Source: a virus (Duplodnaviria; Caudoviricetes). Taken from it: a DNA stretch of 64,000 nucleotides. Location of the stretch: the IMG/VR virus record IMGVR_UViG_3300014059_000005, positions 32,001 to 96,000 of that record; one strand, written 5' to 3'. Positions 1 through 64,000 of the stretch are shown piece by piece. Made by a program: the position numbers and the translations under genes. A model generated the notes under the pieces. It had not been told where the DNA came from and searched no databases. It was given only the letters and a program-made list of their open reading frames with translations. The first letter of the stretch is position 1. Every line of letters starts with the position of its first letter.

Positions 1-2
1 TC

Positions 3-1055
3 CCCGAGGAAGCGATCGAGCGGATCAAGGCCGACTTCGAGAATGAGCACTACGGCACGGAGAACTGGAGCAAGCTCTACGTCACGGCCCCCGGATCCAA
101 GCTGGAGCCCTTTGGCAATCGACCTATCGATATGGACTTCCAGGGCGGCTGGGAGCAGGTGGCCTCCTTCATCCTGGGTGGTGGCTTTGGTATCACCAAG
201 CCGGCGGCAGGCATGTCCGAGGCTTCGGCCTACGCCAATTTGTTTGCTTCTCTCAAGCAACTGTACTGGCAGACTCTCGATCCCAAGTGCTCCCGCATCG
301 CCAGGAAACTGACCCGATTCCTGGGTCCTTACTTTGGCGATGATCTCATCATCGAGGTCCATTGCAAGCGCATCGACGACCACGAGATCCTCTTTCAGAA
401 GATCGACAAGGCTGTCTCCTCCAAGGCCGTCACCAAGAACGGAGTCCTCAAACTCCTGGATCTACCCGTTACCCAGGAAGAGTGGGGTGATGATATCGCG
501 GGAGATCCCAGTCCCTACGAGAAGGAACAGCAGGAAAAGCAGATGGCCCCCGAGGGCGGTGGTATGCCCGGTATGCCTGGGGGAATGCCAGGCATGGATG
601 CAGGTGCCGCTCCGGCCCCAGGAGCACCTGGAATGCCTGGAGGTCCCCCCGAGGACGAGGTCCCTGCCGCTCTTACTCCCGAGCAGGCCCCCGAGGCCGC
701 AGGGGCAGCAACTCCTACCGCCCCCGGTGAGGAGTCCGATACTCCTTCCATCACCGAGATCCTGGGTCTGGGTGTTCCCGAGACCGAGGGCGATCAGACT
801 TCCGAGGAGCCCAATCCCGAATCCCTGGATCAGCAGTCTCTGGGACACAGGAAGGGACTCTCTAAGAGCCTATCCCCCAGGGATCTGCAAAGAGAACTAC
901 GCAAGAGACAGAAGGCCATTGCTCGGAACTACCACAGGAAGTCCATGTACGAGCAGATGATGAAGGTGCTAGAGTCTGGCCCTGGTGAGAAACACCATAC
1001 CAATGGTCATACCAATGAACATCTGAACGGGAGCACCAATGGCCATGCAAAGTAG
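3..1055 (+). CDS. HK97-family portal protein, 3' part (5' truncated by window), with acidic/Pro-Gly C-terminal extension
   Basis: Frame is open from nt 3: PEEAIERIKADFENEHYGTENWSKLYV...PIDMDF...GITKPAAG..EASAYAN, resembling the HK97 portal C-terminal half. Confidence 0.8.
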   Translation, partial: PEEAIERIKADFENEHYGTENWSKLYVTAPGSKLEPFGNRPIDMDFQGGWEQVASFILGGGFGITKPAAGMSEASAYANLFASLKQLYWQTLDPKCSRIARKLTRFLGPYFGDDLIIEVHCKRIDDHEILFQKIDKAVSSKAVTKNGVLKLLDLPVTQEEWGDDIAGDPSPYEKEQQEKQMAPEGGGMPGMPGGMPGMDAGAAPAPGAPGMPGGPPEDEVPAALTPEQAPEAAGAATPTAPGEESDTPSITEILGLGVPETEGDQTSEEPNPESLDQQSLGHRKGLSKSLSPRDLQRELRKRQKAIARNYHRKSMYEQMMKVLESGPGEKHHTNGHTNEHLNGSTNGHAK

Positions 1056-1722
1056 GATCCAGCAGACACTGCCTGGGGTGATTACTCGCGAGGATGTGTT
1101 CGACGCTCTCCGGGCCACCCGCGATAATTTCAAATCTCTGCTTGATTCCAGGATCGACACCATCGAGGCCGAACTGGGGGTTCGCCTCTCCAAGGTGCTG
1201 GAGAAGCGGTTCGACGATGCCATCCAGGCTGTGGTCCAGGGCCAGCACAATGGCCAGATCAAGGCCCTGGAAGCCTCCTATGGCCGCAAGATCAAGGCCA
1301 TCGAGGAAGCTCATTCCGAACAGTTGAAATCCCTGAAGGCCGAATTACGAAAAACTGTCCAAAATCTCCAGGAACAGTATTCCGAGCAACTCCAGGGACT
1401 CAAGGAATCCTACCAGGAGGCTCTGGGACATCTGCGAACACTCCTGGAGGCCATCCACATCCCCACCCCCCAGGTCTCGGTGACTCTGCCCGAATTGCGC
1501 CCCGAGGTGCTGGTGAGGGTCCCCGAACTCCGGGCACCCGATGTGGTGGTCCATGTTCCCGAACTCCAGGCCCCTGGGATCACGGTCAACGTTCCCGAGT
1601 TGCCGGCTCCGGTGGTCAACGTCGAGGCTGCCAAGAACAAAAAGACTACTAAGCATATCCTTTACGACGAATTTTCACGGCCATCGACTGTGGTGACCGT
1701 ATCCGATGACCCAGAAGAGTAG
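1039..1722 (+). CDS. Coiled-coil protein with C-terminal V-x-V-P-E-L-x-A-P repeats (head-associated hypothetical)
   Basis: 227-aa ORF overlapping the portal stop; heptad coiled coil followed by PEV/PDV/PVV repeats. Confidence 0.7.
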   Translation: MAMQSRIQQTLPGVITREDVFDALRATRDNFKSLLDSRIDTIEAELGVRLSKVLEKRFDDAIQAVVQGQHNGQIKALEASYGRKIKAIEEAHSEQLKSLKAELRKTVQNLQEQYSEQLQGLKESYQEALGHLRTLLEAIHIPTPQVSVTLPELRPEVLVRVPELRAPDVVVHVPELQAPGITVNVPELPAPVVNVEAAKNKKTTKHILYDEFSRPSTVVTVSDDPEE

Positions 1723-2532
1723 CTATCTAGATTTTTGGGAGAGGAGATTCTCGATGGTCCATCCCTTTCTGAGCTTGTACGCCAGAGAAGATGTTGTCAT
1801 CTCTAGAAGCCTTGCCCATTCGGATAGGGATTTTGTTTGTTCATTGCTGGTAATCAATCTGGTGTTTTTCCTTTTTTTGTATCCGATTTTTCGTCTGCTA
1901 TCGGAAGACAGAACCTCATGCAATGGCAATCCCTGCTTTAATCGTGTTTTGATCGTTGTGGGAGACACTTCCAGGAACTCGGACCATTCTGGTACGGTTC
2001 TAGTCACCCCATCAAGGGTCAGTTTCGTGGCTCTGGGTTCTTGTGCTTTTCTGTTGGAGATGTATTTGGTCCTTGCCGGAGCGGTGAGAGCCAACTCCAA
2101 TGGCCATCCTTTGTCTAGCCGCATTGCCAGGTTAGGAGATGCGATTCCAATGCGGTCGGCCCAGTCCTTGAGAACTAGAGTTTCACCGTTGTAGGTGATC
2201 CATCGATTGGTTCTACGATTCCTAGCCTGGTTTTTGGTGACGGTCCAGTGGCAATTACCTTTTTCGTAGTTCCCGTGGTTGTTGATTCGGTCCAGCGAGT
2301 GCCGGTTGCTGGGACGATTTCCCATGTCGCTGAGGAACTCGGCGAACGATTGCTTCCAGGAGTCACAAACACGGATGCCACGATCCCCGTATCGCAAGTA
2401 TTCTGGATGGTCTTTGTTGTAACACCTCTGGATCATATTGGACCAACATCGGTATTCTGGAGATCGAGACATTCCATGCTTCTCTTTTTTCCTGGTCATT
2501 GTTTTTCTTCTCTTAGGTATGGGCGATCTCAA
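1723..2532 (-). CDS. Free-standing HNH-type homing endonuclease with repeated C-terminal DNA-binding modules
   Basis: SPEYRCWSNMIQRC...YGDRGIRVCDSW...SLDRINNHGNYEKGNCHW; three 'L.EWA/S' helix repeats; lower GC; antisense to operon; start may be the second Met. Confidence 0.85.
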   Translation of the reverse strand: MRSPIPKRRKTMTRKKEKHGMSRSPEYRCWSNMIQRCYNKDHPEYLRYGDRGIRVCDSWKQSFAEFLSDMGNRPSNRHSLDRINNHGNYEKGNCHWTVTKNQARNRRTNRWITYNGETLVLKDWADRIGIASPNLAMRLDKGWPLELALTAPARTKYISNRKAQEPRATKLTLDGVTRTVPEWSEFLEVSPTTIKTRLKQGLPLHEVLSSDSRRKIGYKKRKNTRLITSNEQTKSLSEWARLLEMTTSSLAYKLRKGWTIENLLSQKSR

Positions 2533-2661
2533 TATATCACCGCCATGAAATTAGTCAATGATCGTGGGACCGGAATAACCAGTGAAAGTTCTAGCGTCAA
2601 CGAATTTTCACGCCCAGCCGTAATTAGCGAGACTGAAGATCCGGAAGGGGGGAATTAAACC

Positions 2662-4047
2662 GTGCCCAATTCCTACCGGATCGTCACGCAGATCAGGGAT
2701 CAGGACGACTTCACCGGAGCCCTGACCAACGGCTACTTCCTTACCTACTCCAGCGGGACCGGCAAGTTCTCCCTGGCTGCGGTGTCGCCGGGGGGATCGT
2801 CGGGAGAATTCCAGTACAACAATGCCGGGGCGTTTGGTGGCACATCGCTCGTCACCTATTCCGCCGCGAGTAGTGGAACCGCCGTCACGATCCAGGCCGC
2901 GACATCGGGCGTTGGGCTCACGGTCAAGGCTGCCGCGACGACGCCGGGGAACATTGCCAACTTCGCGAACAGCAGCGGGACGGCATTAGCGAGCTTTAGT
3001 TCGTCTGGATATCTGAGGGTGGGAGTTTCGGCAACGTCCCCGATTCATGTGTCGGGTCCGGCGTCGTCGTCCACGCTCCCATTCGTGAAGATAACGGGGA
3101 CTTCCGGGACCGGCTTGCAGTATGCAATCGATGCCTCGGTGACAATCGGATCAGGGTCGAATCAAACAGGTGCGGCCGCAATTCTTGGCACTATGGCAGG
3201 AGCCAACAACCAGAACGGTAGTGTTTTCGGTGTCGCTGGCTACGTTACCGGAAGTGCCAACGCATCGGGCATAGGGGTTGTCGGTAATGCTGGCGTCAAT
3301 GCTGGGGGCAAGGGGCTAATTGGTGTGCTTGGTGCGGCATCGGCCCAGAATGGCAATGATAGTTCTACTGACCTCTACGGTGGGGTGTTCGAGGGCGGAA
3401 GCAACTCGAACACCGGCCAAATGGTCGTGGGTGTTCTGGGGCAGGCCAGGTCGGGGGCAACCAGTTACTATGCCGGATTCTTCCGGCTGTCTACCAGCGG
3501 GCCTTCCGGGTATACGAACAGCAGACCCACCAGACCGACTTCCGGGGCAGCCGCCCTCGCCGCAGACAACGGCAGTTCCACCGCCGACATCTTCAGGCTT
3601 TTGGACAACGGCACGACTACATTCAGTGTGGCGGACGGTGGAACCGCCTCCATCTTGCTTGGAAATGCGGCCAGCATCGGCTGTGTCGTGGCAGGTACTA
3701 CCTCCCAGTCCGCCCCCCTCCTCCAACTCCAGGGCACATCCTCCACCACCGCAGGTACGGCGCAGGCCGAGGTGGATACCGCCTGGGTTGACTCAACGCA
3801 TGCCACCAGAAAAGCCAGACTCATTCTCAGGGCCTACGACACCGCCGCAAGGGAGACAGCCAGAGGGTGGGCAGATGGGACCTATGGTAGGTTCGCCGTG
3901 TCTGCCCCGAACGCCGCACCCACCGACGCCCAGATCGGTGCCGCACAGGTCTCCTTCTATCTCGACGAAGGGGGCAACAATCTCATCTTCCGTGTGTGCT
4001 ACACGGACGGAACCACTTACAAGTCAGGAACGGTCGCCCTTGTTTGA
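2662..4047 (+). CDS. Tail fibre/spike-like virion protein (Gly/Ser/Ala/Thr-rich beta repeats)
   Basis: GGSSGEFQYNNAGAFGG motif and GVxG repeats typical of phage fibres. Confidence 0.65.
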   Translation: MPNSYRIVTQIRDQDDFTGALTNGYFLTYSSGTGKFSLAAVSPGGSSGEFQYNNAGAFGGTSLVTYSAASSGTAVTIQAATSGVGLTVKAAATTPGNIANFANSSGTALASFSSSGYLRVGVSATSPIHVSGPASSSTLPFVKITGTSGTGLQYAIDASVTIGSGSNQTGAAAILGTMAGANNQNGSVFGVAGYVTGSANASGIGVVGNAGVNAGGKGLIGVLGAASAQNGNDSSTDLYGGVFEGGSNSNTGQMVVGVLGQARSGATSYYAGFFRLSTSGPSGYTNSRPTRPTSGAAALAADNGSSTADIFRLLDNGTTTFSVADGGTASILLGNAASIGCVVAGTTSQSAPLLQLQGTSSTTAGTAQAEVDTAWVDSTHATRKARLILRAYDTAARETARGWADGTYGRFAVSAPNAAPTDAQIGAAQVSFYLDEGGNNLIFRVCYTDGTTYKSGTVALV

Positions 4048-4071
4048 TCCCTTACCCGATAGGAGTGTCTC

Positions 4072-4329
4072 ATGAGCGCTTCGAGAGAGCAGGACTTCAT
4101 CACGCTGGTTCGGCAGTACAACAAGGCGGTCTGGGACGGCATCCTGGCCCTCAAGGCCATGCAAAGCGAGTACAACGCCCTGGACTATGGCACCACCCTC
4201 GACGACGGTACGGGAGCTAATTCCGGCATCACCAAGGCGGACGTCGGGGCAGTGGTATTCGACACCACCAACGCCTTCATCACCTTGTTGGGAACCGGCC
4301 ACGCCACGAACATGGCCAAGTTGCTGTAA
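4072..4329 (+). CDS. Hypothetical protein (fibre-associated)
   Basis: 85-aa ORF with AGGAG RBS. Confidence 0.7.
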   Translation: MSASREQDFITLVRQYNKAVWDGILALKAMQSEYNALDYGTTLDDGTGANSGITKADVGAVVFDTTNAFITLLGTGHATNMAKLL

Positions 4330-4371
4330 GATCCCACAAGAGATTCCAGGAGGCCCCCCAAGAGAGGAACC

Positions 4372-4638
4372 ATGAGCAGCTCTGCGATGATGGAAATGGT
4401 CAAGAACGTGACCCGTTACACCGACGGCGTGGAGGACGAAGTCTCCGACCACACCGAACTCACGCAGGAGGAGATCCGGACCCTCCTCCAGAAGGACCAG
4501 GAGAAGAGAGTCCAGCAGTGCGGCAAGGAGTTGAACGAACTCCTCCAGAGGCTCAACTGCAAACTCACCGTCCGGCAGATGTGGACGGACGGCATCCCCG
4601 ATGGCAAGGCGTCGATCGTGATCCTCGCCAACGACTGA
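4372..4638 (+). CDS. Hypothetical protein
   Basis: 88-aa ORF with GAGG RBS. Confidence 0.65.
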   Translation: MSSSAMMEMVKNVTRYTDGVEDEVSDHTELTQEEIRTLLQKDQEKRVQQCGKELNELLQRLNCKLTVRQMWTDGIPDGKASIVILAND

Positions 4639-4690
4639 GTCAAAGGTCTCCGAGGCAGGATACTCGAAGTAAGAATCCCCGAGGTGAGAT

Positions 4691-5245
4691 GTGGGTTTTG
4701 CACTCGATTACGCCCTGTCCCTGGGTGCTGGCAGATCAGGACTTACTGATCTGCAAGCCCTCATCGTGTCCTCCTCCGGGACCGCCGTCAGTGGTGTGAT
4801 CTCGGGTGGATTCACCGCGTTTGGTGGGGGTTTCTATCTCTGGCACTATGATCTGTTTCCCGACAACTTCCGGGGGGCGGTCTACTTCTGGTCTGCCGCC
4901 ACCTCGGGGACCCTTCTGTCTTTGAATGCCATCAACCCCCAGGAGACGGGCAACCTCTCTTCGGGCAGTATCACCGCCAATACCTATGCCTCGGGAGTCC
5001 TGACCAGCTATATCCCCTCCCAGGTGCTCACCTACGATTACTCCTATCTCTCTGGCAATATCGCCTCGGGCAACCTGGGTAGGAATCTCCTCAACGCCAC
5101 CCGTAAGCTCATCAATCGCTTCTCGCTGGTCTCTTCGAGCGGCTATCTCGATGTCTACCAGGAGGACGATAGTACGATCGCCTATCAGCAGGCGGTAGGT
5201 GTTACTAGTGGGGCACCTCCCATCACCAGCATGGACACGAGGTGA
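4691..5245 (+). CDS. Ser-Gly-rich virion protein, paralogue of 5832-6683
   Basis: Shares C-terminal NTYASGVL...LLNATRKL.N.FS...SGYL.VYQEDD...TS.DTR with 5832-6683. Confidence 0.7.
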   Translation: MGFALDYALSLGAGRSGLTDLQALIVSSSGTAVSGVISGGFTAFGGGFYLWHYDLFPDNFRGAVYFWSAATSGTLLSLNAINPQETGNLSSGSITANTYASGVLTSYIPSQVLTYDYSYLSGNIASGNLGRNLLNATRKLINRFSLVSSSGYLDVYQEDDSTIAYQQAVGVTSGAPPITSMDTR

Positions 5246-5248
5246 TGC

Positions 5249-5821
5249 ATGGCGTCTCAAGGACCCAGTAATGGAGGTGCGGCAACCAGCACATCGGTGC
5301 CCGTAGGGGAGTTCGACTGGATCAACCCAAATAATGTACTTACTCCCGATGGTGCTGGCACCACGGCCACAGCACCACGAGATGATGTCATCTCCAATGC
5401 CCTGGACGTGACCGGGTTCGGCTTCACGATCCCCAATGGGTCCTCCATCGATGGGATCGAGTTGGTGTTGACCAAGAAGGAGTCGGGATCGGCCGTTACG
5501 GATTGGGTGGTTCAGTTGTTGGATGCCGGAGCCCCTGTGGGCGACAACAAGATGGATTTTGGCAACGAGTGGTCAACTACCTACAACGCTCATCCTTATG
5601 GGGCAAGTAATGACACCTGGGGGTATGCCTGGACCCCGGCCAAGATCAATGCTTCTGGGTTCGGAATCCGCGTCGAATGCCATATCGCCATCGAAGCAGA
5701 AATTGCCTACATCGACGCCGCCCAGTTGACTGTTACCTACACCGAGGGAGCAGTCACCCATACGATGATTGCCCCTTTTACCATCAACGCCAATCGAATC
5801 GTGGGAACAGGATGCCTCTAG
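5249..5821 (+). CDS. Beta-sandwich virion protein (hypothetical)
   Basis: GFGFTIPNGSSIDGIE...YGASNDTWG...SGFG pattern seen in phage structural proteins. Confidence 0.65.
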   Translation: MASQGPSNGGAATSTSVPVGEFDWINPNNVLTPDGAGTTATAPRDDVISNALDVTGFGFTIPNGSSIDGIELVLTKKESGSAVTDWVVQLLDAGAPVGDNKMDFGNEWSTTYNAHPYGASNDTWGYAWTPAKINASGFGIRVECHIAIEAEIAYIDAAQLTVTYTEGAVTHTMIAPFTINANRIVGTGCL

Positions 5822-5831
5822 GGAGACCGAG

Positions 5832-6683
5832 ATGTTCGACCGTGCAAGATCGGGGCAGACTGTATACTTCACGATGGTTTCTGCCTTGAGCGGAAATCCG
5901 GTAGCAGGTATTGCCTCGGGCAATATCTCGGGACGACGGTGTATCGATGGTGGTGCCCAGACCGTCTGCTCAGGGCCAGTTATCGACGATGGGGGTGGAC
6001 AGTACCATCTCAACGGCTTTGCCCTCGATTTCGATGGCAACAATATCGGCTTCTATTTCACGGCCTCCGGCTGTGTCCCCGTATCCCTCATGGGGATTAC
6101 CCAGCAGAACGTCTCAGGCAAGCTCTATCCTGCCAGTGGTGCCTACATCGCTAGTGGGATCAATACCACGGTTCCAACCTCCAGTATATCGGGGACGGTA
6201 TTCGCCTCCGGTGGCAACGTGACGGTTCCGATCTCCAGTATCTCGGGAGTCGTCCCGGTCTCGGGAGCCACGGTTACGGTTCCGATTGCTAGTATTTCTG
6301 GTACGGTATTCGCCTCGGGTGGGAATGTCATCGTACCAATAGCAAGCATCTCCGGGGTGCAGATCGCTTCGGGGTCCTCCACCATCGGGACTCTGTTCTC
6401 GGGGACCGTCTCCACCAATACCTACGCCTCTGGTGTGCTCTCCTACACGATCCCCAGGAATACACTCCTGTTCGACTATACCAATCTCTCGGGCAACGTG
6501 GCCTCCGGGATCTCGGGGCGGTGTCTTCTCAACGCTACCCGCAAGCTCATGAACAAGTTCTCCTTCACCGATGTTTCTGGCTACCTCTCGGTCTATCAGG
6601 AGGACGACGCTCTGCTGGCCTTCCAGCAAGCAACCACATCGGCCAGTGGGGCAACACCTGTAACATCTTTGGATACCCGATGA
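5832..6683 (+). CDS. Ser-Gly-rich virion protein with VTVPIASISG repeats
   Basis: ATG at 5832 after GGGAG; four ~19-aa internal repeats; C-terminus paralogous to 4691-5245. Confidence 0.7.
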   Translation: MFDRARSGQTVYFTMVSALSGNPVAGIASGNISGRRCIDGGAQTVCSGPVIDDGGGQYHLNGFALDFDGNNIGFYFTASGCVPVSLMGITQQNVSGKLYPASGAYIASGINTTVPTSSISGTVFASGGNVTVPISSISGVVPVSGATVTVPIASISGTVFASGGNVIVPIASISGVQIASGSSTIGTLFSGTVSTNTYASGVLSYTIPRNTLLFDYTNLSGNVASGISGRCLLNATRKLMNKFSFTDVSGYLSVYQEDDALLAFQQATTSASGATPVTSLDTR

Positions 6684-6692
6684 GAGGGAATC

Positions 6693-7142
6693 ATGACTAT
6701 AGGCTATTCTGGACTGCGAAATGAACTACTCACCGATCCCTTGAATGTAGGGTACGCGAGTTACATTTCTGGAGCACATCCGGGCAACGATCGTATGTTG
6801 GCCGATCTGGTCAACTCCGTGCAATCCGGGTCCAATGTGTTCCGTGATGACATTACTCCCAAGGAAGTGATCCAGAGGATCCTTCCAGCGGATTTCGCCG
6901 GGATGTCCCAGATCCAACTTTCCCGATTGAATGTGTTGTTCCAGTCGGCACCGATCGACACCACAATCCCCAATATTCGGCAATCGTTCATGGCGGTATT
7001 TTCAGGAGGTAGCTATTCTGGCACCATCAACTCTCTGAACCAGATGTCTCGAAGGGAGGGGACCCGAGCGGAAGTCCTGTTCGGTGCCAATACCGTGGTC
7101 GGGCAGGGCGATATTTCTTTCGCCCTGCGGGGGGTAAAGTGA
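6693..7142 (+). CDS. Hypothetical virion protein
   Basis: 149-aa ORF with GAGGG RBS; LRNELLTDP..GY and RAEVLFG motifs. Confidence 0.65.
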   Translation: MTIGYSGLRNELLTDPLNVGYASYISGAHPGNDRMLADLVNSVQSGSNVFRDDITPKEVIQRILPADFAGMSQIQLSRLNVLFQSAPIDTTIPNIRQSFMAVFSGGSYSGTINSLNQMSRREGTRAEVLFGANTVVGQGDISFALRGVK

Positions 7143-7143
7143 C

Positions 7144-7587
7144 ATGCCGCAAACGGTCAACTATATCCAGAGTGGGGCAATCACCGTTCTCATGTCTGGG
7201 GAGTTGGATTCCCTGGCCAACAACGGGACAGCCGCCTCTCTGGTGGATTTCAACAACGCCTCGGGCTATCCCCTGGCGTACATCGAATTCACGGGTCCTC
7301 CCCGGTCATATACCGCCAGCACGGGCCTGTCCGTGTGGTTCTTGCAGGCGTTCACCTCGGGGCAGTACGAGGATGGGTCATTGACCACCTCGGGTATGGC
7401 CAATCGACTACCAAACATCACCATTCCGTTCAATTCTGGTAGCCAGCGGGTGATCCGGCAGTGTCAGATCCCCAACCAGTGGTTCCGCACTCTGGTGAGC
7501 AATGCCGGTACTGGGGTGGCTCTGGGAACCTCTGGTAATATTCTTCGTATCTACCCTCTGACCTATCAGATTTCTTCCGGAGCGTAA
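7144..7587 (+). CDS. Hypothetical virion protein
   Basis: 147-aa ORF tightly packed in the operon; ELDSLAN motif. Confidence 0.65.
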   Translation: MPQTVNYIQSGAITVLMSGELDSLANNGTAASLVDFNNASGYPLAYIEFTGPPRSYTASTGLSVWFLQAFTSGQYEDGSLTTSGMANRLPNITIPFNSGSQRVIRQCQIPNQWFRTLVSNAGTGVALGTSGNILRIYPLTYQISSGA

Positions 7588-8799
7588 ATGCTGCTGGCTC
7601 CCGGTATCGAATCTTGCGATCTGGGGTTCCTGGATTTGATGAATCCAGTGAACGTCAACTCATCTCTGAACCAGGGGTTGGTTTCCCGTTGGCAGGTCGT
7701 TCCTGGTCTGGAGGGGACCAATTTCTGGTATGACCTGTGCGGGAGAAATAAGGGCACGCTGACAAACGGGCCGACGTGGGACGGGGCGACAGGTCGGCAG
7801 GGTGGTTCAGGGTCGGTCAGGTTCGACGGGTCGAACGACCGCGTACAACTGGCGTCGGCGTCCTACTCCGGGGCACAGGGATCGGTGAGTGCCTGGGTGC
7901 GCCCTTCCGGGGTAACATCGGGGACGCTCGCGGCGTTCTTCGGCGTGGGGGGTTCCGGGACGGGGCAATGGATCCTGTCCCTGCGCCCCAGCGGGAGTTT
8001 GTACCGGCTGGAGTTCTACCAGAAGTCCGACGCGGCAGGAACGACCAACTTCCTCATCAACGCCGGCAACTACACCTACCCCGACGGGGCGTGGATTCAC
8101 CTGACGGTCACGGCGAACGGCTCGGCGTGGAACCTGTACGAGAACGGCAAGATACAGCCCGGCGCCTGGATCGTGGTGACGGGGTCGAACGCCGGGACGT
8201 GGATCGGATCGACCACGATAGCCTCGGCAGTCGCGACGGTCGGATCGACCTATGTGAGCGGATCGTATTTGTACCCCTTCAAGGGGGTCCTCGACGATGT
8301 TCGGGTCTGGGAACGCGCCCTGTCCTCCGGCGAGGCGAAAGCCGTCTATGAGGACTCGCGGGCGGGAAGCCCGCAGACGCTGAACTGGATCAGTCCCTAC
8401 TACGTTCCCAGGCAGTTAACGGCCCAGGAGCCAGTCCCCGGCGATGTGTATGGATTGTTTGGTGGCGGAGACTTTACCGGCATCCAGATGGGTGTCCCGC
8501 CCGAAGCCATCGCTGCTGTTGGCGGCTACCAGGGTCTTTTGGACTTCATCGGTATTCCTTATGGATTACCCTCTCAGATCACACCCTCCGCAGGCAACCA
8601 GGCGGCAGCCCGGAGGAGATTCTATCGCCATGTAGTCATGCACCAGACCTATCGGAGTATTCTCGATCACAGTAGGATGACCGAAGTTGCGCACCTGGCA
8701 CTGGTAAACCGTATCGCGAACCAGTGGAACGAGTACCAGGCACAACTGGCGAGGTCCAGGGAAATCGCCATTTTTGCGACCTTACTGTCGGAGGTCTAA
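7588..8799 (+). CDS. LamG/concanavalin A-like domain virion protein
   Basis: FDGSNDRV...SVSAWVRP...WIHLTVT...LYENG...FKGVLDDVRVWERALS LamG_3 signature. Confidence 0.85.
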   Translation: MLLAPGIESCDLGFLDLMNPVNVNSSLNQGLVSRWQVVPGLEGTNFWYDLCGRNKGTLTNGPTWDGATGRQGGSGSVRFDGSNDRVQLASASYSGAQGSVSAWVRPSGVTSGTLAAFFGVGGSGTGQWILSLRPSGSLYRLEFYQKSDAAGTTNFLINAGNYTYPDGAWIHLTVTANGSAWNLYENGKIQPGAWIVVTGSNAGTWIGSTTIASAVATVGSTYVSGSYLYPFKGVLDDVRVWERALSSGEAKAVYEDSRAGSPQTLNWISPYYVPRQLTAQEPVPGDVYGLFGGGDFTGIQMGVPPEAIAAVGGYQGLLDFIGIPYGLPSQITPSAGNQAAARRRFYRHVVMHQTYRSILDHSRMTEVAHLALVNRIANQWNEYQAQLARSREIAIFATLLSEV

Positions 8800-9143
8800 T
8801 GCCTAGTGTCATCGTCTCCGCAGCCTCCGGCTCGCCCTTCCCCTTGGTATCGGGGAACTTCTGGAGTGGAAATACTTCACTGCATCCCTATGGCGGGGTG
8901 CAACTGAAGGCTAGCCCCCTGAACTCGGGGCATGTCTACGTTTCCCTCTCCGGAGGCGGGACCATCACCTCGGGTAGCTATTTCCTCTCGGGAGTCAACA
9001 CCACCGATGGGATGTTCCTGGCACCAGGCGACACCTACTTCGTCCCCAAGTTGGCGATGGCCTCTGGTGGTTATTTCAACCTGTTCGTGACCTGTGACGC
9101 AGCGGCATCCGGTCAGGGACGTTTGTTCTACGAGGTGTTCTAA
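8799..9143 (+). CDS. Ser-Gly-rich small virion protein
   Basis: TAATG coupling with the upstream gene; GVQLKASPLNSGHVYV...G..LAPGD motif. Confidence 0.65.
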   Translation: MPSVIVSAASGSPFPLVSGNFWSGNTSLHPYGGVQLKASPLNSGHVYVSLSGGGTITSGSYFLSGVNTTDGMFLAPGDTYFVPKLAMASGGYFNLFVTCDAAASGQGRLFYEVF

Positions 9144-9167
9144 CCCTCCGATATTTAGGAGAGACCT

Positions 9168-9416
9168 ATGCAAGTTCTTACACCGCTTCCGTTACCATCC
9201 GCCAATATGGTTTCCATGAATTCGCTCAAAGTTGGAGATGGATTTCTTCGTGTTGGGGGTACTCCCCCAACAACCACGGATAATTTCTGGATCCTGGCCA
9301 GGATCGACGCTAACAAGAACATCGATATGTTCAACCCAGTGGATGGGAGTTATATCACTGGAGTTGCTGGAAATTCTCCCTGTGTGCCGCTTCCCTGTCG
9401 AATCGTCCCCATTTGA
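9168..9416 (+). CDS. Hypothetical protein
   Basis: 82-aa ORF with AGGAG RBS. Confidence 0.55.
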   Translation: MQVLTPLPLPSANMVSMNSLKVGDGFLRVGGTPPTTTDNFWILARIDANKNIDMFNPVDGSYITGVAGNSPCVPLPCRIVPI

Positions 9417-9428
9417 TGCCGTGGCTAG

Positions 9429-12400
9429 GTGTGGGGGCAGAGAAGGGTTAGGGAGAGTGAGTTTGGGGACATAGGTGCGGGGGCAGCGAGGGTGCTGATA
9501 CCTCTACCGATCCTGACGGAGGAGAATGACTTGCTCAACTCGGTGCAACTCCTGTCGGGGTCCGTGACCTCTGGTTTGATCGGCAACGGAGCGGTGGTCT
9601 CTGGATCCATCGCAGCCGGGTCGATCACCACGGCTCACTTCGCCTCCGGTGGAGTAGGTTCTGGGGCCTATGGCTCTGGATCCATCGTCTGGACGAACAT
9701 CGCCTCCGGTGCTGTTGTCTCGGGACACCTGGCTCCCTCCTCCGTCAACTCGGGGAATATCTCCTCTGGAGTCCTTGGTAGGGTCCATGTCTCTTCCGGT
9801 GGTTTCCTCTCCGGATCCATTGCTTCGGGATCACTCGGTCCTGCCTCCTTCTCTGCCAACTCGGTGACTTCAGGTCATCTCACCTCCGGTGCCGTCAACT
9901 CCGGTAACATCACCTCCGGAGTCGTCGGCACTGTCCATATTGCCAGTGGGGGCCTCGGTTCTGGGGCCATTGGCTCTGGGCAGATTGGCCCCACCCATTT
10001 CGCCTCTGGACTCATTGGCAATTCCTCGGGATCCGTGGTCTCTGGTGTCCTTGCCAATGGCTCCGTGGTCTCGGGATCCTTTGCCTCCGGTGTGATCTCC
10101 AGGTTCGCTCTCGCCTCTGGTGCAGTCAATTCGGGACAACTGGCCAACACCTCCGTCAATTCGGGGACGGTCTCCAGTGGCACCCTGGGAACGGTACACA
10201 TCGCCTCTGGTGGATTGGGTTCTGGGGCTCTGGGATCTGGCCAGGTTGGTCTCACCCATCTGGCCTCGGGGCTCACGGTGCTCTCCTCGGGAGCCACAGT
10301 CTCGGGCTATATCGGCAATAACGCCGTCAACTCCGGCAACCTCTCCTCCGGAGTGGTGTCACGTTATCATCTTGCATCTGGCGCAGTTCTGTCTGGGCAT
10401 ATCGGTAATAGTGCTGTTGGTTCCGGCAACCTTGCTGCTTCTGTTATTGGAACCATTCACATCATCTCCGGTGGCGTCTCCTCGGGGGCGATCGGCTCGG
10501 GACAGGTAGGTACTTTCCATCTGGCTTCTGGTGCCGCTGCATCGGGCCAACTGGGCAACACCTCGGTCAACTCCGGAACCCTGGCCTCGGGTATCCTGGG
10601 ATCGGTCCATATCGCCTCGGGCGGTCTGTCTTCTGGCACCGTGGCCTCGGGATCTCTGACTCAGTTCAATCTGGCCTCCGGTGTGGTGGTTCTTACCTCG
10701 GGTGCCGTGGTCTCCGGTTACATCGGCAACACCGCCATCACTTCTGGGAACTACTCTTCGGGTAGTATTTCCCGCTTCGCAATGGCCTCTGGAGCCATCA
10801 ACTCCGGACAGGTAGGTAACGCCGCCGTAACCTCCGGGAACGTCTCCTCGGGCTCTCTGGGAACCACCCACATTGCCTCGGGCGGTTTGGTCTCGGGTGC
10901 AGTAGCCTCGGGCACACTGACTCAGTTCAATCTTGCCAGTGGTCTATACCTCCTGGCCTCCGGAGCCACTGTCTCTGGTTACATCGGCAATGCTGCTGTA
11001 ACCTCGGGGAATCTCTCCTCGGGGTCTGTTTCCCGCTACCACATGGCCTCGGGGTCCGTCGCTTCGGGGCATATCCTGGCTGGTGCAGTCAACTCCGGCC
11101 AGGTTGCCTCGGGAGTCCTTGGAGCCGTCCATATCGCTTCTGGGGGCCTGGCGTCTGGCTCCATCGCCTCGGGAACCATCCTCCCAGAGAATCTGGGAAG
11201 TGGTCTGTTCTTCCTGTCCTCGGGATCGGTCGTCTCGGGGTATGTTGGCAATGCCGCTGTCAATTCCGGGAACCTTGGATCGGGCAGTGTTGGCAGGATG
11301 CACCTGGCCTCTGGAGCCGTCAACTCGGGCCACCTGGTCACGGCCTCGGTCAACTCGGGGAACATCTCCAGTGGCTCGCTATTCACCTTTCTCGTCACCT
11401 CCGGTGGTCTCGGATCCGGTGCCATTGGTGCTGGCCAGATTGGTAACGCACATCTCGCTTCTGGGGCTGCTGTTTCTGGGACTATCGGAAACAGCGCTGT
11501 CGTATCCGGATCCGTGGCTTCTGGCTCTCTGGCTTGGGTACACATCGCTAGCGCTGGCCTTACTTCTGGGAATTACGCTTCAGGTTCCATCGGCCAGTTC
11601 CATCTTGCCTCGGGCGTGGTTGCCTCGGGAGCGCTCGGTGATAGCTCGGTCGCATCGGGTACTGTCGCTTCCGGAGTCCTCGGAACCGTACACATCTCCT
11701 CCGGAGGCTTAGGGTCCGGTGCGTTCGGCTCTGGTCAGATTGGCCAGTTCCATCTGGCTTCTGGTGTCATCCTGGCTTCTGGAACGATTGGCCGTTTGCA
11801 GCTTGCTTCTGGAGCGGTCAACTCCGGGCATATCGCGAGCGGTGCAGTCCTTGGATCGCTGGGAGGCGGTGCGAGGACGATTGCTTCCGGGACCATCGGC
11901 CCACTGGAAATGGGCTCTGGTTCGATCTCGTCGGGGTCTCTGGCTTCAGGGCAGGTCGGGGTCAACCACCTGGCGAGTGGTGTAGCAGTTGGTAATCTGG
12001 CAGCGGAAGCCATCGTCTCGGGACTGGTAGCTTCGGGTTCGCTGTCCTGGCTGCACATCGCCAATGCTGGAGTCCTCTCCGGCAATATCGGCTCGGGACA
12101 GATTGGCCGTTACCACATGGCCTCGGGCATCATTGCCTCGGGTGCCCTCCAGGCTGGAACCGTAGACGGTGCCAATTCTTCGGGTGCCCACAACATCGCC
12201 TCGGGGACGGTGGGAACCTTCGATCTCGGTTCTGGGATCATCTTTGCCCATCACCACGCATCGGGCTCGGTTCTGTCCGGTCACATCGCCTCCGGACAGG
12301 TCTCCAACAGGCATCTGGCATCAGGTTGTATCGTCTCGGGTCTTCTGGGTTCTGGCTCCGTGGCCTGGCCCTCTCTGGCCGATGCTGGGGTCCGATCGGG

Positions 12401-13052
12401 AACACTCTCTTCGGGTATTGTCTCCCAGTTCCATCTGGCCTCGGGGGCGGTCAACTCGGGGCAACTGGGCTCGGGCTCGGTGGTATTCGATACCATCGCT
12501 TCGGGGGCCGTCCAGACCACCTCTATTGCCTCGGGAACGATCCAGACACAGAACCTGGCCTCTGGATCGATCCTGACCCAAAATATCTCTTCGGGGGCCG
12601 TCCAGGCTGCGAACATTGCCTCCGGTGCGGTACAGCCACACCACATCGCTCCAAATTGTGCGCTCTATCTTAGCTACCCCACCGCTGAGATGATCTCGGG
12701 CTTCCGGGTGGTCTGCCTGACCTCGGGTTTGACACTCCTGCGGAGTCACGCTGGATCGGGTCTCCAGTTACCGGCTCTGGGCATAGTTGCCAGCAACTAT
12801 GTCTCGGGTGCCACGGCTCTGGTCTGTGTACATGGACCCCAGATCACCACCAGTGGCCTGGATGCCACCTGGAGCGGTATGGGCTCCAAGAAGCTCTATG
12901 TGGGCTCTGGGGGCCTCCTGGTGACACAGTCAGGGCTCCTATCGGGAATGGCCTGGCAGTCGTTGGGTATCGGCACCAGCGGTGGAGTTCTGGTGTTGGC
13001 CAATACCATCGTGGTCAGTGGTGGTACTACGGCCCAGGGTAATATCTTCTAA
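9429..13052 (+). CDS. Giant pentapeptide-periodic (x-x-S-G-x) repeat fibre protein with capsid-cement-like C-terminal domain
   Basis: About 1050 aa of IASGA/VNSGQ/LGSGS/IGxxH pentamers; C-terminal AEMISGFRVV...ALGIV...LYVG..G domain; start codon uncertain. Confidence 0.8.
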   Translation: MWGQRRVRESEFGDIGAGAARVLIPLPILTEENDLLNSVQLLSGSVTSGLIGNGAVVSGSIAAGSITTAHFASGGVGSGAYGSGSIVWTNIASGAVVSGHLAPSSVNSGNISSGVLGRVHVSSGGFLSGSIASGSLGPASFSANSVTSGHLTSGAVNSGNITSGVVGTVHIASGGLGSGAIGSGQIGPTHFASGLIGNSSGSVVSGVLANGSVVSGSFASGVISRFALASGAVNSGQLANTSVNSGTVSSGTLGTVHIASGGLGSGALGSGQVGLTHLASGLTVLSSGATVSGYIGNNAVNSGNLSSGVVSRYHLASGAVLSGHIGNSAVGSGNLAASVIGTIHIISGGVSSGAIGSGQVGTFHLASGAAASGQLGNTSVNSGTLASGILGSVHIASGGLSSGTVASGSLTQFNLASGVVVLTSGAVVSGYIGNTAITSGNYSSGSISRFAMASGAINSGQVGNAAVTSGNVSSGSLGTTHIASGGLVSGAVASGTLTQFNLASGLYLLASGATVSGYIGNAAVTSGNLSSGSVSRYHMASGSVASGHILAGAVNSGQVASGVLGAVHIASGGLASGSIASGTILPENLGSGLFFLSSGSVVSGYVGNAAVNSGNLGSGSVGRMHLASGAVNSGHLVTASVNSGNISSGSLFTFLVTSGGLGSGAIGAGQIGNAHLASGAAVSGTIGNSAVVSGSVASGSLAWVHIASAGLTSGNYASGSIGQFHLASGVVASGALGDSSVASGTVASGVLGTVHISSGGLGSGAFGSGQIGQFHLASGVILASGTIGRLQLASGAVNSGHIASGAVLGSLGGGARTIASGTIGPLEMGSGSISSGSLASGQVGVNHLASGVAVGNLAAEAIVSGLVASGSLSWLHIANAGVLSGNIGSGQIGRYHMASGIIASGALQAGTVDGANSSGAHNIASGTVGTFDLGSGIIFAHHHASGSVLSGHIASGQVSNRHLASGCIVSGLLGSGSVAWPSLADAGVRSGTLSSGIVSQFHLASGAVNSGQLGSGSVVFDTIASGAVQTTSIASGTIQTQNLASGSILTQNISSGAVQAANIASGAVQPHHIAPNCALYLSYPTAEMISGFRVVCLTSGLTLLRSHAGSGLQLPALGIVASNYVSGATALVCVHGPQITTSGLDATWSGMGSKKLYVGSGGLLVTQSGLLSGMAWQSLGIGTSGGVLVLANTIVVSGGTTAQGNIF

Positions 13053-13074
13053 GGATCTTCTAGGGGAAGTTCTC

Positions 13075-13728
13075 ATGGCGGGAGAAGTGCAGTTCACCTA
13101 CAGGACCGGGGCGACCTGCTACTTCCTGGTCCGAAATGCTACCGGCCAGGTATGGAATACCTCGGGCACCGGGGCCTTCGTTACCTACGATGCTAGCTAC
13201 TACTCCTCCTATTCCATCTCCTGCTCCGAGCAGGGAACCGGATCCTCCTACTATGTGGGGAATTTTCCCATGGCGATCCCGCCTGGAGTCTACCCCACGG
13301 TGGCGAAGTCTCAGATTGCTGGATCGGGAGTGGAAAGCGACCCAACCGCTGCACAGGGAGATGTGCAGTACAAGGGCTATGGCTCTGGCATGATGGGCCT
13401 TCCCGATCTCATGCAATCCGGCATCGTTCAGACCCCCAAGTTGCAACGCCAGACGATGGTGCAGAACTTCCCGGTCTATCTCAAGTCCTCGGTGGATCAT
13501 GCCACACCATTCGTCTCCGGGACGGTGTCTGGGCAGATCGCCCGTGATGGTGGCACATTCGGCCCGCTTCAGTCCGGGGCAATCACCGAGACAGGTATGG
13601 GCTGGTACACGCTCCAGGCTCTGACCTCGGGGGATCTCAATGCCAATACCGTCAAGTTGCTCTTTACTGCTACTGCTACAGGTGGCGGTTCTTCGGATCC
13701 CCTGCCGATGGCCTTCGTGCTCCAGTAA
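13075..13728 (+). CDS. Ser-Gly-rich virion protein
   Basis: ATG at 13075 after GGGGA; C-terminal half resembles the N-terminus of 5832-6683 (DGG...G.G.Y.L). Confidence 0.65.
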   Translation: MAGEVQFTYRTGATCYFLVRNATGQVWNTSGTGAFVTYDASYYSSYSISCSEQGTGSSYYVGNFPMAIPPGVYPTVAKSQIAGSGVESDPTAAQGDVQYKGYGSGMMGLPDLMQSGIVQTPKLQRQTMVQNFPVYLKSSVDHATPFVSGTVSGQIARDGGTFGPLQSGAITETGMGWYTLQALTSGDLNANTVKLLFTATATGGGSSDPLPMAFVLQ

Positions 13729-14028
13729 TCGCATACCGATCTAGGTGCTATCATGCCCATCGATTACTCGACCTACTACGGATCTCTGGGGATGATCCCT
13801 TTACCGGATTGGGTCATGTCCTCGGATACCTATGGCACACAGGAACAGGGAACGAATAATGTTCCCATAGTAGCTGCCTCCAATTCCAATTCGGTGTCCA
13901 TCACTGGGAATCACAATCCAGCGGCGATTTCTTGATTGACTGATTTTCTACCGATTACACCCAATTACGAAAGATTCTCGGAAAATACCCTATCCCTCTA
14001 TTGCGCCTGGAGGTATATATCAGTATAT

Positions 14029-14229
14029 ATGGTCAAGTTCCTCTTGAACCTCCCATCTGGGGACCTGGAAGAACTGCGAAGGATTTCCCTAACCACGGGA
14101 ATCCCGGTCTCTCAGCATATCCGGATAGCGATAGGGAACTATCTCCATAGTGGCTCGATCTCCTGCTCTCTGTTCGTGAGCGGGTCGGTGGTCTCGGGAA
14201 GTCTGATCGCTATAAGGGTAGGAGGATAG
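14029..14229 (+). CDS. Ribbon-helix-helix DNA-binding protein with Ser-Gly tail
   Basis: MVKFLLNLPSGDLEELRRIS..TGIPVSQHIRIAI RHH pattern. Confidence 0.65.
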   Translation: MVKFLLNLPSGDLEELRRISLTTGIPVSQHIRIAIGNYLHSGSISCSLFVSGSVVSGSLIAIRVGG

Positions 14230-14231
14230 AG

Positions 14232-14885
14232 ATGGCAGGTGCCTGGGAGATTCAGAAGACCTGCATGGTGGGCATCCTGCACACTGAAAACGTAACGATG
14301 GCCTGGTCCCTGGGCCTTCGTAATCTCATGGTTCCTGGGCCTATTGTCCCTGTAGCCGGCATGCCATTCTGCCATGCGAGAAACCGTCTTTGTATGATGG
14401 CTCTCGAATCGGGTGTAGATTACATACTCATGCTCGATTCCGATGTAATTCCGCCCAAGGACGCCATCCTCCGGCTCATGCGGCATAACCTTCCCATCGT
14501 TTCCGGTGTCTACCACCGTAGGTCCAACCCGGCCGGCATCCCCGTGATGATGAAACCCGTGGGCCAATGGGTGATCGACTATCCCAAGAACGCTCTGATC
14601 GAGGTGGATGTGGTAGGCGCTGGAATGTTGTTGATTCGTAGGGATGTTCTCGAAGACCTTCAGCCGGTCATGCCCGGCAAGCACTGGTTCTATTGGGGAG
14701 TGGACATGCAGGGACTCCTGCCCCAAGAAAAGTGCCTTTCGGAAGATTTCGTGTTTTGCCGAGAAGTAAATAAGCAACTCGGCCACAAGATCATGGTCGA
14801 TACTTCGGTACAATGTTTGCATGTCGGCTACTCGGAAGTGACCCATCGGAACATGGCACCTATGGAGTGCCGACCGATGACCTAG
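14232..14885 (+). CDS. GT-A fold (GT2-like) glycosyltransferase
   Basis: ARNRLC...DYILMLDSDV (DxD)...GAGMLLIRRDVL...SEDFVFC...H motifs. Confidence 0.85.
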   Translation: MAGAWEIQKTCMVGILHTENVTMAWSLGLRNLMVPGPIVPVAGMPFCHARNRLCMMALESGVDYILMLDSDVIPPKDAILRLMRHNLPIVSGVYHRRSNPAGIPVMMKPVGQWVIDYPKNALIEVDVVGAGMLLIRRDVLEDLQPVMPGKHWFYWGVDMQGLLPQEKCLSEDFVFCREVNKQLGHKIMVDTSVQCLHVGYSEVTHRNMAPMECRPMT

Positions 14886-14912
14886 ATCCGGGAATCTCAG
14901 AGGAGGCATACC

Positions 14913-15209
14913 ATGCTCTGTCCAATCTGTCGGCGAATGGGGTGCGATTGTAGTGCCCACGAGGTCCTCCCGGTTTGCACCACTTGCGGCATCCATGTGC
15001 ATCTGTGCTCCTGCTGGATGTCCACGGATCGCAAGATGGATCGCACTCAGAAGGACTCCATCGATCAGACTGAGCAGGCCCTCCTGGAACTCGATCGACA
15101 GCGTAGTGAACTCGAAAACGAGAAACGCAAGCTCCAGTCCAGGATCGATCGGCTGAACATGAAGATCATGTCGGTCCAGCTGGGCAGTGAGGATTTCCAG
15201 AGAAGGTAA
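14913..15209 (+). CDS. Cys/His-rich zinc-binding plus coiled-coil protein
   Basis: CPIC..GCDC..H..CTTC..H..C.C; GAGGAGG RBS. Confidence 0.6.
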   Translation: MLCPICRRMGCDCSAHEVLPVCTTCGIHVHLCSCWMSTDRKMDRTQKDSIDQTEQALLELDRQRSELENEKRKLQSRIDRLNMKIMSVQLGSEDFQRR

Positions 15210-15219
15210 AGAGGGTAGA

Positions 15220-15780
15220 GTGGACGACAGCAAAAAACTCGTGAAGGCATCGTTCGGCCTCGGGAAACACCAGGTTCGCCTGGTGTGTTACGAGTCCGAA
15301 TTTTCCAGGATGCTCGAAGTATGGAACATTGCCAGGTACGACCTGGAGAGCCTAGAGGAGTCCAGGCACCTGCTGGCGGTGATCCGATTCGACGACGGCT
15401 ACCGTCGAGGACTGTTCAGCATCCCCGACATGGTCTACCTTTCTAACATCGAGAGCACGGCCCCGCTGCTCCCAGGAGACGGTGCAGATATGCCCCAGGC
15501 CCAGACCGTGGTACTCCACGTCCTCACCGATCAGCACTGGTTCTCGATCACCTCGTCCCAGGATCTGGCACAGACGGTTCTCCACAACTGGGGCTCTGCC
15601 AAGTCCGAGGTGGGCAAGAACGGCCCGGACAAGGAACAGGCATTGAGGTTTCTATCCTGTGGCTGCATCGACATCCGGGGAACGGATTCCAGGGCCGTGA
15701 TCGACACCAAGTCGGTCATCGGTATGTACATCGGTCCTCTGGATAAAGCCTCCGGCATACCCCAGGCTTCTAGCAACTGA
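15220..15780 (+). CDS. Hypothetical protein
   Basis: GTG start after GAGGG; open to 15780. Confidence 0.55.
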   Translation: MDDSKKLVKASFGLGKHQVRLVCYESEFSRMLEVWNIARYDLESLEESRHLLAVIRFDDGYRRGLFSIPDMVYLSNIESTAPLLPGDGADMPQAQTVVLHVLTDQHWFSITSSQDLAQTVLHNWGSAKSEVGKNGPDKEQALRFLSCGCIDIRGTDSRAVIDTKSVIGMYIGPLDKASGIPQASSN

Positions 15781-15817
15781 CCTATCTTGATCCATTCTGG
15801 TCCTTTCTGGGGATTCC

Positions 15818-16924
15818 ATGCGAGTAGTAGTCGTGAGCACGCCGATCTTCCGCACCACCAGTACAGGTATACCTGGGTACAGTGGTCTGGAACAATTGGC
15901 CTGGATCCAGGCCAAGGGTCTTGCGGCCAAGGGTCATGAGGTCTTCCTGGTGGCCCCAGACGGCTCCGAGTGCCCTGGGGTCACGGTGATCCCCGTGGGG
16001 CCAGAGAAGCAGGTGGACGAGAAGATGGCCTATGGGGGCTACAAGGAGGTCAAGGATGCCAAGGGCAATGTCGTCCGACCCAAGTACCCAGGCTACTGGA
16101 ATTTCCTACCCGAAGCCGATGTTGTGATAGATAACGGATGGCAAAAGTATAGCTATCTGCTCAAGGGTGAGGGCAAGCTCAAGGCCCCCGTGCTCGGTGT
16201 GATGCACGCCCCCGTCAATACCATTTACCAGTCTCTTCCCCCCAATGTCGAGAAGCCCTGCTTCGTCTGCATCTCCAACGATCAGGCCGATCATTTCCGG
16301 AACCTGTTCGATGCCGATTGCCGGGTGGCCAGGAACGGTATCGACATCGATCACTACAAGGCACTCGATATCCCCAGGACCAGGCGGTATCTGTTCCTGG
16401 CTCGGTTCTCCATGGTGAAGTCCCCCGATGTGGCCATCGATGTCGCCAAACGAGCCGATGTCGAATTGGACCTCGTGGGCGATACCTCTATTACCAACGA
16501 GCCAGAATTCTTCCATCACTGTCAGAAGATGGCCGATGGCAAGAAGATCAAGATCATCGGTGGAGTGACCCGTGGGGAGACCGTCTACTGGTACTCCCGA
16601 GCCCATGCCTTCTTGCACCTCAACAACCGATTCCGGGAGCCTCTAGGGTTGGCGCCTCTAGAGGCAGGAGCCTGCGGTTTAGCCGTCGTGGCATGGAAAT
16701 ATGGAGCACTCAAGGAGACTATTCGCCAGGGCGAGACCGGCTTCCTGGTCCGATCCGCCGATCAGGCTGTCCACGCTATCAACATCCTGCAAGAGAAGTC
16801 CGATCAAGCCATGTCGGTCATGAGATCCAATTGCCGGGACTGGGTAGCCTCCCAGTTCTCCCTCCAGGGCATGGTGGACCGCTACGACGAGTTGATCCAT
16901 GAGGCGGTAGATGGAGGGTGGTAG
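15818..16924 (+). CDS. GT4 (GT-B) glycosyltransferase
   Basis: YSGLEQ...GHEVFLVAP...NGID...FLARF...K...EPLGLAPLEAGACG...GETGFLV. Confidence 0.9.
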   Translation: MRVVVVSTPIFRTTSTGIPGYSGLEQLAWIQAKGLAAKGHEVFLVAPDGSECPGVTVIPVGPEKQVDEKMAYGGYKEVKDAKGNVVRPKYPGYWNFLPEADVVIDNGWQKYSYLLKGEGKLKAPVLGVMHAPVNTIYQSLPPNVEKPCFVCISNDQADHFRNLFDADCRVARNGIDIDHYKALDIPRTRRYLFLARFSMVKSPDVAIDVAKRADVELDLVGDTSITNEPEFFHHCQKMADGKKIKIIGGVTRGETVYWYSRAHAFLHLNNRFREPLGLAPLEAGACGLAVVAWKYGALKETIRQGETGFLVRSADQAVHAINILQEKSDQAMSVMRSNCRDWVASQFSLQGMVDRYDELIHEAVDGGW

Positions 16925-17455
16925 ATGGGGGTAGCTCCACGAGGGAAATCAATACGATACAAAGGGGGTCAAAGGAAAAATGGACCAACAAAAGAGTACC
17001 AAACATGGTTGGGGATGAAGGCTCGTTGTCACAGAAACGGACGTGGAGATAAAGATTATGGAGAACGTGGAATCGCGGTTTGTGACCGGTGGCGACACTC
17101 TTTTGAAAACTTTCTGATGGACATGGGACCAGCCCCCACCAGCAAGCATGAAATAGATCGCAAAAACAACGATGCGGATTACGATCCTAGTAATTGCCAA
17201 TGGGCAACACGAACCATGCAGAACCGAAATAAAAGAAATAGTCGTAAGATAACCGCTTTGGGGAGGACAGAGACGCTATCTGTATGGGTCTTGGAGACTG
17301 GATTATCACACAAAACGATTACCGGTCGCATCGACGAGTACGGTTGGAGTCCGGAAAAAGCAATTACTACACCAAAAAATGCCACAAGATTTGGTAATCA
17401 GAATGCTAAGGGCGGTTCTAAGAAGAGAGCACAAGAGACGAACTCGCAGAAGTAA
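16925..17455 (+). CDS. Free-standing HNH-type homing endonuclease
   Basis: EYQTWLGMKARC...YGERGIAVCDRW..FENFLMDMG...IDRKNNDADYDPSNCQWAT; low GC; paralogue of 1723-2532. Confidence 0.85.
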   Translation: MGVAPRGKSIRYKGGQRKNGPTKEYQTWLGMKARCHRNGRGDKDYGERGIAVCDRWRHSFENFLMDMGPAPTSKHEIDRKNNDADYDPSNCQWATRTMQNRNKRNSRKITALGRTETLSVWVLETGLSHKTITGRIDEYGWSPEKAITTPKNATRFGNQNAKGGSKKRAQETNSQK

Positions 17456-17512
17456 CGGGAGCGATACCGGCCAATTAGAGACTCGTCCTTTAGTTATGAT
17501 GGGGGCTAGTAG

Positions 17513-17698
17513 ATGGAAATTCCCGACGACGTTCGGAAGGCCGCGTCCGTGGTCCTGGGCATCGCCTGGGCGGACGACGTGATGCGGCAATCCGAGGGGG
17601 CTCTGTGTTGCGTGGCCCCCGAGAACTTCCGGAACCTGCTCGAAAACGCCGAGACCCTGGCCAGGTGGGTCGAGTCCCTCACCGGAGGTGTCCGCTAA
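17513..17698 (+). CDS. Hypothetical protein
   Basis: 61-aa ORF with genome-like codon usage. Confidence 0.5.
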   Translation: MEIPDDVRKAASVVLGIAWADDVMRQSEGALCCVAPENFRNLLENAETLARWVESLTGGVR

Positions 17699-17746
17699 AC
17701 ACGGACCTAACACTTTCTACCGCTGATACACTTTCAAGGAGCAACA

Positions 17747-18097
17747 ATGGCCCGACGACGTATCGAGAACGAGGTCGAATCCACCGGCCAGTGTACATTG
17801 GTCCCGGCAGTCCCTGGCAAGCGGATCATCGTTACCGGGATCCGTTTGTACTTGCCGAAAGTTTCGTCCTATCCCGATGTCCAGGTGTATTTCGGCAGCC
17901 TCCGATACACCCCGACCGTGGAACTCACCAACGTGTTCGGCGGACAGAACGTCAGCAATCCTGCCCTCACCCTGGGGTACAACCCCGATGGTTGGATGGC
18001 GACTCTGCCTGGGGAGTCCCTTATCGTCTACGGAATCAACACTCAGTACGAGGGATACACCCTGGGCGGGGGGATTACCTACCAGCTGGACGACTGA
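17747..18097 (+). CDS. Hypothetical (virion-like beta) protein
   Basis: AAGGAG RBS; LVPAVPGKRIIVTG motif. Confidence 0.6.
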   Translation: MARRRIENEVESTGQCTLVPAVPGKRIIVTGIRLYLPKVSSYPDVQVYFGSLRYTPTVELTNVFGGQNVSNPALTLGYNPDGWMATLPGESLIVYGINTQYEGYTLGGGITYQLDD

Positions 18098-18162
18098 CGG
18101 ACGTTCCTGACTGGTGGTCTTGACGGATGGGTTCCGGCGAGAGATTTCTGACAGGAGATACG

Positions 18163-19272
18163 ATGCTGTACTCCGTTTGCCTTTGTCTGGCGGTCGCCCC
18201 GGCCCAGCTGATGGCCCCGGGTGGGGAGACCGAGTGCCGGTCCCTTCTGCCGCGAACCGAGGACACTGCCCTCAAGGAACTTCTGTCCCGCAAGGGCCTG
18301 GTGTTCTACACCGATAGTGAGATCCCGCCCGCCCATCAGCATTCTGGTACTGTGATCTCCACCAGGCTCAATATCTCGGCCAATCGCTCCGAACCCTTTG
18401 GTAACCCCAATCGGGAGTTCCCCTGGTCCGCCGCTGCTGGAACCCACAAGACCACCAATTTCAGGAAGTTCAATTTCCTCAGCCTGCCCAAGCCCATCGA
18501 GTGCTGGGAAGAAACTCTGACCGCTGTCACTGGTCGCCTGACCCACGACAAGAAGATCACCGATACCATCAAGGAGCGTAACCTCCGCTGGAAGTTCCCC
18601 GACAAGTCTGTGGTTTGCGAAGTCCTCCTCCTCCAGGAGCCCAAAGGGAAATGGTATCCCTTCGATGTCCGCACCAGGACCAAGGATGGAGATTCCTGGC
18701 GGATGAACGCCTACCGACCCTTCCGCACCTTCGAGCAGATGCTGGACTGGATCAAGATCAACCACCCCGACTTCGATACCGCTGGCTACGAGAAGCAATG
18801 CTCGATCGAGAATCAGAAGATCAAGAGCACACACCCTGATCTAACCGTGTTCGAGTCCGACTCAGCGATCCAGACTCTGGCACCACTCCCTCCTGTCATG
18901 ATCCGGGGGATGCTGACCAAACCCTTTGTTTCGGTACGGGAGTCGGTGTGGGTCCGCAATGGTAAGATTTCTGGTTTTGCTCCTACCACCCAGGCCGACT
19001 TCCAGATCGTCCCCAAGAACTACACCGGGGGTTTTGTTCGGGTCAACAATGTCCAGTGTATGCGATGCCATTCAGGCACCCTCCAGGAGGCTGGAGACTT
19101 CGACTTCCAGAGGGACTGGTACGGCAGAGTTCGGGGCGATGATGGGATCTTCTCCTTCCATCCCTTCGAGCCTTCTTCGGTGTCGATGGTCTACGAGCCG
19201 AACTCCCCACCGCCCTACCAACTCAACAGGAAGTTGGTTGCCGCAGGATTGATCGTTCGCAAGAAGAAGTAA
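18163..19272 (+). CDS. Secreted protein with a CxxCH (c-type heme-binding-like) motif
   Basis: AGGAG RBS; signal-like MLYSVCLCLAVAPAQ; CMRCH near the C-terminus. Confidence 0.65.
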   Translation: MLYSVCLCLAVAPAQLMAPGGETECRSLLPRTEDTALKELLSRKGLVFYTDSEIPPAHQHSGTVISTRLNISANRSEPFGNPNREFPWSAAAGTHKTTNFRKFNFLSLPKPIECWEETLTAVTGRLTHDKKITDTIKERNLRWKFPDKSVVCEVLLLQEPKGKWYPFDVRTRTKDGDSWRMNAYRPFRTFEQMLDWIKINHPDFDTAGYEKQCSIENQKIKSTHPDLTVFESDSAIQTLAPLPPVMIRGMLTKPFVSVRESVWVRNGKISGFAPTTQADFQIVPKNYTGGFVRVNNVQCMRCHSGTLQEAGDFDFQRDWYGRVRGDDGIFSFHPFEPSSVSMVYEPNSPPPYQLNRKLVAAGLIVRKKK

Positions 19273-19313
19273 CAACACTGAAGAGGTAACTGCACGAGGC
19301 ATGAGGGAGATAC

Positions 19314-19649
19314 ATGGCGACTTACTGGTGTAGGGAATGCTGCAAGCCCATCCTCGAAGGTCAATCCTCCGTATGTACGGCGGTATCCGTTGCTGACTAT
19401 TACATGGGGTACGGACTGTTCAGTTATCATGAGTCCTGCCTCGACGCCATGCCGGAGGAGAAGCGAAAAGAGGCGGGGAAGATCAAGAGCACACACTTCG
19501 AGGAGTCTGATAGGAAGCTCAGACTGTGTCCGGTAATGGTCGTCGATCTCGAAAACCTGATCGATGAGGTGGCTTCCAACGGGGAAGGAACCTCCCTGTC
19601 ACTTATTCGTGATTGGGTAAACGAGATGAAGTCGAGGATACGGGACTGA
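19314..19649 (+). CDS. Cys-containing hypothetical protein flanked by direct repeats
   Basis: CRECC...H.SC; GAGGGAG RBS. Confidence 0.6.
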   Translation: MATYWCRECCKPILEGQSSVCTAVSVADYYMGYGLFSYHESCLDAMPEEKRKEAGKIKSTHFEESDRKLRLCPVMVVDLENLIDEVASNGEGTSLSLIRDWVNEMKSRIRD

Positions 19650-19690
19650 TCGTTCGCAAGAAGTAACCACACAGGACAGCCGAGAACCCG

Positions 19691-20050
19691 ATGGACAACA
19701 AGACCGCACTGTTCCTGATCGAGATGTTTGCCACTCCAACTGAGTTGGGACTTCTGAAGGCATTGCGGGAGAACCCCAACGATGAGGCCTCCAGGAGAGC
19801 CTACATCGACTACCTGCGGGATAATGGCAGGGAAGGCTCCGCCGATGACATCGAGAAGGAAAACTGGATCCCGACCATCGGGCATGTGTATTCTGGAGGG
19901 TACAAGCGCACGATGCCCGTTGCTTCTGGGATGATCTGTTCTGGTGTTGGCCCCATCTCATTGGCTAATTCTGGGGAGGTAGGGGCGGGCAGCATTGGTT
20001 CTGGCCGGGTCGGACTGTTTCATTTTGCTTCTGGAACGGGTATTCTATGA
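19691..20050 (+). CDS. TIGR02996-like (repeat-companion) domain protein with Ser-Gly pentapeptide tail
   Basis: LLKALRENPNDEASRRAYIDYLRDNG; C-terminus GAGSIGSGRVGLFHFASG. Confidence 0.7.
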   Translation: MDNKTALFLIEMFATPTELGLLKALRENPNDEASRRAYIDYLRDNGREGSADDIEKENWIPTIGHVYSGGYKRTMPVASGMICSGVGPISLANSGEVGAGSIGSGRVGLFHFASGTGIL

Positions 20051-21126
20051 ACCTCTACCTCACGGCAGACAGGATAGGCATTGCCTCCGGAGGTGGAGTC
20101 GTCACCCAGAATGAGCTACAGGCCCTCCAGGAGTTCTCGCAGGAGTTCTCGCAGGAGTCTGGAGATGGTGGCACCATTGCTCTCTCCATCGACCACACTG
20201 TCCACTATCCCACGCCCTTCGCCCAGGACGAGTATCTGCTCCAGCACGTCAAGCGACTCCCAGAAATTCCCCGGATCACCCACTGCTATTCCGGTTGCCT
20301 CACGAACACCCTCCAGTATCTGCGACAGAAGGGCTCCAAGATCGTCTACACCGCAGCCGCCCACTCCGTCGCCCTCAGCCGCCAGGCACACGAGGAGATG
20401 GGTGTCCCCTACGACTACCCCCACCTCAACGACCCCGTTCTCTGGGAGCGGTATCTGGAGGGGTACAAGACCGCCCACGCTCTCGTTTGCCCCTCCAGGC
20501 ACTCCAGGGACGTCATGCGGGGCTTCGGTTGCACCCAGCCGATCCATGTGATCCCTCATGGAATCTATCCTTCCGGTGCTCGGGTGTGGAGTCCGCCACG
20601 GATCTTTACTGTGGGCTACCTGGGGTCCTATGGCCCGGACAAGGGCATTCCCACATTGCTCAGAGCCTGGTCCAGACTCAAACTACCAGACGCGAAGCTC
20701 ATTCTAGCGGGTAGGGATTCTCGTACATCCTACGTCCAGAGACTTCTGTTCCAGAATTGTCCAGATTCCTCCAACGTCGAATGTCTGGGCTGGCTGGAGA
20801 GTATTACGCCCTTCTACGAATCGTTGTCGGCGTACACACAGAATTCGATTTCAGAGGGATTTGGAATTGAGGTCTTGGAAGCCATGTCGCATGGAGTTCC
20901 TGTTCTCTGTTCCGATCATGCGGGAGCCTGTGATCTGGTTCCCAGCAATTACCACTTCCGGGCAGGGGACCATAACCAACTAGCTGACAAACTGACCCAA
21001 CTCAGAAGTATCTTGCAAGCTGGGAACCACGATACGATCTCGCGCAACTGGCGGGATATTGGTTCTTATTACTCCTGGGACCGTGTCCGGGGGATGTACA
21101 GGGACTTATGGAGGACTCTCGCGTGA
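20047..21126 (+). CDS. GT4 glycosyltransferase
   Basis: VIPHGI...GYLGSYGPDKGIPTLLRAW...SEGFGIEVLEAMSHGVPVLCS. Confidence 0.9.
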   Translation: MNLYLTADRIGIASGGGVVTQNELQALQEFSQEFSQESGDGGTIALSIDHTVHYPTPFAQDEYLLQHVKRLPEIPRITHCYSGCLTNTLQYLRQKGSKIVYTAAAHSVALSRQAHEEMGVPYDYPHLNDPVLWERYLEGYKTAHALVCPSRHSRDVMRGFGCTQPIHVIPHGIYPSGARVWSPPRIFTVGYLGSYGPDKGIPTLLRAWSRLKLPDAKLILAGRDSRTSYVQRLLFQNCPDSSNVECLGWLESITPFYESLSAYTQNSISEGFGIEVLEAMSHGVPVLCSDHAGACDLVPSNYHFRAGDHNQLADKLTQLRSILQAGNHDTISRNWRDIGSYYSWDRVRGMYRDLWRTLA

Positions 21127-21374
21127 ACTTACCGATACCTCAGATCCGTACCAAGTCTCAGGTGGATCGGCGACTCGCAGAATCCGTGGCCACCGAGATG
21201 AAGCAAGCTGTCGAGTACATCAACAAGGTACTCGACAGCTGTCGGGAATTGCCTGCACGATTGGAACTGAAGTACCTGGGACCTACACAACTGCACAACG
21301 AAATGTTGCGACGGTTGCGGGAATCCGGATACGATGTGAGGACGGACGAGGAAGCCGTCTGGAAGATTTCCTGA
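21123..21374 (+). CDS. Hypothetical protein
   Basis: GTGA overlap with the GT4 stop; GGAGG upstream. Confidence 0.55.
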   Translation: MNLPIPQIRTKSQVDRRLAESVATEMKQAVEYINKVLDSCRELPARLELKYLGPTQLHNEMLRRLRESGYDVRTDEEAVWKIS

Positions 21375-21410
21375 AGAGGTCTTCCGACTCCGATACACAT
21401 GGAGAGAGGT

Positions 21411-22100
21411 ATGCAATCCCAGGCAGAAGCCCAAACAGAATTCCAGGAAGAATTCGTATTACCGGAGCCCATACCTTCCAGACGCAAGGGGATCCCAGTT
21501 CCGAGAACAGCACTCCCCTCCCTACGTTCTGTGGAAGAGCGGAACGACATGGTGGTCGCCAACCGAGAACTGGTCTACTCCTACGTCCACGAATTCTTCC
21601 GAGCCCGCCAGGGGCTGGAGTTCGTCTACGACATGGAGGACGCCTGTGCCGATGGCTTCTTGGGTCTGATCCGTGCCTGTGAATTGTTCGATCCCGACAA
21701 GGGATTCGCTCTTTCCACCTATGTCCATTACTGGGTCTTCAACTACCTGATGGTGGGCATGCGGAACCAGTATCTGGTCCGTCGTAGTGGAGTCTGCCGC
21801 AAGACCTACAAACGATGGACCCTCAATGAGGACATCGATCAGAGAACCCACGAGGAAGACCCCACGGACCTCCTGGCCCAGGGAGATGCTCGCGAACTCC
21901 TGGAGGATGCCATGCGATTCCTCAATGTTCGCGAGAAGAGGGTCATCCAGTTGAAGCTCCAGGGCAAGACCCTGGAAGAATGCGGAGTCGAGATCGGAGT
22001 AACCAAGGAACGTGCCAGGCAGTTGCATATTCGGGCCAGGCAGAGACTTCGCAAGATCCTGGCCAACAACAGGCCCAAACTGACTGCGCAATCACTCTAG
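21411..22100 (+). CDS. Sigma-70 family RNA polymerase sigma factor
   Basis: Region 2 GFLGLIRACELFDPDKGFALSTYVHYW; region 4 TLEECGVEIGVTKERARQL. Confidence 0.9.
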   Translation: MQSQAEAQTEFQEEFVLPEPIPSRRKGIPVPRTALPSLRSVEERNDMVVANRELVYSYVHEFFRARQGLEFVYDMEDACADGFLGLIRACELFDPDKGFALSTYVHYWVFNYLMVGMRNQYLVRRSGVCRKTYKRWTLNEDIDQRTHEEDPTDLLAQGDARELLEDAMRFLNVREKRVIQLKLQGKTLEECGVEIGVTKERARQLHIRARQRLRKILANNRPKLTAQSL

Positions 22101-22112
22101 AAAAGGCTCCCT

Positions 22113-22553
22113 ATGGAAGGCTTTGCACTGTTGCTGGGCCACCTGGTCGGCGATTTCATTCTGCAAAATGACTTCCTTGCATACTGGAAGACCAATCCGC
22201 CCCCAGAACTGGATCACGGCGACGTTCCCGAGAAGCAGGACTTCCTGGAATACCTGTTCATGCTTCTGGTGGATATCTCCCCGGTATTGGTAGCGGCAAT
22301 TGCCTGCACACTACACTGCCTGCTCTACACTCTGGCGATCTGGGTCTTCAGTTACAAATGGATATCGATCTGGGGACTTCTCGCTTGTTTTCTTGCGCAT
22401 TGGCCCATCGATCGTTTTCGTCTGGCGAAGTGGTGGATGGGCAAGATGGGACAGACCAAGTTCGCCACGGGACCATTATCCCCCTGGTCGGTGATCGTGG
22501 TGGATAATACCTTTCATTTGCTGACCCTGTACGTCATCTGGTTGTGTCACTGA
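22113..22553 (+). CDS. DUF3307-like membrane protein
   Basis: GHLVGDFILQ...H..Y...HWPID...DNTFH pattern with hydrophobic helices. Confidence 0.75.
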   Translation: MEGFALLLGHLVGDFILQNDFLAYWKTNPPPELDHGDVPEKQDFLEYLFMLLVDISPVLVAAIACTLHCLLYTLAIWVFSYKWISIWGLLACFLAHWPIDRFRLAKWWMGKMGQTKFATGPLSPWSVIVVDNTFHLLTLYVIWLCH

Positions 22554-22603
22554 GTTCTTCTGAATTCTTTTGAGTTCTTCGTTTCTATATCTCCAGGAAC
22601 AAT

Positions 22604-24463
22604 ATGATCCAGATCAACAAGCCGCCCCACCAACGCATCCTCGAACTGGGCGGTGGCGAGCATCCCAATCCAGCCTCCGATGTCCGCGTGGACATCCGTC
22701 CCATCGAGGGCAAGGTAGACTGGGTCCAGGACTTCGAGAACGAGCCTCTGCGATGCCAGTCCGGGGAATTCGATTGTGTCTATTCCCATTTCTGCCTGGA
22801 GCACATTAGCTACACCAAGCTGCCCGCCCTCTTGAAGGAGATCCATCGGGTCTTGAAGCCCAATGGTAAGGTGCTCATCGCCGTTCCCAATACCCTCAAG
22901 CAGATCGAATGGCTCCTGTCCCACCCCGAGGGCTGGGATGGTAAGGACTTCTTCACGGCCTCCTCGGAACTGCTATTTGGTTCCCAGACCTATGATGCCA
23001 ATGCCCACAAGTGCTTCTTTACCCCAGAAGCTCTGGCCAAACTCTTCCGAGAAGCTGGGTTCGATCACGTCCGCACCACCGCCTACGGTGAACGATCGAC
23101 CGACATGGTGCTCGATGCAGTCAAATTGGCACCAGGCAGCACCTCATCTACGACACAGTCTACAACACCAACTACTGTATCAACTACCGCACCAATTACT
23201 CCGCTCACCGAGGATGCCGTGGTCCAGGCCACGGAGAGCCTCAACGCCCTCATGGGGAGCAAGGACACCCCACAATCCCCCGCTCCAACGAGCATCGCTT
23301 CTCTTACGAGGGAGGAGATGTTCGACAAGCACTACTTCAACGGCGGTGGCAAGGTAGGTGGTTATGCCCGTGAGGGCTACTGGGACTATCCAGTCCACAA
23401 TATCACCGCCCAGCACGTTCGGGTCCGTCGCCCCCAATCTGTGCTGGAAATTGGCTGCGGTAGGGGCTATATCCTCAAACGCCTCCAGGATTGGGGAATT
23501 CCTGTCTGCGGTCTGGAAATCTCCCGGCATGCCTGGATGACCCGCGTCATCGATCCCATCCTCAACATCGATATTTGCACCGAGAGATGGCCAATCGAGG
23601 ATCAGGCCTTCGATATGTCCTTCTCGATGGCAACCTTCGAGCACATTCCTGAGCAGTACATTGCTCATGTTCTGTCGGAGTTGAGGAGGACGTGCAAGTC
23701 GCATTTGCATGGTATCGACTTCGGCCAGCATGACGATGGCTTTGATAAAACGCATGTAAGTCTTTTACCACCAACAACTTGGGTCCAGAAGTTCCATGAG
23801 GCGGGCCTGACCAACTTCGAGATTCTGGACAAGGAGTCTCTGGAACGGGGGGACATGCCCCAGGAAGTCTTTGCCGATGATGGCAAGATCAAGCTGGCGG
23901 TAGGCACCTTCACTGTAATGAGTCATTACGGTTGGCAGAACATCGACGTTCACGATCTCATGGGCTTTGCCCAGACGCATGGCTATCGCTACCACCGGAT
24001 CGATGCTCGCAATGGTCTACCCTGGAAGACCTCCGAGGTCTCTCTGATCTCCTGCTCGCACATGCTGGAGCATCTGAGTTACCGAGAGGGTCTGGGACTC
24101 CTGCGTGAGTTCCGCAGGCTCATCAAGCCCGATGGTGCGGTGCGGGTCGCGGTCCCCAATGCCCAACTCCTGCTCGAACACTACGAACGCCGTACTCTGG
24201 ATGAGTTCATCCCTATCAGTGATGGAGTCGAGAACGCCACCACCCAAATGCAGAAACTCTGGGCACTTCTCAATGAGGGCCACCAGGCTACCTATGACAG
24301 GGAGACCCTCTGCCAGCAGTTCGAGGACGCTGGATTCGTGCCCACGGTAGCAGCCTTCCGATCCTGTCTCCAGCATCCAGGTTCCCGACAGATCCTGCGG
24401 GAGACCCTGGACATGCACCCCAGTCTCTCGCTCTATGTGGATGCCGTTCCCAAAGTTGTCTGA
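22604..24463 (+). CDS. Multi-domain class I SAM-dependent methyltransferase (three tandem domains)
   Basis: ILELGGG...HFCLEH...EIHRVLKPNG; VLEIGCGRG...TFEH; HMLEHL...EFRRLIKPDG. Confidence 0.85.
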   Translation: MIQINKPPHQRILELGGGEHPNPASDVRVDIRPIEGKVDWVQDFENEPLRCQSGEFDCVYSHFCLEHISYTKLPALLKEIHRVLKPNGKVLIAVPNTLKQIEWLLSHPEGWDGKDFFTASSELLFGSQTYDANAHKCFFTPEALAKLFREAGFDHVRTTAYGERSTDMVLDAVKLAPGSTSSTTQSTTPTTVSTTAPITPLTEDAVVQATESLNALMGSKDTPQSPAPTSIASLTREEMFDKHYFNGGGKVGGYAREGYWDYPVHNITAQHVRVRRPQSVLEIGCGRGYILKRLQDWGIPVCGLEISRHAWMTRVIDPILNIDICTERWPIEDQAFDMSFSMATFEHIPEQYIAHVLSELRRTCKSHLHGIDFGQHDDGFDKTHVSLLPPTTWVQKFHEAGLTNFEILDKESLERGDMPQEVFADDGKIKLAVGTFTVMSHYGWQNIDVHDLMGFAQTHGYRYHRIDARNGLPWKTSEVSLISCSHMLEHLSYREGLGLLREFRRLIKPDGAVRVAVPNAQLLLEHYERRTLDEFIPISDGVENATTQMQKLWALLNEGHQATYDRETLCQQFEDAGFVPTVAAFRSCLQHPGSRQILRETLDMHPSLSLYVDAVPKVV

Positions 24464-24472
24464 TTCCCAGAG

Positions 24473-24961
24473 TTGTTTGATTTTCAGGAGGTTCCCTTGC
24501 TCATCATCGGAGAAGGTGGCAATCTCTATGCCTCGGGCCAGCTGATCTGGTCCGGGGCCTATCCCGGACTCCTGTCGGGTACGGTCATGACTCCAGCGAT
24601 GGTCAGTGACTATCAATGGAACTGTGCAGAGTGTGGCACCCTGGTAAGGTGGTTCCAGCCCCGAGTGGAATTGTTCAACATCTCGGGTGGGATCCAGAGG
24701 TATTGCCTTCTCTGTACCAATTACGATACGGTGAAATTCCAATTCCGAACCAGGGAATCCTGGATCCAGGACTCTTTGCCCGTCTGGTGCTCAGGGGCTC
24801 CCTGGTACACGATCCATGATGTACTCCTGGATCAGGGCCGTACCAGGGATGCCGCCCACATTGCCAACCTGGCGATCTACCGTAATACCAGTTCTTCTGG
24901 GATCTCTTCTGGGATCTCTTCTGGAATTTCTTCGAGGATATCCTCCGGGATATCCTCGTAG
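24473..24961 (+). CDS. Hypothetical protein with CxxC pairs and SSGI tail
   Basis: CAEC, CLLC; Ser-Gly-rich; TTG start. Confidence 0.5.
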   Translation: MFDFQEVPLLIIGEGGNLYASGQLIWSGAYPGLLSGTVMTPAMVSDYQWNCAECGTLVRWFQPRVELFNISGGIQRYCLLCTNYDTVKFQFRTRESWIQDSLPVWCSGAPWYTIHDVLLDQGRTRDAAHIANLAIYRNTSSSGISSGISSGISSRISSGISS

Positions 24962-25215
24962 ATGATCTCATCGCCCACGGGATCCCACTGTCCAATGTGT
25001 GGGTAGTTCTTGGCATCTTCTGCCGCGTAGGGGCGGAATTCGGCCTTCCAGACGGCCGCCCTTCCCGTCTCGGACTCCAGTACCTTATCCCTGGCAAGTC
25101 GCAATGCCTCCCCCAGGGAGGGGACCAGTCTCTTGCGCAGGATCGATGTGTCCTCGGGATATCTCCTGTGGACACACCATTCCACACACCACCTTACCTC
25201 TCCAACGACCGGCAT
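24877..25215 (-). CDS. Hypothetical protein with EEIP-repeat acidic tail
   Basis: ATG at 25215 after GGAG; convergent overlap with 24473-24961. Confidence 0.55.
   Translation of the reverse strand: MPVVGEVRWCVEWCVHRRYPEDTSILRKRLVPSLGEALRLARDKVLESETGRAAVWKAEFRPYAAEDAKNYPHIGQWDPVGDEIIYEDIPEDILEEIPEEIPEEIPEELVLR
24891..24958. repeat. Imperfect 12-bp tandem repeat (TCTTCTGGGATC-like)
   Basis: About 5 copies read directly. Confidence 0.8.
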
Positions 25216-25443
25216 GGTTATCGTCTCCGTCAGGAGTGAATTGTCGCGGTTCCACCCACGCAACAACTATGCCATACTTTTCGGGAAAGTCAAATCGGGG
25301 TGACATCCCCCTTTCGACTTTCACTGGTCGATTATTCCTCCGAAGGGAATAATGCCAGTTGTGTGATCTGCAAGGGATCGACGACACAAAGACGTGTCCC
25401 GATCGCTTTTACCAAAACCTCCTACTACTGGAGTGGCAAACCA

Positions 25444-25905
25444 ATGCCTGAACGTCAGCCTACGAAGAACGCACTCTTCATCGCCGGCACCAACCTGGAG
25501 TCCGGCACCCCCAATACTGGCCAGATCCAGTACACGCTGGGCGGAACCAAGACCTATACCCGGTTCTCGGGCACCGTGGGTCCGGATACCGCGATCTGGG
25601 TGGGTGCGGGACGTCTGGACTCTCTGTACCTGATCCCGTCCGCCGACCAGGCGGCATCGGGCAAGACGATCCTGTTCTACGACTCGGCCGTCGTTGCCTC
25701 GGGTGGTCCTATTGCGGCCTCCGGCCACAAGGTGCTGGCCGGTATCCAGATCGGCGGTACTCCACAACCTGCCAATTTGTCGGGCCTCATCAACTACGGG
25801 GGCCTGGTCCAGTGCGGCTTCCCGTTCAACTCCGGATTGGTGGCCACCACCGCCTCCGGGCAGTTCGGGTTCTCCGTCAGCTTTACCCCAGTTGTCAGCG
25901 GTTGA
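25444..25905 (+). CDS. Ser-Gly-rich virion (decoration-like) protein
   Basis: GGAG RBS; GAGRLDSL...FYDSA...G.PFNSGLV motif. Confidence 0.65.
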   Translation: MPERQPTKNALFIAGTNLESGTPNTGQIQYTLGGTKTYTRFSGTVGPDTAIWVGAGRLDSLYLIPSADQAASGKTILFYDSAVVASGGPIAASGHKVLAGIQIGGTPQPANLSGLINYGGLVQCGFPFNSGLVATTASGQFGFSVSFTPVVSG

Positions 25906-25996
25906 TCGGCTCATTCTTCCCGGTGTGGGGTAGGTCCGGCCAGCCTCCCCACGCCGTTTATACGCTGTTTCCTAGCCCGATACCGGACTCCCTGGG

Positions 25997-28900
25997 TTGT
26001 CTATGGACGCTATCACGCTACTGGGATACCTGACCAAAGACCTCCAGCAAACGCAGGAGTCCCCCGAGGCCAAAGTCAAGTATGGCTATCTGGGAGCAAT
26101 TCTCCCCCCACGTCTTGCCAACCAGATCACCGATTGGGTCCGCAAGAATATTCCGAACTCCGTTCTCGGTGCTGGTGGCAGGGAAACCACCCCTCATGTG
26201 ACTATCAAGTATGGGTTCATCCAGTCTGGCCCGGAGACCCTGCGGGCGGTCCAGCACTATCTCTCCACAGTCCGACCCTTCCCCATCAAGTTGCTGGGGG
26301 TGTCTCTCTTCAAGGGCAACCCCGATGGGGATGTCCTCAAGATCGATGTGGAGTCCCAGGAGTTGCGGAGACTCAACCGGGAGTTCTCTTCGCGATTTCG
26401 CTGCCATGACAAACATCCCCACTACCATCCGCATCTGACCCTGGCTTATGTCGATCCAAGGCATTCGGGAATGCTGGTCCGCAGGGTGCCCTATTTCCTC
26501 CCTACCGAGGTGATGATCGATACCCTGGAGTTCTCCACTCCCGAGAGGGAGAAGACCCACATCCACCTCTCCCGTGGTCTCAAGGCCATGTCCTATCTGA
26601 ATAACCTCACGGGTGGTGCCCTGGTGGGAGCCAGGGTCCCTGAGAGGCTCCAGGAGAAGAAGCGATCGAAGTTGCTCTGGGAGCGCAAGGCCCTCAAGAG
26701 CCCCCAGGCTGGCTCCCGGATGCACGAGGAGAAGCAGATGTCCGAGGAGGACGTCAAGGCTTCTCTGATTGCTGATGTCCTGGCGTCGGTCCTGACTCCA
26801 AATCCATCCGGGCAGAAGTTCCTGACTGGATATCTGGTGAAAGGATATGAGGAGAAAAAGGACAGTAGGGGTCGTCGATATTGCTATGACCCCGATAAGA
26901 AGCCTTCTCGGATACCTTGCAGAGTAAAAGATGAGGCAGAAAAGACCGGAGGCGGAAATCAGCAGACTCCACAGCAACAAGCTCCCGCCCAGGGAGCCCA
27001 AGGACCGGCCCAGGACCCGACCACCCAGGGGCAAGAAGCGGCCCAGGAAGCCCAGCAAGGGGCTCAGGAAGGCCCCCAGGATGCCCCACAAGGCGAGCAG
27101 AAGCAAAAGAGACGCTACGCTCGCCGTGGCTCCAACAAGGTCACTCTGGACGACGCCAGGGCCAAGATCGCTGAGGTCAAGGCGAAAATCGCCGAACTCA
27201 AGGGCGAGCCCATCCCCGAGGAGTTGGTGAACGGTCTGATCCAGACTCTCTGGGACATGACCGTGGTCAACCTCAAGGCCCTCCGCAAGGAGGTCGGTGC
27301 CAGGACTGCTCCCAGGAAGCCGGAGTTGATCGATAAGATCAAGAACGTGGTTGCCGTACCTGCTGAAGAGACCCCAGCGGAGGAGCCAGTAGCAGAACCG
27401 ATGGCAGAGGAAACTCCGACTGAGGAAACTCCGACTGAGGAAACACCAGAAGAAGTTCCTGCTGAGGAACCTGTAGCGGAAGAAGTTGCGGAAGAGACCC
27501 CAGCAGAAGAAGTCCCAGTTGAGGAAACTCCCGCAGAACCCGAGCCTGGCAGTTTCGAGGATGATAGTGACCTTACGGGTGAAGAGACCGAAGCAGCCCA
27601 AACCGAAACCCCAGAAGCAGTCGAAGAGGTAGCTCCGGAAGCGACCCAAACTCCAGAGCCGACTCCAGAGCAATCTCAGGAGACCCCCCAAGAAACTCCT
27701 CAAGAACAGATCCAGGAGGAGACTCAGGAACAGGAGACACCCACCGCCCCACGCGAACCCAGAAAGCTGGATCGCAAGGAAGCAGCTGGGCTCATTAACA
27801 AATATGGGGTGGGTAAGCCCGGAGCGAATACCCCGCTCCACAAGGAAGCCCCCGACGTGGCCATCCTTGTGGACGACATCGCCAACGCGGTTGCGGATGG
27901 GGAGCGGCCCGCTGGCAAGGATGTTCGGAAACTCATGGATGTCGTCGAGGAAGCTGCCTACGATCCCGATGGCTGGGGCAAGCTGGGCAATCGGGAGACC
28001 TATGAGGATCTCCGAGACCTGGTGCTCACCGCCAGCAAGAATCGCTATGAACCCACAGATCCAGTGGAGAAATCCGGAGAGGTAACTCCCCGGGGAGAAA
28101 CCAAACCCAAAGGACCCGTTGCCGATCGGTTTGCGACCAAGGCCACCGATATCAAGCCCGTGGATGCTGCCCGAGCCGATGAGATCGCCAAGAAGTATGG
28201 TATGCGACAGGGATCCAAACTCAGATCCCGTGATACCATGATGGCCACCGCTGTCGAGGGTCTGGCCCAGGCGGTCAAACAGGGTGGACAGGCCAATGCC
28301 AGGTTGATAGAGAAAGTCACCGAGCAACTGGACGCCGCTGCCCGTGACGAGACGGGTTATGGTGTATTTGGTGATCAGGAAGCCTACGAAGCGATCCGGG
28401 ATCTGGCGGTCCAGGCTTCTGGTGGTGCCTACGAGCCCGTCGCCCCCGTTGAAAAATCGCAACCCACCACCGAAGAGAGAGTGGATCTTCAGGACGATGT
28501 TTTCGATGAAGATGTTGGTGATGAGACCGAGGACATCGGTAGTGGAAATGAAAAGCAGGATAAACTGGTCCGGGAATACTCAAAGCGAGAAGCAGAAAAA
28601 GAAGCAGAACTTCAAAGACGTGAGCAAGAAGCTGGAATTGGATCTGGGACACCTGAAGGCCGAGAGTGGCTGCAATATCAACACAAGGGAGAGAAATCCC
28701 CCCCACAAGAGGCAAGCACCATAGATGCCGCTGCCGCCAAAAAACTACTAAAGATTCTGCGGAGCAACGCAGAGACTGGAATTGAGCCACAGACTGCTCT
28801 AGGTCTTCGTGTGATGGCTCGTCAGATCGCTGAGGGGCGTGAGGTTTGGGATATTGGCCGCAAGGATCTGGACAATCTGATTCAGCAGGCTACCGATGAT

Positions 28901-30790
28901 CCAGACGGGTATGGTCCTCTGGGCAATGCCGAAGCCTACCAGGCAGCTATCGATCTATTGCATACTGCTACCAATGGGAAATACACAGGCCCCGAAGTTT
29001 CTCCGGATCGTCCATCTCCACGAGTAAACAAGAGCGAGAGCATAACGGCTCAGAAATTGGATAAGAGAGATACCCAGAAACTTCGGGATAAATATGAAGA
29101 AGGATCGGATCCGCGAAAAACCTATGAATCTGGATTGTCACCTTCCGGAACTAATAAGTATGTGGCCAGAAGAATGGCGGCTCTGGCAAGGGCTGTACAA
29201 GAAGGGGAGTTGCCGAATAACGAAGTTTTGAACAAGGTGCCCCGTTGGATCCAAGAAGCTGCTGATGATCCCTATGGCTATGGGGCATTTCGCACCGAGG
29301 AAAACTACCAGAACGCGATCAACCTCCTGCATACTGCCACCGGAGGAGCCTACAAAGGTCCAGAGGGAATCGAAAAGACCCCCCAGAAAGGCTCCGTGGA
29401 GGCAGCAAGAGAAACCACCACCGAGAAGCCCACCACCGACACCGAGGCTCTCACTCCCGAAGATGTGCAGCAACAGGAGGTCGAGCAGGAGACTGCTACT
29501 CCTAGCAACGAAACTCCGAAAACTGCATCGCAGAATTCGCAGCCACGACCCACACTGAATAATGCGTCATCTACGAGCCCGGCTGCCAAGAAACGTCTAC
29601 CAGATCCCCAGAAGGATTTCCCTGGGTTCATTCGGGACATCCAGTCGATTGCTGATGGTTTGGATAGGGGTTGGGGTCCCAACAAGGTATACATTTCCGA
29701 TGTCTACAACGCTTTGAAAGAGGCGAATCCTGGACTCACCCCAGAGTATTTCAAGTGGGCGCTCAAGGTTGCCAATCAGAGGGGATTGTTAAGTCTTAGC
29801 CGTGCCGATCTGGTTCAGGCCATGAATCCAGAAACGGTGAAAGCAAGCGAAATCAATATGAGTCCTGGAGCATCTGCTCACGAATCTACGGGATATGGTG
29901 CCACTACATCGCATTTCATCCTTTCCTCCTCTACGGATAGGTTGCAGCCAAAGGACATCGTAGACGGCGAGATGTATGAACAAGGGAGAGGTAATGAGAA
30001 GGGATCTCGCGAAGACATAGCATCGGTATATTCCGAGATGCAAAAGAAAGAGACGCAAGATACGGATAAACCACGGGTCGAGCCCAACAAGAGCAATCTG
30101 TCCAGATTCCGCAGGAATAAGGTAGGAGAAGGAGGTCTCAAGCCTCCCAGAATCGGTAGCAAGCAACCAGCAACGGCCCAGGAAGCTACTGGTGGAACTC
30201 AGGAGACCACCCCCGAACAGCAGTCACAGCAGCCTGTGGGCAATGAACCTGTTGCATCCGAAGCAGTCAGCAAACCCACGAGCCCCCGATCAGCAACCAA
30301 GACAACCTCCAAACCTTCTACCTCTACCGTCGCAAAAGCTTTCCGCGATCTGGACACCGAGAACTTCAACCAGGTCTCCCTGGACAAACTCCTGGCCAAG
30401 ACTGGATATACCCCAGAGCAACTCCACGGGGTGGTTCGGGATATGGTCAAGCGGGGACTGCTGACCACCCAGGGTCCAGAAGGGAGACATGGCCTGTCCC
30501 CCGCAGAGCGAGAGGCCATGATCCCACCTGGTGATGATTTCATGCAGGGGGTGATGTACGTCTCCGTGCCCACCGGCAAGGAGGAGGAATTCACCAGGAC
30601 TATCAAGGAAGGCAAGGAAACAGGTCCGACCAAGGGCGATGCCGTAGCGACTTCTGGGGAGGGGGTGGAATCCTTCGATTGGGGTTCTGAAGGATCGGCA
30701 CAACCAACCAGGAAAACAGAGACTCCCAAGCGAGCCGTTCGGGACAGGGAGACCGTTACCCCCAAACCTCCCAGAATCCGAAAGAAGTAA
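25997..30790 (+). CDS. Giant head-associated polyprotein: N-terminal 2H phosphoesterase (Acb1/gp57B-like), acidic linker, four helical repeats, two winged-helix-like domains
   Basis: PHVTIKYG and YHPHLTLAYV HxT pair; EETP repeats; four D..G(W/Y)G repeats; lies upstream of the prohead protease. Confidence 0.8.
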   Translation: MSMDAITLLGYLTKDLQQTQESPEAKVKYGYLGAILPPRLANQITDWVRKNIPNSVLGAGGRETTPHVTIKYGFIQSGPETLRAVQHYLSTVRPFPIKLLGVSLFKGNPDGDVLKIDVESQELRRLNREFSSRFRCHDKHPHYHPHLTLAYVDPRHSGMLVRRVPYFLPTEVMIDTLEFSTPEREKTHIHLSRGLKAMSYLNNLTGGALVGARVPERLQEKKRSKLLWERKALKSPQAGSRMHEEKQMSEEDVKASLIADVLASVLTPNPSGQKFLTGYLVKGYEEKKDSRGRRYCYDPDKKPSRIPCRVKDEAEKTGGGNQQTPQQQAPAQGAQGPAQDPTTQGQEAAQEAQQGAQEGPQDAPQGEQKQKRRYARRGSNKVTLDDARAKIAEVKAKIAELKGEPIPEELVNGLIQTLWDMTVVNLKALRKEVGARTAPRKPELIDKIKNVVAVPAEETPAEEPVAEPMAEETPTEETPTEETPEEVPAEEPVAEEVAEETPAEEVPVEETPAEPEPGSFEDDSDLTGEETEAAQTETPEAVEEVAPEATQTPEPTPEQSQETPQETPQEQIQEETQEQETPTAPREPRKLDRKEAAGLINKYGVGKPGANTPLHKEAPDVAILVDDIANAVADGERPAGKDVRKLMDVVEEAAYDPDGWGKLGNRETYEDLRDLVLTASKNRYEPTDPVEKSGEVTPRGETKPKGPVADRFATKATDIKPVDAARADEIAKKYGMRQGSKLRSRDTMMATAVEGLAQAVKQGGQANARLIEKVTEQLDAAARDETGYGVFGDQEAYEAIRDLAVQASGGAYEPVAPVEKSQPTTEERVDLQDDVFDEDVGDETEDIGSGNEKQDKLVREYSKREAEKEAELQRREQEAGIGSGTPEGREWLQYQHKGEKSPPQEASTIDAAAAKKLLKILRSNAETGIEPQTALGLRVMARQIAEGREVWDIGRKDLDNLIQQATDDPDGYGPLGNAEAYQAAIDLLHTATNGKYTGPEVSPDRPSPRVNKSESITAQKLDKRDTQKLRDKYEEGSDPRKTYESGLSPSGTNKYVARRMAALARAVQEGELPNNEVLNKVPRWIQEAADDPYGYGAFRTEENYQNAINLLHTATGGAYKGPEGIEKTPQKGSVEAARETTTEKPTTDTEALTPEDVQQQEVEQETATPSNETPKTASQNSQPRPTLNNASSTSPAAKKRLPDPQKDFPGFIRDIQSIADGLDRGWGPNKVYISDVYNALKEANPGLTPEYFKWALKVANQRGLLSLSRADLVQAMNPETVKASEINMSPGASAHESTGYGATTSHFILSSSTDRLQPKDIVDGEMYEQGRGNEKGSREDIASVYSEMQKKETQDTDKPRVEPNKSNLSRFRRNKVGEGGLKPPRIGSKQPATAQEATGGTQETTPEQQSQQPVGNEPVASEAVSKPTSPRSATKTTSKPSTSTVAKAFRDLDTENFNQVSLDKLLAKTGYTPEQLHGVVRDMVKRGLLTTQGPEGRHGLSPAEREAMIPPGDDFMQGVMYVSVPTGKEEEFTRTIKEGKETGPTKGDAVATSGEGVESFDWGSEGSAQPTRKTETPKRAVRDRETVTPKPPRIRKK
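27361..27745 (+). repeat. Low-complexity EETP/EEVP coding repeats
   Basis: GAGGAAACTCCGACT-like 15-bp units. Confidence 0.75.
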
Positions 30791-30792
30791 TC

Positions 30793-31032
30793 ATGATCGG
30801 AAGAGTAATCTCCCCCAAGATCAGTTTCACCCTGGAAGATGACGGATCCGTAACCTCCAGGGATCCCGATATCCAGGAGTTGTTCACCCGCAGGTTCCAG
30901 AACTACCTCATGACCTATGGCCCAGCGGATGGGCCTATGGGTGTCAGATTCCTCAACGATACCGCTAGGTCTCTGGGTGGTAAGGCCCAGATCCAGAAGA
31001 GACCTCCGGCTCCCAAGGGTATTGTGTACTAG
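30793..31032 (+). CDS. Small protein ending PKGIVY, paralogue of 33121-33363 (putative immunity/inhibitor)
   Basis: MIGR...LEDD...F.NY...Y.P..G..G..F......LGG......P..P.G.VY shared pattern. Confidence 0.7.
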   Translation: MIGRVISPKISFTLEDDGSVTSRDPDIQELFTRRFQNYLMTYGPADGPMGVRFLNDTARSLGGKAQIQKRPPAPKGIVY

Positions 31033-31037
31033 GTGTA

Positions 31038-33110
31038 TTGATGCGAACCTCCATCTTGCTATCCCGTGGTAGATCAGCAATTCCCCCCTCTCTGGGGAGA
31101 TCGGGGATACTCCACGCCAGGAGCAAGAAACTCGTCCCACCCAATCCTCCAGGGATCAAGCCCTTGCCAGGAGGTCCGGTTTCGGCACCCATGCCGAACA
31201 CCGCTCCGGGTAATCCCAATGACCCCAACGAGCAAAAGCGCCGATCGGAGATGATTGCCACGATCCTTTGGTACTCGCTGGCGGATAAAGGAACGCGCAC
31301 TACCGAACAGGCCCCGGCAAAAACTACCCCGAAGACTCCTACCAAGACTCCTACCAAGGGCCTGATCATCCGCACCAAGGAGATCATTCAGGACGTAGAC
31401 AGCATTGGTCGGCAGTATTGTGTGGATACCAATCAAGGGGGGTTGCGGGTTCCGTGTCCGGGAGTAGTGGAGGTCCCGGAGAAGAAGGAAAGGGTCAGGA
31501 ACAATCGGGTCTATGAGATGATTGCTGCATTGGGAGAACTACATACGGGTAATCCCAGTGATCGGAAGGTGGATTCCGTATTCAATCGGCTGGACAAACT
31601 CAATGTGGCCGAACTCCAAAAAGTCGTGGATTTCTATGCGGGCCGACCTGGGGCTACTCTTCCCCCCAAGGATGTCAAGGATCAATTAACGGAAGCCGTT
31701 ACCAAGAAGCGGACCAAGCCCTATACCGCCAAGATTCCAGATCCTACCCCGGATGAACCACCTATTCCTCTGCAAGATCCGGGCAAACCTCCACCACCCG
31801 AGGCTGAGGAGACTCCACAACCGCCTCCACCTCCAGAGCCCGAAGCGGAGACTCCTCCAGAGGCCCCAAAACCTCCCAAGGAAAAGAAACCTAGGACCAG
31901 GAAGCCCAAAGCTACCAAAGCCCCCACAACAAAAGCAGATAGGACTGGGAGTCCTCGGAACAAAACAGAGGCTATTCATGACATTGTGGATATTGTTACA
32001 AGAGGAGAGCAATCGACTTCACCCGCCCCGGTGACTTCCTCGGAGACATCTTCCACAGAATCAGATACAGAAAAAACGCCCAATACCTCTCAGGAAGGTG
32101 TCTCCATATCGGAGCCATTTGAGGACGAGGGAGACTTTACTGGAGAGGGTGGCGAATCTGAGGTAGCCCAACCAGAGACAACCAAACCCGAAGCACCTAA
32201 ACAATCCACACCCCCTCCAGACAACTCGAATCTGCCCCTGCCAGATGAATTCCAACATCTGGAGGGTGAATCCTCTGGAGAGCAATCACAGACCCCCACG
32301 AAGAAGCCCGTTAGCAAGGGCCAGCAGATTCGGGACATGCTCAAGGGAATGTCTACCGCAGAAGATGAGTTGTTGGACATCGATCTCATAAATTCCAGGG
32401 AGATACAGATCCGGGATGCCATACCCAAGGGCAAGATCCCTCCCAAGGAGGTGCTCGCCGAACTGACGTCTCTGGAACAGGACAGAAAACTGGCCCTACG
32501 GGCAATGGTCGAAAAGAACAAGAGGGCACATCAAACTCTGTTCGAGTCCCTGAAAGGGGACTCGAAGATGTCCCTGGAGGCCAGCACGGGGAGCAAGAGA
32601 GTAGACGTGTCTATAAATTCCGGTTTGGATTTTGTGAACAAGGTGTTTACCGGAGCACCGACATCTCCGAAATACAAAGTCAACAAGGGGTATGATTCAC
32701 GTCCAGGTTATTCCAACGGCAAGATTTTCATGCCGCACATGACTAATCCCGAGAATTCGGTTCACGAGATCGGCCATTTCTTGGAGGATAATGTACCGGG
32801 GGTTTTGGACGCCACCCGGGAGTTCGCATCCAGAAGGTTCGGAGACGAAAAGCCTCAGCGTCTGGTAGACGTATACCCAGACGCGGGCTACGACGCCATA
32901 GAAATGGGTCGCAAGGACAATTTCGACAAACTGCTGCCAACGACGGCTTATTACTTGGGCAAAGAGTACCCGGATGGTACGGAGATCCTGTCCATTGGTC
33001 TGGAATATCTGTACAGGGATCCGGTGTATTTCGCCCAGAAGGACCCCGATTATTTCGACTTCATCGTCGGAATCCTGGACGGCAGCGGGCGCAAGAAGAA
33101 GTCTACCTAA
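31038..33110 (+). CDS. Head-associated protein with C-terminal zincin metallopeptidase domain
   Basis: HEIGH motif plus downstream EILSIGLE...DPDYFDFIVGIL; Pro/Glu-rich linker. Confidence 0.75.
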   Translation: MMRTSILLSRGRSAIPPSLGRSGILHARSKKLVPPNPPGIKPLPGGPVSAPMPNTAPGNPNDPNEQKRRSEMIATILWYSLADKGTRTTEQAPAKTTPKTPTKTPTKGLIIRTKEIIQDVDSIGRQYCVDTNQGGLRVPCPGVVEVPEKKERVRNNRVYEMIAALGELHTGNPSDRKVDSVFNRLDKLNVAELQKVVDFYAGRPGATLPPKDVKDQLTEAVTKKRTKPYTAKIPDPTPDEPPIPLQDPGKPPPPEAEETPQPPPPPEPEAETPPEAPKPPKEKKPRTRKPKATKAPTTKADRTGSPRNKTEAIHDIVDIVTRGEQSTSPAPVTSSETSSTESDTEKTPNTSQEGVSISEPFEDEGDFTGEGGESEVAQPETTKPEAPKQSTPPPDNSNLPLPDEFQHLEGESSGEQSQTPTKKPVSKGQQIRDMLKGMSTAEDELLDIDLINSREIQIRDAIPKGKIPPKEVLAELTSLEQDRKLALRAMVEKNKRAHQTLFESLKGDSKMSLEASTGSKRVDVSINSGLDFVNKVFTGAPTSPKYKVNKGYDSRPGYSNGKIFMPHMTNPENSVHEIGHFLEDNVPGVLDATREFASRRFGDEKPQRLVDVYPDAGYDAIEMGRKDNFDKLLPTTAYYLGKEYPDGTEILSIGLEYLYRDPVYFAQKDPDYFDFIVGILDGSGRKKKST

Positions 33111-33120
33111 TTGGTGCAAA

Positions 33121-33363
33121 ATGATTGGACGCATCATACTCGATGGCGGGGACATCGTTCTGGAAGACGATATGACCATTAGCTGTCAGATTCCGGAAGC
33201 CCAGCGACTGTACCAGATGAAGTTCGACAACTACATGGAGTACGCTTACTCCCCCTCTCGTGGTGCCCCCGGCTACGAATTCATGCACCTGCTCAGTCGG
33301 CAACTGGGGGGCCGGTTGGAGATGAGACCGCCACCCCCTCTGAAGCCCGGGGTGGTATACTAG
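33121..33363 (+). CDS. Small protein ending KPGVVY, paralogue of 30793-31032 (putative immunity/inhibitor)
   Basis: ATG at 33121; sequence pattern shared with 30793-31032. Confidence 0.7.
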   Translation: MIGRIILDGGDIVLEDDMTISCQIPEAQRLYQMKFDNYMEYAYSPSRGAPGYEFMHLLSRQLGGRLEMRPPPPLKPGVVY

Positions 33364-33450
33364 TCCCCTAGCGGCTCACCCATCCACGACAACCCAAGTT
33401 GCCGTAAATTCCTACGTTGGCAATAATTCGAGAGAGGTCTAGGATTCCTC

Positions 33451-33654
33451 ATGGCTGATAACAAGCCTACCCAAGCTGAGATCGAGGAACAGTTCCGCGA
33501 GCAGCTTGAAGACCTGGTCCAGATCGGTACGAAGCTGGCAGCGGTTTGCTCCTCGGTAACGGAACTCGTGGAGCTAATGGAACTGGCCAGGACCAATGAC
33601 GGTCAACTTCGTTTGATCCTCAGTCAAGTTCTGCCACAGGCAACAAAAAAATGA
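33451..33654 (+). CDS. Hypothetical protein
   Basis: 67-aa ORF with ATGA overlap into the protease. Confidence 0.6.
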   Translation: MADNKPTQAEIEEQFREQLEDLVQIGTKLAAVCSSVTELVELMELARTNDGQLRLILSQVLPQATKK

Positions 33655-36563
33655 CTGCTCGTTCGGACATCTTCAGGACTCTCGATGGTCGGGGCAAGAG
33701 CCTCGATTCCACCCGGTGGTCCTACAAGCTGGCCGAAAACAGCTATGGCATGGACGTAGCCTATGCCGATAATCTCCAGATCAACGAGAAGGAGATGTCG
33801 GCCTGGATTCCGATCGCTGATGGGAATCGACGAGATGGTCAGGGTGATGTGCTCCTGGTCACTGGGATCGACACATCCAGGCACGCGGCCAATCCTCTGG
33901 TCTTGTTGGATCATGGAAAACACATCGCGTTGCCCATTGGTCTCATGGAGACCCGGGACACCAAGCAGTACACTTTTGCCATTGATCCTCTGACCAAGAC
34001 TGCTGGTGGTCGCTGCTACTTCTACCAGGGCGGCAACTCAGACTATCTGCCAACGAGTTCCGATTCATCCGGTAAGGCATTCCTGCCTAATAAATCCCAG
34101 CAGTTCGAGCATGCGGTCCTCTGCGAACAGCTGTTCGACATGATGGCCAAGCGTCTCCTGCGATCGGGGTCCATTGGTTATCAGGTCCAGGAAGCAGAAA
34201 GAATCCCCGCTGACTACGCTACAGGAATCCCCCAGGGATTGTTCCTCAAGCGTGTGCTCATGCTCGAAGGCTCTCTGGTGGTCCTGCCTGCCAACCAGGA
34301 CACTGTGCGCAAGGCCCTGGCCATGCCCAGGATCTGTGGCCGTCCCCCTTGTGAGATGCTGGTCAAATCTCTGTCTCCCTACGCCAGCAAACCCAACCCC
34401 GTGGTAATTTCGGGTTTTTCTCCAAAAATCGACAAAACCCTGAGCAATACCCCAACCAGCGAGGTCAGAAAGGTGGCTACCAAAGCACTGGATGGTATCC
34501 GCATGAAATACCGTCAGACCAAGCGGTTGAAGCGCAAATTGAAGTCGTCCAGCAAGGGGGCGGCAGTCGTCCACATCGAGCGCAAGGACATGGACCGTGC
34601 CCGTGAGGAGTCCGGCAAACTGGGCCTCAAGTTCTCCCACATGGGGACACACTCCAGTGGTCGCGAGAAGGTCAAACTGATTGGTGACGACGACAACATC
34701 GATCACGTCGCCAAGATGTTTGGCAAGCCCATGAGTTTCGGGAAGTCGGCGAAGCCTCTGACCAAAAAGAAATCACTCCCTGGGGGGAATATGAAGCAAG
34801 TCAATCACAAGACCAAGGCTCTGCCCCCGGAGGATCCCATGATGGACGATCCGATGGGTGCCCCGATGGATGACCTGGGCGGTATGGAAGAGCCGATGGA
34901 GGACGAGGTCTACTCAGCACAGGTTCTACGGATGATCCACAAGGATCACCAGATCCTGATGGAAGAGTACGACAAGGCCCTCAAGATGCTCGAACACGAG
35001 CACATCCGGGGCTTCATGGAAAAACTCATGACGTCGATCGACTCCCTCCTTACCGAGGTGGAGTCTCTGTTCCAGAAGTTCCATCCCGATCTCCCGGCCC
35101 TGGACGGGGCGATGGACAAGTCTCTCGATGAAGATCAGCCCCTCGACGACGAGGCCCTCGATCAGGAAATCGACGACGAGATGCTCGACGAGGCGGCAGA
35201 CGAGGAAGTAGTGGATGACCTCATGGACGAGGATGTCATGGAGGAAGGTGACCTCGACTCTGCCGACGACTCCGGGACCGAGGAAGTCTCCGAGGATGCC
35301 CCTGAGACAGACGATGTGGAGGCCATCGAGGAGGCCGAGCCCGATTCCACGGACGATCGGGACGGTGAGGAGCCCACCTCCGAGGACGTGGTCCAGGGCA
35401 TGAAGAAGGATCGCGGGATCGGTGCCAAGGGCAAGAAGTCCTTGCCCCAGAAGTCTCTGCCTCGCAAGTGCTCCAAGTGTGGGCCTGGGTGCAAGTGTGC
35501 CGAGTGCCAGAAGAAGTACAAGGGCGACAAGTGCATGAAGGAGCCGAATGCCCGCAAGCCAGGACCATGTCCCGGTGAGCATGACAAGAAGCCTGGTGGC
35601 GGTGCAGCGATTCCTGGTCGGGATGGGGCCAAGCCCCCGCGTGTTGCTGCTTCCAGGCCCGTGGACGGCTCCATCGATATCCCCGAGGCTGACCTGCCCA
35701 AGCCCCGACGCCGTCCCGGCAACGCGGGAACCGTCAATCCCAGGATGGGTGGTCAGCAACTGGAAGCCGACGACGTGACCACTGCTGATGGAGAAATGGC
35801 CGAGACCACGGACCACGAGAACCCCCAGGGCATGCTCTCGCATGACCTCAGTGACGATGAGCGACATGTCGTCCACCGAGCCGGCAAGTTCCTCAATCAC
35901 ACCTCGACCAATCAGGATTGGACCGAGGAGTCCCGGATGAAGGCGTACTACCACCACAAGTCGCTGGAGCCCATCTACGGAATGATCGAGCGGGATGAGG
36001 ATCACCAGCCCGTGGACGACAAGAAGACAGGCCAGAAATCCATTCCTGGCGATAGCCAGTGGGTCCAGGAGGAGGGTCAGGAAGCCGATCATGGTGGTCC
36101 CGACCATGCTCATGGGTCTCATGAGCATCAGGAAATGCACCCTGCTCGTATCAAGTGCATGGGTGCCGGCACCTTCCTGGGAGCCCTGTCCAAGGAGAAG
36201 GCCTTCGGCGAGGCCCACCGAGAGCAGGCCGGCATGCTCGCCAAGGAACTCGAATCTCTACACTCCGAGCACAACGAGGAACAGGAAACTCCTGACCACG
36301 ATGAGCAGGACAAGGAGACCGAGGAGATCCCAGGAGATACCTCAGATACCTCTGGGGATCCCACCACCCAGTATGGTGGGGACAACCCTGGCCCAGATGC
36401 CGCAGAGTCCGATTCCCTGGAGCAGGAGACCCCCGAGCCAGGTGAGATCGGCGAGAAGGGTAATCACAAGCAGAGCACCAAGGAACTGGCCCGCGTGCTC
36501 AGGGACCGCAGCAAGCGGCTCCAGGACATCCAGCGTCGGCTTACTTCCCTGAACTTCAACTGA
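33651..36563 (+). CDS. HK97-type prohead protease fused to a long acidic scaffold-like region
   Basis: RDGQGD...NPLVLLDH...PIG...SIGY...LEGSLVVLPANQD; immediately upstream of the major capsid gene. Confidence 0.85.
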   Translation: MTARSDIFRTLDGRGKSLDSTRWSYKLAENSYGMDVAYADNLQINEKEMSAWIPIADGNRRDGQGDVLLVTGIDTSRHAANPLVLLDHGKHIALPIGLMETRDTKQYTFAIDPLTKTAGGRCYFYQGGNSDYLPTSSDSSGKAFLPNKSQQFEHAVLCEQLFDMMAKRLLRSGSIGYQVQEAERIPADYATGIPQGLFLKRVLMLEGSLVVLPANQDTVRKALAMPRICGRPPCEMLVKSLSPYASKPNPVVISGFSPKIDKTLSNTPTSEVRKVATKALDGIRMKYRQTKRLKRKLKSSSKGAAVVHIERKDMDRAREESGKLGLKFSHMGTHSSGREKVKLIGDDDNIDHVAKMFGKPMSFGKSAKPLTKKKSLPGGNMKQVNHKTKALPPEDPMMDDPMGAPMDDLGGMEEPMEDEVYSAQVLRMIHKDHQILMEEYDKALKMLEHEHIRGFMEKLMTSIDSLLTEVESLFQKFHPDLPALDGAMDKSLDEDQPLDDEALDQEIDDEMLDEAADEEVVDDLMDEDVMEEGDLDSADDSGTEEVSEDAPETDDVEAIEEAEPDSTDDRDGEEPTSEDVVQGMKKDRGIGAKGKKSLPQKSLPRKCSKCGPGCKCAECQKKYKGDKCMKEPNARKPGPCPGEHDKKPGGGAAIPGRDGAKPPRVAASRPVDGSIDIPEADLPKPRRRPGNAGTVNPRMGGQQLEADDVTTADGEMAETTDHENPQGMLSHDLSDDERHVVHRAGKFLNHTSTNQDWTEESRMKAYYHHKSLEPIYGMIERDEDHQPVDDKKTGQKSIPGDSQWVQEEGQEADHGGPDHAHGSHEHQEMHPARIKCMGAGTFLGALSKEKAFGEAHREQAGMLAKELESLHSEHNEEQETPDHDEQDKETEEIPGDTSDTSGDPTTQYGGDNPGPDAAESDSLEQETPEPGEIGEKGNHKQSTKELARVLRDRSKRLQDIQRRLTSLNFN

Positions 36564-36616
36564 TCCGTATCGAGCCTTGGTTATCTGCTTCTTGCTTCGA
36601 CCACCGTCCCGCCTCC

Positions 36617-36631
36617 GGATCAACGGCGATC
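36617..36631 (+). promoter_or_regulatory. GGATCAACGGCGATC motif upstream of major capsid gene
   Basis: Identical 15-mer at 43132-43146 at nearly the same distance from a start codon. Confidence 0.5.
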
Positions 36632-36675
36632 CAGGGTGGGTTCCACTAAAACCGTAACCGTGAGGCGACATTCCA

Positions 36676-38133
36676 ATGGCAACAGCCCCCAACAAGGACC
36701 TTTCCTCGATCGTGGCCGAGCAGGGCAAGCAGATCGATGGTCTGGTCAAATCCCTGGACACCGTGGTGACGCGACTCAAGTCCACCCCGGCACATGGGAT
36801 GCCAACCCCCACCTCTGTCTTCGGAACTCCCAACGTCCGAAGCGGTGAGAACATCATGGGAAGCCGTGGGTTCTCCTTCATGAAAATGCTGGGCATGATC
36901 ACGGGTGCTGTGCCCCGCGAGCAGGCCAAGATCGAACTGGACGTTCACAACCGTCTGCACGATGTCTTCTGCAAGAACCTGGGCGATGCCGGTTACTCCT
37001 ATGGTGGCTCGGGCCACCCCGGTGTCAACAAGTTCATGGCCCCTTTGGCCAGCGGTTTCTTCCAGGAAGGTCTCGTCAACCGAGACTTCCGCAACGAGAT
37101 GAAGTCCCTGGTCGCCGCAGGTGGTGACGGGGCCGATCTCGACCACATGAAATGGATCCGCACCAAGCAGTTCGAGTCGATGGGGTATAGCTCCAAGGCC
37201 CTGTCCTGGCTCAACGAGTTGACGGGTGGTGCCCTGGTGGCTCCCCCCGAGATGGGCGAACTCATCGAACTGCTCCGTAACAAGGAAGCCCTGGTCAACG
37301 CCGGTGCCCGAGTCGTTCCCCTACCTCCGCAGGGACGCCTCAAGTACCCACGGCAGACGTCTGCTTCCCTCACCTACTGGGTGGGTGAAAACACGGCGAT
37401 CACCGAGTCCTCGGTTGGGACTGGCGAGGTGACGCTCCAGGCCAAGAAGCTGGCGGTCCTCATCAAGGCCCCCAACGAACTCATCCGCTTTGCGTCCCCT
37501 GCCGCAGAGGCCCTCCTCCGTGACGACATGACCAAGTCTTTGGCCCTGGGCCTGGACCTGGCCGGTCTCGAAGGTCTGGGTGGCGATACCCGGCCTCTGG
37601 GTATCATCAACCAGCCTGGCATCAACCGGATCACCTCTAGCTCTCCTGGGGCCAACGGTGACGCCCTGGTTGGCCAGGATGTCTACCGTATGATCGCGTC
37701 CATCGAGGAATCGAACGCCGAGATGGAAGGCTGGATCATGCGGCCGAAAACTCTGTACCGCTACTTCCAGCTTCGCTCGGACGCGGTGGCCCAGGGTGAT
37801 TCGGCCGGCATGTTCCTGTTCAATCTGGTCCGCGAGGCTGGGGACTCCATGAGCGCTCCGTCTCTGGGAGGTTTCCCGGTCACGAAGTCCACCCAGGTCA
37901 GCCAGGTCCAATCGAAGGGGACTTCCAGCAATCTGACCTACATCACCTTTGGTATGTGGTCGGACCTCCTGATCGGGATGTTCGGTGCGATCGAGTTTGC
38001 CGCGACCAGCCTGGGTGATACCAGCTTCGTGGCGGATCAGACCTGGATCCGGGCTTTGGTGTCTGCGGACATCGCTCCCCGGCACCCCAGCGCCTTCGGC
38101 GTAATGTCGAATCTGATCGTCGTTCCGAGCTAA
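36676..38133 (+). CDS. HK97-fold major capsid protein
   Basis: GGALVAP...IELLR...YWVGE...VTLQAKKLAVLIKAPNELIR...G.GG..RPLGI...RHPSAF. Confidence 0.95.
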   Translation: MATAPNKDLSSIVAEQGKQIDGLVKSLDTVVTRLKSTPAHGMPTPTSVFGTPNVRSGENIMGSRGFSFMKMLGMITGAVPREQAKIELDVHNRLHDVFCKNLGDAGYSYGGSGHPGVNKFMAPLASGFFQEGLVNRDFRNEMKSLVAAGGDGADLDHMKWIRTKQFESMGYSSKALSWLNELTGGALVAPPEMGELIELLRNKEALVNAGARVVPLPPQGRLKYPRQTSASLTYWVGENTAITESSVGTGEVTLQAKKLAVLIKAPNELIRFASPAAEALLRDDMTKSLALGLDLAGLEGLGGDTRPLGIINQPGINRITSSSPGANGDALVGQDVYRMIASIEESNAEMEGWIMRPKTLYRYFQLRSDAVAQGDSAGMFLFNLVREAGDSMSAPSLGGFPVTKSTQVSQVQSKGTSSNLTYITFGMWSDLLIGMFGAIEFAATSLGDTSFVADQTWIRALVSADIAPRHPSAFGVMSNLIVVPS

Positions 38134-38148
38134 CCAAGAGTCCCAAAC

Positions 38149-38233
38149 GGTCTTCCTTTCGGTGGGGGGTGCGGGTTGCAAACCAATCCCCCCACTGTTT
38201 AACCGAAAGCGAAGACCAGACAGAAAGGAAGAC
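38149..38233 (+). promoter_or_regulatory. Structured intergenic RNA (nested hairpin, possible anti-SD) upstream of LAGLIDADG gene
   Basis: GTGGGGGG...CCCCCCAC inner stem; GTCTTCCTTTC (38150-60) is complementary to GAAAGGAAGAC (38223-33). Confidence 0.5.
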
Positions 38234-38238
38234 GTAAG

Positions 38239-39279
38239 ATGCCGAAAGGCCGATGGAGCCAATCCGAGATGCGTTACCTGCGAGAGCACTGGTCTACAGA
38301 CGGATCCAAGGCGGTTGCCACCGCTCTTGGGCTCGACTGGCAGAACGTGCAACGCAAGGCGAAGCGGATGGGATTGGTTGCCAACAAAGAATCCCGCTAC
38401 AAGCGAAGTGGTGCCACCCTGGCGTCCCACAACTGCTCTAGTGACACCAACTACTTCACCAGGGACTGGTCCCCAAATCTGGCGTATATCGTCGGATACA
38501 TCTTTGCCGATGGCTGCATCTCCAAGAACTGGTACAGTCTGTGTTTCTTGTGCCACAGCAAGGACGAGGAGATCCTTGTAGCGATCCATAGGGAATTGAA
38601 CGTCGCCACGAAGATCCACAGGGATCCAGCAAGGGAATACGGAGGCCGGAAAAACGGACCCAGGACATACTTCAGCGTTAGCAATAAACGGTTGGTGTTG
38701 TCCCTGCAAGACCGCTTCGGGCTAGTCCCCCAGAAGTCCGATCTCGATCTGCCCATGCCGGAGATCCCGGACGCCTACGTCGGACATTTCGTCCGTGGCT
38801 ATTTCGACGGCGATGGACATATTGCCATGTCGAAAAAACACAACGGGGGTAATTTCAGTTTCGTTGGGACCGAGAAGTTTGTTCGGCAGATGTCTTCCGT
38901 TATTTGTCGTTTGATTGGCACCAATAGAGTTTGTGTGAGTTGTCAAAAAGGACTGTGGTCGGCCGCATGGACCCTACGGGACTCTTTGAAGAAGATCCAC
39001 AAGCTGATCTACCCAGAGGGAGACTACATCTACCTCTCTAGGAAGCGGCAGGTGTTCGATTCTCTGCTCCAGAGGGAAGTCAAACCCGTAGCGGTGCCCT
39101 GGACCCAGAAAGAGGAGGAATTCCTCCGTAAGTACTACAACGATGTTCCCTTTGGTAAGATTGCAAAGGCTCTGGGACGTTCCCAGTCCTCAGTATGCTA
39201 CAAGGTGGGGATCCTGGGTCTCGTAGCTGCTCAGAACAAGCCCAGGAAGAACCATGTGACAATGGAACCAATTACCTAA
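38239..39279 (+). CDS. Free-standing LAGLIDADG homing endonuclease with terminal HTH-like modules
   Basis: LAYIVGYIFADGCI and HFVRGYFDGDGHI motifs; W..E..YLR..(W/Y)...A.ALG repeats at both ends. Confidence 0.9.
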   Translation: MPKGRWSQSEMRYLREHWSTDGSKAVATALGLDWQNVQRKAKRMGLVANKESRYKRSGATLASHNCSSDTNYFTRDWSPNLAYIVGYIFADGCISKNWYSLCFLCHSKDEEILVAIHRELNVATKIHRDPAREYGGRKNGPRTYFSVSNKRLVLSLQDRFGLVPQKSDLDLPMPEIPDAYVGHFVRGYFDGDGHIAMSKKHNGGNFSFVGTEKFVRQMSSVICRLIGTNRVCVSCQKGLWSAAWTLRDSLKKIHKLIYPEGDYIYLSRKRQVFDSLLQREVKPVAVPWTQKEEEFLRKYYNDVPFGKIAKALGRSQSSVCYKVGILGLVAAQNKPRKNHVTMEPIT

Positions 39280-39292
39280 TAACGGAGAGAAA

Positions 39293-39829
39293 ATGTCCGC
39301 AAATCTCCTCGTCGATTTATCCAGTACAGGGGACTATGCGATCTCCATCGCATCCGCTACTGGCGTCGGTTCGACTCCTGCCTCCGGCGTCATCATCGGT
39401 GCCATCACCGATATGATCAACGCCAATACCTTCTGCAACATCTTCGTCGCGGGCGGGGCCACCAGCGGCCCTCTGGGCGTCCAGGTCCAGTGCTCCGACA
39501 CCACCACGTCGGGGTCGTTCACTGATCCGACGTCCGGCCTGCTCCAGATGCCGACCAACTTCTCGTCGGGCGGTATCCTCTGGGTCAACTCCGGTTTGTG
39601 GTCCAGTGGTAATCAGCCCCTGAGCCCTCCAGTGGACAGCGCTCCGATCTTCTGCTCGGGCGGCATCATGTTCGGGGCCTTCCAGCGACCACAGCGGTAT
39701 GCCCGACTGATCGCCCTGTCGGGGACCTTCACCGCCAACGTCATGGCGGGGTTCATCTCGAACCTCAAGATGACGGGGTCTGGCGCCGGCTACAGTCTTT
39801 CGCCCTCGTCCGGCGTGGTAAACGTCTAG
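39293..39829 (+). CDS. Putative capsid decoration/cement protein
   Basis: Follows the capsid gene; VQVQCSD...F.D...QRYARL beta-sandwich motif. Confidence 0.6.
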   Translation: MSANLLVDLSSTGDYAISIASATGVGSTPASGVIIGAITDMINANTFCNIFVAGGATSGPLGVQVQCSDTTTSGSFTDPTSGLLQMPTNFSSGGILWVNSGLWSSGNQPLSPPVDSAPIFCSGGIMFGAFQRPQRYARLIALSGTFTANVMAGFISNLKMTGSGAGYSLSPSSGVVNV

Positions 39830-39851
39830 TAAGACATTCAATGTCTCAAAT

Positions 39852-39890
39852 AGGAGGAGGACCGGGAGCACTTCTCGGTCCTTTTCCTTT
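39852..39890 (+). terminator. Probable intrinsic terminator
   Basis: AGGAGGAGGACCGGGAG / CTTCTCGGTCCTTTTCCT stem with T-rich 3' side. Confidence 0.6.
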
Positions 39891-39972
39891 GGATAGATCC
39901 AAAGCATCTCCCTCCCACTGGTCGGAAAATCGCCCCGGTGGGACAATGTGGTAGGACACCGGGAGCAACTCC

Positions 39973-40647
39973 ATGATTCTCAGCGACCTCCAAGAGTGTA
40001 AGAAGCTCCTCGACATCGACCCGGAGAACACCTCCGAGGATGTCAAGCTCTCCATCTACCTGGAGTGTGCTACCAACTGGGTCGAGACGTTCCTCAACCG
40101 CAAGCTAACTCGCAAGGAACGCACGGAATACTACAAGGGCACCGGCACCCAGAAGTTGCTCCTGCGAGTACGGCCCGTGTTCTTGCCCTTATCGGTGTAT
40201 GTGGATACCCAGAACGGTAACTGGGGCCAGTCCTCGGATTCCTTTGCCTCCACGACACTTCTGACTTATGGCTCGGACTACGTTCTCCAGGTGGACGACG
40301 AGAACGGCGATCGCTCCCAGTGTGGTATCCTGATCCGCCTCAAGGGGTACTGGCCCAAGCCCTATGCCCGTGTCACGGGGCTACTATCTCCCTTCATCAA
40401 TTTCGATCCAGGATCGGTCAAGGTCGTCTACACGGCAGGCTATACTATCGACACCCTACCAGCCGCCATCCGACTGGCCTGTGACTCCCTGGTAGCCGCC
40501 TACAGGTATGTCTTTCCCCTAGGCATGGTTCTCGACAATGAATCTTACGAGGAGCGGTCGATCCGCACTCACATCGAGAAGGCCAGGGACTACTGCTTCA
40601 TGGTAGCCAAGCCGCTGCTGCTACCTTATCGGAACTGGAACTTCTAA
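39973..40647 (+). CDS. Head-tail connector (gp6-like adaptor)
   Basis: L.ECKKLL.I...D..L..YL..A...VE.FLNR...VKVVYTAGY...LPAAIRLA. Confidence 0.8.
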   Translation: MILSDLQECKKLLDIDPENTSEDVKLSIYLECATNWVETFLNRKLTRKERTEYYKGTGTQKLLLRVRPVFLPLSVYVDTQNGNWGQSSDSFASTTLLTYGSDYVLQVDDENGDRSQCGILIRLKGYWPKPYARVTGLLSPFINFDPGSVKVVYTAGYTIDTLPAAIRLACDSLVAAYRYVFPLGMVLDNESYEERSIRTHIEKARDYCFMVAKPLLLPYRNWNF

Positions 40648-40944
40648 AGGGCATTCCAGGAAACTCAAATCCCAACACCCGATTCGAGGACTCCAGGTGC
40701 AATATGTTCGTTGTCTGGACCACCTCACCGCTCGATTCCTCCTGGGAGGAACGAGATCGTCAGATGGACTCCGCTGCGGGCAGGCCCAGCGACTCCTCCC
40801 AGGCATCCTTCACCACGGGGATGTCAGGTCCAGGACTACGCGAGCGGGGTTGGGTGATCGCTAACTTTGTCGAAGCAATCAGGATCAAGAATAAACTCAA
40901 TCACATCGACAAGGTACGAGCTATGGTACGGGAGGCTTAGACAC

Positions 40945-41235
40945 ATGATGGACCCCAAGAACCTGGAAGGTATTCGGGTGCTCACAACCGATGGGGAGGG
41001 CAATACTGTCTGTCGCTCCGAGATCATCTTGCGAAACCTCGATCCGAATGCCTACCCTGATCAGTCTGTGTACTACGACAAGATCCGGGACTTCCTGGAG
41101 GACTACCAGGGCATCCCCGAAGGCTTTGTGGCCAACAGCAGGCTGATCACCATCAACGAGGCAGGAACCGAGGTAAGGCAGGAGGTCCACAGCACCGAGG
41201 CGTACCCGGGGGCCTTTCTGAAAACTCAGGGATAG
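40945..41235 (+). CDS. Hypothetical protein
   Basis: ATG after GGAGG. Confidence 0.55.
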   Translation: MMDPKNLEGIRVLTTDGEGNTVCRSEIILRNLDPNAYPDQSVYYDKIRDFLEDYQGIPEGFVANSRLITINEAGTEVRQEVHSTEAYPGAFLKTQG

Positions 41236-41241
41236 GATTGC

Positions 41242-41529
41242 ATGATCCCAAAGGGGAAGAGTCTGGGGAACTGTCTCACAGGGGCTCTGTGGCTCCGGTG
41301 GAAGTTCGGGGGCCGTCTACGGGGACTCTTGTTGCAGCCTCATACCCCCAGGCACTGGGTTTGTGTGTTCCCAGATGGTCAGGTATGGCACTTTGGTCGG
41401 GTGCGGAACGTATTCCCCTGGCCTTTTAGTATTCTCCTGTTCGTGGGAAAGTACCAGAGGCTAGATGAAAATAGACCTAATTTTGGTCTGGATCATCTGT
41501 CGGACGCCGTGGTGGAGGAGAGAATATGA
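41242..41529 (+). CDS. Hypothetical protein
   Basis: GNCLTGALWL...HW...PWP..LLF.G motif. Confidence 0.55.
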   Translation: MIPKGKSLGNCLTGALWLRWKFGGRLRGLLLQPHTPRHWVCVFPDGQVWHFGRVRNVFPWPFSILLFVGKYQRLDENRPNFGLDHLSDAVVEERI

Positions 41530-42092
41530 CCGTAACGAGTGCCGAGAAACTGACCTCGCAGTCCCTGAAAGGCATGATCCCTGGTAAGGACTTCGACGCT
41601 TTGTTGTTCCGGGAGTTGGGGAGGTGGGCCGGCAAGTTCTACATCCCCAGGGCGGTGTCTACCTGTCGAGATGACGTTCTATGGCTCGTAGATGAGGTCT
41701 ACAGGCACTGTAGAGGGGTGCTGCCCCCTGGATCCGCCGAGAGGTTCCTGGAGTATGTGGAGGGCCTCTACGACCCACGAACGCTGTCTCGTGTGGTCCT
41801 GGAGTTCATCCTGCTGGATGGGAAGGTATCAGGCAGGTGTGAGGAGTCCGAAAAACTCATCGCAGCCCGCGATCAGTCGGCACGGGAGTGCCTCCGTCTG
41901 GCCGGGGAACTGGAGATGTGGTCTCTTAGCCTCCAGGGATATATCAAGGTGCTCAAAGGAGAGGCCACGGATCTCACGGGTATGGGTCTGGAGAGGATGG
42001 TCTTCGGTCATCTGGAGCGGATCCTGGGCAAGAAACTCGTGGACATCGAACCGTCTGACGCAGGAGGACCAGATGCCGCTCAACCCCAATAA
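41526..42092 (+). CDS. Hypothetical protein
   Basis: 188-aa ORF with GGAGGAG RBS and ATGA overlap. Confidence 0.6.
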   Translation: MTVTSAEKLTSQSLKGMIPGKDFDALLFRELGRWAGKFYIPRAVSTCRDDVLWLVDEVYRHCRGVLPPGSAERFLEYVEGLYDPRTLSRVVLEFILLDGKVSGRCEESEKLIAARDQSARECLRLAGELEMWSLSLQGYIKVLKGEATDLTGMGLERMVFGHLERILGKKLVDIEPSDAGGPDAAQPQ

Positions 42093-42465
42093 TGTGCGAT
42101 CGTTCCATAGAACTTTGTATAGTGGCATCTTAGAAACCGTCACCTTGCTCCAGCGTGACGACGGTATGAACGCCAGTCAAATTCGGACAGTCAAGCTCTT
42201 TAATGTAAGATGGAGTCGTGCCAGGAAGCGTGGTCAGCAACTCGATGGAGATGTATCCAGCGACCACAGACGGGAACTACACATCCCCCAGAGTGAGATG
42301 GACCGGGTAGGTGTCAAACACATCAACCCACTGTATCGGTTCATCGACAAGGATGGTAGATACTGGATGCCGGAATCCGATGATACGATCACCCAGCAAC
42401 TGATGATGCAGCACTGGTGCGTGCCCTGCCAGAGAACTGATCCCATCCCCACATCAGGAGTCTGA
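42073..42465 (+). CDS. Putative head-closure/neck protein
   Basis: ATG after AGGAGG; beta-rich; lies between adaptor and tail genes. Confidence 0.55.
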   Translation: MPLNPNNVRSFHRTLYSGILETVTLLQRDDGMNASQIRTVKLFNVRWSRARKRGQQLDGDVSSDHRRELHIPQSEMDRVGVKHINPLYRFIDKDGRYWMPESDDTITQQLMMQHWCVPCQRTDPIPTSGV

Positions 42466-42466
42466 C

Positions 42467-43057
42467 ATGGCGTTCCAGCGGGAGTACCAGGTCTTCGGGG
42501 AGTTCATGGTCTACGTCTTCGGTGGGGGCGGACTCTACGATGATCTGACCGAACTGGGACTAACGTCGGAGTCGATTGTCGTCCGGCCACGATACTTCCA
42601 CCAGCCCGTCCTGGCTTCCGATTTCGGCAGGGACACCCCGGCCGACGTCCTGTTCATGGGTGGTTATGTCGATCTGTACATGACCCTGGTCCACTTCGAT
42701 TTCGAGGTGTTGCAGGAGTGTATGGGCCTGGTCCTGGGCAACGGTGGGACGGCGGACGGAACATTCGGGCCTATGGGGCAACCACTTGGTGGGGGCGGAT
42801 CTCCCGGGTCTACGGTCAACAACTTCGTGTCGGTCAACCTCATGCCTCTAGGTGGGGCCGGGACCATCGCCCAGCCCTGGAGGTTCCGCCAATGCTACAT
42901 CAACGGCGATCCCCTGGAGATCCCGATGGGGACCGAGAAGTCGATGGTCCGTATCAACTGGCGGTGCATCCCACTGGTAGTCCCCAGCAGCAGCGGTGAC
43001 TGGGATGTATCCTCGGATGGAGCAGTGATTTTCGATCATGAGTTGGATGGACCTTGA
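42467..43057 (+). CDS. Tail-tube-like protein A (paralogue of 43190-43762)
   Basis: Y.V.GE.MV.V.G...LGL.SESI...MTLVHFD..VL..C...P.GTEKS.V...W..IP shared. Confidence 0.55.
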   Translation: MAFQREYQVFGEFMVYVFGGGGLYDDLTELGLTSESIVVRPRYFHQPVLASDFGRDTPADVLFMGGYVDLYMTLVHFDFEVLQECMGLVLGNGGTADGTFGPMGQPLGGGGSPGSTVNNFVSVNLMPLGGAGTIAQPWRFRQCYINGDPLEIPMGTEKSMVRINWRCIPLVVPSSSGDWDVSSDGAVIFDHELDGP

Positions 43058-43131
43058 TTGGATCCTGGACTGGATCCTGGATCTACCTCGATATTCCACA
43101 AAGGGTTAAAATCACAATTGTGTGGCGGAAG

Positions 43132-43146
43132 GGATCAACGGCGATC
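43132..43146 (+). promoter_or_regulatory. GGATCAACGGCGATC motif upstream of tail-tube-like gene B
   Basis: Identical to 36617-36631. Confidence 0.5.
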
Positions 43147-43189
43147 TCTCCCATCACTCACTGACAACACGGGCTAGGAGAGTTTGGAT

Positions 43190-43762
43190 ATGGCCAGACA
43201 GTACTTTGTGATGGGTGAAAGCATGGTTCTCGTCAAGGGGCGTTCCGATTCCGCCATCGGAACTCTCACTCAGCTTGGACTGTGCTCTGAGTCCATCCGA
43301 ATCACCATCGAGCAGGAACGCAAACCGATCATCGTCGATGCCTACGGTTCCAAACCTCCGGAGTCCCAGTTCTTCGGGGCAATGGCCAGGATCCAGATGA
43401 CCCTGGTCCATTTCGATCCGGCGGTCCTGGAAGTCTGTCTCCAGGAGTCCTGGGGTAGCTCCCCGGCCGCAGGGCAGCTGGGCCATGCTGGATCGCTCAT
43501 GGGCAATGGGCTGGCACTGTTCGCCGCAGGTGGGGTCAATGGCAACCACTTCATCTCTCTCAATATCCAGTCGGCGGTCGGTCAGACCTCATGGAATTTC
43601 CCTTGCTCCTACCTGGCCGACAACCCGATGGAATGGCCTTTGGGGACCGAGAAGTCTCTGGTCTCTCTGACGTGGGAATCGATTCCCTACTCCGTCGATC
43701 CGTGGAACAGCGGTAACGGAAGCTACGGCGTCCCGATCTACACGCACACGTTGAGTACCTAG
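43190..43762 (+). CDS. Tail-tube-like protein B (probable major tail protein)
   Basis: AGGAG RBS; directly upstream of chaperone and tape measure; paralogue of 42467-43057. Confidence 0.6.
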   Translation: MARQYFVMGESMVLVKGRSDSAIGTLTQLGLCSESIRITIEQERKPIIVDAYGSKPPESQFFGAMARIQMTLVHFDPAVLEVCLQESWGSSPAAGQLGHAGSLMGNGLALFAAGGVNGNHFISLNIQSAVGQTSWNFPCSYLADNPMEWPLGTEKSLVSLTWESIPYSVDPWNSGNGSYGVPIYTHTLST

Positions 43763-43822
43763 TCTACCTCCAATATCTCAAATACAGCGTTTACCGCTAC
43801 CCAGTCACCAGGTCACTACAAC

Positions 43823-44365
43823 ATGCTCCGAAAGTTTGTCAACTGGCTTCACAAGCGGATGAACCGCCTGCCCTACATGGAGTACGACTTCTACTCCCCT
43901 ATGGAGAGGGTGATCTATTCCTATTTCGATGGGCAGACGGTGGTCCAGGCCGACCCCATGATGCTGTTCCGAAAGCTGGCTGTTCGGCAGCAGGATATGG
44001 CTTTGTGGGCCAGGGTTGCCGACTCCCAGTCCAAGGACGCCGTGATGGCAGAGGACAAGTTCTTGGAGCACGTCCGGGCGATCTTCGGGGTCAAGCCGTT
44101 CGAGGGAGGAGGTCTGACGGTCCAGGAGACCAAGGACCTCCTGGACCACTTCTACGGGTATTGTGTGCTGCTAAAAAAAAATTCGAGCGGGTCTTCGACA
44201 ACTGCGGGGGCAACATCGGTGCCTACTGGGCAACCTACGTCGGTGTCGTCCGCAGAGTCCTCGCCTCCCCCTCCTACGAGGAACACTTCGCCTTCTGGGT
44301 CCTCCAGCGAAGAACCCTCTACCGACAGTCCTCTGCCGTCGCCTTCGGATGTCGTGTCGCCCTAG
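43823..44365 (+). CDS. Tail assembly chaperone (gpG-like)
   Basis: Between tube and tape measure; contains CTA AAA AAA AAT slippery run. Confidence 0.7.
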   Translation: MLRKFVNWLHKRMNRLPYMEYDFYSPMERVIYSYFDGQTVVQADPMMLFRKLAVRQQDMALWARVADSQSKDAVMAEDKFLEHVRAIFGVKPFEGGGLTVQETKDLLDHFYGYCVLLKKNSSGSSTTAGATSVPTGQPTSVSSAESSPPPPTRNTSPSGSSSEEPSTDSPLPSPSDVVSP

Positions 44366-44484
44366 GCTTCATCATTCCTGGAAGCGAGTATTACGAATCG
44401 ATCGCCACGGACGAAGAAGAAGCAAATCTACTACGCCGCCAGGACGACGCCTTGAGGAGGATCTTCGATGTCCAAAATCATTGA
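44173..44484 (+). CDS. -1 frameshift extension (gpGT-like) of tail assembly chaperone
   Basis: A9 run at 44173-44181; -1 frame open to 44484, overlapping the tape measure start. Confidence 0.7.
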   Translation, partial: KKKFERVFDNCGGNIGAYWATYVGVVRRVLASPSYEEHFAFWVLQRRTLYRQSSAVAFGCRVALGFIIPGSEYYESIATDEEEANLLRRQDDALRRIFDVQNH

Positions 44485-45934
44485 CTCCCTGGTGTGGGCG
44501 GCGTCCCAGCTCGCTCGCGCGACCAAGGCGATCTATTCTCTTCCTCATGATCTGACCACTGGTCTAACTAGAATTGTTTCGGACTTTGCCTCACAGTCCC
44601 AGCAGGATTGGTCGAATTTCAAAAAATGGGCTCAGTCACAGTTCTCCAAGCAGTCTGCTACAGGTGGCCCAGGACCGATTACCAATGTTGCCCAGTGGTT
44701 CAAGGATCTGGGTAATTGGGATGTTGGTGCCTGGGCTACCAAGGCCTGGCAATCGGTTGTTGCCAAGTCAGTCCCGGTGTGGACGAAATGGACAGCAGCT
44801 GGGACCACTCTCAACAACGTCGCAAAGACCTTCCAGGGACTTCTTAGATGGGCTGCTACCTTACTGTTCAAGATCCCGTTCCACCTTGCCAAGATGGGCT
44901 ATCAGAGTGCCCGGGGGACCGTAGCTAACCTGTACCGTGAGGGCGTAGGCAAGGAGGACGCCCGCACCGAGACCGCCAAGGCTTATCAGGGAGTCAAGGA
45001 CGCCGAAAGAGCACAACTCCTGGCGCCCTATGACCTGGCCTGGGCAAAGAGAAAAGAGGCGAAAGCTCTACGAAAATACCAAATAGCGCAGGCGAGCGTC
45101 AGTCTGAATCCGACGAATGCATCCCTGAAAAGAAAAGCGGTCGAGGCCCAGGCTAATTATCTGAACGCCCAGGCCAGGACATCGGAGGCCGAGGAGGCCC
45201 AGGCAGCCGCCCCCGAGAACATGGACAAGGCCCTGGCGAGGCTCAAAGCCGCCCAGAAGGCCCTGGGACAGACCAAGGGGGTCAGCGGTAAGGTTCTGGG
45301 CATCGGCAACGTCCTGGGTACGGCCGGGTCCACGGTGTCCAACGTCATTGGGGGGATCGCGGCCGGCGGGGCCTCGGGGGGAATCGGCGGAGCCCTGGGT
45401 GCTGCTGGGGGCATGATCTCCCGTCTCGGTGGTCCCTGGGGCATGGCCATTGGTGGTGTCATTACGATGGGTGCCACTGCCTTCAAGGTCACAGATACTC
45501 TAAGACGCTGGGGAGATGAACTCCACCGAAGCAATATGAGCCTCGCCGAATTCTCTGGCCTGATGGCGGGCGTGCAGGCCAGGAGGACGGTCCAGGAAGT
45601 CATCCTCTCCCGGCAGAAGGGCGACTACCTGTCGAAGTCCGCCGGTAGACTATCCGACGCCCAGATGGCCTCCGAGAGGGCGTGGGCTCCGGCCAAGGTC
45701 AAGTGGGACGAAGCCTGGAACGATGGACTGGCCGGAGTTTACAAGGGCTTGGAGTACCTGGCGGCTATCCACAACTGGCTGTTCAACATCGATCCGAATT
45801 TGCTCAATGGCAACAACAACGCCAATCCCGGCATGTCGTGGCTCGGGAACAACACTTTTGTGGATCAGGCCATTGCCCGCTGGGAGCAAGAGTATGGGCG
45901 TCCCGATCGGTTCATGAGCAATTACGGCCCGTGA
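44468..45934 (+). CDS. Tape measure protein (short)
   Basis: Ala/Gly-rich helical; Trp-periodic repeats; GGPWGMAIGG; follows the G/GT genes. Confidence 0.65.
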   Translation: MSKIIDSLVWAASQLARATKAIYSLPHDLTTGLTRIVSDFASQSQQDWSNFKKWAQSQFSKQSATGGPGPITNVAQWFKDLGNWDVGAWATKAWQSVVAKSVPVWTKWTAAGTTLNNVAKTFQGLLRWAATLLFKIPFHLAKMGYQSARGTVANLYREGVGKEDARTETAKAYQGVKDAERAQLLAPYDLAWAKRKEAKALRKYQIAQASVSLNPTNASLKRKAVEAQANYLNAQARTSEAEEAQAAAPENMDKALARLKAAQKALGQTKGVSGKVLGIGNVLGTAGSTVSNVIGGIAAGGASGGIGGALGAAGGMISRLGGPWGMAIGGVITMGATAFKVTDTLRRWGDELHRSNMSLAEFSGLMAGVQARRTVQEVILSRQKGDYLSKSAGRLSDAQMASERAWAPAKVKWDEAWNDGLAGVYKGLEYLAAIHNWLFNIDPNLLNGNNNANPGMSWLGNNTFVDQAIARWEQEYGRPDRFMSNYGP

Positions 45935-45943
45935 GAACTATCC

Positions 45944-47272
45944 ATGTCCATCCTCAAGTACAACGACATCACCCTGCCCTACTCGAACGTGACCCGTTTC
46001 TCCCAAGACGCGGTCTACGACGAGCAGGGCAATACCGACTGGTACTGCACGCGGTTCGACATCCAGGTGACGTGCTACATCAACCTGCAATATATCGAGA
46101 TGCTGAACCCCAGGTTCGCAACGGTCAACGCAGTATCCGGAGCGGCGGCGGTCATGAAGGCGATCCGCCAGGATCTCCTCCAGCCCAGAAAGCGTCTGTC
46201 CTTCGTCAGCAACGGGGTGGACTTGATCCCATCTCCGCAGGAGAACCCCAACGGCTCCCCCGTGGTCCGGGGGGTCATCGATGCCAAGAACGGTCCGCAG
46301 CCCCAATACTGCACCATCGATCCCGTCACCGACCACACCTTTATCCTCCAATTCGGGATCATCGCTCACTACTGGGAGACCAACACCAACACCATCACCT
46401 CTTCCGGGGTAAGCACGGTCAACCTGCGGGGCTGTCCAGTGCTCTACAACAGATGGTCCGAGACGGTGGAGATCGACAACTGTCAGTATTCCAAGAGAAC
46501 CCGCGAGGGGAAGTACATCATCCGATCGGACAACTACGAGGGCAAGACGGTAGACCAGTACCGGGCACAATTGGCCGTGCTCATGGTGCCCAAGGGGTTC
46601 CTGCGAGAGTCCGCCCGGTACACCGTATCCCCAGACGGCCTGGCACTCCAGTACACCATCGTGGACAAAGAGCACTATAAGCTGCCCCCGGAGTTCGCCT
46701 ACGAGGCCCACGGGGAATATACGGGCACGTCGGCCAACGGCGGTGGAAGCCTTACGGGAGAGGTTCGACTGCGACTCAGGGGTGGCCGCAACCCGAGATT
46801 CGGGAATCAGGACGACCTGGTGACCATTGCGGTGGTATTGTGTACCGCCAAACTGATGACGACCGCCAACGGGCCGGTACAGATCCGAACATTCCGAATC
46901 AAAACGGATATGTTCGACAATGCTGTGGATTTGTATATGTGCGCCATGATGAACGTGATCAACTCCCAGGTAAACGGGGTCGCCAATCTGACCAGCACCT
47001 ATAACGACAATTTTTTGAACAACATTACCTTCACTCCGTTGGTGGACGACAGCCCGGTCGGGGAGGACCCACCGACGTACACCGCACGCGGATCAGCACG
47101 TCTACTCCTCCAGGCGGCAGCGTATTACGATCCCAATCTAGCCAACGTGCCTGATCTCAAACCCGGCAAGGTTAGCGTGTCCTACGACGAGGACGTGCCT
47201 ACCATAGGGTCTCAGCAGAACACGGGTAAGAGGGTTCCCGGCGAAGCCGGGAGATATGGAGAGGATAGCTAA
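45944..47272 (+). CDS. Tail tip/distal tail-like protein
   Basis: 442-aa ORF after tape measure; SPDGLALQYTIVDKE motif. Confidence 0.55.
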   Translation: MSILKYNDITLPYSNVTRFSQDAVYDEQGNTDWYCTRFDIQVTCYINLQYIEMLNPRFATVNAVSGAAAVMKAIRQDLLQPRKRLSFVSNGVDLIPSPQENPNGSPVVRGVIDAKNGPQPQYCTIDPVTDHTFILQFGIIAHYWETNTNTITSSGVSTVNLRGCPVLYNRWSETVEIDNCQYSKRTREGKYIIRSDNYEGKTVDQYRAQLAVLMVPKGFLRESARYTVSPDGLALQYTIVDKEHYKLPPEFAYEAHGEYTGTSANGGGSLTGEVRLRLRGGRNPRFGNQDDLVTIAVVLCTAKLMTTANGPVQIRTFRIKTDMFDNAVDLYMCAMMNVINSQVNGVANLTSTYNDNFLNNITFTPLVDDSPVGEDPPTYTARGSARLLLQAAAYYDPNLANVPDLKPGKVSVSYDEDVPTIGSQQNTGKRVPGEAGRYGEDS

Positions 47273-47956
47273 ATGGCTGCACCCCCTCAAAATAACAACG
47301 CTACCCAGGCAAACGCCGCCTCGTACTTCAGTGTGGGTACGGGGCCGGTGACCCCCAACGGGGATAGCGGGAAGTATGACACCAGCAAGACCCGAAACCC
47401 CGGTATCTGGACCGACTGTCAGATCATCAACCGCTACGAATCCGATCGTCGGATCTACATGATGTCTCTGTGCTTTCCCAGGCCTGGCGGTGAGCGGATT
47501 CTCAGTACCGCAGGGGCGGGTGTGTCCCAGCACAGTACAGCCACCATTTCCAACACCTCTTCCTCCAAGCCATCTGTAGCGTTCGTTCAGTTGGGATCAC
47601 CGACCCTGTTGTGGATTTGTGACTGGACGGTCTGCCGCACCAGCGCAAAGCCCATCGCTCCCGATCCTGATCCTGGGGACTCCAACTGGGTTCTTCTCGA
47701 CGAGTGGATCGAGCCAGTCAAGATCGTGGTTCTGGACGACGCCCAGACGCCCGTGTACCGCTTGAGCGGGACCTACTTCTACGGGCACACCAACCCAAGC
47801 GCGAACCCCATCGACAACATGAACTTCCCACGACCTCCCTGGCTCCAGAACGCCTTCAGCCGAAATATCACCAAGGACATGTTCGATTCTGGGTTATCGA
47901 ACGACTCAGGAATTGCAGGTGGTGGGGGACATCCTGCACAACCAATCACTCAGTAA
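47273..47956 (+). CDS. Tail-associated hypothetical protein
   Basis: 227-aa ORF, coupled. Confidence 0.55.
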   Translation: MAAPPQNNNATQANAASYFSVGTGPVTPNGDSGKYDTSKTRNPGIWTDCQIINRYESDRRIYMMSLCFPRPGGERILSTAGAGVSQHSTATISNTSSSKPSVAFVQLGSPTLLWICDWTVCRTSAKPIAPDPDPGDSNWVLLDEWIEPVKIVVLDDAQTPVYRLSGTYFYGHTNPSANPIDNMNFPRPPWLQNAFSRNITKDMFDSGLSNDSGIAGGGGHPAQPITQ

Positions 47957-47991
47957 GGTATCCACAAACCACGGAGCAGGGGACATAAGAG

Positions 47992-49395
47992 ATGGCTATC
48001 AGTTTTAATAGCGCAACAGGAAACTTGTTTAACCGTCTGGGCTCCGTTGGTGCCCTGATCGCCAACGCCCGAACCCACCAGTTGATCCAGTTGACCGCCA
48101 TGACGAACACCACTACGGGCGTGGTGGCCGAGTACAACTCGGAATCCGACATCCAGGCCATCATGGGGTCGAGCTACATCAGCATCCTCCAGTCCATCGG
48201 TTCGACGGTCAGTTCCACCTGTCAGCAGATAGCCGAACAGACGGTCAATCGCATGGTGTTCCGGGATTTCGCCCGGCTCAACCAGAACCTGACCCAGACC
48301 AACACCTTGGGTTCTCTGGTGGAGATCATCCGTCAGATGCAAGCTGCTGGAGCCACGGTTCTGGCCATGACCATTGGAGCATCTTCCACAGCCTTCACCG
48401 GAGATGGTAATGGTGTCGTCAACGTCTCCACCAAGAGGCCCTACGATGGCCTGGTCCTGGAGAATGCCTTTGCCGAGACCATCACCTATACCTGTAGCGC
48501 GGACTCCTACTCAGGTGGTGCTACCGAGGGTGCGGAGGTCTTCTCGGTAAACGGTCAGGGATCCCAGTCCGATCTATTTGCCTTCGACTGGCCTCTGGGA
48601 TCCAATGCCCAGACCACGCTCACCGCGATCGATGGAGATTCGGATAACACCAACGGTAATCTTCTGACCAACTCGGGGTTCGCTTCCTGGACGGGCAATA
48701 CTCCAGATTACTTCACCATCGAGGTGGGCACAGCTGGGACCAATGTGGTCAAGGAAGCTAGCATCGTCTACTCCGGTAGTTATTCGATGGCCCTCCCTGG
48801 GGATGGAACCACGCAGGTAGACATCCAGCAGGTGTTCGACGATAGCACTGGAACCCTGGGAACACTGTCCCCGCAGACCCAGTATTCGTTCAACATCTTC
48901 CTGCGACGGGGTGGGACGGAGATCGGTAGCGGTGTCCTCCAGGTGGCCCTGGTAGACGCCGATGGAGACATCCTCCAGGATGTGGCTGGGGTCAACAATT
49001 CCTTCAATATCGATCTGACCAATCTCAACACGGTGTTCACTGCCTACACGGGGGTGTTCCGTACCGGACAGATCCTGCCAGATACCGTCTACTTGCGATT
49101 GCTCCAGACCACTCCCATCCAGTCGAGTCGGACGGTCTACGCTGGCAAGATGAGTCTGGGTATCATGTCCCAGTTCTACACCTGTGGTCCATTCCTGGCG
49201 ATCCACTCGGGGTCAGATCCGTTCCTATTTGGAGATTATGCCTACACCACCATCACCAACAGTAGAGGATCTGGAGGGACGCTGAACACCTGGCAAACTT
49301 GCATGGCGCGTTTGTTCAGTAGTTATGTGTACAGTAATGAACTCTTGTTCCCCTCATCGGCCAGTCCTACTATCAGCGATTCGCTGATTGCTTAA
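47992..49395 (+). CDS. Virion structural protein with CBM-like beta domain
   Basis: NLLTNSGFASW...YSGSYS motif; Thr/Gly/Ser-rich. Confidence 0.6.
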   Translation: MAISFNSATGNLFNRLGSVGALIANARTHQLIQLTAMTNTTTGVVAEYNSESDIQAIMGSSYISILQSIGSTVSSTCQQIAEQTVNRMVFRDFARLNQNLTQTNTLGSLVEIIRQMQAAGATVLAMTIGASSTAFTGDGNGVVNVSTKRPYDGLVLENAFAETITYTCSADSYSGGATEGAEVFSVNGQGSQSDLFAFDWPLGSNAQTTLTAIDGDSDNTNGNLLTNSGFASWTGNTPDYFTIEVGTAGTNVVKEASIVYSGSYSMALPGDGTTQVDIQQVFDDSTGTLGTLSPQTQYSFNIFLRRGGTEIGSGVLQVALVDADGDILQDVAGVNNSFNIDLTNLNTVFTAYTGVFRTGQILPDTVYLRLLQTTPIQSSRTVYAGKMSLGIMSQFYTCGPFLAIHSGSDPFLFGDYAYTTITNSRGSGGTLNTWQTCMARLFSSYVYSNELLFPSSASPTISDSLIA

Positions 49396-49477
49396 AGATA
49401 TCAATTGTCCGGTATTATCTGCTTGTCGCTGTCTATCCGAGAGACTATCCTAATGGATCCATCGGATACAGGACATC

Positions 49478-50329
49478 ATGACGCAAATCGATATCACCAT
49501 CGTCTATCTGACCCATCGACCCGGTGGGATCGATATGCTGGCAGAATCTCTGCGGCACCAGATCCCAACTTACGAACTGGTGGTCATCGACGGTTATCCT
49601 GGCAGAGTCGAGCGGGGTGTGGCCAGACAGTATCTGCTGGATGCCGGGGTACGACTGGCCCACTATGGCAAGCCCAAACCCCGATCCTATCCTGGATCTG
49701 CAACTGGGTTCGCCAACGCCATGAACACGGGGGCTCTGTGGGTACGTTCTCCCTACGTCGTATTCCTGCACGATTTCACCTACATGCTCCCAGGAGCCAT
49801 TAGTCAGTGGATGGTGTGCCGTAGGTTCCATCCCGCCAGGAGTCTGATCTCTGGCATTGCTTCGATGCGTGATGTCCAGCCCCCAGAGAATACCACCGAT
49901 CTGTCCTTGTGGGGCGACCCCGGCACCTGTCTGCGCAATCTCTACAACGAGACCGAGCGATGGGTGCCCCGGAAGTTCGAGTTGTTCTACGCAGGATTTC
50001 CCATCGATTTCATAACGGCTATCAATGGCTTCGACGAGCGAGCCGATACTGGGCACATCAACTGGACCTATGCTTCGGTGATCCATCAAGCTGAAGCCCA
50101 CGAATACTCCCTCCGAGTCGATCCCCGATTGGAGGTCATCATGGGCAATCACCGCAAATGGGGCGAATCCGAATCGGACTCCCCAGATTCGGGAAACTCG
50201 AAATTGTGGTATCCTGCCAGAGAGCCCGAAGCCAAAGTGAAAAGGCCGGAATGGCTCCCGGCCTCGCCCAATCCCTACACGTTCAGAAATTTGCGTAAGA
50301 TGTACAGCGAACTGGAGCGATTGCTCTAA
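49478..50329 (+). CDS. GT-A fold (GT2-like) glycosyltransferase within tail module
   Basis: YELVVIDG...NAMNTGA...YVVFLHD...AINGFDER. Confidence 0.75.
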   Translation: MTQIDITIVYLTHRPGGIDMLAESLRHQIPTYELVVIDGYPGRVERGVARQYLLDAGVRLAHYGKPKPRSYPGSATGFANAMNTGALWVRSPYVVFLHDFTYMLPGAISQWMVCRRFHPARSLISGIASMRDVQPPENTTDLSLWGDPGTCLRNLYNETERWVPRKFELFYAGFPIDFITAINGFDERADTGHINWTYASVIHQAEAHEYSLRVDPRLEVIMGNHRKWGESESDSPDSGNSKLWYPAREPEAKVKRPEWLPASPNPYTFRNLRKMYSELERLL

Positions 50330-50370
50330 TAGATCGGTTGTTCTGACAGGCTGCCCCGACAGGAATTCCT

Positions 50371-53232
50371 ATGGCTTTCTCCTACCAGATGACATTCGGC
50401 GAGGTTCCGTTTTGCGGAGATACCGCGACGGTCTACCGTATGCCCATGAAGGTCCCCGAGGGTGAGGAATCGACCAAGGAGGGGATGGCACCCTTCAAGC
50501 ACCAACCCATGACGGAGTTGCTGGAGGAACTGGATAGGCTCATCCCTTTCCGGAATATCCACGATCTGCCTGGTATGGGCTATCTCAGCAAGAACCTGTG
50601 CTCGATCGCCCACAAGAACCCTCCCAATGTCGATCCCAGCCACAACGTCCATATCAATGATTTCTACTACCCCAACTGCATTACTCGTTGGGGGGTATTC
50701 CGGGGCCTGGTGACATCCACCAACGTCAAGGAGATGCTGAAATTGACCAGAGGAACCGATCCTCTGGAATTCGTGATGAAGTGCATGCCCAGCAGTGCCA
50801 GTAACGGCAGCAGCACCGCTGACTACACGATCACCACGGAAATGTACATGCTCCCTCCCCACAATCTGGTGGAGCATGGAGGCAGATTCGATGGGCTCTA
50901 TCTCGTCACCCTGGTGGATGATCGCTACTATCTCCAGGACTATGTAGCAACTTTGCACTATGCTCAGGACGCCGTCTGGGCAGACCTGCTCGATGATCTA
51001 GCAGCGGTCCTCGGTATCACCCTGACCTACGACGATGTGGAGGAGGTCTACTCCCGTCCCGATGGAGACAGCCAACTCTGGACCACCAATGAGTCGGCCA
51101 CGGTACTCCTGGATGCAGTAGCATTCAACATCGGCAGGGTCGTGGTACGGAAACTGGACGGGACCTACGAATTGCAATCGGTCGATGACGCCTACTCCAC
51201 GGTGCTCCTCAACCGTGGCAGCGTCAATAGCGTGGTCCGAGTGGCAGGCGGTAGCTTCTTCGAGAACCCCAACCCCTTTCCCGTGGGGTCCCTGGAGGAA
51301 GCCAAGAACTCCGCTGTGCCCTCTCAGGTGCAGGTGAATTTCCCCTACTACGTCACCCAGGATCCCCAGGGGAACATCCCCCATCTGCTCAACGCCCGCA
51401 CTACCAACCAGAGACCCTCTACCTGGACCGAGGACGCTCATGGTGGTCTGTTCTCGGTGTTCGTGCCCATCCGTAGTGGTGGCATCTATGTCTCCGGGAA
51501 GGCGGGCACGGGGACAGCACAAATCTACGACACAGCCAAGGCCCTGATCTCGGGAGAAATCCATGCGGTCAGCGGTCTCGATCCTTACAACGCCTCGGGC
51601 CTGACCGCACTGGCCATGAAACTGGCACAGGACAGGTACGGTTTCCTGGCGGCAGCATCCCTGGATGAGGTCTATCCCGGTGTCTACAACTGGGAGCCCG
51701 ATGGTATCCACGACATCGTCTGGACCATCTCCGAGAAACGTCACGGGGCCTTTACCCGGGTCCTGCGATCGCCCTGGTCGCAATCAATCGACTATTTCCA
51801 GCATGCCATGCCAGAGTTGTCTGGGGTCTATACCACGGTCGCGTTCGGGGTAGGGGGCAAATCAGTCCCTCAGACCGTTCGGGACTCCTACGGGGCCTCT
51901 GGGACGTTCGTGGGCATGTCTGGAGCGTCCAGAACGATTCGGGCCAAACTGACGACGAAGTTATTCTCGGGGGATGCCTACGCCATACTCAATGGTGTGG
52001 ACTTCTTGCCTACCCAGAACCGCTGGCGGGCACAGATCGTGTCCTCGGGATTCAACCTGTCGGGATTACCCTACATCGCCCGCGAGGTGGTCCTGTTCGA
52101 GGGTACATCGGGAGGCATGTACTTCATCTCCGTGGGAGGAGCCCCGGTCCTGGTATCCCCTGGATACAGTCCTGGGATCGAGGAGCCACTACCCCGACAG
52201 CTAGCAGTCCAGATCGTCCAGCGGGGTGTCGATGGCACATTCATCCCCGAGCAACACAATGTCAGTGGCGAGGTCTGGGAAGTTCTTCCCGACACGGTGT
52301 ACGGGGCCAATGTGGTGTCCCACGAGAAGGGACAGTTCAACTTCCACAAGGCGTGGACCTCGGGAGGAGTACAGGAAGTCAGCATCGTCCCTCAGACCCA
52401 GAGCGTGTTCGTCCTCGATGGCTCTGGGGCGATCATCAATCACCGGCTCATGCAGTCGGGAGTGCTCAATACCTTCGATCCCACAAGAGTGTCCGGACAA
52501 TGGGTGCTCAACGAGTACGTCTGGGTTACAGAGCGGAATACCAATATCTTCGCCAACTCTGGACTACTCCACTCTGGGAATCTGTCGGGGGGAAGTATCT
52601 CGGGACAGGTGTCCTACTCGGGTATGTACTTCTCAGGACTCAATCAGAGCGGGCACAACTTCGGCCCACTCCTGTCTGGATGCCGATTCGACGGCCAGCT
52701 AGTTGGGTTCAGTATTCGGGAGTCGGGTAAGGTGTCGGCCCCGGTCTACGCCGTGGACATGGGAGGAGGTGCCGATGGCACCTTCCTGGCCCAGTTGGTG
52801 GAAAAGAACTACTCAGGTAACACCATTCGCTACTACTGGTGGCCAGTCCAGGACGTCATCGCCACCACGGAGATCACCGGGGAGCCCTATCTCGACTACG
52901 AGATCATCAACGAGAACGACTACTGGAACAACTACCTCGTCAAGCCTCCCTGCTTCCATGAGCAGAATATCGACCTGCCCGTCTTCCCCCTGCTCCCATT
53001 CGAGGTGGGTGGTACGACCTATAGCGGTGGTGGTATCCAACCTTTGAGTATCGTGCGACTACGTCAGGGAGCCGGAAACTTCTATCTATGCAATCAGAAG
53101 CCCTGGGAGGATCTATTCCGCAGGACGTCGGATTCGGATGCTCAGGGGGTCGTAGCCTACCACTACTTCTACAACCAGAACACGAGCGCCTTCCAGGACG
53201 GGCAGGAAGTGCGTCTGATCGTACCATCTTGA
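50371..53232 (+). CDS. Large tail/baseplate hub-like protein, Ser-Gly-rich C-half
   Basis: LYLVTLVDDRY...LLDAVAFNIGRVVVRKLDG; 953 aa in the tail-tip region. Confidence 0.6.
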   Translation: MAFSYQMTFGEVPFCGDTATVYRMPMKVPEGEESTKEGMAPFKHQPMTELLEELDRLIPFRNIHDLPGMGYLSKNLCSIAHKNPPNVDPSHNVHINDFYYPNCITRWGVFRGLVTSTNVKEMLKLTRGTDPLEFVMKCMPSSASNGSSTADYTITTEMYMLPPHNLVEHGGRFDGLYLVTLVDDRYYLQDYVATLHYAQDAVWADLLDDLAAVLGITLTYDDVEEVYSRPDGDSQLWTTNESATVLLDAVAFNIGRVVVRKLDGTYELQSVDDAYSTVLLNRGSVNSVVRVAGGSFFENPNPFPVGSLEEAKNSAVPSQVQVNFPYYVTQDPQGNIPHLLNARTTNQRPSTWTEDAHGGLFSVFVPIRSGGIYVSGKAGTGTAQIYDTAKALISGEIHAVSGLDPYNASGLTALAMKLAQDRYGFLAAASLDEVYPGVYNWEPDGIHDIVWTISEKRHGAFTRVLRSPWSQSIDYFQHAMPELSGVYTTVAFGVGGKSVPQTVRDSYGASGTFVGMSGASRTIRAKLTTKLFSGDAYAILNGVDFLPTQNRWRAQIVSSGFNLSGLPYIAREVVLFEGTSGGMYFISVGGAPVLVSPGYSPGIEEPLPRQLAVQIVQRGVDGTFIPEQHNVSGEVWEVLPDTVYGANVVSHEKGQFNFHKAWTSGGVQEVSIVPQTQSVFVLDGSGAIINHRLMQSGVLNTFDPTRVSGQWVLNEYVWVTERNTNIFANSGLLHSGNLSGGSISGQVSYSGMYFSGLNQSGHNFGPLLSGCRFDGQLVGFSIRESGKVSAPVYAVDMGGGADGTFLAQLVEKNYSGNTIRYYWWPVQDVIATTEITGEPYLDYEIINENDYWNNYLVKPPCFHEQNIDLPVFPLLPFEVGGTTYSGGGIQPLSIVRLRQGAGNFYLCNQKPWEDLFRRTSDSDAQGVVAYHYFYNQNTSAFQDGQEVRLIVPS

Positions 53233-53283
53233 TTCTCAATGTCTTGATTCCAATGTCCTGATTGTGGTCCACGGGAGAGATCC

Positions 53284-54576
53284 ATGCCTTCGGTGTTCTG
53301 GGGCAGACACATTGGCTACACCGAAGTGGAGGTCGATGGTGAGCTTACCGTCGTCCCCCAGGTGGAGGAATTACCGTTTGGTAACTGTGGCCTGGACAAG
53401 AGTTTGATCGGTGGTAGGCATGTCTCCTACACCCCTTATGATCCCGCCTTTATCGTCCCGATGGGTGTGCCCATTGTCGCTACACCCCTGGACTGTTGCG
53501 AGTCGATCTCCAAGGAGGATCCGCAGACCGAATGCTTCCTGGGCCTGGGCACCGCCTACGACAAGATGGTGGCGATGACCCTGAACGTGGAGAATTGCTA
53601 CGAGGCTCAGAGGCAGAGGGTGTCATTCATCTTCAACGGCGGGACATGGCCTCCCTTCGTCATCAACCCGGCATGTACCCCGCTCAACTATCCAGGAGCG
53701 GGGTACTGGGTGGGTGGTATGACGTTACGCGGTGGCGATGTGACATTCATCATCTCCTGCGAGCCAGGAGTAGGACCTGAATTCATACCCAACTTCCGTC
53801 TGTCCTGGACGGGATGCGATGAGGGTTGTGCAGAGGCCATCCCTGATTGTCTGGACCCACTACTCATCAACTTTGGCAACATAACACTCAGCAACTGCTG
53901 TGGCTGTCCTGATAGCACTGCCTCGGGGACGATCAACGCCTACATCTCCAGTGGTTGCAAGCAGACGGTGTTCGCCCGACACGTCAGTTACAACCGCCAG
54001 GGAGTTCCGATCGTTGCCAAGACCAGTAGTTGTCTATACAACGCCGAGCCCGTCGAGAGTTGTACGCTGGCCCAGTGTGGTCTGATCGCCACCATCGACT
54101 CGTCGGATGAATGTGCCTGCATGAGTGGTATCCATGTCCTGGAGTGGCTGCTCATCCGCTGGGAATCCCTTACCACCATGTGCGGTAACTCAGCTACCAT
54201 CCACCTGGACTGTACCGATCTGGGGATAATCGATCATGTTTCCTATGTGCAACTGGACCTGTCGATCGTCTGCGGTGCCGACACCACAGGGGGTGCATCG
54301 ATGGTGATTCCGGCCCTCGACCTGGTGAACCTGGACGTGACGTTCGAGGATGTTCCCATTTCGGGTCCGGGGTCTGGGTGCGCAGGGAACTGTCAGTGGC
54401 AGTGGGCTGAGATGCCCATGACCTGGTCGCAGATCACCTTTTGCTCTGGTGGCTGCTCCTGTGCCGAGCCCAGCTTCCCAGGAACGGTGGACGGGCAAAT
54501 CGCCTACACCAACTGCACAGGTGCTAGCACCGCCTGTTGCAATGGCTATATCGATGTGAGGATCACAAGAGAATGA
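53284..54576 (+). CDS. Cysteine-rich tail-associated protein with internal duplication
   Basis: Very high Cys content; repeated RHVSY...GVPIVA. Confidence 0.65.
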   Translation: MPSVFWGRHIGYTEVEVDGELTVVPQVEELPFGNCGLDKSLIGGRHVSYTPYDPAFIVPMGVPIVATPLDCCESISKEDPQTECFLGLGTAYDKMVAMTLNVENCYEAQRQRVSFIFNGGTWPPFVINPACTPLNYPGAGYWVGGMTLRGGDVTFIISCEPGVGPEFIPNFRLSWTGCDEGCAEAIPDCLDPLLINFGNITLSNCCGCPDSTASGTINAYISSGCKQTVFARHVSYNRQGVPIVAKTSSCLYNAEPVESCTLAQCGLIATIDSSDECACMSGIHVLEWLLIRWESLTTMCGNSATIHLDCTDLGIIDHVSYVQLDLSIVCGADTTGGASMVIPALDLVNLDVTFEDVPISGPGSGCAGNCQWQWAEMPMTWSQITFCSGGCSCAEPSFPGTVDGQIAYTNCTGASTACCNGYIDVRITRE

Positions 54577-55199
54577 GCACCAGTAAACAACATGAGGGCC
54601 TGGCCAGTCAGCCGAATCACGACTTTCGGCCTGAGCCTCCTTGCGAGTGCCCCGGACCTGGATTCTGCCAGCGATATCAGATCAAGCAGTTCGACCACCA
54701 CTGGCGACTGTGCTCGGGTAACTGTCTGCCGGAGCGCCCCTGCACCGAGGCGGTCTCCCAGGCCATGCGGCGGCAATGGCGAAAGAAACTGGAGGCCAAA
54801 CTCAAGGGCACCCCTGGACCCAACATTCTTACCAAGATCGCCAACCTTACCAGGGCTGTCACCCGGGGCGTGGCCAAGAACGGAGCCAGGGTCTTCCAGA
54901 AGGTCCCCCTGGAGGTCTATGAGGAGCGTAGACGGATCTGCGACTCTTGCGATGCCCGGAACCCAGAGAAAGATATTTGTACTCATCCCAAATGTGGTTG
55001 TGGTCTCAAGAGAAGGTTGGTGGCTGGAACATTATCCATGCTCGGCAAGCTAGAGGTATCGACGGAAAAGTGCCCCATGTTAAAATGGACGGAGTATACG
55101 GGACCCACGGAAACGGAGACCTTGCCAGGATCCCTGCCTGTGATCCCAGCCCCACCCAATACCCCGACCGAAACTCCACCGGAGACAGGACGTGCCTAG
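54573..55199 (+). CDS. Cys-rich zinc-binding protein
   Basis: CECPGPGFC...; R..IC.SC...C....CGC.L...K......CP..KW. Confidence 0.65.
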   Translation: MSTSKQHEGLASQPNHDFRPEPPCECPGPGFCQRYQIKQFDHHWRLCSGNCLPERPCTEAVSQAMRRQWRKKLEAKLKGTPGPNILTKIANLTRAVTRGVAKNGARVFQKVPLEVYEERRRICDSCDARNPEKDICTHPKCGCGLKRRLVAGTLSMLGKLEVSTEKCPMLKWTEYTGPTETETLPGSLPVIPAPPNTPTETPPETGRA

Positions 55200-55524
55200 C
55201 TACAGCGATTTCAGCATGGGGTACGTCGATGGCTCGCTCACCGTGGGCCTGTCTCCCCCGGACAATATCCAGGGGTGGTCGATCCGCTTCTCCATGATGA
55301 AGCGCAATGGCGGGACACCGTTTCTCTACGCCTATGCCGCTAGTGGCTACAACAACGTCTCCGGTATCCAGATCACGAATTTCACAATCGGTACGATGGT
55401 GGTCTCTCTACCTCAATCCTCGGTCTCGGGGCAAGATCCCGGGGCCTACTACTATGTCCTGGAACGAACCGACTCGGGTAGCGCAGGCCCATTGGTCCAG
55501 GGCTATCGGGTGATGTGGCCATGA
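55192..55524 (+). CDS. BppU-like/Ig-like virion protein
   Basis: I.GWSIRFS...G...V.L.......PGAYYY...RTDSG. Confidence 0.55.
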   Translation: MPSYSDFSMGYVDGSLTVGLSPPDNIQGWSIRFSMMKRNGGTPFLYAYAASGYNNVSGIQITNFTIGTMVVSLPQSSVSGQDPGAYYYVLERTDSGSAGPLVQGYRVMWP

Positions 55525-55838
55525 CCAGCGATGAATGGATCAGGTCTGGTGACTGGCAGGAGGTCAAGAGCACCAACGTCAAGGCGTACCGCTACCTTCG
55601 CAGGGAACGGATGCTCCAGGTTCAGTTCCTGGGGACCGCCAAGAAGATCCGGGAGCCGGTCTACAAGGTTCACGATGTCACCGACATGGTAGCCAGGACG
55701 TTCTTCCTGGTGGATAGCAAGGGGAAGTTCTATGCTCGGTACATCAAGGATTCCTACCACGTCACCGGGCCATTCCACTCACTACTACGAACCCTGGCGA
55801 TCGATACCCATAAGTTGTTCGAGCAGGAAGATTTCTAG
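55521..55838 (+). CDS. KTSC-domain protein
   Basis: VKSTNV...Y...LQVQF...Y...V......F....SKGKFYARYIK. Confidence 0.75.
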   Translation: MTSDEWIRSGDWQEVKSTNVKAYRYLRRERMLQVQFLGTAKKIREPVYKVHDVTDMVARTFFLVDSKGKFYARYIKDSYHVTGPFHSLLRTLAIDTHKLFEQEDF

Positions 55839-55867
55839 GAAGGAGAAAGGATCACGGATAGGACTTT

Positions 55868-56122
55868 TCATGGTGATGTGGGCGTGCTAGATTGTGAGGG
55901 GTTGAAAGGGGATAAGGGGCTGGGATCTTCGGGTCCTGGCCCCTTATTATTTGTCTTTCTGAGGACAAGACGAAATCCGTAGTAGTCGGAGAGTGCCCTT
56001 GACACATTGTAGTTGCGATAGCAAGAGTAGGCGTTCGATGGTTGATAGGATAACGCACCGCCTCGGAGCAACCGGAACGGTCTCTGAGTGAGAATCGGTT
56101 TGGGTCTTGCGATAAGGATCAT
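55868..56122 (-). CDS. Variable CLec/FGE mini-cassette N (C-terminally extended)
   Basis: MILIARPKPI...LLRGGALS...YSCYR...YGFRLVLRK. Confidence 0.75.
   Translation of the reverse strand: MILIARPKPILTQRPFRLLRGGALSYQPSNAYSCYRNYNVSRALSDYYGFRLVLRKTNNKGPGPEDPSPLSPFNPSQSSTPTSP
55912..55952. terminator. Hairpin terminator at the convergence of the two transcription units
   Basis: ATAAGGGGCTGGGATC-TTCG-GGTCCTGGCCCCTTAT, 16-bp stem with cUUCGg loop, followed by TATTT. Confidence 0.75.
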
Positions 56123-56295
56123 GGTATTCTCTTGCGGAGAATTATCCGGAAGCCCAAGAAGTCGATCCGGTCCGTAGGCCCGGCCCAGTCACGGTTCGCC
56201 GACCGACAAGATAGACTGCGGTAGTACCAGCCACCGCCCTGTAGCACCCGGTAGGAGCCATCGATGATCGGTCTAGATCTAGCAATCAGGATCAT
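56119..56295 (-). CDS. Variable CLec/FGE mini-cassette M
   Basis: MILIARSRPIIDGSYRVLQGGGWYYRSLSCRSANRDWAGPTDRIDFLGFRIILRKRIP; ATGA overlaps. Confidence 0.8.
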   Translation of the reverse strand: MILIARSRPIIDGSYRVLQGGGWYYRSLSCRSANRDWAGPTDRIDFLGFRIILRKRIP

Positions 56296-56483
56296 TTATC
56301 CCTCTTTCTGAGGATTACTCGAAAGCCCAGACCACCACAGCGAAAACTTTCCGGGTTCCAGATTCTATGCCACGAACTGGATCGCCAGACCATGCTCTGG
56401 AAGCCGCCACCTCGGATGGTATGGGAAACACACTGGGAAGCGATCAGGGACACCAGGGTCCCTGATCGCTTCACCAGAATCAC
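56292..56483 (-). CDS. Variable CLec/FGE mini-cassette L
   Basis: GTG start overlapping the scaffold stop; TIRGGGF...LGFRVILRKRDK. Confidence 0.75.
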   Translation of the reverse strand: MILVKRSGTLVSLIASQCVSHTIRGGGFQSMVWRSSSWHRIWNPESFRCGGLGFRVILRKRDK

Positions 56484-57298
56484 TGGGAGCCTCCGGACTC
56501 TCCAGACTCCCGAAGGGCCTTTTCTGCCGCCTCGACTTCCTTTTTGTACCTCTGGGCATCATAGAGGCAGGCACACCACTCCCAGACGTTGCCGTGCATG
56601 TCGTAGAGGCCAAAGGCATTACAGGGATAGGATCCCACCGGGGTGGTCCGGTTGATCTTCTCATCGAAGTTGGCCATGTCGTGGGTCAGAGTGCTGCCAA
56701 AGGTGTAGGCGCTCCGGGTGCCGCCTCGACAGGAATACTCCCACTCGTACTCGGTGGGTAGTTCGTAGTAGTATCCCTTGGCGATCTCCTCGGGCAGTTC
56801 GGAGAGTTTCTTGCAATACTCCTGGGCGTCGTGCCAGGACACATTTTCCACGGGGTGGCCGGGGTGCTTGAAGGACGTGGATGGATTGGTGCTCATCACC
56901 TTCTCCCACTCCCTCTGGGTAACGGGAAAGGTCCCCATGTACAGACCTTCCATCTGCACCAGGTGCTGGGGACCTTCATCGGAATGACGATGGGGCTCAC
57001 TGTCCGGAGAGCCCATGACATTGATGCCGGGAGGAGTGACCTTGAATTCCATGCCGATCGAGTTGACGATCCTTGGCATGACCACCGGGACCTTTTCCAG
57101 GAGCATGGCCTGGATCTGCTTCTCCACCTCGGGATCGTAGGAATCCGGATCGAGTTGGTTCAGGGTCATCCGTAGGAGTCGTGCGGATTGCTCCCGACCT
57201 TCTTCGATCAGGGCATCGGTGAGGGCAAACCACCCCGTGGTGTCATTGGGGTCGATGGTGAGAGCGTGCAGGATCGAATCGGTGTCGGTGAAGGCCAT
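56480..57298 (-). CDS. TIGR02996-like domain + FGE-sulfatase (CLec fold) scaffold lacking the C-terminal variable segment
   Basis: ILHALTIDPNDTTGWFALTDALIEEG; NSIGMEF..PPG...MGS; PVTQ; PVENVSW.DA; LPTEYEWEY.CRGG; NAFGLYDMHGNVWEWC, then a charged helix and stop; own AAGGA RBS. Confidence 0.9.
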   Translation of the reverse strand: MAFTDTDSILHALTIDPNDTTGWFALTDALIEEGREQSARLLRMTLNQLDPDSYDPEVEKQIQAMLLEKVPVVMPRIVNSIGMEFKVTPPGINVMGSPDSEPHRHSDEGPQHLVQMEGLYMGTFPVTQREWEKVMSTNPSTSFKHPGHPVENVSWHDAQEYCKKLSELPEEIAKGYYYELPTEYEWEYSCRGGTRSAYTFGSTLTHDMANFDEKINRTTPVGSYPCNAFGLYDMHGNVWEWCACLYDAQRYKKEVEAAEKALRESGESGGSQ

Positions 57299-57487
57299 AG
57301 TGGACTTTCCTTGTGTAAGGGACTTACGGAGAACACGAAAACCAAAGAAGTTGTACCAGTTTGCTGGTTCACAGGCGTTTCGGTACGTCAACCGGCAATA
57401 CATCGCAAGAGATAGCCAGCAACCACCTCGAAATATCCGATATGGGGAATCGGGGTATGTTGTTCGCAAGGTAGTGGTGAGAATCAT
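57299..57487 (-). CDS. Variable mini-cassette K, fused in frame to the scaffold N-terminus
   Basis: MILTTTLRTTYPDSPYRIFRGGCWLSLAMYCRLTYRNACEPANWYNFFGFRVLRKSLTQGKST, no stop before ATG 57298. Confidence 0.75.
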
Positions 57488-57663
57488 TTCTCTTTTTTCT
57501 TTCTGAGAGCAACCCGGAAGCCCATGTCGTTGTATCGTAATGTTGGTCTGTACCCGATGCGGTACGACGACCTGTAGTTCCGGCCGACGCAGCCCCAGCA
57601 ACCACCCCGGCTCATCCAGAGGGAACCCTGAATGATCGGCCCAGGTTTAGCAATGAGGATCAT
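57484..57663 (-). CDS. Variable CLec/FGE mini-cassette J
   Basis: MILIAKPGPIIQGSLWMSRGGCWGCVGRNYRSSYRIGYRPTLRYNDMGFRVALRKKKEK. Confidence 0.8.
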   Translation of the reverse strand: MILIAKPGPIIQGSLWMSRGGCWGCVGRNYRSSYRIGYRPTLRYNDMGFRVALRKKKEK

Positions 57664-57836
57664 CAGCCCCTCTTTCTGAGGATTGCCCGGAAGCCCAGGA
57701 GGTTGTCCCGGAGCATCGGCACGAGCCTGAGGCAGCGTGCCGACCGGCAGTTCTGGCCGGGGCTGTACCAGCAGCCGCCCCGGATCACCTGGAAGGAGCC
57801 CTGGAGGATCGGTCCAGGTCTAGCGATCAGGATCAT
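57663..57836 (-). CDS. Variable CLec/FGE mini-cassette I
   Basis: MILIARPGPILQGSFQVIRGGCWYSPGQNCRSARCLRLVPMLRDNLLGFRAILRKRG. Confidence 0.8.
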   Translation of the reverse strand: MILIARPGPILQGSFQVIRGGCWYSPGQNCRSARCLRLVPMLRDNLLGFRAILRKRG

Positions 57837-58009
57837 CTCGACCTCTTTCTCAGGATCACCCGGAAGCCCAGATCGTGGTCCCGTTTCGGCGGCACGACCC
57901 TGCGGCGGTCCGCCGACCGGCAGTACAGGCCGTGACCGTTCCAGCAGCCGCCCCGGAACACCCGGTAGGAGCCCTGAATAATTGATTTAGGTTTAGCAAT
58001 CAGGATCAT
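57833..58009 (-). CDS. Variable CLec/FGE mini-cassette H
   Basis: MILIAKPKSIIQGSYRVFRGGCWNGHGLYCRSADRRRVVPPKRDHDLGFRVILRKRSR. Confidence 0.8.
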   Translation of the reverse strand: MILIAKPKSIIQGSYRVFRGGCWNGHGLYCRSADRRRVVPPKRDHDLGFRVILRKRSR

Positions 58010-58191
58010 TTCGATCTCTTTCTGAGGATTGCTCGGAATCCCAGGCCGTTTTCCCGATACGTTGGTGTATACCTGTGGCGGTACACCGACCGGCAGAACT
58101 GGCCGATGTTGACCCAGCAACCACCCCGGATCGTCTGGAACACCCGGTAGGAGCCCAGGGTGATTGATCCAGGTTTAGCAATCCGGATCAT
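58006..58191 (-). CDS. Variable CLec/FGE mini-cassette G
   Basis: MIRIAKPGSITLGSYRVFQTIRGGCWVNIGQFCRSVYRHRYTPTYRENGLGFRAILRKRSK. Confidence 0.8.
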   Translation of the reverse strand: MIRIAKPGSITLGSYRVFQTIRGGCWVNIGQFCRSVYRHRYTPTYRENGLGFRAILRKRSK

Positions 58192-58373
58192 TAGCCTCTC
58201 TTTCTGAGGATTACCCGGAAGCCCAGATCGTCGTACCGGAACGCTGGTCTGTATCCGATGCGGTACGACGACCTATAGTTCTCGCCGACGCAGGCCCAAC
58301 TACCGCCCCGGATCGCCCAGATCACCCAGTGGGAGCCCAGGGTGATAGGTCTAGGTCTAGCAATCAGGATCAT
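58191..58373 (-). CDS. Variable CLec/FGE mini-cassette F
   Basis: MILIARPRPITLGSHWVIWAIRGGSWACVGENYRSSYRIGYRPAFRYDDLGFRVILRKRG; GAGGAG RBS. Confidence 0.8.
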   Translation of the reverse strand: MILIARPRPITLGSHWVIWAIRGGSWACVGENYRSSYRIGYRPAFRYDDLGFRVILRKRG

Positions 58374-58450
58374 TTGTCTCTCCTCTTTCCTTGCTGTGTC
58401 ACAACTATGCACCAGGAATTCGGAAAGTCAAATGAAAATGAAGAGTTCGG

Positions 58451-58780
58451 CTACAGCTTCCTGCGGTTGCGAAGTTCCGCATCCCCACCACAGAAGCGGC
58501 ACAGCTTGTGCTTCGTGGCGCAATTGGTACAGAGCACATCCACACAGGTGTTGCCATAGTGCATCTCCGTCTTGCACATTCCACACAGGGCTACGGTACA
58601 CATGGCACCACCGATACGGCCCCGCATGTAGTGGCAAACCCGGCACATGCATTTCTTCTTGCGGATCTCCAGATCGGGATCTTCGTAGCACTTTTTGACA
58701 GAATCGTAATATGCCTGTGAATAATTCGTCGCTCTCAAAACGGCACAGAGATCCCAGGGTTTGTAGATTGGCTCTCGCAT
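58451..58780 (-). CDS. Cys-rich zinc-finger protein
   Basis: CRVC, CGMC, CTNC, CRFC pairs. Confidence 0.65.
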   Translation of the reverse strand: MREPIYKPWDLCAVLRATNYSQAYYDSVKKCYEDPDLEIRKKKCMCRVCHYMRGRIGGAMCTVALCGMCKTEMHYGNTCVDVLCTNCATKHKLCRFCGGDAELRNRRKL

Positions 58781-59382
58781 GATAATAAACTCTTGCGAAT
58801 CTTGTTCAGGGCGTTGACATGGGACTGACTCACTGCTGATCGGGACACTCCCAGGCCATCGGCAATGTCGCACAGCCGTCTACCCTTGAGGTAGTGTTCT
58901 TCCAGTACGAATCGCTGATAGGGCTTCAGGACGGACAGGAGGGACTCACAAAGATCGGCATCGTCCAGGGTTCGCTTCCAGGAGCAATCGATGACAGGGA
59001 GGGCCTTGGGGTCATAGGGGACTCGGGTGGGCAATGGATAGACGACCTTGGCCTCGAAACTGCTCTTGCTCATGGGATGGTGTAGACTGCGAATATATCG
59101 CTGTATCTGGTTGCGGACACTCCTCCAGGCGTAAGTGCCGAAGCGGACCCCATGCCTGGAGTCATAGTTCCTGGCACATCTCCAGAGTGCCACATCCGCT
59201 ACCTGGACCAGTTCCTCGTAATCGAAGCACATCCCCAGGAATCTACCGTATTGGAGTGCCTTCTTGGCCAGGATTCTGGAGACTCCACGGTTCTCGGACC
59301 AGAGTAGTTCGATCCGGAGTCTCTCTTCTTCGGCGGACTTGCTCGTGGATTCTTTCGTGGACTTGCTCGTGGATTTGCTCAT
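58735..59382 (-). CDS. Sigma-70 family sigma factor (second copy)
   Basis: EELVQVADVALWRCARNYDSRHGVRFGTYAW; LCDIADGLGVSRSAVSQSHVNALNKIR. Confidence 0.85.
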   Translation of the reverse strand: MSKSTSKSTKESTSKSAEEERLRIELLWSENRGVSRILAKKALQYGRFLGMCFDYEELVQVADVALWRCARNYDSRHGVRFGTYAWRSVRNQIQRYIRSLHHPMSKSSFEAKVVYPLPTRVPYDPKALPVIDCSWKRTLDDADLCESLLSVLKPYQRFVLEEHYLKGRRLCDIADGLGVSRSAVSQSHVNALNKIRKSLLSCESQSTNPGISVPF

Positions 59383-59401
59383 GACCGTGTACCCGAATCC
59401 C

Positions 59402-59434
59402 AAAGAGAGGGGGACACAACCGCCCCCTCTCTTT
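59402..59434. terminator. Hairpin/terminator
   Basis: AAAGAGAGGGGG-N9-CCCCCTCTCTTT perfect 12-bp stem. Confidence 0.65.
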
Positions 59435-59442
59435 CGCGAAGG

Positions 59443-59625
59443 TCACTTCTTGCTGGGTTTGGGTGCCAGTAACTTGGCGAGCAATTCCAGGGCCTTGTGT
59501 GTGGGCAATTCGGACAGGATCTTCCAGGATACGGCGTGGACTCGGGACACGTCCGCCACACCGATCTTGGTCTTCTCGGTGTCCACCTCGCTGGCCACGG
59601 CATTCTTGAACTCGGTCGGGGTCAT
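59443..59625 (-). CDS. Small basic helical protein (possibly HU-like N-terminal helices)
   Basis: MTPTEFKNAVASEV....IGVADVSRV; ATGA coupled. Confidence 0.55.
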   Translation of the reverse strand: MTPTEFKNAVASEVDTEKTKIGVADVSRVHAVSWKILSELPTHKALELLAKLLAPKPSKK

Positions 59626-60272
59626 CGGTCTATCTCGTGAGATTCAGAAGATATCTCCGGGGTCACATATTCGGTCCCGGAGTCCACAGGTCGGGTACGG
59701 ACCACGCTGCCCGTTACCAGCCTACGATTGTGGGTCACGAACAGGATCTGGAGTCCTAATTCTCTGGAGAGAGTCTCCAGGAGGAACCTCACTCGATCCT
59801 GGTATTCCTCGGAGACGAAGCGAAAGGGCTCGTCCAGGGCCAGGAATGTTCGTCTCCTGGTTCTGGATAATAACAGACAGGCCAGCCTCAGGGCAAAGGC
59901 ACTGACATCGATTACACCACCTCCACAGGACCCCAAGGGGTCCTCGACCTCTCTACCATGATCGAGAAGGGTGAGTGTAGCCTCGGTGCGGCCACGCTTG
60001 TCCTCGAAATCGATTCGCAGGGAATAGGTATCCTTGCCGAATACTGCTTCCAGGCATCTGGAGGCTATCTCGGAGACTCTACCGTGGCAGGCCTCCTGAA
60101 CCTGAACCGCAACTTCCTGGGCGATGGAGAGAGACTTTTTCAGGTGTTCCTGCTCCTGGATCAATTCCTGGGATCTGGAGGACTCACTGGAAGTATTCTT
60201 GATGGCAACCTGGTATTCCATCAGGAGAGGTCGCAATTGATTCCGATAACGATCCAGGGCGGTAGGCGTCAT
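59622..60272 (-). CDS. SbcC/Rad50-like ATPase, C-terminal half
   Basis: Coiled coil, then signature SCGGG, Walker B LALDEPF, H-loop LFVTHN. Confidence 0.85.
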   Translation of the reverse strand: MTPTALDRYRNQLRPLLMEYQVAIKNTSSESSRSQELIQEQEHLKKSLSIAQEVAVQVQEACHGRVSEIASRCLEAVFGKDTYSLRIDFEDKRGRTEATLTLLDHGREVEDPLGSCGGGVIDVSAFALRLACLLLSRTRRRTFLALDEPFRFVSEEYQDRVRFLLETLSRELGLQILFVTHNRRLVTGSVVRTRPVDSGTEYVTPEISSESHEIDR

Positions 60273-60445
60273 GAGGTTTTCTTTCTGAGGATTACCCGGA
60301 AGTCCAGATCGCTGAACCGGAACGTCGGCTCGAGCCTGCCACGGTACGCCGACCGGCAGTTCCGGCCGCTGCTGCTCCAGCCGCCGCCCTGGATCACCCG
60401 GCCAGAGCCCTGTAGGATCGGCCTAGGTCTAGCGATGAGGATCAT
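60269..60445 (-). CDS. Variable CLec/FGE mini-cassette E
   Basis: MILIARPRPILQGSGRVIQGGGWSSSGRNCRSAYRGRLEPTFRFSDLDFRVILRKKTS. Confidence 0.8.
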   Translation of the reverse strand: MILIARPRPILQGSGRVIQGGGWSSSGRNCRSAYRGRLEPTFRFSDLDFRVILRKKTS

Positions 60446-60618
60446 GGTGTTCTCTTTCTCAGGATTACCCGGAAGCCCAGGCCGTGGTTCCGAACCGCCG
60501 GCACGTACCTGTGGCAGCGTGCCGACCGGCAGTTCTGGCCGGGGCTGTACCAGCCACCGCCCCGGAACACTGAGAGGGAGCCCTGGATAATTGATCTAGG
60601 CCTAGCAATCAGGATCAT
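60442..60618 (-). CDS. Variable CLec/FGE mini-cassette D
   Basis: MILIARPRSIIQGSLSVFRGGGWYSPGQNCRSARCHRYVPAVRNHGLGFRVILRKRTP. Confidence 0.8.
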   Translation of the reverse strand: MILIARPRSIIQGSLSVFRGGGWYSPGQNCRSARCHRYVPAVRNHGLGFRVILRKRTP

Positions 60619-60791
60619 TTGTCTCTCTTTCTGAGGATTACTCGAAAGCCCCGGCTAAGATAGCGGAACGACGCAAAATATCTATAGCGGCGTGTCAATC
60701 CACAGGTCCCATAGCAGCTACGCCAACCACCACCCCGATACACTGGTTCATTTCCTTGAATGCCTGGTTTGGGTCTAACGATCTGGATCAT
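60615..60791 (-). CDS. Variable CLec/FGE mini-cassette C
   Basis: MIQIVRPKPGIQGNEPVYRGGGWRSCYGTCGLTRRYRYFASFRYLSRGFRVILRKRDK. Confidence 0.8.
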   Translation of the reverse strand: MIQIVRPKPGIQGNEPVYRGGGWRSCYGTCGLTRRYRYFASFRYLSRGFRVILRKRDK

Positions 60792-60862
60792 CTGTCTTTC
60801 TTTCTGAGGATTGCCCGGAAGGAGCCCCAGACAATCGGTCTGGGTTTGTTGATCCGGATCAT
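60788..60862 (-). CDS. Empty mini-cassette B (variable core absent)
   Basis: MIRINKPRPIVWGSFRAILRKKDR, with both ATGA overlaps retained. Confidence 0.7.
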   Translation of the reverse strand: MIRINKPRPIVWGSFRAILRKKDR

Positions 60863-61041
60863 TTCATATTCTTTTTCAGGATCAACCGCAATCCAAAGTT
60901 GTTGAACGTGGTTTGTGGAATGTACCCAACACGCCTGGCCGCTCGGCAGGGCCATTCATAGTTGAACCAGCCGGCCCCCCGAACCATGAGTTCTCGGCCC
61001 CGAAAGATCGGTCTAGGTCTAGCGATCAGGATCACGATCAT
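60859..61041 (-). CDS. Variable CLec/FGE mini-cassette A
   Basis: MIVILIARPRPIFRGRELMVRGAGWFNYEWPCRAARRVGYIPQTTFNNFGLRLILKKNMK. Confidence 0.8.
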   Translation of the reverse strand: MIVILIARPRPIFRGRELMVRGAGWFNYEWPCRAARRVGYIPQTTFNNFGLRLILKKNMK

Positions 61042-61430
61042 TTCCCCCGAAGTCTGGGTCCATATTCTTCCTCGAACCTCTGATATTCATCATCGATCGA
61101 ATCTTGCTGATGTCGTAATTGCGCAGCAAGTCTCGTCAATTCCTCCCGGGCGTCCTCCAGGGAGTTACAACCGAACTGAGTTTTCAATCTACGAAGGACT
61201 TCCTGGAGGGCTCCCTGGACCCGATCTCTTTGTCGGGTTACGGTCTCTAGTTGCTCCTGGATAGCACGGTACTCCTCTACCGTGATCCGCTTCGTGGAGA
61301 CCCCCGGTCGATCGCCGTCAGGAGGATCTCCTCCACCCTGGGGTCTTCCGGTTGGATTCGCAGTCTTTGTCTCACGGCCTCCTGATACGACGGTGGTGCG
61401 TCGGGAGCCCTTTTCAGTGTTTCCAGACAT
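61038..61430 (-). CDS. Small coiled-coil protein of the SbcCD operon (start uncertain)
   Basis: RQRDRVQGALQEVLRRLKTQFGCNSLEDAREEL coiled coil. Confidence 0.6.
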   Translation of the reverse strand: MSGNTEKGSRRTTVVSGGRETKTANPTGRPQGGGDPPDGDRPGVSTKRITVEEYRAIQEQLETVTRQRDRVQGALQEVLRRLKTQFGCNSLEDAREELTRLAAQLRHQQDSIDDEYQRFEEEYGPRLRGK

Positions 61431-62245
61431 AGATCGATCTCACCCCCCAGAACCTTCTTTGGTTTTCTGTGATCCTCGGTCAGTACATCCCTGGAGCAAT
61501 CCAGGTAGTGCGGTTCTATGGAATCATCAGAATGATAGATCCACACCCTGGGCTCGTGATCCTTCTGGTCCACGGCCAGCCGCATGAGCGAGCCGCAGTT
61601 GACCACTGGGGGGACCTTCTTCCTGGCGGCAAAGGGTATATGATTGTCCCCCACGAACACCGCGTTGTAGCCCTGGACCATACTCCGCAAGGCATCGAGG
61701 GAGTGGGACTCTGGGGCATCCTTGTATCCCGTACTGTATCCAGCAGTCCTGGTCCAGGTGTAGCGATGTACCACTGCTACTTCCTGGAGCAAGGACACCC
61801 CGCCTGTCAGTGGTTCCGGGTCCTGCCTCCAGGGGAATCCCCAGAGCCTCAGAGGGTGTGCCCCGGGAATTTCCACTGGTTGTCCAAAATGCAGAGGGAT
61901 GACCCTACCAGACAGCACCAGAGTGTGAAACGACGATCTGTGGATTTGTGCGTAACTATGATTGGGTAGGTCGTGATTACCCGCCACGGAGTAGAGTGTC
62001 GGCAGGTACTCCAGGGCGAAGTTCACCAATTCCGGGGGCGAAATGGGAATATCGAATATATCCCCACAGCAGATTACTGGCACCCGGAGAGTGTCAGCAA
62101 GGTTGCGAACCTGGAGGAGAACTCTCTTCTGAGCCTCGTACCAGCTGGGCTCCGACTGTCTGCACACAGGAGGCGTATGCGACAGATGGATATCGGCCAG
62201 GAATATCGCCACCGGAACTACAGGGTAGACCGGCAGAGCGGACAT
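61277..62245 (-). CDS. SbcD/Mre11-like metallophosphoesterase nuclease
   Basis: ADIH, CGDIFD, AGNHD, VVH, GDNH, NCGS motifs. Confidence 0.9.
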   Translation of the reverse strand: MSALPVYPVVPVAIFLADIHLSHTPPVCRQSEPSWYEAQKRVLLQVRNLADTLRVPVICCGDIFDIPISPPELVNFALEYLPTLYSVAGNHDLPNHSYAQIHRSSFHTLVLSGRVIPLHFGQPVEIPGAHPLRLWGFPWRQDPEPLTGGVSLLQEVAVVHRYTWTRTAGYSTGYKDAPESHSLDALRSMVQGYNAVFVGDNHIPFAARKKVPPVVNCGSLMRLAVDQKDHEPRVWIYHSDDSIEPHYLDCSRDVLTEDHRKPKKVLGGEIDLCLETLKRAPDAPPSYQEAVRQRLRIQPEDPRVEEILLTAIDRGSPRSGSR

Positions 62246-63135
62246 ATCTTCACTGCTTGCAGGCGGGAGTTCAGGGAGTCGATTCTCTCCTGGAGGCTTT
62301 CCTGCTCCTGGAGTAGTCCTTCTCCTTGGCCACATAGACTCTCCAACTCGTTTTTGGTATGGATGTACTCCTGGACCAGGAGTACACGATCACGAAGATC
62401 GGTCAGGGGACCGGACACGGTATCGAGAAACCCCAGGAGGTTTCGGAACTGCTCTGCGTCCCGAACAGCGTCTTCCAGGAATCGATGATGCTCGGTCTGG
62501 GTGTCCAGGGCCTCCTGCCGAGCCTGCAAGGCATCCAGGACGTCACAGGCCCCCGACACCCAGGATAGGGATTCGGAAGCCTCCTGAGCCTCCTGGAGAC
62601 GATTGCTGGACTCCAGGAGCGAGGATTTGTTCTGGCGGATTTGCTGGTTGATGTCGGTCAGGGTCTCGTCGATGGACCCCAGATCGATGATCCGGTCCAG
62701 TTCCCTGGCCAGTTGCCCCGGTGTCAGGTGGAACCAGAAGGAGGGGTCATGCTGGAGAGCAAAATTATCCTCACATAGATTCAGAATCTTTGCTACGGGC
62801 TCGGGGGCCTCGTTGGTCTTGAGGGCGTCCAGTCGCTCGCCATCGATCTCGTAGTAGTTACCTGATTTTCCATTCCCTGACTTTCCGTTGCTGGTCTTTC
62901 CCCGGTGACGGATAACTGTGTGTCCGTCGATACGAAGGGTCCCACGAACGAAGTCCGTGCCCTTGGTCCTAAAGGCATCCCCACTGGGTTTGTTATGGGC
63001 GATCCAGCGCAGGAGGCGGATGAGGCTGCTCTTGCCGGAATTGGTAGGCCCCACGATACAGGTGACGTGGGGATCCAGGTCCAGGGTCCATAAGGTGTGG
63101 GCCTGAAAGTTCTCCAGGGTGATGCTTTCTAACAA
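62218..63135 (-). CDS. SbcC/Rad50-like ATPase, N-terminal half ending at the zinc hook
   Basis: LENFQAH, Walker A GPTNSGKS, Q-loop QHD, coiled coil, terminal CPLC. Confidence 0.85.
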   Translation of the reverse strand: MLESITLENFQAHTLWTLDLDPHVTCIVGPTNSGKSSLIRLLRWIAHNKPSGDAFRTKGTDFVRGTLRIDGHTVIRHRGKTSNGKSGNGKSGNYYEIDGERLDALKTNEAPEPVAKILNLCEDNFALQHDPSFWFHLTPGQLARELDRIIDLGSIDETLTDINQQIRQNKSSLLESSNRLQEAQEASESLSWVSGACDVLDALQARQEALDTQTEHHRFLEDAVRDAEQFRNLLGFLDTVSGPLTDLRDRVLLVQEYIHTKNELESLCGQGEGLLQEQESLQERIDSLNSRLQAVKICPLCRSTL

Positions 63136-63137
63136 TA

Positions 63138-63887
63138 CTAGGCCCCCCAGCGAGCACGACGAACCAGAGGCTGTGCCCCCACGCCCAGCATCTCCCAGTC
63201 CTTTTTGGAGGCCTGGGCCTGTTCTTCGGCCCACTTGCACAGATACTCTGCCTGCTTGCTCTGGTTGAGTCCGTGAGCCTGGTAGCACAGGGCTACCGTG
63301 GCCTGGAACAGTTCCAGAGATTCATCCCGATCGCCATAGTAGACCAGATCCTTGATACGGCCCTCGATGGTCTGGACGGTAGGCTGGGGCTGGATCCTCT
63401 CCTGGATATCTTCGAGGATCTCCTTGGGATCGAAGACGAAGTCATCTGGTTCGGCATAGCCATCTTTGGGAAAGGAATCGGGCCAGCGCTTGTGGGCATT
63501 GGCGGTATCGGCAATATCATTATTGCCGTAGGCTTCCCGGGTGTCGGTATTCCAGGGGTTGCCCCTGGTGGGGACATAGAGTCTGAGTTTCTTGCCGTCC
63601 CAGTAGATGATGAAGTAGACCGGATGCTCCCAGTCTCCCCCAGCACGACAGCCCAGGATCTGGAGTCCGTTGGGGAGGACGCGATAGCCCAGGAGATCCT
63701 TGGGAGGGGTGTGATTCTCCTGATGCTCGAAGTTCTCGAAGTCGAATCTTACCTTGAGGTCGAAACTCAATCGCTCGCGGATCAGGTTGGAGTCCAGGTA
63801 GGAGTGTTGTCCATCCTGGGAGTAGAGCCTTCCGACGATCTTCTTGCGGAACTCCTCGGGAGAGATGATCGCGAAGAACCGGGACAT
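63138..63887 (-). CDS. Hypothetical protein
   Basis: 249-aa ORF with AGGAG RBS; AGGDWEHPVYFIIYWDGKKLRLYVP..GNPWN. Confidence 0.7.
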   Translation of the reverse strand: MSRFFAIISPEEFRKKIVGRLYSQDGQHSYLDSNLIRERLSFDLKVRFDFENFEHQENHTPPKDLLGYRVLPNGLQILGCRAGGDWEHPVYFIIYWDGKKLRLYVPTRGNPWNTDTREAYGNNDIADTANAHKRWPDSFPKDGYAEPDDFVFDPKEILEDIQERIQPQPTVQTIEGRIKDLVYYGDRDESLELFQATVALCYQAHGLNQSKQAEYLCKWAEEQAQASKKDWEMLGVGAQPLVRRARWGA

Positions 63888-64000
63888 GAGGGCTCCTGTG
63901 GGAGAGAGGGATTCAAGATGCCTGGGGAATGTCTTGTTTGGTTATTGGCTTGCCCATCTTCCTGGCGATCTCGTAGATACTCCTGGGCTCGCACTTACCA

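Follow-up and report, generated by a model that had tools for sequence, protein, structure and literature searches.

A 2H phosphoesterase domain followed by a putative capsid-junction tag in a giant head-module protein of an uncultured phage

Why does a giant gene next to the capsid genes of a phage carry, directly behind an enzyme domain, what looks like a copy of the site at which the major capsid protein (MCP) is expected to be cut during maturation? The question touches on how phages meet their hosts, as injected phage proteins work before phage gene expression and are thus the first line against host defences, while outside T4-like and giant phages such proteins are hard to spot by sequence. 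The window analysed here, i.e. the whole stretch of 64,000 nucleotides, belongs to the 139,665-bp (~140-kb) genome of an uncultured phage, and the giant protein comprises the following features:

26003..30790, plus strand: giant head-module protein, 1595 aa, start at ATG 26003 as in the database copy P0005
26078..26572, plus strand: 2H phosphoesterase domain, residues 28-192 (Pfam, AlphaFold model, Foldseek)
26582..26635, plus strand: putative capsid-junction tag, K196 and a copy of the first ~15 residues of the predicted mature MCP (match to the MCP)
26852..26926, plus strand: short Cys-pair module, ~90 residues past the tag (regex scan)

In the ORF list with its translation, the open frame extends from TTG 25997 to 30790 (1597 aa), and P0005 begins at residue 3 of it. 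The front of the protein consists of the 2H enzyme, the tag, a basic linker, the Cys-pair module and an SAP/HeH-like helix pair, in this order, and the rear of acidic linkers, four ~130-aa repeats and a C-terminal part that holds a pair of similar modules. In all relatives that were fetched, the gene is flanked on one side by a triple methyltransferase and a ~160-aa gene and on the other by the protease-MCP pair, and by this conserved synteny it is a gene of the head module. Most of the contigs came from soil or groundwater. A second copy of the Cys-pair module is present at about 31395-31460 in the neighbouring 690-aa head protein, which has no tag and for which a search of IMG/VR gave no close relatives. 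Of 150 homologues, 31 have the module according to the regex scan, and where an N-terminal 2H domain precedes the tag, the module usually lies 45-50 residues past the tag. The giant proteins of relatives hold ART, NUDIX, ATLF-like or DUF5661 domains together with 2H; in the target protein, 2H is the sole effector domain that Pfam recognizes within the window. The combination of 2H, tag and body was found in no cultured phage of the collection searched, where the matches were distant, untagged 2H domains only (Tunturi_5 gp321, Maribacter phages, huge-phage contigs).

What kind of enzyme stands in front of the tag? A preceding sequence-only reading of the locus had recognized an HxT/HxT 2H domain, and this assignment holds: both motifs are intact (H67-x-T69 and H146-x-T148), H67, T69, H146 and T148 are invariant across 30 homologues, and fold and Pfam agree. 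The domain passes the cut-offs of 2_5_RNA_ligase2 (PF13563; 55 bits, cut-off 27) and of LigT_PEase (PF02834; 31.1 bits, cut-off 23.3), its residues 28-192 are modelled by AlphaFold with pLDDT >94, and it belongs to the LigT-like 2H phosphoesterase superfamily. The N-terminal boundary that had been placed at T-K-D-L (residues 13-16) has to be given up, also as a cut site, as these residues are part of a disordered and unconserved leader, with the first 24 alignment columns lacking a consensus, and as they do not fit the K-x-[L/M]-S pattern of the tag described below.

The same reading had called the domain Acb1-like and suggested a Foldseek comparison with Acb1, which only in part came out as expected. 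Acb1 7t26 was indeed matched (2.5e-5), but LigT 5ldm was the stronger match (2e-7), the phage BCSR5 phosphodiesterase, on which no paper was found in the literature, gave 2e-6, and YjcG and plant CPDase were matched as well, with fold scores leaning slightly to LigT over Acb1. A profile of the 2H clade, when compared with solved structures, put Acb1 first (9q2g 2.7e-6, 7t26 2.5e-5) and YjcG close behind (6e-5), and by such profile scores the solved structures closest to the domain are those of Acb1 proteins, whereas the Pfam family Acb1 (PF23474) remained with 17.7 bits below its cut-off of 27. An Acb1-like, anti-CBASS role is therefore treated here as a lead only. By analogy with Acb1, nucleotide immune signals would be our guess for the substrate, with a chance that falls a little short of even; processing of RNA ends or of 2',3'-cyclic phosphates is a weaker candidate that nevertheless deserves attention. 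In a wider form of this alternative, to which we give a serious minority weight, the domain would not be of the Acb1 type at all and would process 2',3'-cyclic phosphates or 2'-5' links at RNA ends, cleave host or defence RNAs in the role of an RNase, or act on cyclic phosphates derived from NAD or ADP-ribose. Such activities would agree with the generic nature of the two Pfam families that the domain passes, with the LigT, YjcG and plant CPDase fold matches that equal or beat that of Acb1, and with the ART and NUDIX domains to which 2H is joined in relatives, as these handle NAD and ADP-ribose; RNase and signal-degrading roles are both listed for the 2H domains of polyvalent proteins in PMC5512222. 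The leading position of Acb1 in the clade profile speaks against the alternative, as does the finding that none of the loci showed an RNA ligase partner. Moreover, relatives carry Acb2/Tad1-type sponge genes near the giant gene, which suggests that signalling defences press on this phage clade. The search for an Acb2/Tad1-type gene in the target genome gave no match and was also silent on control genomes.

The question of what the tag copies requires three further features of the head module:

36676..38133, plus strand: MCP, 485 aa, with an N-terminal scaffold (delta) domain of ~174 residues (Pfam, phrog_617, 8gta)
37195..37242, plus strand: predicted MCP maturation junction, K174 and then the start of the N-arm, the putative template of the tag (HK97 gp5 alignment)
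33651..36563, plus strand: predicted prohead protease (residues ~40-245) with a long acidic scaffold-like tail, a 970-aa gene just upstream of the MCP gene (fold, motifs)

The MCP has the HK97 fold and an N-terminal scaffold domain: Phage_capsid (PF05065) covers residues 184-477 (1e-31, 110.8 bits), so that 183 residues precede the match and its first residue lies within the junction motif, and the protein also matches phrog_617 (3e-41) and the solved MCP 8gta (2e-18). The maturation cut of HK97 gp5 at K103/S104 is proven (PMC10275583), and in the alignment with gp5 this pair falls within one residue of K174/A175, with the exact cut position predicted for MCP and tag being set by this alignment of ~21% identity. 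In the solved capsid of R4C, the chain begins only with the G-G of the motif, 10 residues past the predicted cut, and the R4C gene has an Arg 10 residues before G-G; the start of that chain may mark the first ordered residue or the true mature end.

It had also been noticed in the sequence-only reading that the residues behind the 2H domain mimic the mature capsid N-terminus, and this observation proved to be correct. Tag residues 196-210 (nt 26582-26629) and MCP residues 174-188 (nt 37195-37242), the latter aligned with HK97 K103/S104, are identical at 12 of 16 positions, with a BLASTP E-value of 2e-4 in a single comparison, and the two DNA segments have an exact 19-nt block in common. Six-frame scans of the window and of the whole genome found the motif solely at these two sites. 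AlphaFold assigns pLDDT values <50 to residues 197-214, i.e. the tag is predicted to be disordered and therefore accessible.

The match is not restricted to the target genome. Of the 150 best 2H homologues, 68 carry a tag of the pattern K-x-[L/M]-S-x6-G-G-A-L-V-x-P-P, 67 of them once and one of them twice. The Lys is found in 66 of 67 tags, the search pattern itself having required Lys or Arg, and the conservation comprises ~17-18 residues past the Lys and none N-terminal to it. The position of the tag varies: it directly follows an N-terminal 2H domain, lies deep within proteins of 1000-3000 aa, or comes towards the C-terminal end of stand-alone 2H genes that are complete, with no more than 25-45 residues after it. 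Multidomain proteins of 2000-3000 aa nearly always have one tag and not one per domain boundary. In contig L010, the 2H module is absent and the body gene, according to the JGI call, begins with Met and the tag; from residue 2 onwards this body aligns with 51% identity to the residue just past the Lys of a homologue with 2H, tag and body, so that the Met is placed exactly at the Lys position, with an in-frame GTG 22 codons upstream being an alternative start. In terms of these alignments, the boundary of the 2H module is at the tag Lys, and the module was lost there in L010. Some relatives carry the MCP-junction copy on the protease itself. In nine genomes with tag and MCP, which are related to one another, tags and MCPs of the same genome have 90 identities, compared to 82.6 +/- 2.6 over all permutations (p = 0.0025), and the residue next to the tag Lys equals that of the own MCP in seven of the nine (p = 0.004). 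To judge from these comparisons, the match between tag and MCP junction is genuine, under selection and common to the family, and the two co-vary. Residues 186-330, when used to look for further tag carriers in a library of 5.8 billion proteins, retrieved only the query, this region being too short and diverged, and no paper on a G-G-A-L-V motif in capsids was found in the literature.

Which enzyme could cut at the junction and its copy? In the protease upstream of the MCP, H88, S174 and E206 are invariant among 19 relatives and align with the motifs of HK97 gp4 in the same order, with a low hhalign probability. Scans with the protease profile gave five viral and 17 mostly short metagenome loci. 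The family Peptidase_S78 (PF04586, MEROPS S78) scored 14.7 and 17.5 bits, under its cut-off of 21. The structure model, which covers nt 33651-34400, is matched best by T4 gp21 in VIA-align (5jbl, Z 8.4, rmsd 3.3 over 135 residues), with a clear lead over the proteases of HCMV (Z 5.0) and VZV (Z 4.8) that come next. Foldseek with this model gave no significant match, nor did phmmer match the protease to any PDB sequence. As modelled, the product of the 33651 gene is a prohead protease with an assemblin fold, and by the family searches, which detected no S77 or ClpP member in the whole genome, the gene is the sole head-protease candidate. The 690-aa neighbour has a zincin domain, which is unlikely to be the processing enzyme, as relatives keep the tag without such a gene.

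The reading that we favour and consider fairly probable is that the tag is a capsid-docking label as well as a cut site of the head protease, by which the 2H enzyme is freed in the head for injection. In such a mechanism, a portable label that copies the maturation junction of the MCP, i.e. the Lys and the first residues of the mature N-arm, would dock the giant protein in the assembling procapsid by engaging the protease and/or the inner shell in the same way as the junction of the MCP does. Cleavage past K196 by the S78-type prohead protease (33651-34400) would follow and would set free a soluble 2H phosphoesterase of ~22 kDa in the head that could be injected together with the DNA, and the remaining body of ~1400 aa would have an N-terminus that resembles a mature capsid subunit. 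The sequence-only reading had likewise proposed packaging, a cut by the prohead protease and an injectable anti-defence phosphodiesterase; the comparative evidence supports it in part, and docking by the tag goes beyond it. A docking function in addition to cleavage is suggested because the conservation lies only C-terminal of the Lys, and because the tag occurs at the C-termini of stand-alone 2H proteins and at the N-terminus of a body protein. In a more general version, which is tentative, the tag might serve as a portable address label for HK97-type heads: a free or protease-made N-terminus that resembles the mature N-arm would attach passengers of any kind either to the inner shell or to the protease, and whatever is fused before the Lys would be released into the lumen for injection.

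What alternatives exist for a label that both docks and is cut? The tag could be a cleavage site only that splits 2H from the body, with packaging being achieved, for example, by the Cys-pair module, the acidic repeats or DNA binding. The tag does have the position and the Lys of the MCP junction, the module boundary coincides with this Lys, and the Cys-pair module is also found in the neighbouring head protein that has no tag, but a mere cleavage site does not easily explain why large multidomain proteins are nearly always tagged once and not at each boundary, why stand-alone 2H genes keep a tag though so few residues follow, why in L010 a protein begins with the tag, with nothing in front to be cut off, and why 17 residues are conserved past the Lys and none before it. 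We regard such a function as unlikely. A simple protease site would not usually be conserved on the prime side only and over ~18 residues. Conversely, the tag could be a docking peptide that is never cut and that, attached to the HK97-fold shell from within or to the protease, keeps the whole protein in the head. This would agree with the one-sided conservation and with the occurrence of the tag at N-terminal, internal and C-terminal sites, and in HK97 the N-arm residues take the place of the scaffold once it is removed (PMC10275583), but the Lys would then not need to be nearly invariant, the 2H module would not be expected to be lost exactly at this residue, and the copied junction is a cut site in HK97, for which reasons we consider docking without cleavage to be quite improbable. 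That the tag is a functionless leftover of recombination or gene conversion between capsid gene and giant gene is hardly credible, as tags are found in so many diverged homologues and as the other eight genomes are at background codon identity while their residues match and co-vary, even though in the target genome 9 of the 12 shared residues have the same codon, in line with the common 19-nt block. As a general cause of the match, gene conversion is rejected by codon identities at the shared residues of 0.35 within and 0.30 between genomes, which indicate that the match is kept at the protein level; a conversion may have taken place in the target genome alone.

If the favoured mechanism is true, the junction copy would provide a rule for finding injected cargo in HK97-type phages, and if the tag is a general address label, this sequence rule would list the injected effectors of a large clade of uncultivated phages. 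The copy would also be a natural means of bringing foreign proteins into shells of the HK97 fold, and an enzyme of the Acb1/LigT superfamily would be delivered pre-made, which would alter when and how CBASS-like signalling defences can be countered. The precise loss of 2H at the Lys suggests that effector modules may be swapped on and off a constant carrier.

How does the tag relate to known packaging systems? In phage T4, a capsid-targeting sequence is present on IPI-III and Alt and is removed by the prohead protease gp21, an enzyme that also matures the capsid protein, and the cargo, of which Alt is an ART, acts on the host after injection. Its signal, a leader of ~10 residues at the N-terminus, is cut after Glu by an S77 enzyme and is not a copy of the capsid protein. 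Common to both systems would be a short peptide that marks proteins of the head interior and is clipped by the head protease, and ART domains are found in relatives of the giant protein. The tag nevertheless falls outside the T4 type of capsid targeting, as it is internal or C-terminal to the enzyme, its predicted cut is past a Lys, no S77 match was detected in the genome, whose protease is HK97/S78-like by motifs, and as the tag copies the MCP junction with the N-arm and co-varies with the MCP.

Encapsulin cargo-loading peptides are short, bind to the lumen side of an HK97-fold shell and can be moved between cargoes, and by analogy the tag may be a docking label on the cargo of such a shell. 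These peptides are C-terminal and uncut, and they do not copy the shell protein. If the tag is a general address label, it would be their tailed-phage counterpart, and a docking peptide that is never cut would likewise correspond to them.

With HK97 gp5, the tag shares a cut, predicted in our case, past a Lys in a flexible linker, with the G-x-L-V/I-x-P segment that opens the N-arm following 9-10 residues after this Lys. Duda, Oh and Hendrix reportedly described in 2013 that a non-catalytic encapsidation region of gp4 carries the HK97 protease into the prohead. No other HK97 protein is known to bear a copy of the junction, and the difference is that here a putative cargo protein has such a copy, as does the protease of some relatives (L021).

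The polyvalent proteins of phages and conjugative elements described by Iyer and co-workers in 2017 (PMC5512222) are large and multidomain and have their genes among those of the virion; packaging and injection are predicted for them. Their components include 2H phosphoesterase, ART and NUDIX-type domains, with 2H being proposed as signal degrader or RNase, and it is proposed that an embedded zincin peptidase carries out processing and that fusions to MuF or portal proteins serve as anchors; term searches of that paper turned up nothing on a copied capsid maturation junction. The family of the giant protein, by way of its relatives, likewise combines several unrelated effector domains per polypeptide among virion genes. 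The proteins of the Acb1 family (T4 gp57B; FBB1 7t26/7t27, BCSR5 9q2g/9q2y) have in common with the enzyme part the 2H fold and the two HxT motifs, but they are small, free-standing proteins of 140-165 aa for which packaging is not known. In kind, the proposed system is familiar from T4 capsid-targeting signals and polyvalent proteins, and its variant, a label that copies the maturation junction of the capsid protein, appears to be new.

A stretch behind the 2H phosphoesterase domain of the giant ORF (25997/26003-30790, 1597 or 1595 residues) had been noticed in the sequence-only reading for its resemblance to the major capsid protein (MCP), and this resemblance is confirmed. In translation, residues 196-210 of the giant ORF are identical to MCP residues 174-188 at 12 of 16 positions (BLASTP E = 2e-4 in a single comparison), and when the window and the complete genome were scanned in six frames, the motif turned up at only two places, the giant ORF and the MCP. 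The corresponding DNA segments, 26582-26629 and 37195-37242, have an exact block of 19 nt in common, and the Pfam capsid domain starts at MCP residue 184, inside the motif. T-K-D-L (residues 13-16), which had been taken as the other boundary of the enzyme, was rejected, as the leader in which it sits is neither conserved nor ordered.

The phage record from IMG/VR has 139,665 bp and is rated complete by CheckV; the window comprises its bases 32001-96000. The genes considered here form a head-gene block on the + strand:

+ strand: sigma factor gene, first in the block
22604-24463, + strand: triple methyltransferase, after the sigma factor gene
+ strand: 162-aa gene, between triple methyltransferase and giant ORF
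25997/26003-30790, + strand: giant ORF
+ strand: 79-aa gene, between giant ORF and the gene of the 690-aa protein
31038-33110, + strand: 690-aa protein with a zincin motif at its end
33651-36563, + strand: 970-aa protein (predicted prohead protease domain and scaffold-like tail)
36676-38133, + strand: MCP
38239-39279: homing endonuclease, directly after the MCP gene
downstream of the homing endonuclease: connector and tail genes

Contigs of related phages have an identical order of methyltransferases, ~160-aa gene, 2H protein, small genes, protease-scaffold and MCP. The triple methyltransferase (~620 aa, three tandem SAM-methyltransferase domains) and the ~160-aa gene are always upstream of the 2H protein, in the same position in L002, L003, L028 and L030-L035. 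Still further upstream are glycosyltransferases and genes for sugar modification, a setting that suggests modification of the virion or of DNA. In relatives, a small gene with an Acb2/Tad1 hairpin domain precedes the glycosyltransferases (L002 2086-2307, L028 3155-3379, L032 7108-7488); a search for such a gene gave no match in the window's genome, and none in the control genomes either. Between the 162-aa gene and the giant gene there is a gap of about 1 kb (24962-25996), compared with at most 100 nt in relatives, and the ORFs therein (25300-25905, + strand; 25321-25914, - strand) are without family match. The homing endonuclease is of LAGLIDADG_3 type with a Myb/GcrA-like C-terminus; relatives carry HNH-type homing endonucleases after the MCP (L003 17174-17833 and 19255-19791, L028 19192-19719), and the position directly 3' of the MCP gene appears to be a mobile-endonuclease hot spot.

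How widespread is the capsid-junction copy, hereafter the tag? With residues 1-234 as query, HMMER, run exhaustively against 1.84 billion representatives (E <= 1e-3), gave 3825 matches, most of them within proteins of 500-3400 aa. Among the best 150 of these 3825, 68 contain the pattern K-x-[L/M]-S-x6-G-G-A-L-V-x-P-P, 67 of them once and one twice. The tag directly follows the 2H domain where this domain is N-terminal, lies up to 1380 residues into the protein where it is internal, and is found close to the C-terminal end in complete, free-standing 2H genes (203-246 aa), which are followed by other genes on their contigs. Counted position by position over 67 tags, conservation is strong for the 17 residues after the Lys and absent before it. 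The homologue P0011 has two tandem tags, 29 residues apart, at residues 387-440. In many untagged 2H polyproteins, the 2H domain ends with a recurrent L-S-F-L-P-x-x-G-x-K stretch, which may be another Lys-ended junction, belonging to a different protease or capsid lineage. The tagged architecture was not found in any cultured phage of the collection searched.

The tag also varies together with the MCP of its own genome. In nine genomes with both tag and MCP junction, a small sample of mutually related phages, tag and own MCP share 90 identities, compared with 82.6 +/- 2.6 over all 362,880 re-pairings (p = 0.0025), and the residue after the Lys agrees in seven of the nine (A/A four times, S/S once, D/D twice; p = 0.004). 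Recent DNA copying was rejected as the general cause of this agreement, as shared residues have a codon identity of 0.35 within and 0.30 between genomes; it is thus selection on the protein that maintains the agreement. The window's genome is the exception, with identical codons at 9 of 12 shared residues, and a recent gene conversion may have taken place in this genome alone, in addition to the selection at protein level that acts in the others.

Where would the cut be made? HK97 gp5 is cleaved at K103/S104, within a flexible linker (PMC10275583), and in BLASTP its stretch from Lys to G-S-L-I-x-P aligns with the MCP from K174 to G-A-L-V-A-P with a one-residue offset. In phage R4C, the G-G of the motif is where the solved capsid chain (8gta) starts; the capsid gene encodes an Arg exactly 10 residues before it. 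A natural deletion is found in the related contig L010, in which protease and MCP are present and the 2H domain is absent. The gene before its protease (405 aa in the JGI call) starts with Met and then the tag, and the product shares 51% identity with the body part of a homologue of 2H-tag-body type (649 aa). Residue 2 is the first in the alignment and pairs with the residue that comes next after the Lys in that homologue; the Lys is therefore the exact end of the enzyme module, and the body starts directly behind it. A GTG lying in frame, 22 codons upstream of the called start, is a possible alternative start.

The 2H domain itself is sound. Both HxT motifs are present in translation, as had been read from the DNA, and residues 28-192 score above the Pfam cut-offs for 2_5_RNA_ligase2 (55 bits) and LigT_PEase (31 bits), but below those for AKAP7 and Acb1 (Acb1 17.7 bits versus 27). 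An AlphaFold model of 2H domain and tag, built on 30 homologues, reaches pLDDT values above 94 in the domain and stays below 50 in the tag. Foldseek confirms the 2H fold and matches the domain to LigT (2e-7), a Burkholderia phage BCSR5 phosphodiesterase (2e-6) and, less strongly than LigT, phage FBB1 Acb1 (2.5e-5), with YjcG and plant CPDase also among the matches. The single-protein sequence search retrieved as solved relatives only two BCSR5 entries named Acb1 (E = 0.02), and a clade profile ranked Acb1 9q2g (2.7e-6) before Acb1 7t26 (2.5e-5) and YjcG (6e-5). Taken together, these results place residues 28-192 soundly in the 2H superfamily, with the catalytic residues intact; of the earlier designation as Acb1-like, it holds that Acb1 is nearest by sequence profile among solved proteins, but Acb1 membership is not demonstrable.

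A candidate protease for the predicted cut is encoded nearby. Over its first ~245 residues, the 970-aa protein shows ~50% identity in a set of 19 relatives; H88, S174 and E206 are invariant and coincide with the corresponding HK97 gp4 motifs. The Pfam S78 score is below the cut-off; in a structural comparison of the model with 48,161 chains, T4 gp21, a prohead protease, ranks first (Z 8.4, rmsd 3.3, 135 residues), followed by herpesvirus proteases (Z ~5), well above unrelated chains. No match to the S77 and ClpP families was found in the genome. In L021, one of the relatives, the tag itself stands after the protease domain. K239-S240-L241 (34365-34373), at the end of the protease domain and invariant in the 19 relatives, fits the K-x-L pattern of the tag and is a candidate self-cleavage site, which would free the protease from the scaffold-like tail.

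About 90 residues behind the tag (26852-26926) lies a Cys-pair module, acidic-x-G-R-x-x-C-aromatic ... V/I-P-C, which recurs in the neighboring 690-aa head protein (~31395-31460) and is present in 31 of the best 150 of the 3825 homologues, where its distance from the tag is often 45-50 residues. Its place is taken by a second flavor, G-x-C-K/E-x-G ... G-C-V/I-P-A, in other relatives, among them L010. The module may be a second element for anchoring or for DNA binding. The 690-aa protein is mostly disordered and rich in Pro, Glu and Thr; an H-E-x-x-H zincin motif lies in its C-terminal ~130 residues, which match phrog_33618 (1e-23) as well as a PHROG annotated 'minor head protein'. The protein may serve in processing, as a peptidase of the kind described for polyvalent proteins, but several relatives lack it and keep the tag.

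The nearly always single copy, the conservation only after the Lys, the N-terminal, internal and C-terminal use, the co-variation with the MCP and the module boundary at the Lys are best explained if the tag is a docking label that is handled like the MCP junction and cut after the Lys by the head protease. The tag would dock its carrier in the procapsid, and cleavage would then free the part before the Lys, here the 2H enzyme of ~22 kDa, inside the head, while the part after the Lys would retain a capsid-like N-terminus.

Packaged and protease-trimmed cargo is known from T4 and giant phages (PMC9026906, PMC10052503). Our literature searches found no published description of the tag. Iyer et al. 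describe polyvalent injected proteins with 2H domains among their components (PMC5512222), and term searches of their article (prohead, capsid, cleavage, processed, MuF and related terms) did not find a capsid-junction copy. In contrast to what is proposed here for the tag, the polyvalent proteins are proposed there to be processed by an embedded zincin peptidase and anchored via MuF or portal fusions.

Follow-up and report, generated by a model that had tools for sequence, protein, structure and literature searches.

A putative split lectin-fold binding protein in a tailed phage: one truncated FGE-sulfatase core gene and 40 variable C-terminal mini-genes

Organization of the locus

The window analysed here is a stretch of 64,000 nucleotides (positions 32 001 to 96 000 of IMG/VR record IMGVR_UViG_3300014059_000005) from a complete phage genome of 139,665 bp (CheckV completeness 100%). 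A first-pass annotation had described 14 small minus-strand open reading frames (ORFs) in three clusters, joined by ATGA, TAATG, TGATG and GTGA overlaps, together with a scaffold gene. All 14 are present, and the clusters and junctions are as described. The mini-genes are referred to below as cassettes and the scaffold as the core.

60859..61041, minus strand: cassette A, 58–60 aa, cluster 1; start overlaps the stop of the coiled-coil ORF 61038–61430
60788..60862, minus strand: cassette B, 24 aa, cluster 1; constant N-end joined to constant C-end, variable region deleted
60615..60791, minus strand: cassette C, 58 aa, cluster 1
60442..60618, minus strand: cassette D, 58 aa, cluster 1
60269..60445, minus strand: cassette E, 58 aa, cluster 1; stop overlaps the start of the SbcC/Rad50 C-terminal half gene
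58191..58373, minus strand: cassette F, 60 aa, first of cluster 2; own GGAAAGAGGAG Shine–Dalgarno site
58006..58191, minus strand: cassette G, 61 aa, cluster 2
57833..58009, minus strand: cassette H, 58 aa, cluster 2; partner in the complex prediction
57663..57836, minus strand: cassette I, 57 aa, cluster 2
57484..57663, minus strand: cassette J, 59 aa, cluster 2; identical in the related contig L004
57299..57487, minus strand: cassette K, degenerate, without a stop codon, cluster 2; in frame with the core
56480..57298, minus strand: core ('scaffold') gene, 272 aa; Pfam E = 3.5e-38
56483..56572, minus strand: C-terminal tail of the core, approximately residues 243–272; predicted helical, conserved
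56292..56483, minus strand: cassette L, first after the core, cluster 3; GTG start overlaps the core stop (GTGA)
56119..56295, minus strand: cassette M, 58 aa, cluster 3; PF03781 positions 211–254, 23.3 bits
55868..56122, minus strand: cassette N, 84 aa, cluster 3; last gene of the leftward operon
55911..55948, no strand: terminator-like hairpin, 17-bp stem, between convergent plus-strand and minus-strand gene blocks

Most junctions between cassettes are of the ATGA type, the others being TAATG (F/G), TGATG (I/J) and GTGA (core/L). Cluster 1 is coupled by ATGA both to the upstream gene (61038–61430) and to the downstream gene (59622–60272). A promoter-like site lies near cassette F at 58404–58431, and the core starts from its own AAGGA Shine–Dalgarno site and ATG. 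The ORFs are real, but not all are the self-contained mini-genes originally proposed: K lacks a stop and continues into the core in the same frame, L starts with GTG and has a longer, atypical N-terminus, and N has an extended C-terminus that reads through the hairpin. Cassette B is a derivative of 24 residues from which the variable segment has been deleted.

The 14 cassettes of the window are part of a set of 40, distributed genome-wide over approximately ten clusters and always on the strand of their neighbouring genes, whichever that is. The split lectin-fold observation is confirmed and is larger than first stated. A DNA-level search of the genome gave 41 matches, corresponding to the 40 cassettes, and a profile built from the cassettes recovered each copy from the six-frame translation with E-values of 1e-9 to 3e-32, which places the family far beyond chance. 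Decayed copies in the genome are B, one truncated copy of 39 aa and one frameshifted copy. The core is the sole FGE core gene of the genome. We found no paper describing this architecture, or binding diversity stored in this way.

The in-frame position of K is a feature absent from the first-pass annotation. The K–core fusion ORF (56480–57487) would encode 335 aa; K and the core share a reading frame in the window, L004 and L001, and K is frameshifted in L009 (two of three lineages in frame). Cassette K might complete the core in cis, a reading that the AF2 model neither supports nor excludes (K is not placed; pLDDT < 40).

Complementarity of core and cassettes

In searches with PF03781 (255 positions) the core matched positions 7–208 (E = 3.5e-38), while seven of the ten cassettes tested matched from position 206 or 211 to 254 or 255, which bears out the proposal that the scaffold lacks the end carried by the cassettes. 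Judged from these alignments, core and cassettes are exactly complementary parts of one FGE/C-type-lectin domain. Together they have the size (272 + 58 aa) of intact TIGR02996-FGE homologues (320–340 aa), and the cassette N-end aligns to the DPxGPxEGS linker of those proteins. The core is composed of divergent TIGR02996-like N-terminal helices (18.5 bits, under the cut-off of 29.05), FGE-sulfatase positions 7–208 and a helical tail, and stops about 30 residues past GNVWEWC. The tail stands where the linker before RVxRGG usually sits, and its pattern DxYDAxRYxKE..A.KA is kept in all three related lineages.

Intact TIGR02996 plus FGE-sulfatase proteins of Gemmataceae and other Planctomycetes (for example P0079 and P0147; 320–340 aa) share the domain order of the core and 40–47% identity over approximately 90% of it. 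The cassettes align to the last 58 residues of these proteins, in which the same positions vary, and, judging by sequence, the phage genes probably derive from such proteins. The homologues consist of one polypeptide each; in the phage version there is a break at the linker, the core has acquired a helical tail, and the cassettes have acquired constant ends (MILIARP..., ...ILRKR).

AF2 modelled the core domain with pLDDT > 90, and Foldseek searches with the core retrieved PvdO, FGE and TvpA (probability 1.00 to PDB entries 2Y3C, 5HHA and 1Y1H). Complex prediction for the core and cassette H gave a score of 0.96, against 0.02 for the best of three controls; runs shared at least 90% of contacts, with a partner pLDDT of at least 85. 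Of 80 solved complexes 58 reach this mark, as do two of 110 mismatched pairs; these counts are only roughly valid here because own alignments were used. The modelling suggested in the first-pass annotation passes its controls and supports a cassette completing the core, but the pass may stem from a resemblance to solved FGE domains that are intact; as a model, it speaks for that resemblance and not for binding. Cassette H alone, with the same alignment, was predicted without secondary structure (mean pLDDT 46).

TvpA of Treponema denticola (PDB entry 2Y3C), which has its fold in common with the core, is a target of a diversity-generating retroelement (DGR). FGE-type C-type-lectin variable proteins form category 'b' of DGR targets (PMC5758913), and their diversity lies in the same C-terminal segment and at the same positions as in the cassettes. 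When two template-like sequences were compared with the cassettes, 13 of 13 Asn positions fell on columns of more than 2.5 bits (Fisher p = 1e-6), in keeping with the earlier equation of the variable segment with the DGR-variable region; by this alignment, the cassettes are hypervariable where DGR targets vary. Variable cassette codons are 70% NNY (background 56%) and Lys is nearly absent. In contrast to DGR targets, the variable segment of the phage is a gene of its own, with approximately 40 germline copies; the core gene stops short of this segment, and variation arises from recombination and ordinary divergence without a reverse transcriptase or template repeat.

No reverse transcriptase was detected in the complete 139,665-bp genome (PF00078, E up to 1), and no template repeat: all 41 DNA-level matches are coding cassettes and none is A-rich, so the genome holds no DGR template. 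The copies differ by third-position C/T changes in twofold codons (TTC/TTT, TGC/TGT, ATC/ATT), which adenine mutagenesis from one template could not produce. With neither reverse transcriptase nor template repeat, a DGR within the genome was ruled out.

Selection, conservation and turnover

Nearly all cassettes keep an ATG or GTG start, a ribosome-binding site and a stop, and the first cassette in most clusters has its own GGAG/GAGG-type site. At invariant residues entropy is zero at codon positions 1 and 2 and 1–1.7 bits at position 3. The dN/dS ratio is 0.34 for the N-end, 0.24 for the framework and C-end and 0.62 for the variable positions; it is 0.29 for orthologous cassettes of L001 and L009. 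These values indicate that the cassettes are coding sequences whose constant ends and framework are under protein-level purifying selection, one of the properties on which the first-pass annotation had staked its reading. Nearly all copies are strongly basic (9–15 K+R, 0–5 D+E).

For the core, dN/dS is 0.085 (window versus L004, dS 0.63) and 0.066 (L001 versus L009), and the stop and helical tail are kept in the three related lineages at 57–94% identity. The ratios mark the truncated core as a functional gene under strong purifying selection, not a pseudogene, and its distribution marks the truncation as ancient and conserved. Cassettes accompany the truncated core in L001 (at least 34 within 12 kb) and in L009 (at least 22 within 11.8 kb); on the contigs compared, the expected co-occurrence is seen in all three related lineages, with dozens of cassettes each. 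Many L001 and L009 cassettes lack the RGG/CRSA framework but retain the constant ends. Cassettes first after the core, at position L, form a distinct class, also new relative to the first-pass annotation, and are orthologous between L001 and L009.

Marine contigs L013–L016 (Tara scaffold, 49% GC) carry an FGE core of 152–153 aa (Pfam positions 32–193) that stops eight residues past VWEW and adjoins 5–7 overlapping genes, each of 2–3 C-terminal units. Like the phage locus, they combine a truncated core with an array of small unit-only genes with constant ends, whose content differs between related contigs, beside Mre11/SbcC genes. They differ in sequence family, in carrying 2–3 units per small protein, in having the array upstream of the core and in lacking the TIGR02996 domain. 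By sequence they represent an unrelated phage lineage and an independent second case of the design. Proteins of tandem units only also exist (P0209, P0200 and P0201).

The window and L004 are otherwise 98–100% identical. In L004 a single fused unit stands in place of G and H, the product of an exact 173-bp deletion; the 5′ half of the variable region of cassette I shows patchy multi-nucleotide replacement, including third positions and whole codons, while its 3′ half (A-containing, beside the constant end) is unchanged, and the cassettes downstream of the core, including position L, are completely replaced. Between L001 (34 cassettes) and L009 (21) only three reciprocal-best pairs were found. 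From these comparisons, turnover between close relatives takes the form of unit deletion plus patchy gene conversion. Recombination between cassettes does occur, as had been proposed, but no fused full-length core–cassette form was seen among the three lineages examined, which argues against swapping into the core gene as the main mode. The latter observation also goes beyond the first-pass annotation.

A candidate split binding protein and its alternatives

The first-pass interpretation, a library of interchangeable specificity peptides completing one scaffold, is partly supported as a whole. Building on the demonstrated anatomy, complementarity, conservation, selection and turnover mode, we favour, at a rough probability of 0.55, a split lectin-fold binding protein made of one core and approximately 40 separately translated variable ends. 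The invariant core gene would supply the TIGR02996-like N-terminus and approximately the first four fifths of the FGE-sulfatase domain, and each mini-gene a peptide of 57–63 residues forming the last fifth: two framework strands (RVxRGG and GFRV) and the loops that make the ligand-binding face. The peptides would be made separately through translational coupling where stops and starts overlap, and the LRKR codons at the end of each cassette would also serve as ribosome-binding site for the next. A peptide disordered alone would fold on docking into the core, which could thus show many alternative binding faces simultaneously within the cell. Unequal crossing-over among cassettes, together with patchy gene conversion, would renew the repertoire with no retroelement involved. 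We infer translation of the cassettes, assembly in trans and multi-specific binding; an intracellular role in host conflict is a guess from the position among early and DNA-metabolism genes. Several observations count against the split-protein reading. Forty peptides for one core raise a stoichiometry problem, and cassettes sit in several operons distant from the core. The constant ends may serve another purpose, since many L001 and L009 cassettes retain them without RGG/CRSA, and the unit may work without a core, given 2–3 units per marine protein and the tandem-unit-only proteins.

In Neisseria pilE/pilS and Borrelia vlsE, silent cassettes are untranslated and act only once copied into one expression site. 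Like them, the phage arrays consist of partial gene copies whose flanks are conserved, and close relatives differ by segmental gene conversion and by units gained or lost. The cassettes might likewise be mainly a DNA reservoir, copied by gene conversion into position L, with only that peptide pairing with the core and the rest translated incidentally. The 173-bp deletion, the patchy replacement in cassette I and the exchange of cassettes downstream of the core in L004 fit this view, as does the distinct position-L class with its longer N-end and L001/L009 orthology. We consider it unlikely: every copy keeps a start, ribosome-binding site, stop and protein-level selection, all unneeded in silent cassettes and the difference from pilS and vls; cluster 1 lies within a chain of translationally coupled genes; and the marine array is upstream of its core. 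Equally doubtful is a host target, in which the peptides act as dominant-negative pieces against folding or assembly of host TIGR02996-FGE paralogues, or as basic peptides in free form, with a separate decoy role for the phage core. The nearest intact homologues are of host type (Gemmataceae and other Planctomycetes, 40–47% identity), the cassettes are very basic, tandem unit-only proteins exist, and FGE-type domains have been proposed to sense invaders in conflict systems of bacteria (PMC7159879, PMC10907252). There is no room, however, for an additional C-terminal piece in a host domain that is already intact and folded, and a strongly selected truncated core with matching breakpoint wherever cassettes occur, in two unrelated lineages, is hard to explain unless core and cassettes cooperate.

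That the cassettes are variable repeats of a DGR acting in trans from the host or a co-infecting element would account for the coincidence with DGR-variable positions, and the 70% NNY codons and near absence of Lys are the repertoire expected from AAC-derived codons. It is nevertheless improbable, as the genome has neither reverse transcriptase nor A-rich template, copies differ by third-position C/T changes, and the changes in cassette I include third positions and whole codons and fall in the 5′ half with the 3′ half intact, a polarity opposite to DGR homing; an NNY bias would also result from binding sites rich in Tyr, Ser, Asn, Asp and Gly. Least probable of all is that a duplicated gene end has spread by recombination as a selfish or neutral repeat family without a function of its own. 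Dispersal over approximately ten sites, fast turnover (three reciprocal-best pairs, 34 versus 21) and decayed copies would suit it, against which stand protein-level purifying selection on ends and framework, the fact that nearly all copies keep their start, stop and ribosome-binding site, and maintenance alongside a selected truncated core in divergent lineages.

Alternative C-terminal ends are chosen by DNA inversion in the R64 shufflon (PilV) and the Mu/P1 tail-fibre genes (S/S′), where a recombinase and inverted repeats join the parts in DNA, one at a time per genome. The split protein favoured here would likewise combine a constant N-terminal part with one of several C-terminal specificity segments. 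No inverted-repeat architecture was seen among the phage cassettes; their repeats are direct, and the core and the variants, all present together, would associate non-covalently.

One FGE-sulfatase domain in separate genes

The FGE-sulfatase core is present as a single copy in the whole genome, the record of which (139,665 bp, 100% complete by CheckV) includes the window as bases 32001–96000. The core and the mini-genes (cassettes) of the window are arranged as follows.

60269–61041, minus strand: cluster 1, cassettes A–E
57299–58373, minus strand: cluster 2, cassettes F–K
56480–57298, minus strand: FGE-sulfatase core gene, 272 aa
55868–56483, minus strand: cluster 3, cassettes L–N

All 14 mini-ORFs claimed in the first-pass annotation were found in place, together with their stop/start overlaps. 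The description needed four corrections: K lacks a stop codon and reads in frame into the core, the start codon of L is GTG, B has been reduced to 24 residues by a deletion, and N reads through a terminator-like hairpin.

The profile search that had been suggested placed the core on positions 7–208 of the 255 in PF03781 (132 bits, cut-off 23.3, E 3.5e-38) and seven of the ten cassettes tested on positions 206/211–254/255. Cassette scores were 12.3–23.3 bits, with one of the ten at the cut-off, six below it and three giving no match. On these alignments, the core and the cassettes would jointly make up one whole FGE-sulfatase domain. The N-terminus of the core scored 18.5 bits against TIGR02996, below the NCBIfam cut-off of 29.05, but can be aligned over its full length to homologues that carry the TIGR02996 family name at JGI. 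A separate ribosome-binding site and ATG serve the core, which is under strong purifying selection, with a dN/dS of 0.085 at a dS of 0.63 between the window and L004 (a near-identical locus of a related phage) and of 0.066 between the related loci L001 and L009.

Catalytic FGE carries a cysteine pair in its C-terminal segment (C336/C341 in human FGE). In the cassette consensus no more than one cysteine is conserved (that of CRSA, in 21 of 32 copies), and the positions before it are hypervariable; the system was therefore not classed as an enzyme of the formylglycine-generating kind.

A cassette protein profile recovered each copy at E values of 1e-9 to 3e-32, with 26 further copies outside the window, and a nucleotide profile (nhmmer) returned the same 40 loci and no others. 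Genome-wide, the cassettes follow the strand of the local genes. They start with ATG in 34 of 39 copies and with GTG or TTG in the others, nearly all have stops, and Shine–Dalgarno-like sites lie 6–10 nt before the starts. The LRKR codons (AGAAAGAG) sit 6 nt ahead of the ATG of the next cassette, in most clusters the first cassette comes with a GGAG/GAGG-type site of its own, and in cluster 1 ATGA overlaps chain the cassettes to the flanking genes on both sides. At I2, at the G, R and L of GFRVIL and at the R of RGG, codon positions 1 and 2 are invariant and position 3 has 1–1.7 bits; such third-position-only variation at invariant residues argues for selection on the protein and not on a DNA site. 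The constant ends, MILIARPxPIxxGS and LGFRVILRKR, had been expected to be under purifying selection, and pooled dN/dS values of 0.34 (N-end) and 0.24 (framework and C-end) agree with this; the value at the variable positions was 0.62, and that for three orthologous cassette pairs of L001 and L009 was 0.29. These signatures indicate that the cassettes are protein-coding. The anatomy of the system, its conservation and the selection acting on it are solid. Standard annotation misses it, as most cassettes are under gene-calling size and the core resembles a truncated gene.

Predicted structure, origin and related systems

The core domain was predicted by AF2 with a pLDDT above 90, and its nearest solved folds in Foldseek were PvdO (5HHA), human FGE (1Y1H) and TvpA (2Y3C), each with a probability of 1.00 and target TM scores of 0.48–0.54. 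The idea of a cassette as a self-contained mini-lectin was not supported: cassette H modelled by itself was disordered (pLDDT 46), with no secondary structure. For the proposed complex of the core with cassette H the score was 0.96, against 0.02 for the best control; at least 90% of the contacts were common to three runs and the pLDDT of the partner was at least 85. Among solved complexes 58 of 80 attain the mark of this test, and among mismatched pairs 2 of 110; these rates are rough here, with our own alignments used. Core and cassette are two parts of a domain that has often been solved intact, and the pass may reflect likeness to those structures. The prediction shows that cassette H fits as the missing piece of the core; it does not establish binding.

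The nearest intact homologues are TIGR02996 plus FGE-sulfatase proteins of 320–340 aa from Gemmataceae and other Planctomycetes (40–47% identity). The length of the core (272 aa) plus a cassette (58 aa) equals that of an intact homologue, the N-end of the cassette aligns to the DPxGPxEGS linker of the homologues and the remainder to their last 45 residues. From the matching lengths and the linker alignment, a host-type gene appears to have been acquired by the phage and split at the linker, with its end then multiplied.

Three related lineages (the window phage with L004; L001, L002 and L003; L009–L012) have in common a core with its stop about 30 residues past GNVWEWC, a conserved helical tail on it and a cassette immediately after it. 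At least 34 cassettes lie within about 12 kb in L001 and at least 22 in L009. No fused full-length form was found among the close relatives, and this conservation points to a split that is old and selected. When IMG/VR was searched with the core or the cassette profile, no relatives came up beyond the record itself; the exact junction pattern had one chance match each in species genomes and JGI metagenomes, neither of which contains cassettes. In a 105-aa metagenomic protein (P0039) the FGE core is missing, and a TIGR02996-like N-terminus runs directly into one C-terminal FGE unit.

A second instance was found on unrelated marine contigs (Tara and JGI, 49% GC).

L013, 7181–9490: marine split FGE system; also in L014, L015 and L016

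Here the FGE core has 152–153 aa, stops 8 residues past VWEW and covers Pfam positions 32–193. Beside it lie five to seven overlapping genes with two or three C-terminal units each and with constant ends MTTEIV... and ...KESKDDN; this gene set varies among related contigs. Among IMG/VR relatives of the marine core, the 78 loci inspected (165 stretches matched) were all intact single-ORF FGE genes and none was split. Phage FGE genes thus seldom have the split design, although it recurs. Five database proteins (P0209, P0200, P0201, P0198 and P0233) consist only of 4–11 tandem units of about 45 residues (RVxRGG...CRSAxR...GFR) with short linkers, and have no FGE core.

Variation and turnover of the cassettes

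The likeness of the variable segment to the variable region of diversity-generating retroelement (DGR) targets, noted in the first-pass annotation, was borne out: all 13 Asn (adenine-coded) positions of two template-like sequences from the homology search fall on hypervariable cassette columns (13/13, p 1e-6). These columns correspond to the ligand-binding face, the one diversified by DGRs in TvpA-type proteins (PMC5758913). A DGR in the present genome was nevertheless rejected. Reverse transcriptase (PF00078) was absent at E values up to 1 in a six-frame search of the whole 139,665-bp genome; the 41 DNA matches from nhmmer were all coding cassettes and included no template repeat, with adenine fractions of 0.14–0.36 (at most 0.29 except in one 33-nt fragment of cassette B); the differences are not confined to adenine and the polarity is wrong. 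The cassettes thus share with DGR targets the place of the variation, the C-terminal face of the CLec fold, but form a split system with no reverse transcriptase, template repeat or adenine-confined changes. The variable codons are NNY in 70% of cases (background 56%) and Lys is almost absent, a bias that fits either old DGR ancestry or selection for binding sites rich in Tyr, Ser, Asn and Asp; the residue repertoire may be of ancient DGR origin.

Turnover of the cassettes is by unequal crossing-over and gene conversion. Compared with the window, in a background of 98–100% identity, L004 has an exact deletion of one 173-bp unit that fuses G and H into a mosaic unit, a patchy multi-nucleotide replacement in cassette I that stays within its 5' half and includes whole codons as well as third positions, and entirely different cassettes downstream of the core. 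The dS of 0.63 for the core (window 56480–57298, L004 2837–3655) is found while the flanking DNA at 57310–59800 is 98–100% identical, so the core itself has been exchanged by recombination. Decayed cassettes were found at genome positions 108269–108445 (full-length DNA, N-terminus disrupted) and 109249–109368 (truncated to 39 aa), both past the end of the window, and at window positions 60788–60862 (the 24-aa deletion form, B), and indicate birth-and-death turnover.

Cassette K shares the reading frame of the core in three loci (the window, L004 and L001) and is frameshifted in L009; its sequence is far from the cassette consensus. In the AF2 model of the K–core fusion, residues 1–64 have a pLDDT below 40, with only three sequences covering that part. 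AF2 does not place K. K is most likely a decaying cassette; completion of the core by K in cis (circular permutation) is the less likely reading.

Proposed function and genome setting

We consider a split lectin-fold binder to be the best-supported reading of the system, at a probability of roughly 0.55: one core gene product and separately made variable ends would give a completed domain in trans, and recombination would renew the library of ends. A bolder version, which we hold only tentatively, is that some 40 peptides are co-expressed and that any one of them can complete the invariant core non-covalently. The virus would then have an antibody-like repertoire encoded in its germline, and infected cells would contain dozens of specificities early in infection against diverse host defence proteins or other targets. 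Gene conversion would reshuffle this repertoire, and the design would have arisen in, or spread to, two or more unrelated phage lineages.

The cassettes might instead be a recombination reservoir feeding a single core-coupled position. Like silent cassettes they show segmental gene conversion (cassette I and the mosaic G/H in L004), but donor copies in those systems have no start or ribosome-binding site, whereas the copies here have starts, Shine–Dalgarno-like sites and stops, and we regard the reservoir as unlikely. Equally improbable in our judgement are peptides aimed at host FGE-type proteins; such domains have been proposed as invader sensors in hosts (PMC7159879, PMC10907252). A DGR acting in trans would accord with the Asn coincidence, yet adenine mutagenesis cannot make C/T changes at third positions, and the cassette copies differ by just such changes in two-fold codons, which argues against adenine-only variation; we give this explanation very little weight. 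Still less is given to a selfish repeat; the selection seen in the cassettes acts on the protein.

Literature searches on split FGE genes or mini-gene arrays found none, only papers on DGRs and conflict systems; according to one survey of jumbo phages, FGE-type domains are absent from them (PMC7824862). If assembled as proposed, the system would be a third route to binding diversity, beside the targeted hypermutation of DGRs and the DNA rearrangement of shufflons and silent cassettes. The diversity would be stored in many small genes and would emerge in the protein, through fragment complementation of a fold whose tolerance of massive variation is already known. It would offer an experimental handle on what FGE-type 'sensor' domains recognise in phage–host conflict and, as a natural two-piece binder scaffold, a possible template for engineering.

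Tail-fibre and virion proteins are among the plus-strand genes up to about 55,800, and the minus-strand genes from 55,868 on include the following.

58451–58873 and 58735–59403, minus strand: ECF-type sigma factor gene (TIGR02937, E 2e-16), then a Cys-rich ORF (140 aa) that matched no family
59622–60272, minus strand: SbcC/Rad50-like ATPase, C-terminal half (C-terminal part of AAA_21)
61038–61430, minus strand: 130-aa ORF, probably coiled-coil, with no family match, between the SbcC/Rad50-like halves
61277–62335, minus strand: SbcD/Mre11-like phosphoesterase, between the SbcC/Rad50-like halves
62218–63288, minus strand: SbcC/Rad50-like ATPase, N-terminal half (AAA_23, SMC_N)

This location among early and DNA-metabolism genes, taken with the proposal of host FGE-type sensors, suggests an intracellular role in phage–host conflict, which is a guess. 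A search of 54000–64000 against Rfam gave no known RNA family. The SbcC/Rad50-like ATPase is divided into two genes (59622–63288, minus strand), with the phosphoesterase, the 130-aa ORF and the five cassettes of cluster 1 between them; the FGE array adjoins Mre11/SbcC in the marine phage too. Two plus-strand genes, unrelated to the split system, encode a 619-aa protein with several methyltransferase matches (22604–24463) and a 1597-aa protein with an RNA-ligase-like stretch (25997–30790). The pair of sigma factor and Cys-rich ORF also occurs among the cassettes in L001 and L004, and the sigma gene contains a 24-nt tandem duplication at 59326–59373.

Follow-up and report, generated by a model that had tools for sequence, protein, structure and literature searches.

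Organization of the cassette array and the body gene

The phage genome, 139,665 bp long and rated as 100% complete by CheckV, includes about 38 copies of a mini-gene, of which 28 are intact mini-ORFs. The repeat unit is 173 nt, each unit being a mini-ORF of about 58 amino acids with an ATGA stop/start overlap. Each unit has a core of about 122 nt, homologous to the variable repeat (VR) and template repeat (TR) of the FGE-type (C-type-lectin-fold) variable proteins of diversity-generating retroelements (DGRs) from Planctomycetota, and a phage-specific linker of about 50 nt that holds the stop codon, AGAAAGAG as a Shine-Dalgarno-like sequence, and the ATG of the following unit. Every core is bordered by two conserved blocks, of 38 nt and 32 nt. 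The window, i.e., the whole 64,000-nt stretch of this genome that was analyzed, includes the following features.

Cassette N, 55868..56122, minus strand: degenerate 84-amino acid tip mini-ORF, the third and last cassette on the downstream side of the body (ORF list; partial nhmmer match)
Cassette M, 56119..56295, minus strand: 58-amino acid tip mini-ORF; TR-homologous core 56147-56253 (TR-HMM hit)
Cassette L, 56292..56483, minus strand: degenerate tip mini-ORF; its GTG start overlaps the body stop (GTGA)
Body gene, 56483..57298, minus strand: TIGR02996-like N-terminal domain followed by an FGE/C-type-lectin domain (Pfam; whole-genome scan)
Cassette K, 57299..57487, minus strand: tip that lacks a stop codon and shares the reading frame of the body; core 57336-57441
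Cassette J, 57484..57663, minus strand: 59 amino acids; core 57515-57619
Cassette I, 57663..57836, minus strand: 57 amino acids; core 57688-57793
Cassette H, 57833..58009, minus strand: 58 amino acids; core 57861-57967
Cassette G, 58006..58191, minus strand: 61 amino acids; core 58034-58137
Cassette F, 58191..58373, minus strand: 60 amino acids; core 58216-58322
Cassette E, 60269..60445, minus strand: 58 amino acids; core 60297-60401
Cassette D, 60442..60618, minus strand: 58 amino acids; core 60470-60571
Cassette C, 60615..60791, minus strand: 58 amino acids; tip more diverged
Cassette B, 60788..60862, minus strand: remnant with an internal deletion (24 codons); only the conserved ends are left
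Cassette A, 60859..61041, minus strand: 60 amino acids; core 60887-60990

The stop codon of cassette E overlaps the start of an ATPase gene (59622-60272). A Zn-finger-like ORF is located at 58454-58873, and a record look-up for it returned no match. All 16 triplets that a first-pass annotation of this DNA had quoted for cassettes D-J and M are exact on the minus strand, including TAC TAC CGC and ATC GAC TTC of cassette M.

The body gene was found as a single copy in a whole-genome scan. Its domain matches PF03781 at profile positions 7-207 of 255 (E value 7e-43) and ends at 207-208, and cassette M matches the Pfam FGE-sulfatase profile at positions 211-254 of 255, at the gathering score. The sole body is truncated, with no whole PF03781 domain in one polypeptide, and body homologues of 325-335 amino acids in Gemmataceae include body and tip in the same chain. 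We infer that each mini-protein would complete this one body in trans, as the C-terminal ligand-binding tip that the body lacks. An AF2 model of the body had pLDDT values above 90 across the body, and a fold search with this model detected resemblance to PvdO, human FGE and Treponema denticola TvpA (2Y3C). When the in-frame tip-body ORF was modeled, the body was predicted with confidence and the N-terminal tip (cassette K) had pLDDT values of 25-63 and no confident placement or docking; this prediction neither favors nor disfavors a circularly permuted domain. The in-frame arrangement of cassette K is also present in the phage loci L224 and L076. Programmed -1 frameshifting at the ATGA junctions was rejected as a general route to body-tip fusion, as it would reach the first downstream cassette only.

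Variation of the cassettes at template adenines

The hypervariable set was defined as 11 codon columns in the 28 intact mini-ORFs, and 52 long ORFs of the same genome served as background. NNY codons account for 279 of the 304 hypervariable codons (92%, versus 56% in the long ORFs; p 2e-42), NNC codons for 68% (versus 38%), and codons for K, E, Q, W or M for 12 of 304 (versus 18.5%). The first-pass annotation had warned that a general third-position C bias might explain such a pattern; the NNY and NNC values are far above those of the long ORFs in the same genome, and the bias does not account for them. The dominant residues at the hypervariable columns are Y, N, S, D and F. Of the 24 conserved nucleotide columns inside the variable core none is A, but the flanks of these mini-ORFs have A in 8 of 30 (p 0.006), and arginine is encoded by CGN in 134 of 162 cases inside the core and by AGR in 64 of 82 outside. 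In pairwise comparison of the cassettes the framework differs on average by 0.40 at four-fold sites and by 0.15 at codon positions 1-2; the slower change at the latter indicates purifying selection, and hence mini-ORFs that are or were translated.

A scan of bacterial genomes produced 120 loci, 84 of which have a DGR-type reverse transcriptase (RT) beside the TR. Seventy in-register bacterial TRs were used as a template that is independent of the cassettes, which keeps the comparison from being circular. Their length and register are the same as those of the cassettes, and their consensus, TGG AAC AAC AAC GCC AGG AAC TGC CGG TCG GCG AAC CGC AAC AAC AAC ... CGC AAC AAC AAC CTC GGC TTC CGC, agrees nearly codon for codon with the template that had been proposed from the cassettes; the AGG codon of that proposal occurs at the corresponding codon in half of the individual TRs. 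The closest TR, 89% identical at non-A positions, belongs to a Zavarzinella (Planctomycetota) MAG in which an RT adjoins the TR.

Variability per cassette column follows the share of adenine in the TRs (Spearman 0.65, p 1e-14). Cassettes and TRs mismatch at 62% of the A sites versus 19% of the non-A sites when codon positions 1-2 are compared, and the 21 HMM-aligned tips at 60% versus 12% (odds ratio 11, p 4e-74). Of the two outcomes that the first-pass annotation had named as refuting its reading, no enrichment of mismatches at template adenines and an NNY frequency equal to background, neither was observed. In template codons with a single A (AGC, AGG, GAG) the variation is mainly at the A position, and the NNY share at TR-adenine sites of the cassettes is 92-97% versus the 56% of the genome background. 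Among 70 genuine TR/VR pairs 58% of the A sites are replaced, close to the 60% of the phage tips, and 0.5% of the non-A sites mismatch. The base spectrum of the tips (A.40, T.31, G.19, C.11) resembles that of genuine VRs (A.42, T.27, G.24, C.07). Retention of A in the bacterial loci is bimodal, 0.9-1.0 in TRs and 0.2-0.5 in VRs, and all 23 TR-HMM hits in the phage genome (0.29-0.56) lie in the VR range. Some of the divergence scored as non-A may sit at adenines peculiar to the actual template. Judged by its mismatches, the pattern is a VR footprint, though without the identity of a live VR, and the reading of the variation as DGR adenine mutagenesis gains support from the independent TRs.

Template adenines mark ligand-binding positions, so part of the site correlation would be expected whichever process had diversified the sites; a DGR is told apart by codon-level features and the base spectrum alone. 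These features bear on the idea that no DGR was ever involved and that ordinary mutation, with diversifying selection for Tyr/Ser/Asn/Asp-rich sites, shaped lectin paralogues sharing ancestry with DGR targets. Ligand-binding positions would coincide with the hypervariable sites anyway, the dominant residues are those of many binding sites, and the four-fold divergence makes the copies old enough for many substitutions. On the other hand, third positions of the hypervariable codons (0.32) do not diverge more than four-fold sites, whereas A sites at positions 1-2 reach 0.64, near saturation (independent draws from the observed spectrum give 0.70 by our own calculation); in the phage locus L221 the corresponding values are 0.69 at A sites and 0.06 at the third bases of those codons. 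Furthermore, NNR codons, although acceptable to diversifying selection, are nearly absent, A is wholly avoided in the framework but not in the flanks of the same ORFs, and the spectrum equals that of genuine VRs. We consider an origin without a DGR highly improbable.

Origin of the footprint

The first-pass annotation had reported neither RT nor template in the window, and this holds for the whole genome. The complete 139,665-bp sequence has no PF00078 (RVT_1) match that would point to a DGR-clade RT, and tblastn with the DGR RT of the phage locus L074 gave hits with E>1 only; L074 itself, the positive control, was picked up by the RT search. There is no PF05635 (Avd) match at E<=1 in the phage genome, Avd not being universal among DGRs, and no TR-HMM hit in it reaches the A retention of a template repeat. 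A DGR elsewhere in the phage, one of three sources that had been suggested, is thus excluded as the writer for this complete genome.

The cassettes have also drifted. Their non-A framework sites differ at 6-15%, versus 0.5% in live TR/VR pairs, and the closest cassette pairs still differ at 6-14% of these sites; cassette I, for instance, differs from its nearest relative D at 4 of 68 non-A sites and 10 of 29 A-type sites. For cassettes D, E, F, J, K, L, M and N there are contigs from about 12 further read sets, mostly 100% identical in the cassettes even when the flanking genes have SNPs. Samples with this phage include SRR1145916, SRR8893620, SRR8893625, SRR30333719, SRR30333730, SRR31757426, DRR736411, DRR736418, DRR736432 and DRR783867; cassette L holds most of the ordinary SNPs between samples. 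A metagenome scan with cassette E, its A sites set to N, returned no alleles, and neither a metagenome scan nor a viral scan detected the phage-specific linker; these scans may have left out close records.

Given that RT, Avd and TR are absent, that the non-adenine framework has drifted and that the cassettes are stable between samples, they are probably an archive of past DGR output and not the site of ongoing mutagenesis, in line with the captured outputs considered in the first-pass annotation. The homology to DGR repeats, the footprint, the lack of RT and TR and the drift are shown by the sequence. As to which DGR wrote the footprint and when, we infer that a VR-bearing unit was duplicated and that the copies were then mutagenized by a DGR that belonged either to an ancestral phage or to the Planctomycete host that gave the TIGR02996-FGE gene; the mutagenized copies would then have been fixed as separate small genes.

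The third suggested source was a DGR of the host. The cassettes would then be live targets, with a DGR in a Planctomycete host or a co-infecting element providing RT, Avd and TR in trans. DGRs are known to have remote targets (PMC7517822), the cassette framework is closest to Planctomycetota TRs, in particular to that of the Zavarzinella MAG, and homologues of the body are found in Gemmataceae. The host is probably a member of Gemmataceae. At least three further phage lineages have similar arrays and lack an RT in the sequence examined, one such genome being complete, and the same footprint was found in the arrays of four phage lineages. The tips of L076 form a GC-rich island with 98% NNC codons in a genome of 34% GC, which is easier to reconcile with recent templated writing than with an old archive. 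However, the TR is copied in full during retrohoming, and a live target should accordingly match it at non-A sites, which even the closest cassettes do not. The homology to real TRs stops at the CGG after GGC TTC, whereas in the TR/VR pair of L074, the only pair aligned, identity runs about 30 nt beyond that CGG. The cassettes are identical in many samples, and the two variant alleles described below differ in the 5' part and keep the 3' part, the opposite of DGR polarity, with non-A changes as well. No conserved hairpin was seen in the linker (-2.3 kcal/mol, no covariation), and the 3'-flank hairpin criterion, which failed on bacterial TR and VR flanks taken together as well, has no power. 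Writing in trans at present is in our opinion unlikely.

Among 85 viral loci that encode body homologues, a self-BLAST search for TR/VR pairs revealed one true DGR, L074/L075, which is also the only RT-bearing one, and therefore most phage FGE proteins fetched do not lie beside a DGR. A scan of IMG/VR for TR-like patterns returned L074/L075 only. No relative was found in which an RT or TR adjoins an array of this type, so any donor DGR is hypothetical.

Homologous recombination among the cassettes, by unequal crossover or gene conversion, could also have generated most of the present diversity, the DGR footprint being the raw material only; tips may then come to lie beside or inside the body gene, as in silent-cassette systems. 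L223 has one extra hybrid cassette compared with the otherwise identical L224, cassettes D and I have the first half in common and a different second half, and the conserved 38-nt and 32-nt blocks flank every core. Cassette E, identical in four other samples, has a 5'-patch allele in DRR736411, and cassette I a mosaic allele in SRR8893620; both are located at contig ends, and may be assembly chimeras. Against this reading, every cassette has its own Shine-Dalgarno sequence and ATG, a stop codon separates cassette and body, and no body-tip fusion at the C-terminus was found among contigs from other read sets. Recombination as the main source seems to us quite doubtful, and we continue to favor the archive of past DGR output.

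A more general proposal is that RT-less phages keep VR-type mini-gene arrays that were written by a DGR in trans or grew by insertion of mutagenized cDNA copies as new units, either way a heritable repertoire of interchangeable lectin tips for one scaffold. We regard it as a long shot; if true, such arrays would amount to a germ-line library made by a retroelement that the phage does not encode.

Significance and relation to known systems

DGRs are known as self-contained systems in which RT, template and target are found together and diversity is only transient in populations. Here a complete phage genome without an RT keeps a DGR signature in about 38 individual mini-genes that are translatable, which suggests a second use of DGR chemistry, with outputs stored as a fixed repertoire or a host DGR borrowed. 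This raises the questions of whether a cellular DGR can act on an infecting phage genome and whether interchangeable tips can complete a lectin-fold scaffold in trans. The combination of A-site mismatch, NNY codons and a T>G>C spectrum also provides a simple sequence test for former DGR targets after loss of the retroelement.

The phage proteins share PF03781 with the FGE-type DGR variable proteins TvpA of T. denticola (PDB 2Y3C) and TaqVP of Thermus aquaticus (PMC6328139). The variation is in the same C-terminal segment, the body model matches 2Y3C, and the register, A-site positions, replaced fraction and base spectrum are those of FGE-type VRs. Unlike those systems, the phage genome has no RT, TR or Avd, its framework has drifted by 6-15%, and the variable segment exists as about 38 stand-alone mini-genes instead of as the end of one target gene.

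Paralogues of cyanobacterial DGR variable proteins, such as all3226 of Nostoc PCC 7120, have remnant TR-VR homology and no nearby RT (PMC7517822). As in the phage, VR-like segments retain the trace of a DGR after parting from the retroelement, and in both cases the idea is that diversification is turned off once variants have been selected. The cyanobacterial paralogues, however, are full-length genes of cells whose genomes have retained a DGR (PMC7517822), whereas in the phages detached tips were multiplied into arrays in complete genomes without any RT.

The orphan C-terminal cassettes of polymorphic toxins (Rhs, CdiA; PMC3482391) and the cassettes of silent-cassette antigenic variation likewise place alternative C-terminal modules near one main gene. 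In these arrays too, conserved sequence bounds the modules, and among the phage cassettes there is some evidence of recombination. Silent-cassette systems have an expression site with a resident copy, and their cassettes have no translation signals of their own. Neither feature is found in the phage: unlike in the toxin and silent-cassette arrays, its cassettes each come with a start codon and a ribosome-binding site (AGAAAGAG plus ATG), and its main gene carries no resident tip at the C-terminus that could be replaced. The diversity of the phage cassettes bears the footprint of a retroelement and not that of domain swapping.

Organization of the array and the body gene

The region 55868-61041 includes 15 copies of a 173-nt unit, located on the minus strand in three clusters. 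The majority of the units form mini-ORFs, 57-61 codons long, that follow the pattern MILIARPRPI..GS.RV.RGG.W......CRSA.R....P..R...LGFRVILRKR. At their junctions the stop codon of one overlaps the start codon of the next (ATGA), and the RKR codons (AGA AAG AGR) form a Shine-Dalgarno-like run 6-8 nt upstream of the next ATG. A DNA profile of the unit matched 42 times in the whole virus record (139,665 bp, CheckV completeness 100%, with the window as bases 32001-96000), and 28 of these matches are clean mini-ORFs. The encoded tip corresponds to positions 211-254 of the 255-position Pfam FGE-sulfatase profile. The genome includes only one body:

56483-57298, minus strand: body ORF, matching positions 7-207 of the Pfam FGE-sulfatase profile and then ending in a stop codon

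In a fold search the AF2 model of the body resembled PvdO, human FGE and TvpA. A tip is found directly upstream of the body, in frame and without a stop, in three phages (window 57299-57487, L224 4050-5108 and L076 5580-6374), which represents a possible N-terminal tip-body fusion; AF2 modeling of the tip-body ORF gave a well-folded body, with the upstream tip unplaced at low confidence. The neighboring SbcC/Rad50-like ATPase is apparently in two pieces (ORFs among 59622-60272, 61277-62335 and 62218-63288, all on the minus strand), a Mre11-like phosphoesterase gene and five tip cassettes lying between the N-terminal AAA_23 ORF and the C-terminal ATPase ORF. Its homolog in the marine contig L219 is a single 710-aa ORF.

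The adenine footprint and real templates

The first-pass annotation had likened the variation among cassettes to the adenine mutagenesis of diversity-generating retroelements (DGRs), and the codon triplets on which it relied were all found exactly as quoted. When the 28 mini-ORFs were aligned by codon, 279 of the 304 codons in the 11 most variable columns had the form NNY, as compared to 56% in a background of 52 long ORFs of the same genome (p 2e-42); NNC made up 68% versus 38%. Lys, Glu, Gln, Trp and Met, none of which has an NNY codon, account for 12 of the 304 variable codons versus 18.5% of the background. None of the 24 conserved nucleotide columns within the variable core is an A versus 8 of 30 in the flanks of the same mini-ORFs (p 0.006), and of the Arg codons, 134 of 162 within the core are CGN and 64 of 82 outside it are AGR. 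The NNY/NNC excess, the A-free conserved core and this split of Arg codons show that the pattern is real and is not the general C bias of the genome that had been raised as a caveat.

Since the template inferred earlier was derived from the cassettes themselves, making any comparison with it circular, real template repeats (TRs) were sought. The viral contig L074 harbors a classic DGR with variable region (VR), TR and reverse transcriptase (RT) in a row, in which 95% of the mismatches are at TR adenines. Scanning one genome per prokaryotic species with a 24-nt TR-like core revealed at least 120 loci, many of them belonging to Planctomycetota, cyanobacteria and Verrucomicrobiota. Among the matches listed, a homolog of the DGR RT adjoins the match in 84 of 120 loci, and 70 sequences share the cassette register, ungapped, from CGN GTG to GGC TTC CGN. 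The consensus of these 70 listed TRs nearly equals the template that had been inferred. The variability of each cassette column tracks the frequency of A in the TRs behind this consensus (Spearman 0.65, p 1e-14), and the mismatch between cassettes and consensus at the first two codon positions is 62% for A sites versus 19% for non-A sites. When 21 tips were aligned to the TR profile, the expected enrichment of mismatches at template adenines was borne out (60% versus 12%, odds ratio 11, p 4e-74), and 97% of the AAC-type codons were NNY. At the single-A codons of real TRs (AGC, GAG, and AGG in about half of the TRs) the cassettes vary mainly at the A.

The comparison was extended to live DGRs using 70 distinct TR/VR pairs with no more than two non-A mismatches, taken from the bacterial loci among the matches listed. 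In these pairs 58% of the TR adenines are replaced, the VR base at those sites being A.42, T.27, G.24 and C.07, and non-A mismatch is 0.5%. In the phage tips 60% of the A sites are replaced, with A.40, T.31, G.19 and C.11. By the fraction of A retained, the bacterial loci listed are bimodal (TRs, 104 sequences, 0.9-1.0; VRs, 78 sequences, 0.2-0.5), and every one of the 23 phage hits falls at 0.29-0.56. By replaced fraction, base spectrum and A retention, therefore, the cassettes look like VRs in every measurable A-site respect and none of them is a template. Neither RVT_1 nor an Avd-type protein had a match in the 139,665-bp genome, and no DGR RT was found there by tblastn below E = 1; the suggestion of a DGR elsewhere in the phage is thus excluded as far as the complete assembly allows. 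With RT, TR and Avd all absent the array is not itself a DGR, and it passes as a set of DGR-type VRs by fold, register and footprint.

Stability of the cassettes and related arrays

Any two of the 21 tips differ on average by 0.64 at A sites, with 0.70 expected by our own calculation for independent draws from the observed tip spectrum. The third base of AAC-type codons gives 0.32, and the framework gives 0.40 at four-fold third positions and 0.15 at positions 1-2; the slower change at framework positions 1-2 than at the four-fold ones indicates that the encoded peptide is under purifying selection. In the 15 closest cassette pairs 6-14% of the non-A sites differ, and A-type positions, which make up 30% of the sites, account for 69% of the differences. 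Because retrohoming copies the whole template, this framework drift means that it is long since the copies were last rewritten from a common TR.

Contigs of other sequencing runs that encode exactly the neighboring ATPase or the body served as a stand-in for read mapping. Most carry identical cassettes D, E, F, J, K, M and N, and one strain differs by six SNPs in flanking genes, with cassettes D and E unchanged. Most of the differences between runs are transitions, and they cluster in the degenerate cassette L. Cassettes E and I have one variant allele each, differing in a 5' patch that includes non-A changes; polarity and spectrum are both wrong for a DGR, and these alleles suggest recombination, or they may be chimeras formed during assembly at contig ends.

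Similar arrays were found in other phages. L076, a complete 43-kb phage, has a truncated body and six tips, and its tip array (6374-7862) stands out as an island of 51% GC against 34% for the genome, with 98% of AAC-type codons being NNC. The marine contigs L219 (4043-6243) and L221 (9742-12746) include 6-8 mini-genes, mostly of two tips each (one to four in L221), and after them a truncated body of 152-153 aa; their arrays adjoin SbcC-like and/or Mre11-like (Metallophos) genes, the same neighborhood as in the window. L223 and L224 are relatives of the window phage with more degenerate tips. In the available sequence of these five, among which only L076 is a complete genome, no RT was found. 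The footprint of the L219, L221 and L076 arrays is even cleaner than that of the window (A-site mismatch 0.51-0.61 versus 0.06-0.12 at non-A sites; NNY 93-100%). Ordinary mutation and selection cannot yield the contrast seen in L221, where the difference is 0.69 at A sites and 0.06 at third bases of the same codons.

L223 and L224, from different samples and otherwise identical, differ by one extra cassette (L223 7231-7413) that is a hybrid of its two neighbors, which points to unequal crossover within the array. Many L223 mini-ORFs (385-564, 2034-2380, 6667-7813) keep the conserved ends (MILIPKP..., ...FRIxMRK) and have lost the inner lectin-tip motifs; a separate constraint may act on these ends or on their nucleotide sequence. 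The tip profile matched 611 small proteins of a public collection. GC-rich phages (L013, 7851-8864 and 8545-9969; L048; L056; L025) have two tandem tips in an FGE gene, the first out of frame and read as a low-complexity linker and the second in frame. The out-of-frame tip is possibly an alternative that a frameshift could select. Neither the complete L013 genome nor the fetched loci of the other three yielded an RT.

Possible source, proposed function and known systems

Among the matches listed, the bacterial sequence that fits the cassette profile best comes from a Zavarzinella (Gemmataceae) MAG, and the next best are likewise mostly Planctomycetota. The features of its locus are:

585-1514: RT
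1606-1727: TR, 89% identical to the cassette consensus at non-A positions

Homology to TRs is confined to a core of ~122 nt, and the linker of ~50 nt is phage-specific. Full-length body homologs are TIGR02996-plus-FGE proteins of Gemmataceae (325-335 aa) with the tip in the same chain. A plausible history would start with the splitting of a host-type variable-protein gene, followed by duplication of the tip unit along with its 3' flank; the copies would have been mutagenized by a DGR since lost or never phage-borne. The Planctomycetia MAG CAVRDP01 has one TR sequence at seven places on six contigs (L102, L116, L125, L132, L139, L145), which suggests that its DGR is multi-copy or mobile; near-identical TRs occur in two further Planctomycetaceae MAGs (L150, L163).

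Taken with the TR comparison, the codon signature, the absent retroelement, the framework drift and the stability between samples argue that the cassettes are probably archived DGR-type variable regions. They would be expressed as separate small proteins through translational coupling, and each could supply the missing C-terminal ligand-binding segment to the single body, as suggested by the split at the same domain point in several lineages, the translation signals of each mini-ORF and the framework under purifying selection. In a limited literature search, no account of RT-less phages carrying arrays of detached VR mini-genes was found. The closest known objects include the VRs of FGE-type DGR variable proteins and the cyanobacterial paralogs that have remnant TR-VR homology and no nearby RT (PMC7517822), and there is a likeness, by analogy, to the orphan C-terminal cassettes of polymorphic toxins (PMC3482391).
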